Shown here: positions 1-27,175 of the stretch, piece by piece | Numbering within the stretch: position 1 is the stretch's first letter | How the letters are laid out: every line of letters starts with the position of its first letter | From: a virus | Lineage: Duplodnaviria > Caudoviricetes | Virus record (IMG/VR): IMGVR_UViG_3300031689_000044 | Location: 1-27,175 of that record | Length of the DNA: 27,175 bases | Reading direction: 5' to 3' (one strand) | Notes under the pieces: generated by a model | What the model was told of the DNA's origin: nothing | Seen by the model: only the letters and a program-made list of their open reading frames with translations | The model's database searches: none | Program-made: the position numbers and the translations under genes

Positions 1-2
1 AT

Positions 3-617
3 GCTATCATGCGTGACACAGGTAGTATCAAAGGTTACGTAGCTGTCAAAGGTAAAGGTAACTTCAGGTACGGTATCTCTGAGGACTACAAGGGTAACCG
101 TAGTAAGACACCTATGGATCCTAAGGTTAAGGAAAGACGGGAAGCAGTGACAGAGTACGCATGGGAGACTGGATGTTTTAAGTCTGATGATTGTGAAGCA
201 GATGACATTGTATCCATATGGGCACAAGAAGCTTATGAAGCTGGTGAGCACTACGTCATAGCACACATCGATAAAGACATTGATATGGTTCCGGGTTGGC
301 ACTACAACTTCAACAAGAAGACCCAGTACTTCATTGATGGTGACACAGGTCACTATAAGATGTGTATCCAGATGCTGACAGGTGACAGTACAGATAACAT
401 ACATGGACTTAAAGGTATCGGCCCTAAGAAGGCTGAGAAGATATTAAAAGACGTACCGACAAGCGACATGCTGGAGACCGTTGCCAACGCATGGCGTGAC
501 CATCATCCTCGTGAGTGGAAGGAGAAGCTTGAGACTTGCTGGAACCTACTGTACATGCGCAGGGACTGGAACGGGTTTAAGAGATTAACTATTGAAGAGG
601 TGTTTGCTGATGAGTAG
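3..617 (+). CDS. 5'-3' exonuclease / flap endonuclease (T7 gp6 / T5 D15-like), N-terminally truncated by window edge
   Basis: Motifs EADD, HIDKDIDM and LTGDSTDNIHGLKGIGPKKA (H3TH/helix-hairpin). Frame is open to the left edge (GCT ATC ATG), so the true start lies upstream. Confidence 0.9.
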   Translation, partial: AIMRDTGSIKGYVAVKGKGNFRYGISEDYKGNRSKTPMDPKVKERREAVTEYAWETGCFKSDDCEADDIVSIWAQEAYEAGEHYVIAHIDKDIDMVPGWHYNFNKKTQYFIDGDTGHYKMCIQMLTGDSTDNIHGLKGIGPKKAEKILKDVPTSDMLETVANAWRDHHPREWKEKLETCWNLLYMRRDWNGFKRLTIEEVFADE

Positions 618-909
618 GGTTAGCTGGAAGAGAGTAGGTGAGTCTGTGGAACTACATAAAATAAAGATAATCACGGTACATGATAAATCATGGCTGCATT
701 ACTACGAGTATGGTGTGGAGTCTTGGTACGATGATTGTGAAGGTGATACAATGCCATCTGAGTGGGGCTTCTGCCTACAGATGGAACCTATATCCGAGTC
801 CTTACGTTCTCTGCTTAAAGCAGCTGGTATGCGTGAGGATGATAGTTACAAGGGTGATTTAAATGAGTTTATTGAAATAGTGAAAAAGGATACTAATTAT
901 GATCGTTAA
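610..909 (+). CDS. Hypothetical phage protein (99 aa)
   Basis: ATG at 610 follows GAGGTG and overlaps the end of the exonuclease gene; fits tight gene packing. Confidence 0.7.
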   Translation: MSRVSWKRVGESVELHKIKIITVHDKSWLHYYEYGVESWYDDCEGDTMPSEWGFCLQMEPISESLRSLLKAAGMREDDSYKGDLNEFIEIVKKDTNYDR

Positions 910-1057
910 TATTGGAAGTTACAAAGTGGATGGTGTTGAGCTAGTAGTCTGGGAAGAGTGCCATACTGCATTCATGATGATGGAGAAGAGGATTGAGGAC
1001 TTGGAGCACATGGTTGTGGAGTTAAGTGGCGAAGTAGAAAGTGCGGCTATGTCATGA
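899..1057 (+). CDS. Small hypothetical protein (52 aa, MIVNIGSYKVDGVELVVWEECHTAFMMMEKRIEDLEHMVVELSGEVESAAMS), not in the ORF track
   Basis: AAGGA upstream of ATG 899. Fills the gap between genes exactly, and its stop overlaps the next start as ATGA (1054-1057). Confidence 0.7.
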   Translation: MIVNIGSYKVDGVELVVWEECHTAFMMMEKRIEDLEHMVVELSGEVESAAMS

Positions 1058-1539
1058 GTCTAGGACACTGGTCTTATGCTGGAGAACCATTCGAGGTTGA
1101 TGATTACTTCGGATTCGTGTACCTTATAACTGTGACTGTACCTGATGGAAACCCTATCAGATACATAGGTAAGAAGCAGTTCCACTCTTATAAGAAGACT
1201 AAACGAGACAAGGAGTCTAATTGGAAGAAGTACAGCAGTTCCTCTAAGCACATTAATGAACTCATAAAGGGTGGCTCTGAGCTTACCTTCGAGATCATTC
1301 AATTGTTTGCAACCAGAGGTGGACTATCAGCAGCAGAATGTAAAGTTCAATGGTACTTAGATGTACTTACGGAGAAATGTCCCGAAGGGATCCCCTTGTA
1401 CCTTAACAGACAGATAGGTGCAGTTAAATTCATACCTAAAGAAGCTATATCAGATGAAACTAAAGACAGACTCAACGAAATCTACAGAACCGGAAGAGTA
1501 CTTATCGAAGCCAAAGGAGAAGAAGCAGCAGAGACTTGA
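1054..1539 (+). CDS. GIY-YIG family endonuclease (free-standing, Seg-like)
   Basis: GFVYLIT...YIGKK motif, ESNWKKYSSSS, and conserved E (AAE) and YLN downstream. Confidence 0.8.
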   Translation: MSLGHWSYAGEPFEVDDYFGFVYLITVTVPDGNPIRYIGKKQFHSYKKTKRDKESNWKKYSSSSKHINELIKGGSELTFEIIQLFATRGGLSAAECKVQWYLDVLTEKCPEGIPLYLNRQIGAVKFIPKEAISDETKDRLNEIYRTGRVLIEAKGEEAAET

Positions 1540-1606
1540 TTACAAGATCAAAGCTAGCACCAGACGTATAGACACTAAGTCCTATAAAGAAGACAGGTGG
1601 AACTAA
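1454..1606 (+). CDS. Possible small basic protein (50 aa)
   Basis: Its stop forms a TAATG junction with the primase start and it bridges the 1540-1605 gap, but it overlaps the endonuclease by 86 nt and has no clear SD. Confidence 0.35.
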   Translation: MKLKTDSTKSTEPEEYLSKPKEKKQQRLDYKIKASTRRIDTKSYKEDRWN

Positions 1607-3231
1607 TGAGTGAATCATTCACCAAACACTATCCCTGCTTCAAGTGTGGGTCATCAGATGCAGTAGCCTTATGGTCCAATGGGCGAGGTAAGTGCTTTGC
1701 ATGTGACACACCTGCATTCTTAGATCAGTATGATGACACAGTTAAATCAAAGTTTAAACCAAGTAACCGACAACAGGATTATGATATGAGTGGCGAATCA
1801 CTCCAAGACATCAGTAACTACGACACAGCAGGTGTTCGTGAACGTAACCTAACCAAGACAGCATGTGCAGTGTATGATATGAAGGTGGCCTATGATGCCT
1901 CTGGAGCTATCACCACACACTACTACCCATACACAGTTAAAGGTAAGGTAGTTGCATGTAAGAAGCGTACACTACCCAAGGAGTTCCGAGTAGTTGGTGA
2001 GTTAAAGCATAAGGATCTTGAGTTATTCGGACAGTCTAAGTTCCAACCGGGTGGCCTGAAGGTGATCATAACTGAAGGTGAGTTAGATGCCATAGCAGTG
2101 CAGCAGTCTATGCTTAACAAGTATAAGCGTACGTACCCTGTGGTATCCCTACCATCCTCAAGTAACATGAAGATCCTTGTGGCTAACAGAGAATGGCTCA
2201 GGTCATTTAATGAAGTCATACTAATGTTTGATCAAGATGAGGCTGGTGATAAGGCAGTAGGTGAAGCAGCTAAGATCATTGGCTGGGATAAGACATTGGT
2301 GGCTACCCTAAGTGCCAATGACCCTTGTGATTCTACTCCCGAAGAAATCATGTCTTCTGTCTTCAATGCACGTAAGTATACACCTGCCTCCATCGTACGA
2401 GGTGAAGCTATCTGGGATGCATACATTGCACGTAAGGATGTGCAGTCAGTGCCATACCCCAAGTGTCTCCAAGGACTCAATGATAAGCTTGACGGTATGC
2501 GTAAGGGTGAGATTGTACTGTTCACATCAGGTACTGGCTCAGGTAAGTCAACAATGATCAAAGAGATTGTACTGGAGATCGAGGAACAGACCGAGGACAG
2601 CATTGGTATGGTATCTCTCGAGGAGTCCATAGGGGATTCTGCAGAGAAGTTCATTAAGATGTTTGCACCTAAGGACCCTACTCCTGATCAAGAACGTAAG
2701 GCTTACGAGAAGGTCTTTGGTAATGAAAGATTGATACTACTTGACCACAACGGTGCAGTCTCTGACTCCAGTCTAATCGACCAGATCGAGAACTTGTGTC
2801 TGTTAGGTTGTGAGTATATAATCTTAGACCATATCACAATAGCAGTATCTGAAGGAGCCGGAGGTAAGACTGGTAACGAAGCTATCGATGCAATAATGTC
2901 TGATCTACTTAAGGTAGTTAAGAAGCATAATGTATGGCTAGGTTTGATCAGTCACCTGAGGAAGTCTCAGAATGGTAAATCATTTGAAGAGGGTTACCTA
3001 TCCTCCATAGATGACATAAAGGGTTCAGGCTCGATCAAACAGATCAGCTTTGATATAATTACATTCTCACGCAACTTAGTGGCAGAAGATGAAGATGAAC
3101 GGAATACAATTAAACTCAGAGTACTTAAGTCCAGATTTACAGGACGCACTGGAGACTGTGGTTCAGCATACTATGACACAGGAACAGGAAGACTCAAGGG
3201 ACAAGAGGACTTCCTCGACTACACTGGATAA
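1606..3231 (+). CDS. DNA primase-helicase (T7 gp4-like)
   Basis: Zn ribbon CFKCGSSDA...CFAC; TOPRIM ITEGELDA and FDQDEAG; Walker A GTGSGKS; ILDHI, HLRK, DIKGSGSIKQ and KSRFTG. AGGTGG precedes ATG 1606. Confidence 0.97.
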   Translation: MSESFTKHYPCFKCGSSDAVALWSNGRGKCFACDTPAFLDQYDDTVKSKFKPSNRQQDYDMSGESLQDISNYDTAGVRERNLTKTACAVYDMKVAYDASGAITTHYYPYTVKGKVVACKKRTLPKEFRVVGELKHKDLELFGQSKFQPGGLKVIITEGELDAIAVQQSMLNKYKRTYPVVSLPSSSNMKILVANREWLRSFNEVILMFDQDEAGDKAVGEAAKIIGWDKTLVATLSANDPCDSTPEEIMSSVFNARKYTPASIVRGEAIWDAYIARKDVQSVPYPKCLQGLNDKLDGMRKGEIVLFTSGTGSGKSTMIKEIVLEIEEQTEDSIGMVSLEESIGDSAEKFIKMFAPKDPTPDQERKAYEKVFGNERLILLDHNGAVSDSSLIDQIENLCLLGCEYIILDHITIAVSEGAGGKTGNEAIDAIMSDLLKVVKKHNVWLGLISHLRKSQNGKSFEEGYLSSIDDIKGSGSIKQISFDIITFSRNLVAEDEDERNTIKLRVLKSRFTGRTGDCGSAYYDTGTGRLKGQEDFLDYTG

Positions 3232-5335
3232 CTCCGCTGGTATAGTCAGCATCACGGAGTACATAAAAGAAAGATGTGAGGGTAATACCTTCCGTGGTAG
3301 ACCTCCAGAGGGAGCCAGACTGGTGTCTTCAATGATACCTTATGGCTATACTTACGAGAAGCTAACTGTAAGGGCCGTAGCAGGGGCTGTGGCAGCTTAT
3401 CAGAAGTCCCGAAGGTCATCATCAGCACCCTTTAAACTAACCGTTACATCGACTGTGATAGGCTTACAGGTGCTGTCTGCTTTAGGCGTACTAAACACTA
3501 ACCATCAGGAGATCTTAGCTGTTGGTGATCTATACTTAGAAGCACTACTTCAACTGGGTTATATACACATTGAAAGAGAGTACTCAGGGTACAGAGCACC
3601 TTACATAATTCAACTAATGGACACATGGTCGGAGCTTGGAGATCTCCCACCTGAGTACGAGAGGGAGACACTGATTGGTACCTCCTTCACACCACCTAAG
3701 GACATAACATCACTACGTAATGAGTTCACCAAACGTCCATACATAAAGCGCATGAGTTCAGAGGAGGACTTTAAGCAGCTTATAGGAGCACCATTTATCA
3801 CTGCTCTTAACAAGCTACAACAAACACCTTGGAGACTTAACAACACACTAGCCAAAGCCTTAGAGACTAACCTCGGATTGTTCATAGATCTTGAGGACCA
3901 GTCAATCAAAGCTAAGTCAAAGGCTATTGAGATGAAGTTTGTCATTGCAAAGATACATGCGGTAGGGTCTCACGACTTCTACCAAATGGTTGAGTGTGAC
4001 TACCGAGGTCGTGTGTACTACACTGAACCCTTCTTGAACTTCCAAGGGTCTGATGTATCTAAAGGACTCTTTGAGTTTGCAGATTCTAAGGCTATGGACA
4101 CTGCAGGGTACCGATGGTTATGTATACACACAGCTTGTTCCTATAACCAATCATATGAACTAGAGGAACTACCAACATGGGTAACAGCGGACTATCGAAC
4201 CTATCTGCAAGAAGAAGGGCTCTCTACCATATCAGTAGACAAGATGACCTTAAAGGACCGAGAACTGTGGACCCTAAACAACCTCGACTGGATCAACCAA
4301 TTAGCGGATGGCTTGAGCTTCAGAACAGAAGCAGAAAAGCCCGTTAGTTTCCTTGCATGTTGCTTGGACGTCAGTGGGTATAACAAAGCTAGGGCTAATC
4401 GTACTGTACATATGAGTCGATTACCTATACCTGTTGATGGGAGTAACAATGGATGGCAACATCTGGCAGCTATATCTAAAGACAAACAAGCTGGTGAACT
4501 GGTTTCTCTCGTACCTAGTGAGATACAGAAGGACTTCTATGTCCAAGTTGCCAAGCGTCTGATAGACAGGATGCCTGACTGGTTTAATGAACGTAAGATC
4601 CCAATGAAAGCTATCCGTAAAGGTATAGCAAAGCGTGGCTCTATGACAAGGGCATACTCAGCAGGTCAGAAGAAGATTGGTGCTAATATGTACTATGACT
4701 GCAAGGTAGAAGGCTATGACAAGAAGTACAATATCACTGAAGATGACTGTACCCCTCTGTCAAAGCAACTTATACTTGCTATCAACGACACCTGCGTAGG
4801 CCCCTTAAAGACCATGAAGTTTATTCAGAAGATGACAGACCACATACTCTCAACAGGTGAGACATGTACACAGTGGACAACTCCCTCGGGATTCCCAGTG
4901 TTATATGAGGTGTGGCGTCAGAAGAACATCACAGTACGCAGTACCATACGTGGTCTTGGGCAGATAGGTCACAGCATTAAGGTACCATACATCACACCTA
5001 GTGGTGACTTGATACCATGCAGGAGATCATTTGCATCTGGATGTAGCCCTAACTTCGTTCACTCAATGGACGCAGCTCACATGGCTAAAGTTATCCAGAG
5101 CTTTGATGGAGACTTCGGTGCTATACATGATTCATTCTCGACTCATGCATGTGATGTAAATAAACTAATAGACCACACCAAGTGGCAGTTCGCTATGATC
5201 TACAACAGTGAGAACTTCTTCACAGTCATAGAGAACATGCTACTAGAAACCCGAGAGGGTTACACACTTAAACAACCAGAGCTGGGAACCTTAGATATAT
5301 CTGAGATCCTGTCGTCTGATTACTTCTTTTGTTAA
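3173..5335 (+). CDS. Single-subunit DNA-directed RNA polymerase, T7/T3 family (short, about 720 aa; start uncertain, ORF open from 3089)
   Basis: DYRGRVY, motif A PVDGSNNGWQH, motif B RKGIAKRGSMTRAY, WTTPSGFPV, PNFVHSMDAAH, motif C IHDSF, and C-terminal DYFFC (compare T7 DFAFA). Confidence 0.97.
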   Translation: MTQEQEDSRDKRTSSTTLDNSAGIVSITEYIKERCEGNTFRGRPPEGARLVSSMIPYGYTYEKLTVRAVAGAVAAYQKSRRSSSAPFKLTVTSTVIGLQVLSALGVLNTNHQEILAVGDLYLEALLQLGYIHIEREYSGYRAPYIIQLMDTWSELGDLPPEYERETLIGTSFTPPKDITSLRNEFTKRPYIKRMSSEEDFKQLIGAPFITALNKLQQTPWRLNNTLAKALETNLGLFIDLEDQSIKAKSKAIEMKFVIAKIHAVGSHDFYQMVECDYRGRVYYTEPFLNFQGSDVSKGLFEFADSKAMDTAGYRWLCIHTACSYNQSYELEELPTWVTADYRTYLQEEGLSTISVDKMTLKDRELWTLNNLDWINQLADGLSFRTEAEKPVSFLACCLDVSGYNKARANRTVHMSRLPIPVDGSNNGWQHLAAISKDKQAGELVSLVPSEIQKDFYVQVAKRLIDRMPDWFNERKIPMKAIRKGIAKRGSMTRAYSAGQKKIGANMYYDCKVEGYDKKYNITEDDCTPLSKQLILAINDTCVGPLKTMKFIQKMTDHILSTGETCTQWTTPSGFPVLYEVWRQKNITVRSTIRGLGQIGHSIKVPYITPSGDLIPCRRSFASGCSPNFVHSMDAAHMAKVIQSFDGDFGAIHDSFSTHACDVNKLIDHTKWQFAMIYNSENFFTVIENMLLETREGYTLKQPELGTLDISEILSSDYFFC

Positions 5336-5345
5336 GGAAACTAAT

Positions 5346-5543
5346 ATGAACAATGTAACACAATTCCCAGACAAGTACGTGGCAGAGAACAACATGCTGC
5401 AAGACTTAAACAACCTAATAGCCAAATACAATGGTGAGATGACCAATGTGGCAATGCTGGGGTGCTTACAGGCATCTTCTAACTTTGTCTTCCTGTCTAT
5501 TGCAGAGTCAGCTATCTATGACGAGGACGAAGCAGATGTATAA
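5346..5543 (+). CDS. Hypothetical protein (65 aa)
   Basis: TAAGGA SD before ATG; overlaps the next start. Confidence 0.75.
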   Translation: MNNVTQFPDKYVAENNMLQDLNNLIAKYNGEMTNVAMLGCLQASSNFVFLSIAESAIYDEDEADV

Positions 5544-5868
5544 TATCTTTGAAGAACTGGAAGAGAAAGTAATTGACTGGGCTCACATCAAAGGGATCCT
5601 TGGGGATCTCGTTGGTGATCATGACCTGAGGGAACGTAAGTTGAAACAACTAGGTAAGTTTGAAGAGGAGTCTGTGGAGTTCATGGAAGCAGTGTACTCT
5701 AAGGACATTGATAAGGTACGTGATGAACTTGGTGATGTGTTAGTCACCCTGACAGTTCAGGCAAACCTTTGGGGTCTGTCACTCACAGAGTGTATGGACG
5801 AAGCATATAATAAAATAGCTGTACGAACAGGTCGTATGGTAGACGGAGTATTTGTAAAAGATGAGTAA
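5536..5868 (+). CDS. MazG-like nucleotide pyrophosphohydrolase (110 aa)
   Basis: KFEEESVEF...DELGDVLVTL acidic motif and AYNKIAVRTGRMVDGVFVKD tail typical of phage MazG-like proteins. GAGGA precedes ATG 5536. Confidence 0.85.
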   Translation: MYNIFEELEEKVIDWAHIKGILGDLVGDHDLRERKLKQLGKFEEESVEFMEAVYSKDIDKVRDELGDVLVTLTVQANLWGLSLTECMDEAYNKIAVRTGRMVDGVFVKDE

Positions 5869-6115
5869 TGATAAAGTATCACACAATATAGTACCCGGTA
5901 TTGACGACATGGAGTACGTTGAGATGTTTAATCTTGACCCTAAACTTGCGTATACACCGGAGATCAATGAAGCTATCCTGAGTAAAGTATGGGATAACAA
6001 CTATGCAGGTGCAGTTGCTGAAGGTCTCTCAGAGGCAGAAGCTATGGCTCATGCTGAGGCTCAACGAGTATCAGGACGAATGACAGTAGCTAAGGCTATT
6101 GAAGACAAGCAATAA
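5861..6115 (+). CDS. Hypothetical protein (84 aa)
   Basis: Overlaps the MazG-like stop; last gene before the terminators. Confidence 0.7.
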   Translation: MSNDKVSHNIVPGIDDMEYVEMFNLDPKLAYTPEINEAILSKVWDNNYAGAVAEGLSEAEAMAHAEAQRVSGRMTVAKAIEDKQ

Positions 6116-6152
6116 AATAACCCCCAAGTATACGTAATGTATACCTGAGGGT
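6111..6152 (-). terminator. Intrinsic terminator for the minus-strand virion operon
   Basis: Minus strand reads ACCCTCAGGTATAC-ATTAC-GTATACTTGGGGGT-TATTTTATT. The 14-bp stem has two non-Watson-Crick pairs that are G-U wobbles only on this strand, followed by a U-rich tail. Confidence 0.75.
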
Positions 6153-6155
6153 AAC

Positions 6156-6201
6156 GCCCCCTTGGTATCCTTAATTGGATTCCTTGGGGGCTTTCTTTTT
6201 T
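6156..6201 (+). terminator. Intrinsic terminator for the plus-strand replication operon
   Basis: GCCCCCTTGGTATCC-TTAATT-GGATTCCTTGGGGGC (stem with three U-U mismatches) followed by TTTCTTTTTT. Confidence 0.75.
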
Positions 6202-6218
6202 ATTATCTATTGTTATGT

Positions 6219-9200
6219 TTAATCAGCTTCACGTAGTGAATCCAACGTATACTGATGTACATCCTTAGCATTAGCTCTGATCTTCTTACGACCTTCCTTT
6301 GCATGTAACCGAAGTGCCTCAAAGTTATTCGCAAGGTTCTTAACACCAGAGTCGTTAAAGACTGCAAGTGCTAGCTGGTACAACTCCTTGTTTGTAATGT
6401 ACGCCCAAGGTGCATCCCCGTACTGACTTGATTTCTTATCAAGCATAGACAAATATGCAGCAGCCCTATCAGCAAGTTTAGGATGGTAAATAGAAGTAAG
6501 ACTACTCATACCACCCATCTCACTATAAACATACTTGGCATGGTTAGGGTCTGCAGGAGATCCCGAAGGGTTACCTTCTGCCAATGCACGTAGGTTCGCA
6601 AGGCCTCTGTGAGTCGCCTCACGGATACCCTTCTGCATCTCACCTATGAGGTCATAGTTTAATGTTGTATCTAACCAAGCATCGTTTATAGCCTTATACG
6701 CAGACCTGAATGAACCTGCATCTGTAATGATCTCGTCATAGACAGGTATGAGGTAAGGGTTTCTTCCATTCTGGGAAGCACGAAGCTTCTGAAGGGACTT
6801 GCCAGTGACTAAGGCAACAATAGATGCAGCATCAAAACCAATAGTGGTCTGAGCTAACACACCCTGACTGGCACCTAAACCTGCAACACCACTCTTCTCG
6901 TACAAGGCTGATGTATCTGACTCATACGTTGATGTAACAGTAGACTTACTGGTTCCACCTTCACTGATATAGATACCGTCATTACCTGCTACAAACTTCT
7001 TCTTGTTAGCAACATCAAAGAACTGCCCTTTCTCATTCTTCCTACGAGTACGAGTTACAGCAGCAGACGCTAACTTAGCCTCAGTCATAACAGTACCACT
7101 GACAGACGTTTGTTGACCTGTTGGTTGTGTGTAGATGATAGGTTCATTAACAAACCCAGTGACCTTAACATAATTCTTAAGCATATTAACATAGTTAACA
7201 ACATCAGAACCTACAGTAGCCACCAGATTACCCATAAGAGCATTATTAAGAATCTTTATTGCCCTGTCAGTGCCTAGTTCACCAGCGATAAGTGCTATCT
7301 CTGAGTTAGGGTTTGAGATAACTGCCTTAACAGCATACGCTTTCATGCTCTTTAAGTCTTGACCATAAACAAAAGTCATAAGAGGGGGCTTAAGGAAGTT
7401 CGCCTTATCCTCAGTGGCTAACTTAATCAATCTTGTGATCTTCATTGCATCCTCAGGACTAGATTTACCTATTTCAGAGACAGGGTTTGTCAATAAGTTG
7501 TACTTAAGTAAGTCACGAGGGTCACCGGTAAGACCTTCAAACTCAGCCAATATCCTTGGGGATCCTTTAGGTCTATACACACCAACACGAGGCATCATAT
7601 GTTCCTGACCTAACTGAGCCATAAGGCCTGCAAGTCCGTTAGCAATACCATCTTGCGCAACCATACGCATCTGAGTTGTGTACGGCTTACCAGACCTATA
7701 GGATTGCATATAACGTGCAAGCTCTGTGGTGGCTTCTAAGACGTTAATGAACTCATCAGGATGTGCTTTAGCATTGGCATCAATGAAGTCCCTAGTGGCC
7801 TGTGAAAGGTCAGCTAAGGTTGCTTTGAAGTCTTCAAGCTCTGCATTACGAATTAAGTTATCAACACCCATCACACCCTGAGGTGTGGCCTCAAGTTGCT
7901 TAAGGTCTCTTATAGCATTAGCATCTTCAAATGCCAGTAACCAATGCCCAACCTCAACACCTATGGCCTCAAGGGATTTAAGCTCAGGGTCATTACCAGA
8001 CTGCATACGTTTGACTGTATCACGGTACACCACATCAGGCTTCAAACCACCTACCTTAAGCAGGAAAGAAGCTATAGATACAACGACACCATAGTCTTCA
8101 TCTGTATTAGACATGGGCCTGATACTGTAAAGATGTGGTGAGCCAAGTACCTGACGTACCATCTTGTGGTTCTGAGGGCTTATCTGATACTGATGCATAG
8201 TGATACGTGTATTACCCAACTGTCGTTGAAAGGTAAAGCCTATCTGGTCATTCTTGTAGTGAGCTAACGCATTAAGAACTTCCAGTTGGTTAGTAGCATG
8301 TTTCTTATACATACCATTCTGCCACTCAGGAGTCCTTGCAAGCTCTAAGAAATCAGACAGAACATTGACATCCATTATCAATAGCATATTATCAGTATCG
8401 TTACCAGAGTATCTCTGTGCAGCTGCAAGCTTCTTCTTTGCTTCGTTGAGTTGATACTCAATCTCTACAGGTATGTTACGTATCTTATCAATACGCTTAT
8501 GCCCAACATCAAAGAAGTCTGATACAAAGGTAAGGTGGTTGTTAGCTGAGCCTTCAGTAAGATCTACAGAGGATGCTTCCTCTAATGCAGATATACCAAA
8601 GCCAAACGCAGCCTTACCCCGTATACCACCAACAACACTCTTAACATTAGAGTAGAACTTGATTGCATCAGTGATAACATCAACCTGACCCATGTCATAC
8701 TGAGACCCAGTTGTCTTCTTGGTACGTGTACTTGAAGCGTACTGTGGCTGACCAGCCTTAGAAGTCTCCCCAATAATCGGAGGTACTCTGAACTTAGGTG
8801 TGGATACCTGACTGCTCCGTAACTGCAATGCCTTACGACCTGTAGGTGTTAGGTTGTAAACTATAGGTTGGGCCTGACCAAAGGCCATGTCACCAACAGC
8901 ATCAATGTAGGATGGGTTGGCTTCTTTATAAGCATGTAGTGCATTGAAACCTATGAGTTGATTAGCTTCTCTTGAGAACCTCTTAAACAACTTAGGGTTA
9001 ACTTGAGTATCCATGCCACCTGCACGTACCTGACGGAAACCCTGCCATGCATCAGACACAGACCTACCTATGTCAGTAACAGTCCTCGACTGACTATCAT
9101 TTGCAGCGTCCAGTATACCAATCTGCTTCATAATATCTTCAGACAGTGTGTCAATAACACCTTGTGGTACAAAGGAACCACTGTTGTCAAGCATGGCTTC

Positions 9201-10025
9201 CACTACTACAAATGCATTGATAAGGTAGTCAGGATCCATGCGGTACACCCTGTTGTCATGAGAAACAACAGATGCATCAAGTCCCTGAGGACCCACAAAC
9301 AAAGACTCTTGTGTTAGTGCATACCTTCCATCTTGATCTAAGGTTGCCTGACCCTCTGCAGGTGCCTTAAGGAACCCCATGTCAAGATCAAATACACTGG
9401 CTACACCCTTCTGTACCACTCCAAGACCACTTTCATACTCCGATTGAGCGACCTCAGGATCAGGAAACTTATCTGTATTCTCAAAGGATCTGGCAGTACC
9501 TAAGAGATCAAAGTCATTCTTCAGGCCTATCAGAGACCTTGCAACAACAGGGCCATTAACAGGGCCCCATATCTTCATAAGATCCTGAGGGCCTAAGTAA
9601 CCAGAGTCTAGCTCCGGTGACGATCCACCTAAGTCAAATCGTTGTTGCAATGACTGTGGTGCTTCTATCTGCTCCTGCCTTTGCTCTCTTTCCACAGGGG
9701 TCTGATTAGACTGCATGTACTCAGCTGGTACATCACCGAAGTCCATACTGGTCTGGTTAGGATCAGGTATAACACTTTGGTCAATGTCTGCGGAGGTAGT
9801 ATCGATACCACCCCATTGGACACCTTCGGGTACTGGCCCACCTCGTTCTGTGCGGGGTAGGTTTAGTTGCTTTTGTGGTGATGCGCTAAAAGGGGCAATC
9901 CCTTCAGGACCTACTTGTTCAGGGGCATTATCAAATATCCCTGCCCTCATAAGGGCATCAGCAGTGCCACTACTTAGACCTCTTTTAGGTCCACTTTGCT
10001 TTAGAGCTGTATACTTACCAGCCAT
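6219..10025 (-). CDS. Putative virion-encapsidated single-subunit RNA polymerase (N4 vRNAP-like, 1268 aa)
   Basis: Ordered motifs GNTRITM...SPQNHKMVR, motif A AQDGIANG, motif B KPPLMTFVYG, YTQPTG, TTIGFD and motif C PVYDEII. No Cys; sits in the internal-virion gene block. GGAGGT SD precedes ATG 10025. Confidence 0.82.
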   Translation of the reverse strand: MAGKYTALKQSGPKRGLSSGTADALMRAGIFDNAPEQVGPEGIAPFSASPQKQLNLPRTERGGPVPEGVQWGGIDTTSADIDQSVIPDPNQTSMDFGDVPAEYMQSNQTPVEREQRQEQIEAPQSLQQRFDLGGSSPELDSGYLGPQDLMKIWGPVNGPVVARSLIGLKNDFDLLGTARSFENTDKFPDPEVAQSEYESGLGVVQKGVASVFDLDMGFLKAPAEGQATLDQDGRYALTQESLFVGPQGLDASVVSHDNRVYRMDPDYLINAFVVVEAMLDNSGSFVPQGVIDTLSEDIMKQIGILDAANDSQSRTVTDIGRSVSDAWQGFRQVRAGGMDTQVNPKLFKRFSREANQLIGFNALHAYKEANPSYIDAVGDMAFGQAQPIVYNLTPTGRKALQLRSSQVSTPKFRVPPIIGETSKAGQPQYASSTRTKKTTGSQYDMGQVDVITDAIKFYSNVKSVVGGIRGKAAFGFGISALEEASSVDLTEGSANNHLTFVSDFFDVGHKRIDKIRNIPVEIEYQLNEAKKKLAAAQRYSGNDTDNMLLIMDVNVLSDFLELARTPEWQNGMYKKHATNQLEVLNALAHYKNDQIGFTFQRQLGNTRITMHQYQISPQNHKMVRQVLGSPHLYSIRPMSNTDEDYGVVVSIASFLLKVGGLKPDVVYRDTVKRMQSGNDPELKSLEAIGVEVGHWLLAFEDANAIRDLKQLEATPQGVMGVDNLIRNAELEDFKATLADLSQATRDFIDANAKAHPDEFINVLEATTELARYMQSYRSGKPYTTQMRMVAQDGIANGLAGLMAQLGQEHMMPRVGVYRPKGSPRILAEFEGLTGDPRDLLKYNLLTNPVSEIGKSSPEDAMKITRLIKLATEDKANFLKPPLMTFVYGQDLKSMKAYAVKAVISNPNSEIALIAGELGTDRAIKILNNALMGNLVATVGSDVVNYVNMLKNYVKVTGFVNEPIIYTQPTGQQTSVSGTVMTEAKLASAAVTRTRRKNEKGQFFDVANKKKFVAGNDGIYISEGGTSKSTVTSTYESDTSALYEKSGVAGLGASQGVLAQTTIGFDAASIVALVTGKSLQKLRASQNGRNPYLIPVYDEIITDAGSFRSAYKAINDAWLDTTLNYDLIGEMQKGIREATHRGLANLRALAEGNPSGSPADPNHAKYVYSEMGGMSSLTSIYHPKLADRAAAYLSMLDKKSSQYGDAPWAYITNKELYQLALAVFNDSGVKNLANNFEALRLHAKEGRKKIRANAKDVHQYTLDSLREAD

Positions 10026-10040
10026 AGGGTTTACCTCCAA

Positions 10041-13000
10041 TTATTTCCATTGAGTAACTTCATATAGTCTATGTTTCATTGGGCCTAAAAACGGTAGACT
10101 TCCATAGAAACTCTTCATCATCTTAGCATCATCATCTTCAAAGTAGCCTTCAGCTATCCTGTAGATTCTCTCCACAGTTCCTGCTGCAGCTGCTTCACTT
10201 GCAACGTTATTCCATGTCCACTCTGTGAAGTCTTTACTACTGTTACCATATAGTGGTAGTAGCATTGGACTTCCTATGATACGCTCACCAGTACCTATAA
10301 GTCCGGAAGAGTAGATCATACGTAAGACCTTATCCCTGTCTGTCAAGTAGGGTGACGGTCCTCCATACTTAAGCTCGTCTTTCATAGCCTGAGACAGGAA
10401 TCCCATGAACAGCATTGTAGCTGCTGAAGCAAAGGTTGAGTATCGTAATCCCTTAGAGTACTTAACACCATCCCACAAACGTGGTAACTGGTTAGAAGTA
10501 AACGCTGAGATATAACCATTAAACTGAGTGAGTAACATTAGATGTTGGTTACTATACGGTATAGGTCTGTTGAATGCATCTGGCATAGGTACTGCTTGGT
10601 TAATGAACCGACCAGCCCCTATCAAGAAGTTACGTTCCCATGTGGCCTGATCAGCCTGTGACAAACCATCCCAACCAGATCTAGACTTCAAGAAGTTATT
10701 GATACGGGTGAATGAAGCTTTCTCAGAAGCTGTGAGCTCACGCCCATCCTTAACCTTCTTATTCAACTCTCCCATCCGCATTGTATCTTCATGCGTAAGG
10801 CTTGAGATATCAGGAAGACCTAGCATCTGGTTAGAGATACGGGTCATTGCTTCAACATCAATACCTAAGTCCTTAAGCATCTTACGTGATTCCATAAGCT
10901 CAGGTGTTGGCTCCTTGCCCCTGTAACTCATTATAATATCCATCTTATCAATCAAGAAGTCATTAAAGAATGCAGCTCGTATGTTACGGTGCATCTGTGT
11001 CTGATCTTGTAAGAAGTTAGACTTAAAGAATGCGTCTGCGATATGCTTAGTCAGCTGGTTAGTTTCAACCATACCTGTTGTGGTTGCTGCTCCTGTCTCT
11101 TGGAGACTAAGTCCGACCCTCTGGACAATAGTCTCAGGGGATCCAGCAAACATCCTACGGGGGTCTCCAGCTGAACGTGCATCAGGTTCCACCTTTGCCT
11201 TAGGTTTAACCTTAAGCCCTAGTTTCTCAGCTGCACCGGATACCCTAGTGATCTCACCAAGGTTAGTTGCGTAAGACGCAAGGGCTTTACCAGCTTGGTA
11301 GCCTGCAAGACCTATGTTATCAACAATGACTTTACGTGGTACACCATGAAACAGTAGTCCAACCTCAGGGAAAGATGAGACAGCTGCCAGACCTAAGCCT
11401 TGCATTGCAGTAAGTAAAGTCAGATATTTCTGAGCTGTCTTCAAGTAGTAACTGTCTATGCGTTTGTAGTTACCTGACTCAGCATTGATAAGGTTACGTA
11501 CATGGTATGCAGCCTCATCGAACTGAGCTGTAGCTTCAGCCTGACGTTGAGGATCATCACCTGCTTTAATCATAAGACCTTTGTATAGGTTACGGAAAGC
11601 CTGATCCATCACCTCACCATTACGACCAAGGAACTTCATATGAGTCTGATATCGTGAAGACATACGAGACACTTCCTCAACGTTATTGAAGAAGTCTTGC
11701 TCAAGGAACTCATCAAAGAGTGCATTGTCAGACAGACCGAGTGTACGTGATTCATATTCAGATGGTGTGATACCACCCTCCATCACGTTAAATTCCTTAT
11801 TGTCATCTAATACTGTGTCATTGATGATGTTCTCAGCGATCTTAGTTGCTTGGTCATGTGTCATACGATACTCTTTGGAAAGTAACTGAATGAACCTAGC
11901 CTTATTAGCATCTATATACTCACGCTTGAACCCCTTATGCCTGAACATGAAGTCTTGAAGGTTATGTATAAGACCCTTACCGGCCTTTGCATTAACCTCG
12001 TTAGTCTCTTCAAAGACCCTGTTAATCATTGCTTCGTACTTAGTCAACGAACCTTCCAAGGCTTCCCTGTTCTTACGGTACTTTGGATCTACCTTATCCC
12101 AGTTGATCTTAGACATAGCCTTACGTACACCCATGTTCTTCACACCCTCTCGGTTCTTACGACCTGTGATAGGTGCTAATACTTCTTTGTAGAAAGCATT
12201 AATCATATCGGATGCATATATCTGCTTAGATGTAGAGCTACCTAAAGGGTCACTGTCAAACTGCTTATAGTGTTCAACTGCTTTACCTGAAAGAGTTTCA
12301 TGTGAAGCCTGCTTAACCCTCTGGTACTCTGCAAAGTTACTTCCATGAAAGATACCATGCCTTGTGTAACCAAATACACTTAACAATCTGGCAGCTTCAA
12401 CGTCAACCTCAGCCAGCTTAATCATTGCCCGTGATGCAGAAGACCTGAAGAAGTTCTGGGGGTTCTTTATGAATGCCCAGATATCTTTAGCTCCAAGGAA
12501 TCCCTCGGGGTTGTTCTTCCTGTGGTCATTTGCAGCACCTTCCATCATACTATCTTTGGATGTCTTACGACTTCCGTCTTTATTGTATGCAGTGCCGCTG
12601 TAAGCTTCGTTATTTAAAGCTTCTTTCTCAACACGACTACTTGCAGCAGCCTGTAAATCATCAGCCCATTCATCATTAGAACGTACCTTACCATGCTTCT
12701 TAAACTCTTCTTCTTCGGCATAGTCAAACTTAGTGTTGTACATGTCAGCCTTAGATGGGTCTAAGTAATCAGCAGTTGAACTCCAATCACCTACATCAAA
12801 TGCAGTCTTGGGTATTGACAATGCGCCACCCATGATACCGCCAGCAGCTATTGAGTTTATCATACGGTTCTCAACTTCATCGAAGTTCCACTCTTTATCA
12901 GAGCCAATAACAGCAGCTGTGTACTGTGTCATTTCCTGAAGTAGTTCCGTACTACCTTCAAATACAGCACCTCTTGAAAGCTGACCAGCAACCCTCTTAA

Positions 13001-14363
13001 ATAAAGCACCCTTGACTATCTGATCTTGAGCAAACTTAAACCCATCTTTGGATAGTTTAGCAAGCTCTAGTTTAGCCATTGAAGCTATCTGCTTCTCAGC
13101 GGCAGCTTCTGTCATACCTTTAGCGGTTAGGTTCTTTATAAGTTCTGCCTTACCACTACCAGTCAGGAACTGAGAAGGACCTATGATACCCTTCAGTCCT
13201 AATCGATCAGCAACCATCATCAGTGCACCAGCACCAATAGCAAGTGGTAGGTTCTTAGTACCTATGTCACCTTCCATTTCATCTAAGACTAAGCCAGTGT
13301 ACATCATACCTGTTGATGTTGCTCCTATGGCACCTACAGTGCCTACAACAGCAGCTCCTGCACCTAAGGCTCCAACCACAGGCGCAGCTGCCATACCTGC
13401 AACAGTCATTGTCATGTACGGTAGTGAAGACCCGAAGATAGTTGCAAGGTAATCTGTGGAGTCATGGAAAGAGGACCAGTCAACCTGAGTTATATCTGAT
13501 TGAAGCATAGGCATCTCTGCCATTTCCCTCTCAGCTGTGGCGACATTAGATGCAAAGTAAGTCTCAGCATCTTCAAACCCAGCTTCATTAGCCAGCTTCC
13601 ACATAACCTGATCAAAGCCTTTACCGATACCCATCCATGAGACATCCCAGCTTGCACTCATTGGAGAGTACGCCATACCCTCCGAGTCAGCCCCATCCAC
13701 ACGAGTACGAATACCCTTGTATAGATCTGGGTTAGCTGCGTACTCTTGCATGTTGAACGCCATAACCTTTTCAATAGGTATGCCACCAGAGTGTGCTGTC
13801 TCAGCAGAACGAAGTAACTTAGCAGCCTTCTCCCAATCTGATAACTTATCAAAGTTAGGGTCACGCATCTCACGTTGATATACACCACCCATATATACAT
13901 CAGACCCATAGGGATCTGTAGTCTCCTTAGACTTACCCATATATCCGGGGAGTACCATACCAGATGCAAGTAGCATGTCTGATAATGCAACACCATCGGA
14001 GTCATATAGGTCACCCAGTGAACGATCATGTGTGTCAAGCTCGTCACCTGCGGATACCTTTGTGAATCCATTCCTAGTGGCAAGATCCCAGATGTATTGT
14101 GTTGCTAGTTCACCACCAACTTCACCATGTTTAAACCCAGCATCATCACCTTGAGTAATTAACTTGCCAACCTCACGGGTATCAACGTTACCGACACGAA
14201 CTCGTTGACCTGTCTTAAGGTTCTTAGCTGTATCTCCATCAATTAAGGCCCAATCGGAATCCCCAAGTCTATAGGAAGGTGCTTGAGATGATCCTACCTC
14301 ATCTCCAGTTTTGTAATCTTCAAAAACAGAAGACAAAGCCTCCATCGTATCATCTCTAAGCAT
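10041..14363 (-). CDS. Large internal virion / ejection protein (T7 gp16-like C-terminus) with N-terminal thermonuclease (SNase) domain, 1440 aa
   Basis: N-terminal IDGDT..VRVGNVDTRE..DTHDRSLG..LLASGM. Gly/Ala hydrophobic segments and EGSTELLQE; C-terminal QAVPMP..LLTQFNGY resembles the end of gp16. No Cys. Confidence 0.75.
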   Translation of the reverse strand: MLRDDTMEALSSVFEDYKTGDEVGSSQAPSYRLGDSDWALIDGDTAKNLKTGQRVRVGNVDTREVGKLITQGDDAGFKHGEVGGELATQYIWDLATRNGFTKVSAGDELDTHDRSLGDLYDSDGVALSDMLLASGMVLPGYMGKSKETTDPYGSDVYMGGVYQREMRDPNFDKLSDWEKAAKLLRSAETAHSGGIPIEKVMAFNMQEYAANPDLYKGIRTRVDGADSEGMAYSPMSASWDVSWMGIGKGFDQVMWKLANEAGFEDAETYFASNVATAEREMAEMPMLQSDITQVDWSSFHDSTDYLATIFGSSLPYMTMTVAGMAAAPVVGALGAGAAVVGTVGAIGATSTGMMYTGLVLDEMEGDIGTKNLPLAIGAGALMMVADRLGLKGIIGPSQFLTGSGKAELIKNLTAKGMTEAAAEKQIASMAKLELAKLSKDGFKFAQDQIVKGALFKRVAGQLSRGAVFEGSTELLQEMTQYTAAVIGSDKEWNFDEVENRMINSIAAGGIMGGALSIPKTAFDVGDWSSTADYLDPSKADMYNTKFDYAEEEEFKKHGKVRSNDEWADDLQAAASSRVEKEALNNEAYSGTAYNKDGSRKTSKDSMMEGAANDHRKNNPEGFLGAKDIWAFIKNPQNFFRSSASRAMIKLAEVDVEAARLLSVFGYTRHGIFHGSNFAEYQRVKQASHETLSGKAVEHYKQFDSDPLGSSTSKQIYASDMINAFYKEVLAPITGRKNREGVKNMGVRKAMSKINWDKVDPKYRKNREALEGSLTKYEAMINRVFEETNEVNAKAGKGLIHNLQDFMFRHKGFKREYIDANKARFIQLLSKEYRMTHDQATKIAENIINDTVLDDNKEFNVMEGGITPSEYESRTLGLSDNALFDEFLEQDFFNNVEEVSRMSSRYQTHMKFLGRNGEVMDQAFRNLYKGLMIKAGDDPQRQAEATAQFDEAAYHVRNLINAESGNYKRIDSYYLKTAQKYLTLLTAMQGLGLAAVSSFPEVGLLFHGVPRKVIVDNIGLAGYQAGKALASYATNLGEITRVSGAAEKLGLKVKPKAKVEPDARSAGDPRRMFAGSPETIVQRVGLSLQETGAATTTGMVETNQLTKHIADAFFKSNFLQDQTQMHRNIRAAFFNDFLIDKMDIIMSYRGKEPTPELMESRKMLKDLGIDVEAMTRISNQMLGLPDISSLTHEDTMRMGELNKKVKDGRELTASEKASFTRINNFLKSRSGWDGLSQADQATWERNFLIGAGRFINQAVPMPDAFNRPIPYSNQHLMLLTQFNGYISAFTSNQLPRLWDGVKYSKGLRYSTFASAATMLFMGFLSQAMKDELKYGGPSPYLTDRDKVLRMIYSSGLIGTGERIIGSPMLLPLYGNSSKDFTEWTWNNVASEAAAAGTVERIYRIAEGYFEDDDAKMMKSFYGSLPFLGPMKHRLYEVTQWK

Positions 14364-14366
14364 ATT

Positions 14367-16712
14367 CTATTCCTTCTTATTGCTCGGCATAATGCCAAGA
14401 TCTGTGTATACATTTATATTAAGACTTGCATAACTGCTGTGCTGCCTGCCCGGATCTGTAGAAGAGGCCAGCCACATGATGAAAGGTGAGGACATGTTAG
14501 AGTCCTTAGCCTGCTTCTTCCAGAAGTCCATGTGTTTCGGAGGTATTGCTTGGAAGCTCTTGTTAAGTTGTATGAGGATGTGAGACTTAGTAGCTTCAGT
14601 TTTCATAACGTATTTTAACTCTTCCTTCTGATCCTCTGTGACAGTTTTTAAATCATTAGCCTTAGATATAATAACATTCTGCTCTCCATGAATCTTATTA
14701 AGTCTCTCTGATAGTATGTTCATTGCCTCTGTGCCAACAACCTTACCCTCTGAGTGATAGATAGACTTAGGTACTTGCACCACACCTGAGGTTATCATTG
14801 CCCGATCTAAGTGACCCATCAATGAAGCTATCTTAACTTCCTCACCATTAGCAACAGCTGAGGAGTACGACTCCATAGCTCGTCTGAGCATTGGAATACT
14901 CTTCTCAAGTCCATCAATGCCATAGGAGTCAGTGTAAGAGTCAACCATCTGTTGTGACAGACCAGCTTCTTGGAACATCTGAGTTACTTTAGCTACGTTA
15001 CCTTTGTCATACATACCCTCACCATCCGCATTCTTGGTTTGAGTATTCAACCTGTTCAATATCTGATCTTGGATCCTATTGACACTGTCTGTTGCATCTA
15101 GCTTACGAGTCTGACGATCCTTCTCACCTGTAGCAGCAGGTCTCCATCCTGTCTTAGAGACATCAATAGTACCTAGCTTAGGGTGGTTAAGGGACTTACC
15201 GTTCTTGGATGCGTACACCTTCTGGAAGTTACCATACTTGTCAACATAGTTAACAGTCTTAGACATATCAACAGCATCGTTTTCAGCAGCCTTAGCTGTT
15301 GCAGTCTGATCAAGCAAGTCTGCGTCAGCTTGGTTATCCCAACCTTTGAGTAACACCTGACCGGCAGCCATACCTGAACCACTAGCTGAGTAGCCCATAA
15401 GACGAGAACCCATGTAGTATACAAATGCATTCTGGATAGCCTTGTCATCCCACAGTTCACCCAGTGCATTGACAGCACCTTCCATCATGTCTTTGAATGG
15501 GATACCATCAATCAATCCTGCAAAGAAACTTGTAACGGTGTTAGTAACTTCTTCCTCATCTTCCTCATCTACAGTCTGGAAAGACCTTAATTGATCAGGC
15601 GTCAGTCCAGAGGCTAGTTTGATAACTTTATCTACAGAATTTTTATCTTCTTCCGGGAGGTTATCAATAGCCTTCTGTTCAGCTTGTTGCTTTTGTATCA
15701 ACGAGATGTCATTCAGTTTAGCCTCCAACTCCCCCTTAACTCGGAACAAGCCGGAGCCTTCAGCATCTGATTTAGCCATAGCTGCGTTAGCAGGTCCATA
15801 TCTTTCAAAGGTTTGAGCTATCTGGCGGTTGATATTGTCTAACTCTTCTTGAGTTGCTGCTGCAGATTCACCATAGGCATCACCTGCGGAAGCCTTAACG
15901 TCTGCAAGATTCTTCTCAGCACCAGCAATCATCTCTGGGCTTGCGTCAACCTCACGCATAATCTTTAAGTTCTCTTCAGCAACAGCGATAGCCTGTGTAC
16001 TTTCCTTGTCATATTCTGACTGTGTGAGATCTAACTCATTTCTGACATCCCAAGTACTACTTACGAATCCCTCTGTACCATTCGCCCACGCCCACATCTC
16101 TGTCTTTTCAAGATCCTCAGGTCTTCCGAGATTCTCTGAAGTTAAGGCCGCAAGCACCGGGTTAGCTACCTTAGTTACAGTACTAAGTGGTTTAAGTATT
16201 GAGCTCAGTGCTGGATACTTCACCGGTACTGGCTTGCCAAGGTTAGTTAAAACCTTCTTCCACTTACTCTTTGTCTTGTCCCATTCGTATCCTTCAGGTT
16301 TAGGTATCTTATTACCACTGGAGTCTGTGAATGTTGTCTTAGATCCGAGTACCTTACGACCATTCACATCTAGCTTAGCTTTCTCAGCAGCTTGCGCATT
16401 AGGCCCTAAGTTCCTACGTACAGGTGTGTTGGTTTTCTTAGGTGGTGGTGGGGTTGACTTAGCACTGGCAGCTTTTGCAGCATCTAGTGTTGTCTTACGG
16501 GCAGGCTGTGGACGTCCAGTGCCACTATCCACTTTAGCTGCTGCTCGTGCTCGTGCTTGCTCCTCAGCGTATGTAGGTACTCTTGCTCTCTCCGGTGGAA
16601 CATTTGCTCTTTCCCGTGGAACATTCGACTCTGAATGAGCCTCCATAGGTGGACCATCATATAGATTACCACCTCCAAAAAGAAGCCCTAGTTGTTCAAT
16701 TAATCCACTCAT
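14367..16712 (-). CDS. Internal virion protein (781 aa)
   Basis: Cys-free, with a disordered Pro/Lys-rich N-terminus and coiled-coil-like middle; positioned among ejection proteins. Confidence 0.65.
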   Translation of the reverse strand: MSGLIEQLGLLFGGGNLYDGPPMEAHSESNVPRERANVPPERARVPTYAEEQARARAAAKVDSGTGRPQPARKTTLDAAKAASAKSTPPPPKKTNTPVRRNLGPNAQAAEKAKLDVNGRKVLGSKTTFTDSSGNKIPKPEGYEWDKTKSKWKKVLTNLGKPVPVKYPALSSILKPLSTVTKVANPVLAALTSENLGRPEDLEKTEMWAWANGTEGFVSSTWDVRNELDLTQSEYDKESTQAIAVAEENLKIMREVDASPEMIAGAEKNLADVKASAGDAYGESAAATQEELDNINRQIAQTFERYGPANAAMAKSDAEGSGLFRVKGELEAKLNDISLIQKQQAEQKAIDNLPEEDKNSVDKVIKLASGLTPDQLRSFQTVDEEDEEEVTNTVTSFFAGLIDGIPFKDMMEGAVNALGELWDDKAIQNAFVYYMGSRLMGYSASGSGMAAGQVLLKGWDNQADADLLDQTATAKAAENDAVDMSKTVNYVDKYGNFQKVYASKNGKSLNHPKLGTIDVSKTGWRPAATGEKDRQTRKLDATDSVNRIQDQILNRLNTQTKNADGEGMYDKGNVAKVTQMFQEAGLSQQMVDSYTDSYGIDGLEKSIPMLRRAMESYSSAVANGEEVKIASLMGHLDRAMITSGVVQVPKSIYHSEGKVVGTEAMNILSERLNKIHGEQNVIISKANDLKTVTEDQKEELKYVMKTEATKSHILIQLNKSFQAIPPKHMDFWKKQAKDSNMSSPFIMWLASSTDPGRQHSSYASLNINVYTDLGIMPSNKKE

Positions 16713-17398
16713 TACTTTCCTCCTGCTCCACCCTTACCACCAGCAACATTACCTGTGCTTTGGTTGGGGAGTCCTATTGGGTTGCCATTGCCAGACAGCA
16801 CTGGGCTACCTGCAGTATCCCTTAGGACATTAGCAGCTGGTGCTTGTGGTGCATAGTTAGGTCTTGTCATTGGACCAGTTGTTGGTCGTGTAAGGTCTAC
16901 AAATGCTGGATCAAATGAGGGTATTGTTGCCTCTTGATAATCATATGCAGGTGGTGGTGTGAACACACTAGGGTACGTACCATTAACAATCTGATCTGGA
17001 ACACGAACTGTAGGGTCAATAGCCGGAGTCAAGCCACCATTGAGTGCTGATAACTTCTCAAGGACACGTTGGTCTGCATTCATTGGTGCTGTGTACTCCA
17101 TTGGAATAGCAGCAGGTTCCCTACCATCTAATGCAACAGCTTGGCTGTACATGTCAGGTGGTACTCGACTATCAAGTGCAACAGCTTGCTGGTACATATC
17201 TGGAGTTTTATCTAATGCAGCAGCTCTTTGGTCTGCTTCCATCAATGCCATTTGTTGTTCAAGGTTGAACACTGGACTAGGGACACGGAACCCAGAGTCG
17301 AATGGAATCTTAACACCATTCTTATACTTAGAGGTCGCAGGGCGTACCTGTGTGTCATTACTTACTTTAGCGAAGTAATCTTCAATCTTCTTTGTCAT
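16712..17398 (-). CDS. Pro-rich hypothetical, probably internal virion protein (228 aa)
   Basis: GGAG SD; TAATG junction with the next gene; ends GGKGGAGGK. Confidence 0.6.
   Translation of the reverse strand: MTKKIEDYFAKVSNDTQVRPATSKYKNGVKIPFDSGFRVPSPVFNLEQQMALMEADQRAAALDKTPDMYQQAVALDSRVPPDMYSQAVALDGREPAAIPMEYTAPMNADQRVLEKLSALNGGLTPAIDPTVRVPDQIVNGTYPSVFTPPPAYDYQEATIPSFDPAFVDLTRPTTGPMTRPNYAPQAPAANVLRDTAGSPVLSGNGNPIGLPNQSTGNVAGGKGGAGGK
17126..17225 (-). repeat. 45-nt (15-aa) tandem duplication within the 228-aa gene
   Basis: PDMYQQAVALDSRVP / PDMYSQAVALDGREP plus a partial upstream copy (AAALD). Confidence 0.7.
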
Positions 17399-17402
17399 CT
17401 TC

Positions 17403-18155
17403 TTAATCTCCAGTTATTGTAGCCCAGAAGGACTCAAACTTATCTTTATGTTTCTTAGGTATCCTTTCTGTCACTTCTCTCTGAGGTTTACCACTCTGAT
17501 CACCGCCAAAGATACTATTAATGAAGTCATTAACAGGACTGAGAAACCCAGCATCAGCTTGTGGAGGAGCCTCCTGCGTTTGTTGAGGTACTTGTTGAGA
17601 TACTTGCTGCGTCTGCAACTGCTGACCAACTTGTATACTATTGATATCTTGTATTGAATTCAAACTTGCCAATTGCTGCACAGTCATCCCTGCATCGTTA
17701 GCTATCTTAGTCAGGTTGTCACCTGATTGAACTGTATACTGTTGACTATTAACTTGAGGTACTGGTTCTTCAATCGGTACTGGGACTGACCCTTCAGGTC
17801 TCCATCCAAACTGATCGAACTTACCAACATACTCTGAGGTCTCCGGTGGCATCTCTGTGAGATCACCACTAATAAACTTAAGCATGTTACCCGGACCCCA
17901 GTTGTAGGCTTGTAGTGTCTGCGTAGGTGTCCAGTCATACTGACGCTGCATACCAGCTAGGTAATCCCCAGCAGCCTTACGGGCCTGAACTGGATCTAAC
18001 GGGTCAAAGGCTTTAACACCATAACCCATGTCACTTACATACTGAGGCATGAATTGGTACTCACCTACAGCTCCTGCTGGAGAAACTGCGTCATTGTTTC
18101 CACTAGATTCTACCATACGGAGAGCATCAAGTAGCTCTGGGGTTATCCAACTCAT
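17403..18155 (-). CDS. Virion-associated lytic transglycosylase (SLT) with LysM domain (250 aa)
   Basis: VESSGN..AVSPAGAVGEYQFMP..AYNWGPG..ETSEYV (SLT) and YTVQSGDNLTKIA..QQLASLNSI..IQVGQQL (LysM). Confidence 0.93.
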   Translation of the reverse strand: MSWITPELLDALRMVESSGNNDAVSPAGAVGEYQFMPQYVSDMGYGVKAFDPLDPVQARKAAGDYLAGMQRQYDWTPTQTLQAYNWGPGNMLKFISGDLTEMPPETSEYVGKFDQFGWRPEGSVPVPIEEPVPQVNSQQYTVQSGDNLTKIANDAGMTVQQLASLNSIQDINSIQVGQQLQTQQVSQQVPQQTQEAPPQADAGFLSPVNDFINSIFGGDQSGKPQREVTERIPKKHKDKFESFWATITGD

Positions 18156-18167
18156 ATCTGTTTCCTT

Positions 18168-18671
18168 TTATTTTCCTGAGTTAGCTGCAAGTAGTCCAGC
18201 ACCGATTAACACTGGTATACCAAAGGGACCCAGTGCAGCTGCTGCAGGGGCTACTGAAGCTAATGCTCCACCTGCTGTACCAGCGGTTGCTGCTAGTCCA
18301 GTGGTACCTGCTGCTGAGGCAACTACAGGTGCAGCTAGAGCTGATGAGCCCATTACTGCCTGTGCTGCTCCGGGAGCTAAGGTACCACCTGTAGATGCTG
18401 CAAGTTCTGCCATACCTGCTGCTTGTGGTGCTGAGATAGCTGCTGTAGGTGCTGCTGTCAATGCTGCCCACTTGTTAGCTACACTGTCAGTCATTGCTGT
18501 ACCCATCTTACCAGCTGCTTCAGAACCCATAGCTTTATTAAAGACACTGGGTGCTAGTTGCTGGGTTAATCCGGGTTGTTCTGCCTGTGGTTGTGGTGCA
18601 GGTACACCCGGAAGCTGAGGGGCTCCCTGCTTCTTCTCCATCTGTGGAGCAAAGGGGTTAAATCCTGCCAT
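18168..18671 (-). CDS. Ala/Gly-rich internal virion protein with C-terminal hydrophobic segment (167 aa)
   Basis: Composition and position are typical of DNA-transfer/ejection proteins. Confidence 0.6.
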   Translation of the reverse strand: MAGFNPFAPQMEKKQGAPQLPGVPAPQPQAEQPGLTQQLAPSVFNKAMGSEAAGKMGTAMTDSVANKWAALTAAPTAAISAPQAAGMAELAASTGGTLAPGAAQAVMGSSALAAPVVASAAGTTGLAATAGTAGGALASVAPAAAALGPFGIPVLIGAGLLAANSGK

Positions 18672-18673
18672 AA

Positions 18674-19378
18674 CTACTTACCCCCAGTTTGTGTGGTCTC
18701 TTTAGGTGCAACACCAGAGAACAAACCAATGCGTTGTGCAAGGGCTGTGTACTGTGAGTCTGCTTCAGCCTGCTTCTGCTGCTGTTGTGCCTGACCAATC
18801 ATACCTAAGGTTTGTGCGCCTTGACCCTGCATACCCATAGCTTGACCCATGTTCTGAGTCTGCATCTGTTGAGCCTGTTGATCAATGCCAGCGAAGTTAG
18901 CTGCCAGCCCTTGTTCAATACTTGACTGATTAATGCTCTGACGAGAACCACCAAGACCACCTGACTGCCCAGCTGCTGCCTGTGAAGTGCCAAGTGCACC
19001 TTGGGCTTGCTGGAGTGAAGCTGCTCGTTGACCTGACAGGTCTACTGGCTGATTAGCAATACCCATCATAGAGTTTGCAAGTTGAGTTTGATTACCTGCT
19101 GCTGCAATTCCAGCTGCCTGAGCATCCTCACCTACATCAGTGAACCCTGCAACCTGACCTAGTTGACCGGAGTCATATAGACCCTTAGCATCGCCAAGCA
19201 TCTCCTTAATCTCAGGCTTATACTCTGTGGCAAAACCAGAGGTAGTTGTCTTTGGACCACCACCACCGCAGTGTGCTATATCTTCTTCAGCATGGTATGT
19301 TACTTCACCATGTTCTAGTACTTCACCAGTGGAAAGGCTGAATACCATGCCATCATAAATCTTTGTTAGTTTAGACAT
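18674..19378 (-). CDS. Gln/Gly/Ala-rich internal virion (DNA transfer) protein, P22 gp7 / T7 gp14-like role (234 aa)
   Basis: Leader ending ..IAHCGGGGPKTTTSG, then a Q/G/A-rich body. AGGAG SD precedes ATG 19378. Confidence 0.6.
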   Translation of the reverse strand: MSKLTKIYDGMVFSLSTGEVLEHGEVTYHAEEDIAHCGGGGPKTTTSGFATEYKPEIKEMLGDAKGLYDSGQLGQVAGFTDVGEDAQAAGIAAAGNQTQLANSMMGIANQPVDLSGQRAASLQQAQGALGTSQAAAGQSGGLGGSRQSINQSSIEQGLAANFAGIDQQAQQMQTQNMGQAMGMQGQGAQTLGMIGQAQQQQKQAEADSQYTALAQRIGLFSGVAPKETTQTGGK

Positions 19379-19811
19379 CAAAGGTCTCCTTTAAACTTAA
19401 TCTCATTGTTGTGTAACGTTCTTTCCAACCAGCTTTCTCAAGTGGTTTAAGTAGTCCTCGTCTGCCTGTGAACTCCAAGCAGTCAATTTGAGGGAACTTA
19501 CTCATCTGTGCAGCGAACTCAGTGGTCCACTCAGACATCTTGTCATTGGTCTTTCCACCAAGAGTTATGATGTGAAGTGACACGAAGTTGTTGTACTGTA
19601 TTAGTCTTGTAGTTCCAATCGCAACAAGATCACCATCATCAAAGACCTCCCATACATGGAAGTTCTGAGGGTCTGATATAGCTCCTTGGATTATCTGTTG
19701 TGTAGTCCACTCACCAGAACTGTGCACTAAGGCAGAGTCTATCTGTGGTTTTAGTTCATTATACTTAGTCAGTATATCTTCACCCACTACTTGCGTGATC
19801 TCAATTGACAT
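19371..19811 (-). CDS. GNAT-fold (acetyltransferase-like) virion assembly protein (146 aa)
   Basis: Pattern W..F..G.LVAIGTT...LHIITLGG...LEFTGRRGLLKPLEKAGW, typical of the podovirus GNAT-like gene between tail and core genes. Confidence 0.6.
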   Translation of the reverse strand: MSIEITQVVGEDILTKYNELKPQIDSALVHSSGEWTTQQIIQGAISDPQNFHVWEVFDDGDLVAIGTTRLIQYNNFVSLHIITLGGKTNDKMSEWTTEFAAQMSKFPQIDCLEFTGRRGLLKPLEKAGWKERYTTMRLSLKETFDV

Positions 19812-19825
19812 TATTGTTTAGTCCT

Positions 19826-20200
19826 CTATGCAGGTGGCGTAGGCCACACTGGGTTCTCTGTTGGTGTGTAAGTTGAAGGTAAGTCTCTTAGATCCTGACG
19901 GTATGTTAACCATGCATCTAGGTCTAAATGAGGGTAGTCTGCGATAGATGCTCTCCAATCAGAACTAGCTAGCAACCTATTTCTTATAGACCTAATAGCA
20001 TCTTCATCAACATTGAGATCAACCGCAATAGCATCGTGGAGAAGAGTACCATCACTTTGCCACACGTACTCATTGAAGTTTTCTTCAGTCACCCCAACGG
20101 GGACATTTATCTCCTTAACGTCATCTGAGGGAGCCGATATGGCATTCTCATGCAAATTCCAAGTGGCTACTCTTGAGCTGCTATCTATTTGTATATACAT
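19826..20200 (-). CDS. Tail fibre assembly chaperone (124 aa)
   Basis: IRSIRNRLLASSDW...WLTYRQDLRDLP...PVWPTPP signature, directly downstream of the fibre gene. Confidence 0.88.
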   Translation of the reverse strand: MYIQIDSSSRVATWNLHENAISAPSDDVKEINVPVGVTEENFNEYVWQSDGTLLHDAIAVDLNVDEDAIRSIRNRLLASSDWRASIADYPHLDLDAWLTYRQDLRDLPSTYTPTENPVWPTPPA

Positions 20201-20211
20201 ATAATGTCTCC

Positions 20212-22854
20212 TTAGCTATATAGTCTAACCCATTTTATACTACCACCTGAGTAAACATTGTTGTTATTCCCCGTCTTTAATGAGCGAAGGTAAGGAGTCC
20301 CTGTACAATAAGCTAGACCTGCTGTGGTGGCAGCTAGATATGCGATACCATCATCATCAGATGTAGAGTTATCCCAACCTTTTACGTTATTGAGTGTGCA
20401 ACCTCGACTAAAGTCTTGGAAGTAATACCAACCAGCACCCCCCGAACCCAAGCTCAAGGTTACAAAACCACCATTCGTATTACCAGTCATTACTGACGTA
20501 GTTAGGCTAGCTTGAGTGGGTAGTTTCCAAATATCCTCAAGGGCTACCTTGGTTCCACCACCAGCTGGGTTTGACACAGATGCATAACCAACACCACCTG
20601 CACCACCGGGGGTGACAGCAGCAGTTAAAGCAGCGGAGGGTACAGTTGGGGCTGCACCACCGGAGCCTATAGTGAACTTAACACTTAAAGCTCCAGATGG
20701 TATTGAGGTTATACTCAGTGTAGTTCCCGCACCACCTCCATTATTAGTAATAGCAATAGGTGAACCGTTGAACCCGGAAGCACCCCCAGAACCACCACCA
20801 GAACCATAAGAACCTACCCCTGTGTTGGAGCTTGGGGTTGATGGTGTTCCACCAGCTCCTCCCGGAGCCTTGGATGATGCATCACCTGAAGCACCGTACC
20901 CATATCTAATGTTTGACTGAACAGACCACACTGCACCTGAACCACCTGTTGTTGTGTAACCACCAAGACTTGTACCAGTTCCATCAGTACTTGCATAGAA
21001 CGCTACAGATGTAGGTGAACCTGCGTTGCCATTTACCTTCCAAGAGGCAGGTCGGTCACCTGCGGCATTACTTGAACCACTACCACCACCTGCTATAATA
21101 GTTATATCAAGGGCTGTTGTAGTGACACCCAGCTGATACACATGTGAGCCTACTGTTGTGTACTCTGTGACTGCTCCGGGTGAACCTGTGAATATGTCCA
21201 CACCGATAAGTCGGAAGGTACCTGCGGAATCCATAAGGATAGATGAGGTTGGTGATGATATTGCAAAGCCAGCTATATCAGTGCCTGAGGCTGAGGTTCC
21301 ACGACCATAGAAAGCACCATGTGCCCCATCCGTTAATGAAGTCTTGTTGAAGATTATACCTGAGCTATCCCCAGTGAACTCCACGTTTTCAGACAGAGTT
21401 ATCTTATCTGCAGTGACAGCACCAGCCGCTATAAGATCTGCTGTGAGGGAGCCTGAGCTTATCTCGTTAGCAGTTATACTACTGGCAGTTATCTTAACAG
21501 CATCGATAGATCCTGTTGTTACTTTACCGCCATCGATAGTTGTTGTACCACTAGTGTAGATATTATCAGTTATCACTTGAGCAGCGGCTGCCGCAGTACC
21601 TGAAGCATCACTAGCTGCCTCTGCTGCAGCCTGTGCAGCATTAGCTTTAGTCGTTGCATCCAGTATAGCTCTGGCTTCCTCTGCCGTGACTATGCCATCT
21701 GCGTAAGCCTCAGCAGTTGTCTGAGCTAAGTCAGCTTTAGTCTGTGCAGCAATAGCAGCAGCATTTATAGCAGCCACCTGCGCAGCAGCAGCAGAACCTA
21801 TTGGATCACTGGCAGCTTGAGCAGCCGCAGCAGCACCTGCAACGTCACTAGCTAACTCCGCAGCAGCTTGTGCCGCGTTAGCCTTAGTTGTTGCATCGAG
21901 TATAGCCCTAGCTTCTTCAGCTGTTACTATACCATCAGCATAAGCTTCAGCAGTTGTCTGGGCTAAATCAGCCTTGGTTTGAGCTGCTAACGCTGAAGCA
22001 CTTATAGCTGCTACCTGAGCGGCTGCTGCAGCACCTAATACGTCTGAAGCAGCCTCTGCAGCGGCTTGAGCAGCATTAGCCTTAGTTGTTGCATCTAATA
22101 TAGCTCTGGCTTCTTCAGCGGTCACTATACCATCGGCATAAGCCTCAGCAGTTGCCTGAGCTAAGTCAGCTTTAGTCTGTGCAGCAAGGGCGGCAGCAGC
22201 TATGGCTGCCAGCTGAGCAGACACTGCAGCACCTACCGGATCTGCACCTACAGTTGAGTAGTTAATAGCGTTACCGCCAGATACAACTAACTTAGTTGCG
22301 TCAATAGAGGTTGCAGCTATATGCTGTGCAGCTACGGTCCCATCAACGATAAGGTTACCATCAATGAATGAAGCTGGAGGTGACCACACATCAGCTCCAC
22401 CTGAACGCTTAAGAGTGCCGTACAACTTACCGTCATCGTATGTGATGACCACTGTTGTGCCATAACCAAACTCTTTCTGGTTAGTATATGCTCTTCCAGT
22501 GAAGTTAGAGACAGCAACCACCGCATCAGCGATCCATGTGGAATCCCCAAGGGTTGGCATGTTGTACCCTGATTTAGTATAGGTTACAAAGGGTATTCCA
22601 CCGTCTTTCGCCTGCACTGGGTATATCTGCCACTCGGAAGTGACACCATCTATGAGATACCTCTCAGCTATCCAATAGGCTGTTGAAGGTGCAGCTCCAT
22701 TAGTTAGTATCCAAGTTACCCCAGTTCCGGGGTTAGTCGGGTCACCCATCTCCGAGAATAATCCGGGAATATCAGAGTAGTACCTTGTGAAGGTTGGACT
22801 ACTACCGTCTATAACATCATATATTGTAAGTGCAGCTCTACCTGTTCTACTCAT
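20212..22854 (-). CDS. Tail fibre / receptor-binding protein (880 aa)
   Basis: Ala-rich repeats, approximately 10-aa 'ITA.KI..GS' repeats and a Gly-rich distal domain; followed by the chaperone gene. Confidence 0.88.
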   Translation of the reverse strand: MSRTGRAALTIYDVIDGSSPTFTRYYSDIPGLFSEMGDPTNPGTGVTWILTNGAAPSTAYWIAERYLIDGVTSEWQIYPVQAKDGGIPFVTYTKSGYNMPTLGDSTWIADAVVAVSNFTGRAYTNQKEFGYGTTVVITYDDGKLYGTLKRSGGADVWSPPASFIDGNLIVDGTVAAQHIAATSIDATKLVVSGGNAINYSTVGADPVGAAVSAQLAAIAAAALAAQTKADLAQATAEAYADGIVTAEEARAILDATTKANAAQAAAEAASDVLGAAAAAQVAAISASALAAQTKADLAQTTAEAYADGIVTAEEARAILDATTKANAAQAAAELASDVAGAAAAAQAASDPIGSAAAAQVAAINAAAIAAQTKADLAQTTAEAYADGIVTAEEARAILDATTKANAAQAAAEAASDASGTAAAAAQVITDNIYTSGTTTIDGGKVTTGSIDAVKITASSITANEISSGSLTADLIAAGAVTADKITLSENVEFTGDSSGIIFNKTSLTDGAHGAFYGRGTSASGTDIAGFAISSPTSSILMDSAGTFRLIGVDIFTGSPGAVTEYTTVGSHVYQLGVTTTALDITIIAGGGSGSSNAAGDRPASWKVNGNAGSPTSVAFYASTDGTGTSLGGYTTTGGSGAVWSVQSNIRYGYGASGDASSKAPGGAGGTPSTPSSNTGVGSYGSGGGSGGASGFNGSPIAITNNGGGAGTTLSITSIPSGALSVKFTIGSGGAAPTVPSAALTAAVTPGGAGGVGYASVSNPAGGGTKVALEDIWKLPTQASLTTSVMTGNTNGGFVTLSLGSGGAGWYYFQDFSRGCTLNNVKGWDNSTSDDDGIAYLAATTAGLAYCTGTPYLRSLKTGNNNNVYSGGSIKWVRLYS
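21585..22245 (-). repeat. Three tandem Ala-rich units (66 and 79 aa period) in the fibre shaft
   Basis: AQTKADLAQ(A/T)TAEAYADGIVTAEEARAILDATTKANAAQAAAE(A/L)ASD x3. DNA offsets are 198 and 237 nt (equivalent positions 22161, 21963, 21726). Confidence 0.92.
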
Positions 22855-22863
22855 AAGACCTCC

Positions 22864-24003
22864 TTAGTGCACAGTCACTGTCACTTCACATGAGAATTGA
22901 GTTGAGCTGTTGTCAGCTATATCGGTAGCTCCCACTACAAGGGTGTTTGCCCCAAGACCATCTGAGGTCACACCACCAGATGCAACTACGTCTCGTGTTC
23001 CTGATGACACCCGTACATCCGCAGAGGTACCACCAGCGTCCACACGTTGCCAGTTGTAGCTGACAGATGTCTGACCTGAGAGTGTACCCACATGAGACAC
23101 TGATGCACCATTAATCATATCGTAGATGTTGCAGGTAATAACCTTATCACTACCTGTGTTGTTCTTAAAGATACTTCCATCACTTGACACAATGTCAACA
23201 ACAAGGGCGCTTGCACCTCGGACACCATCACGTACCCGTACAATAGATACTGAGTCAGAACCTCCGTTGGCTCCGTTCACCCTGATGGTCATTGTGTTGG
23301 AGTCTGAGAAGTTAGCTGCTGAGATAATTATTTGGTCTGTACCTACACCATCCGTATCCAGTGTCTTAGCATAATCAGCACCTGTACCTGAGGCAAGGGT
23401 AGTGAAGGCAGCACCATCAATACTCTTCTGGGCAGTCAGGGTTCCAATGTTACCTTGAGTCTCAACTGTCATAACTATATCAGATTGAACTGAGGGAGAC
23501 AGTGTTGCAAACTCATCATACTGGAAGTACTGCTTTGTGGCTGTCAACTGAACAACAGCACCACCAGTACCTTCAATTGCTTTAGTAAGTGTGAGCGACA
23601 AGGTAGTGCTCTTTAAAGACTGAGATGTATCATTTACAGAGATAGGTATCGTGATCACTGTGGACTTGTTTGTAGTACCTGTGGGGATCGCTGATATAGT
23701 TACAGCACCTGTACCTGCGTGAACTGAAGTGGTCCATCCAGATGAGGATGAAGCCAGTGTACCGTAGCTGAACTTATTGTAGTCTGTGGATCCTACAGAT
23801 ACAGCACTGTTCTTATAAGTTCCAGCTGCGAATCCCATGAAGATTGACACGGATGTTGTGAAAGCATCTCGCTCTGCTGTTGCAACGTCACCTACTGATG
23901 AAGCTGCGAATGTGTGGTTCTCGTTAGTCAAGAACGCAGAGATGGGACTACCACCATCTGCTATGTCTGTGATCGTTATTGCACCTGTTGCTATACGACT
24001 CAT
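22864..24003 (-). CDS. Tail/fibre structural protein with Ig-like repeats (379 aa)
   Basis: Beta-rich Ser/Thr sequence with LTNENHTF, SSDGSIFKNNTGS..YNW..DI..FSCEV; AAGGAG SD. Confidence 0.75.
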   Translation of the reverse strand: MSRIATGAITITDIADGGSPISAFLTNENHTFAASSVGDVATAERDAFTTSVSIFMGFAAGTYKNSAVSVGSTDYNKFSYGTLASSSSGWTTSVHAGTGAVTISAIPTGTTNKSTVITIPISVNDTSQSLKSTTLSLTLTKAIEGTGGAVVQLTATKQYFQYDEFATLSPSVQSDIVMTVETQGNIGTLTAQKSIDGAAFTTLASGTGADYAKTLDTDGVGTDQIIISAANFSDSNTMTIRVNGANGGSDSVSIVRVRDGVRGASALVVDIVSSDGSIFKNNTGSDKVITCNIYDMINGASVSHVGTLSGQTSVSYNWQRVDAGGTSADVRVSSGTRDVVASGGVTSDGLGANTLVVGATDIADNSSTQFSCEVTVTVH

Positions 24004-24017
24004 GTTAATCTCCTTGT

Positions 24018-24791
24018 TTAAGGTATGTTAGATACTTCGCATCGAATAGTTTTAACATTGTCGATATCGTCAGCACTTAGGTTCATCTGTCTAAAGTTTA
24101 ATGATGCAGTAGAGTTATTTGTGTCAGCCCTGTGGAAGCTTAGGCTCCTCGACTGACAAGCCACTGCAACTGTATCTGTGTATATTGTACCTAAACCATC
24201 GGATACAATGTTACCGTTTGAGTCAACACAGATAACATCATCAGCTATGGTCCACTTGTACTTGTATGACAGATGGGCAGTGTCATTCTGGAGTTCACCA
24301 CCTATGTCTACATCAGCACGTAGTATTGTTGAACCTGTGTCATTACGGAATACAGTGCCGTTTGAGGAGTATATACCTACAGAGATAGCACCTGCACCTG
24401 AAGTGTAGGTCCACTCATAGTCTGTTGGATCTGTTGAAGCTATAACTGAACCCCACCAGAGCCCTCTCCAAGGCTTCTGAGTACCACTGGGACTGAAAGG
24501 GAGTTCAGAGAAGGAGACTACCTCATTCTGGTTTGACACAAGGCCTTGCTCGGAGACATTAGTCACTGTATCAGCATACCTGATATGTAGTTGTTTGTTA
24601 GCTAATGTCCAAGAGCCACCACTGAATATCCATAGGTTATTAGTGGCAGCATTATAGTATGTGTCATTCTCCTTATAAGACCCATTAGCTGCTGGATCCA
24701 CTATACCACTGTAGCTATTAGCTCCGAAGCCAACGCCCCGTTCGAGGGACCTCAGTCTTCTCTGTAATTCTGTTTCACTTATACTAGCCAT
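24018..24791 (-). CDS. Tail fibre adaptor / proximal subunit (257 aa)
   Basis: Short N-terminal coil, LHIRYAD..FS..STDPTDYEWT module, then an Ig-like SSNGTVFRNDTGST..YKW..DDI..IRCEV domain. Confidence 0.7.
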   Translation of the reverse strand: MASISETELQRRLRSLERGVGFGANSYSGIVDPAANGSYKENDTYYNAATNNLWIFSGGSWTLANKQLHIRYADTVTNVSEQGLVSNQNEVVSFSELPFSPSGTQKPWRGLWWGSVIASTDPTDYEWTYTSGAGAISVGIYSSNGTVFRNDTGSTILRADVDIGGELQNDTAHLSYKYKWTIADDVICVDSNGNIVSDGLGTIYTDTVAVACQSRSLSFHRADTNNSTASLNFRQMNLSADDIDNVKTIRCEVSNIP

Positions 24792-24805
24792 AGCTACTCC
24801 TTAGA

Positions 24806-26374
24806 TTAACGCCAACTTGTAGGCTTTAAGCTGAATTGAATTGATGTGAGTTTAGGGTTAACTGTTCCAGACATTGTGACACGTACGTTGATGTACCTGC
24901 CAGACTGCCTAACATCAACCTTGTGTCCAGTTGAAGGGTTAAAGGCTCTTGATGTACTGTTGAAGCCGGTTGTTAAAGCAGAGTCAGAGGTCTTAGCTGA
25001 AGTACCAAACACTGCAATATTAACAATACCATCGGACTGTGGGTACATAGTGTCAAGGTCTTTATACTGAGCTCTTGCACCTAGGTCATCTTCAGTACGT
25101 ACGAACCACCCATTGGAGACTAACACTGAACTGGATAGCTCCTTAATCGAGTTCGTGTCAGGTGATGTTGCAAAGATGCGTAGTGCACCTTCAACTTCAG
25201 TCTCATACATATCTGTGATGTTAGGTAGTGATCTGATGTGGACCTTCTGGTCTGCGTAGTTGAACACAAAGGCCTTGTTGCAGCCCGAGCCAGTGGTTCC
25301 AGTCTCCCTGAAACAGAACCAGACTTCTTTGTCTCGGGTCTGTTGGAATACAAAAGACTTATCTTTGTCAGTGCCTTTAACTAGGTCAAACATAGTGTCT
25401 TGAAATAGACCTTTGGCGATGTCTTGCTTCTGGGACTGGCCATCATGGATGTACACACCATAGTTACCTATAACGAGATGCTGTGAGTCACCAATAGTGG
25501 TAACACACCTTGTAGAGTATAGGCCATCATCTTCAAAGATAGAGTCAAAGCCAAGTACAAAGTTATCCCCAGTCTCGTACACACGGACTACTGAGTCTGT
25601 CTTGTACGCTATGAAGAACTCACCTAACTGTCTACCGTCAAGTATACGTCCCGGAGTCTGAGTCATGAAAGCATCACCAGCTGTGTTGACAAGTGAAGCC
25701 TGCCACTGTACTCCTGCTATGGAGTCCAACGCAGTCACATGAGAGGACCACACGAAGTCTATGGGGTACGCTGCATCATCACCTAATATTGCTGTATCCT
25801 TATCATCATAGAAGCTCATAGCCACTAGACGGTTCTTGTATGGACGCATAACACGAGCATACTGAGTACCAGCCATAGCTGCCCAATTAGGGAGGTCTAT
25901 GAGGTTACCTGCAGTTGTAGCATCTGCTGAGATATACTGTGGGTTACCAGTTCCGGGGTTACAGATGAGTACCCCATTGAACACAAACAATTGTGGTGGG
26001 TAGTTATCATCTATCTCGAAGTTAGCTGCTGCAAGTCCATTGGTAATCTCTATGTTCTGTAAGGTACTAGAATTATATACAAAGACTCGCCCCTTAGTTC
26101 CTGTGGGGGATACGGTATCTTTAATGATGTAAGCAATGTTAAGGAATGTGGATCCTGCTGGAGTCCACTGAGTAACAGCTACAGGCTCTCCTGCTGCGTA
26201 TGCAGAGGGTACACCAAAGCCAGCTACAAAGTCATTAACACCCTGCACTGAACCATCTTTTACTCTTATATCAAGACAGTCACTCCAAGCCCCTTGGGGT
26301 AGAGAGTGTGCTGGCATATCTGTGATTAGACCCACAGATGAGAAGTCAATCTCTGGGGTTATTTGAAATGGCAT
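24806..26374 (-). CDS. Tail hub / DNA stabilization protein (P22 gp10 / tail tubular B-like, 522 aa)
   Basis: N-terminal GLITDMPAHSLPQGAWSD, beta-propeller-like body, KEVWFCF..CNKAFVFNY and KVDVRQSGRY near the C-terminus. Confidence 0.7.
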   Translation of the reverse strand: MPFQITPEIDFSSVGLITDMPAHSLPQGAWSDCLDIRVKDGSVQGVNDFVAGFGVPSAYAAGEPVAVTQWTPAGSTFLNIAYIIKDTVSPTGTKGRVFVYNSSTLQNIEITNGLAAANFEIDDNYPPQLFVFNGVLICNPGTGNPQYISADATTAGNLIDLPNWAAMAGTQYARVMRPYKNRLVAMSFYDDKDTAILGDDAAYPIDFVWSSHVTALDSIAGVQWQASLVNTAGDAFMTQTPGRILDGRQLGEFFIAYKTDSVVRVYETGDNFVLGFDSIFEDDGLYSTRCVTTIGDSQHLVIGNYGVYIHDGQSQKQDIAKGLFQDTMFDLVKGTDKDKSFVFQQTRDKEVWFCFRETGTTGSGCNKAFVFNYADQKVHIRSLPNITDMYETEVEGALRIFATSPDTNSIKELSSSVLVSNGWFVRTEDDLGARAQYKDLDTMYPQSDGIVNIAVFGTSAKTSDSALTTGFNSTSRAFNPSTGHKVDVRQSGRYINVRVTMSGTVNPKLTSIQFSLKPTSWR

Positions 26375-26384
26375 TAGAGCCTCC

Positions 26385-26819
26385 TTATTTACGAGCTACA
26401 ATTGATTGACCGAAGTACATACCAACCACTGATGTGATTGCATGTGGTAGCCACACGGGGGTGACCATACCGTTCAATGATACATACTCAGTGACTGTGT
26501 CTTTAAAGTCAAAGAATAGGAAACTGAAGCCTGATGTGACATCCACTGGGACTACTGTGTTGAACCCCAGTAACGGTGCCAGTAGTATGAACATAGCCAT
26601 ACTCATGAATGAGATTACAAGGAACCTGCGTATCCATTGGGCATTAGGTGTTTGATGTGCACGAGCACTGTCAACACTCTTCTCAGATGCGTCAAAGCGT
26701 CCCATAAGTTGCTTCTGTTGTTCAGCCTTATCGGCTTGGGACTGCGACCACATCTTCATCGCAGCGCCACCTACAGTACTGCCCATCATGGTGACAGCTT
26801 CCATTGGTAATCCAAACAT
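26385..26819 (-). CDS. Membrane protein, putative holin (GTA-holin-like, 144 aa)
   Basis: WIRR followed by a TM segment, and a final TM ending VVGMYFGQS; strong AAGGAGAGG SD. Confidence 0.6.
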   Translation of the reverse strand: MFGLPMEAVTMMGSTVGGAAMKMWSQSQADKAEQQKQLMGRFDASEKSVDSARAHQTPNAQWIRRFLVISFMSMAMFILLAPLLGFNTVVPVDVTSGFSFLFFDFKDTVTEYVSLNGMVTPVWLPHAITSVVGMYFGQSIVARK

Positions 26820-26823
26820 ATCG

Positions 26824-26907
26824 TTACCTCTCCTTCTTACAATTCCTACATACCCTTGAGCCCTTGGCTACGTTGTATGAGTTACATATGGTACATCGTG
26901 GGGTCAT
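26824..26907 (-). CDS. 27-aa CxxC-x11-CxxC micro zinc-finger protein (MTPRCTICNSYNVAKGSRVCRNCKKER), not in the ORF track
   Basis: TAATG coupling to the upstream gene; fills the intergenic gap exactly; has two CxxC pairs. Confidence 0.62.
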   Translation of the reverse strand: MTPRCTICNSYNVAKGSRVCRNCKKER

Positions 26908-27128
26908 TACTGCTTACCCATTATGTACGCACCTAGGCCACCAAGGAGTGCTGCCAGTGCTAATGCACCTGCTGCCATACCTTTGCCCTTGGCTAACTGA
27001 ATCTCCTGTTCAGCTAGTCTTGTGTTTAGTTGATCCACAGATACAGTGAGTACCTCTAGATCTTTAGTTAGTTGAGTTACTGCGTGTACTAATTGTCCAG
27101 CTTCGAAGTCCGGCATTCCTGACATCAT
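26907..27128 (-). CDS. Coiled-coil protein with C-terminal TM helix (XhlA-like lysis accessory, 73 aa)
   Basis: Heptad segment followed by GMAAGALALAALLGGLGAYI; AAGGAG SD. Confidence 0.6.
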   Translation of the reverse strand: MMSGMPDFEAGQLVHAVTQLTKDLEVLTVSVDQLNTRLAEQEIQLAKGKGMAAGALALAALLGGLGAYIMGKQ

Positions 27129-27139
27129 TGTAACTCCTT

Positions 27140-27175
27140 TTAGTTGGCTAGTGGATTATCCAGAGCTCTTTGCAA
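27140..27175 (-). CDS. C-terminal end of an upstream gene (..LQRALDNPLAN*)
   Basis: Open frame from the right edge to TAA at 27142-27140, immediately followed by the next gene's SD. Confidence 0.5.
   Translation of the reverse strand: MQRALDNPLAN

Follow-up and report, generated by a model that had tools for sequence, protein, structure and literature searches.

The 27,175-nt stretch of DNA analysed here (the window; positions 1 to 27,175 of the Caudoviricetes record IMGVR_UViG_3300031689_000044) encodes two single-subunit RNA polymerases (RNAPs) that point at each other: RNAP-A, a T7-type enzyme, ends the replication arm, and RNAP-B, a compact putative enzyme, ends the structural arm. Sequence profiles and a structural model support the view of RNAP-B as a polymerase like the virion RNAP (vRNAP) of phage N4, with intact catalytic residues. 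We consider it likely that RNAP-B is injected, starts transcription at DNA hairpins and hands over to RNAP-A for the middle and structural genes. The features of the window are listed below.

3..1539, plus strand: end of a 5'-3' exonuclease gene, a 105-aa open reading frame (ORF) and a GIY-YIG protein gene; replication arm
1597..3231, plus strand: T7 gp4-type primase-helicase (phrog_239, E 2e-136; Toprim and DnaB_C)
3089..5335, plus strand: RNAP-A, T7-type single-chain RNAP; last large gene of the replication arm
3998, 4433, 4616 and 5120, plus strand: RNAP-A DxxGR, motif A, motif B and motif C
5346..6115, plus strand: three small inter-polymerase genes (65 aa; MazG-like; 84 aa), from the ORF list and Pfam/PHROG searches
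6120..6203, no strand assigned: back-to-back double hairpin, preceded by an A-run and followed by a T-run; predicted to separate the arms as a bidirectional terminator
6219..10025, minus strand: RNAP-B, vRNAP-like stand-alone single-subunit RNAP, 1268 aa; last gene of the structural arm
8207, 7652, 7391/7367 and 6737, minus strand: predicted RNAP-B catalytic residues R607, D792 (motif A), K879/Y887 (motif B) and D1097 (motif C)
10041..14363, minus strand: 1440-aa cysteine-free protein (phrog_6958, virion structural protein, E 3e-12)
14367..18671, minus strand: remainder of the cysteine-free block (781 aa; 228 aa; 250-aa SLT and LysM transglycosylase; 167 aa)
18674..27128, minus strand: upstream structural-arm genes (tail chaperone, probable tail fibre and tail proteins, 522-aa virion protein)

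The convergent polymerases

The sequence-only reading of the window had named a conventional T7-type RNAP, a gp4-type primase-helicase and a second, vRNAP-like polymerase converging on the first across about 0.9 kb, and all three descriptions hold, the last with the support of the profile and model comparisons given below. RNAP-A matches PF00940 (E 5.6e-53), phrog_414 (E 1.7e-105) and T7 RNAP chains (E 3e-30 to 1e-29), and its family profile is nearer T7 (E 7e-38) than N4 RNAPII (E 4e-10). Its longest ORF, of 748 aa, overlaps the primase-helicase gene directly upstream; the ATG at 3173, taken as the start in that reading, is not kept among its relatives, and the distant ones (about 697-701 aa) start level with about 3236, so that the start position is unsettled. 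RNAP-A has a dN/dS of 0.09-0.11; it is a single chain encoded where the replication arm ends, unlike the RNAPII of Schitoviridae, a heterodimer (gp15 and gp16) from the early region.

RNAP-B (ORF 10025-6219, with GGAGG preceding the ATG) is separated from RNAP-A by 883 nt in the ORF list; the double hairpin in this gap has z scores of −5.4 and −7.6. Sequence searches of RNAP-B gave no match in Pfam or among PDB sequences, nothing among phage isolates (from distant representatives likewise), and phrog_414 only weakly (E 2e-7). An AlphaFold model covering residues 206-1268 (pLDDT 75, pTM 0.71) nevertheless predicts a right-hand single-subunit polymerase fold, the property on which the sequence-only reading had staked its case, with matches to T7, mitochondrial and N4 RNAPs at E about 1e-11. 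The top Foldseek matches were T7 RNAP (E 1.2e-12) and N4 mini-vRNAP (E 6.5e-12, TMq 0.42-0.44), within a range of 1e-12 to 1e-9 for the three kinds of enzyme, and VIA-align gave Z 16-21, with Z 18-21 across 500-720 residues; these Z scores are tied, so the structure search cannot tell N4 from T7 or mitochondrial RNAP as the kin of RNAP-B.

At the level of sequence profiles, RNAP-B appears closest to the N4 virion RNAP: hhalign gave P 98.4% (E 8e-15) with an N4 vRNAP profile built from only 6 sequences and P 67.5% with the RNAP-A profile, a margin that is not clean, as a single T7-like Vibrio RNAP gives P 94.7%. A quick tree splits T7-like enzymes from N4 vRNAPs, RNAP-B and gp33 of Roseobacter phage CRP-7 (SH-aLRT 99). 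Among the cluster representatives of at least 1000 aa (n=128), R607, D792, K879 and Y887 are kept in all 128 and D1097 in 127, and the catalytic aspartates are invariant among relatives only 14-38% alike. The first three motifs align with those of N4 vRNAP in hhalign, and motif C was placed by order and pattern; motif A reads xxDGxxxG in 128/128 relatives, the E of ExDGxxxG being present in 51/128 and replaced by A in the window. The dN/dS of RNAP-B is 0.20-0.27. Its 1268 aa (relatives mostly 1060-1370) fall well short of the N4-type enzyme, which has N-terminal, polymerase and C-terminal domains and a size of about 2800-3800 aa (PMC10654107); it is without the N- and C-terminal domains of N4 vRNAP, which have been linked to membrane association and encapsidation (PMC13492108), and a search for a hydrophobic segment in it found none.

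Co-occurrence of the two polymerases, proposed as a check in the sequence-only reading, is borne out: 56 of 62 loci have the convergent pair, and the other 6 are too short to reveal it. The compact RNAP-B form makes up as many as 281 clusters at 50% identity, or 213 at E 1e-10. Contigs from RNA libraries, 90-95% alike, span both polymerase genes (shares below 0.2); they were set aside as evidence of transcription, which contigs cannot reveal. A Sulfurovaceae MAG contig was likewise set aside as a host lead, having one weak match (E 3e-4).

Cysteine-free neighbours and candidate promoters

RNAP-B closes a cysteine-free gene block that includes the SLT gene, as at the end of an N4-like ejection operon. 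RNAP-B and the five proteins upstream of it contain no cysteine, compared with 14 in RNAP-A; 120 of 128 RNAP-B relatives also have none, and all have at most one. N4 vRNAP has none in 3500 residues, and cysteine suppression has been reported for the Schitoviridae ejection operon (PMC11445570). The transglycosylase matches SLT (E 1e-14) and LysM (E 8e-14) in Pfam and phrog_342 (E 3e-15). The 1440-aa protein, with one hydrophobic stretch (residues 321-348), is likely the large ejection protein; its positional homologues are cysteine-free in 31 of 31 cases and its family is homologous to CRP-7 gp34 (hhalign E 6e-46). Of the ‘gp16-like’ ejectosome of the sequence-only reading, the analogy stands and the homology does not: a 31-sequence profile of the 1440-aa protein compared by hhalign with a single T7 gp16, a weak test for remote homology, gave a probability of 0.1, and the SLT domain, absent from this protein, is a separate gene. 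The 1440-aa protein has no detectable homology to N4 gp50, and none to N4 gp51 was detected for the one block gene tested. The 781-aa, 228-aa, 250-aa and 167-aa proteins are likely ejected internal virion proteins, and RNAP-B itself probably enters the cell from the virion together with the DNA.

Two distinct promoter-like motifs, also sought at the suggestion of the sequence-only reading, are found in longer relatives, which are interrelated and form about five clades; the window itself has neither. On the replication arm, N4-style hairpins gave 29 template-strand and 4 non-template matches in 399 kb (24 versus 0 for intergenic matches), against a shuffle-control mean of 0.63 per 60 kb, and a slightly looser scan recovers the three hairpins at the N4 left end; the 8 of 21 records without a template-strand hairpin are mostly fragments. 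In the clade of the window (records G001 and G005), three hairpins, each having a purine loop of 3 nt and a C:G closing pair, head the early arm on the template strand, all about 19 kb upstream of RNAP-A, and in another clade (G003, G004, G009-G011 and G023) a hairpin lies just ahead of a DNA polymerase-exonuclease-primase-RNAP-A block. Set against the N4 promoter rules (PMC4496689), the hairpins have C and not G at −8, CC 1-2 nt further from the loop and, in some cases, AAA loops. The head hairpin has a 92-aa ORF upstream of it in G003, G004 and L094, and tandem repeats of a kind typical for ends or origins are present in the head region.

The second motif, the T7-style 16-mer WTWWAGTACCTTATA|G, is in the sense orientation at 31 of 31 sites in 17 of 21 records, at the head of the structural arm and midway along the replication arm, and ends in TATA|G, as does T7 phi1.1A/B; the mid-arm site of G003 and G004 is preceded, at about 75 nt, by a terminator-like hairpin. 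No promoter motif was found in CRP-7, Alteromonas phage V19 or the most distant relatives, CRP-7 showing neither class clearly. GGGGGT was dropped as a late promoter because its sites are scattered. A loose hairpin pattern run over all viral contigs hit 91 loci, mostly single matches at about the estimated chance number, and only its five multi-match loci, on the same contigs as in an earlier search, were taken seriously; a pattern applied to 24 records matched 5 sites, spread over 4 records, and two of these sites were on the wrong strand.

Proposed circuit and rival readings

We infer the pairing of enzyme and motif, the order of events, packaging and ejection, and enzymatic activity as follows. 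RNAP-B would be packaged, injected with the DNA and start transcription at the hairpin promoters of the replication arm, probably needing host SSB and gyrase, as in N4; RNAP-A would then take over at the T7-style promoter for the middle and all structural genes, with the G of AGTACCTTATA|G in duplex DNA as its start. An early start by injected RNAP-B, as the sequence-only reading had it, is likely, and the late role which that reading gave to RNAP-A is refined: as the 16-mer is also found in the middle of the replication arm, RNAP-A probably carries out middle as well as late transcription. Where a hairpin lies just ahead of the RNAP-A block, RNAP-B could transcribe the RNAP-A gene directly; for G001 and G005, the 19 kb or so between hairpins and RNAP-A would have to be bridged by read-through or by host RNAP.

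On this bridging alone turns the closest rival, which overlaps the preferred explanation and which we regard as evenly poised between true and false: RNAP-B is injected and starts transcription, and host RNAP is still needed for a part, most likely the middle stretch from which the clade of the window would obtain its first RNAP-A, so that independence would not be full. The distance and the terminator-like hairpins between the last template-strand hairpin (G001, 48701) and RNAP-A favour it, as do sigma-70-like sites with 10-11 of 12 matches on the G001 replication arm (−46932, −43944, −43342) and the need of N4 late genes for host RNAP (PMC4496689). However, the sites with at least 10 of 12 matches on that arm show no strand bias (6 sense, 6 antisense), 11-of-12 sites near the SSB gene were not seen in G005, and the other clade has its hairpin right before the RNAP-A block. 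In positions 1-12000 of the window, a sigma-70 scan found 18 sites where 22.7 were expected. The stronger claim, that in these widespread podophages of 55-60 kb the two single-subunit enzymes run the entire transcription without host RNAP, is possible, though we lean against it.

That ejected RNAP-B might mainly pull in DNA or make replication primers, with host RNAP making the early mRNA and the hairpins serving as entry or origin signals, seems unlikely. A motor role has been proposed for the vRNAP of phage DEV (PMC11445570), the tandem repeats of the head region would fit, and RNAP-B alleles only 31% alike occur beside identical RNAP-A, which suggests loose sequence specificity; yet the template-strand hairpins lie just upstream of genes, one of them internally before the DNA polymerase block, and near-identical hairpins accompany an RNAP-B allele about 28% alike to that of the window (G025), so that an allele swap need not break recognition, and the motor and transcription roles are in any case compatible. 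It is more improbable again that RNAP-B is an ordinary unpackaged second polymerase of the cytoplasm, or a structural protein in which only the fold has been retained: no packaging domain was recognised in it, but the lack of cysteine, the place at the end of the cysteine-free block, the late-arm expression and the invariant catalytic aspartates all speak against this. The least probable reading takes the hairpins as intrinsic RNA terminators. Some G001 and G005 copies do read as a stem-loop followed by UUUU on the sense strand, but so do the N4 left-end hairpins; in other clades the stem of most copies is not followed by a U-run, the outermost copy of G001 is upstream of the first ORF, and conservation of the 3-nt loop and of its closing pair is on the template strand.

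Known systems and significance

The sequence-only reading had described the genome as not organised like N4, which the arm layout does not support: N4 has the same two-arm layout, its vRNAP being the last gene of the late arm, with cysteine-free neighbours, and facing the other arm. N4 gp50 (Schitoviridae; mini-vRNAP residues 998-2103, PDB 2PO4, 3C2P, 3C3L) shares the predicted single-subunit fold and motifs with RNAP-B, G001 and G005 have three template-strand hairpins heading the early arm, and G001 has rIIA/rIIB. In contrast, gp50 is a 3500-aa protein with NTD and CTD (identity about 11-13%) and RNAP-B stands alone; hairpin stem sequence and spacing differ; the N4 partner is an early heterodimer, and the partner here is a T7-type RNAP of one chain, encoded at the far end of the replication arm; the N4 late arm is read by host sigma-70 RNAP, whereas a phage-type promoter heads it here; and the primase-helicase is of T7 type. 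The G001 capsid protein is nearest to that of CRP-7 (52%), followed by those of Venkman, Sulfitobacter pCB2047, Pseudomonas tf and NV1 (32-36%), with no N4-like phage among the best 25 of 301 matches.

With T7- and phiKMV-like Autographiviridae the group shares the T7-like RNAP gene, with a full-length specificity-loop region and a TATA|G promoter end, the gp4-type primase-helicase and, in G001, a gp2.5-like SSB. In phiKMV-like phages the RNAP gene also ends the replication genes. These phages have their genes on one strand, unlike the two convergent arms here, and leave early genes to host RNAP; we know of no virion RNAP among them. Two RNAPs are annotated in Vibrio phage K437b g2, both T7-like, cysteine-rich and on the same strand, unlike the convergent pair.

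A vRNAP beside a single-chain second RNAP has already been reported, in Alteromonas phages vB_AmeP-R22Y and PT11-V19 (assigned to Schitoviridae), with a shortened vRNAP of 2082-2083 aa and an RNAP of 670 aa (PMC11705849). Their vRNAP also ends the structural arm; it is 800 aa longer than RNAP-B and joins N4 vRNAPs in the quick tree (long branch), the second RNAP is encoded at the early end and clusters near N4 RNAPII, unlike RNAP-A, primase and helicase are separate, and no hairpin of the relatives' type was found. In Alteromonas phages AltAD45-P1 to P4 (genomes of 100-104 kb), described as having a fission of N4 gp50 and no second RNAP found, the polymerase part of vRNAP is separate, about 1400 aa, and adjoins a larger partner (PMC3821669); by this published description, the separate polypeptide resembles RNAP-B. 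The 1440-aa neighbour, in contrast, has no detectable homology to N4 gp50.

Nearest in layout is CRP-7 (MK613349), a cultured Roseobacter phage and unclassified podovirus, with the same order of exonuclease, primase, RNAP gp30 (37.5% to RNAP-A), two small genes and convergent gp33 and gp34. The gp33 family (32/33 cysteine-free) aligns with the RNAP-B family with motifs in register (P 96.4%, E 1.3e-9), at 14% identity between gp33 and RNAP-B; only profile-profile comparison linked them, BLASTP and HMM searches from RNAP-B having missed gp33. A relative 69% identical to gp33 is predicted to fold as a single-subunit RNAP. The annotation of gp33 is hypothetical protein, and in the passages covered of the CRP-7 description ORF30 is the sole named RNAP (PMC6918029).

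Injected single-subunit RNAPs are treated as a mark of N4-like phages. RNAP-B is about one third the size of the N4 injected enzyme, and one survey dropped candidates below 2500 aa (PMC10654107); the compact form is widespread in clusters yet invisible to Pfam. A search of mostly open-access literature, in main texts, found no description of this two-polymerase system. RNAP-B, its T7-type partner and the predicted promoters for both make a concrete circuit that may not need host RNAP, and a cultured member exists in CRP-7, with an unannotated RNAP-B homologue. Such a circuit would reveal what the N4 enzyme can lose and still be packaged and ejected, would help to place in time the divergence of virion from T7-type RNAPs, and would supply new orthogonal pairs of RNAP and promoter. 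To our knowledge, independence of host RNAP has so far been found only in jumbo phages with multisubunit enzymes; if the circuit is true to its full extent, it would here be achieved with two genes.

Two convergent arms with polymerase genes facing each other

The window, a 27-kb phage fragment, consists of two convergent arms, and its GC skew flips near 6 kb.

592-1053: region of a 105-aa ORF
+ strand, replication arm: exonuclease, GIY-YIG, primase-helicase, RNAP-A (T7-type RNA polymerase, ending at 5335) and three small genes
6120-6203, both strands: two hairpins
10025-6219, − strand: RNAP-B (1268-aa ORF), preceded by GGAGG, the final gene of the structural arm
20212-22854: 880-aa probable tail fibre; three internal repeats of 225 nt, C-terminal part rich in glycine
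− strand, upstream of RNAP-B: structural genes

The sequence-only reading described this layout as not organised like N4, which does not hold, since N4 likewise has two such arms, which meet at its vRNAP. The system differs from N4 in the size of the vRNAP, in the partner, a single-chain T7-type enzyme at the far arm end, and in a predicted phage-type promoter for the late genes, seen in relatives. The primase-helicase resembles phrog_239 (E 2e-136), and RNAP-A, which matches PF00940 (E 5.6e-53) and T7 RNAP chains (E 3e-30 to 1e-29), is by its sequence plainly T7-type. The ATG at 3173 earlier proposed as its start lacks conservation; the more distant relatives have ~698 aa. Within 3089-3245, where relatives start, there is no conserved ATG, GTG or TTG; there is a conserved CTG, at 3224, which lies within the end of the primase gene and is preceded by a purine-rich run ~14 nt away. 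RNAP-A may begin at this CTG, overlap the primase by 143 nt or be made as a primase-RNAP frameshift fusion.

On either strand, the two hairpins between the arms fold far more stably than shuffled sequence (z −5.4 and −7.6), and they resemble a bidirectional terminator. The 592-1053 region is a small variable insert, missing from related contigs of four marine RNA libraries (join 611-1060) and likewise from G001 and G005, records of the window's own clade. Co-occurrence of the two RNAPs is borne out: a convergent RNAP-A lies within 1.5 kb of RNAP-B in 56 of 62 loci (many of them near-copies), and the other six loci end within 833 nt of the RNAP-B stop.

Fold and kinship of RNAP-B

Sequence searches with RNAP-B gave no Pfam or PDB match and a weak RNAP match in PHROG (E 2e-7). 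Its AlphaFold model (residues 206-1268, 32 sequences; pLDDT 75, pTM 0.71) matches T7 RNAP (E 1.2e-12), N4 mini-vRNAP (E 6.5e-12), mitochondrial RNAPs and viral RNAP models; in VIA-align the leading rows have Z 18-21, with the T7, N4 and mitochondrial groups tied and the longest alignments (682-721 residues) to N4 chains. A profile search recovered 281 clusters at E <=0.001 and 213 at 1e-10. Of the 150 listed clusters, the 128 with representatives of 1000 aa or more were aligned, a relative 98% identical to the window protein taking its place; R607, D792 (motif A), K879 and Y887 (motif B) are kept in all 128 and D1097 (motif C) in 127. Another set comprised 76 sequences for which motifs A and B had served as locus-scan patterns, so that only R607 and D1097 are non-circular there; both are kept in 76/76, with the row of the cultured Roseobacter phage CRP-7 (MK613349) aligning poorly at motif C. 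Comparison with three close relatives gives dN/dS 0.20-0.27. With this predicted model and these conserved residues, the polymerase fold earlier assigned to the 1268-aa protein is almost certainly real, and RNAP-B is predicted with high confidence to be an active enzyme. One homologue (L070:6329-11398) has 1689 aa, ~400 aa above the usual length, and profile matches of 1452-1681 aa also exist.

In hhalign the RNAP-B family is closest to a six-sequence N4 vRNAP profile (P 98.4%, E 8e-15, 275 columns), with which it shares a stretch after a TxxGR-like motif; the RNAP-A profile reaches 67.5% and one T7-like Vibrio RNAP 94.7%. A quick tree search of 36 cores, with long branches, places all T7-like enzymes including RNAP-A on one side (SH-aLRT 99) and RNAP-B, its CRP-7 counterpart gp33 and the N4 vRNAPs on the other, which argues against a recent origin of RNAP-B by duplication of RNAP-A. 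Cysteine is absent from RNAP-B and from the products of the five preceding genes, compared with 14 residues in RNAP-A and 11 in the primase, and 120 of 128 RNAP-B relatives are Cys-free. For Schitoviridae, PMC11445570 and PMC3915230 document suppressed cysteine use in the ejection operon. N4 vRNAP has no cysteine in 3500 aa, and T7 gp15 and gp16 are also Cys-free; the absence thus marks ejection, not N4 kinship. On these grounds RNAP-B resembles a virion enzyme and is very probably packaged. Two features speak against this: the N4 NTD and CTD, which PMC13492108 connects with membrane association and with encapsidation, are missing, and RNAP-B contains no hydrophobic segment.

Two promoter-like classes and a proposed circuit

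Because the window lacks the arm heads, longer relatives were examined. G001 (59.8 kb, CheckV 100% complete; RNAP-B 86% and RNAP-A 91% to the window's) has a GGAGCC-RAA-GGCTC hairpin that occurs three times before the first genes of the replication arm. A scan for such hairpins in the first 50 kb of N4, with the GC limit loosened by one, gave seven matches, three of them CC-N4-stem-GNA hairpins on the template strand at 96, 565 and 4554, which we take to be P1-P3. The scan rule was set after seeing the G001 copies and from general features of N4 promoters, and then compared with the review PMC4496689. It was applied to 22 stretches (399 kb), and in the 21 with an assigned arm there were 29 template-strand matches, stemming from about five clades rather than 29 independent cases, versus four non-template ones; 5/29 and 4/4, respectively, lie within ORFs. 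The template-strand hairpin occurs in 13 of these 21 stretches, and shuffled sequence gives 0.63 matches per 60 kb (up to 3). N4 promoters have G at −8, whereas the relatives' hairpins have C there and a different spacing.

The other class, WTWWAGTACCTTATA|G, was first spotted in five late-arm heads and has the same ending as T7 phi1.1A/B. Allowing one mismatch, 31 sites occur in 17 of 21 records, all in the sense of their arm: with arm borders drawn by hand, 15 lie at the structural-arm head (eight being training sites) and 16 mid replication arm. Shuffles give 0.58 matches per 60 kb even with two mismatches. The motif was not found in CRP-7 or in relatives with RNAP-A 42-46% alike. The sequence-only reading proposed looking for two distinct promoter motifs; two promoter-like classes, template-strand hairpins and sense-oriented T7-style sites, are present in longer relatives.

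The outermost hairpin (G001 49402-49430 = L077:9402-9430; G005 574-595) shares part of its sequence with a near copy of the T7-style motif in the opposite direction; through this overlap RNAP-A might switch off the first early promoter or else prime replication. The non-coding head of G001, between the arms, holds four 73-nt tandem repeats and five 11-nt repeats (L077:9433-9881) and is a possible genome-end or origin region. One or two ~92-aa ORFs lie upstream of the head hairpin in G003 (12703-12981), G004 (19206-19484) and L094 (6739-7384), preceded by a conserved CCCTAAGGGACTCTA stretch.

In the proposed circuit RNAP-B would be made late, packaged and ejected together with Cys-free proteins, and would initiate at hairpins, probably needing host SSB and gyrase by analogy with N4. 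In G003 and G004, from another clade, early genes follow a first hairpin, a terminator-like hairpin and then a T7-style site come before the middle genes, and a second hairpin precedes the block that runs from DNA polymerase via primase to RNAP-A. In this arrangement RNAP-B could itself transcribe the RNAP-A gene. The RNAP-A so made would go on to amplify both the replication block and itself, and to read the structural arm starting at its head; a terminator-like hairpin follows the capsid gene. In the window's clade ~19 kb lie between the last hairpin and RNAP-A, terminator-like hairpins occur near the head, and sigma-70-like sites between that hairpin and RNAP-A are unconvincing. We consider the circuit as a whole, from RNAP-B start to RNAP-A middle and late transcription, probable; full host independence is rather doubtful, above all in the window's clade, given this gap and these terminators.

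Module exchange and known systems

Across 3089-10025, five loci (L026, L027, L028, L030, L031) have RNAP-A 98-100% and RNAP-B 30-31% identical to the window's; in L026 and L027 the values are 100% and 31%. The replication arm of G002 has ~80% DNA identity to the window's, and its structural arm is shared in patches only. Judged from these identities, RNAP-B is exchanged as a module between near-identical replication arms, probably along with much of the structural arm, the terminator being the apparent border.

The G001 capsid is closest to that of CRP-7 (52%), then Venkman, pCB2047, tf and NV1, among the best 25 of 301 matches; tf and NV1 are presumably LUZ24-like. CRP-7 has the same gene order as the window, its gp34 is homologous to the window's 1440-aa protein, the gp33 family aligns to RNAP-B with motifs in register, and a 69%-identical gp33 relative is modelled with an RNAP fold. 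CRP-7 is thus a cultured member of the two-RNAP group; in main-text passages of its description (PMC6918029), ORF30 is the sole RNAP named. G001 also carries rIIA and rIIB as in N4 (43916-46779), beside a T7 gp2.5-like SSB.

According to part of PMC4496689, nearly all vRNAP phages known by 2015 had a heterodimeric RNAPII. Passages on later exceptions describe a 2083-aa vRNAP with a single-chain RNAP in R22Y and V19 (PMC11705849) and a split vRNAP in AltAD45 (PMC3821669), and a passage on StenR_269 offers vRNAP only as a guess for a large Cys-free protein (PMC10747016). A survey of hidden N4-like viruses, as described in part of PMC10654107, dropped proteins <2500 aa, a cut-off that would exclude the RNAP-B family. 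The T7-like Vibrio phage K437b g2 (L011) has two annotated RNAP genes (3055-5151 and 19428-21836; 698 and 802 aa), co-directional and Cys-rich, a different two-RNAP design. The main texts searched gave no description of a compact vRNAP with a T7-type RNAP.

RNAP-B would work like the N4 virion RNAP yet falls outside that family in size and partner, and by the features tested the phage genome belongs to neither Schitoviridae nor Autographiviridae. The analysis yields two oriented promoter-like classes, a proposed circuit, a module swap and a cultured test system.
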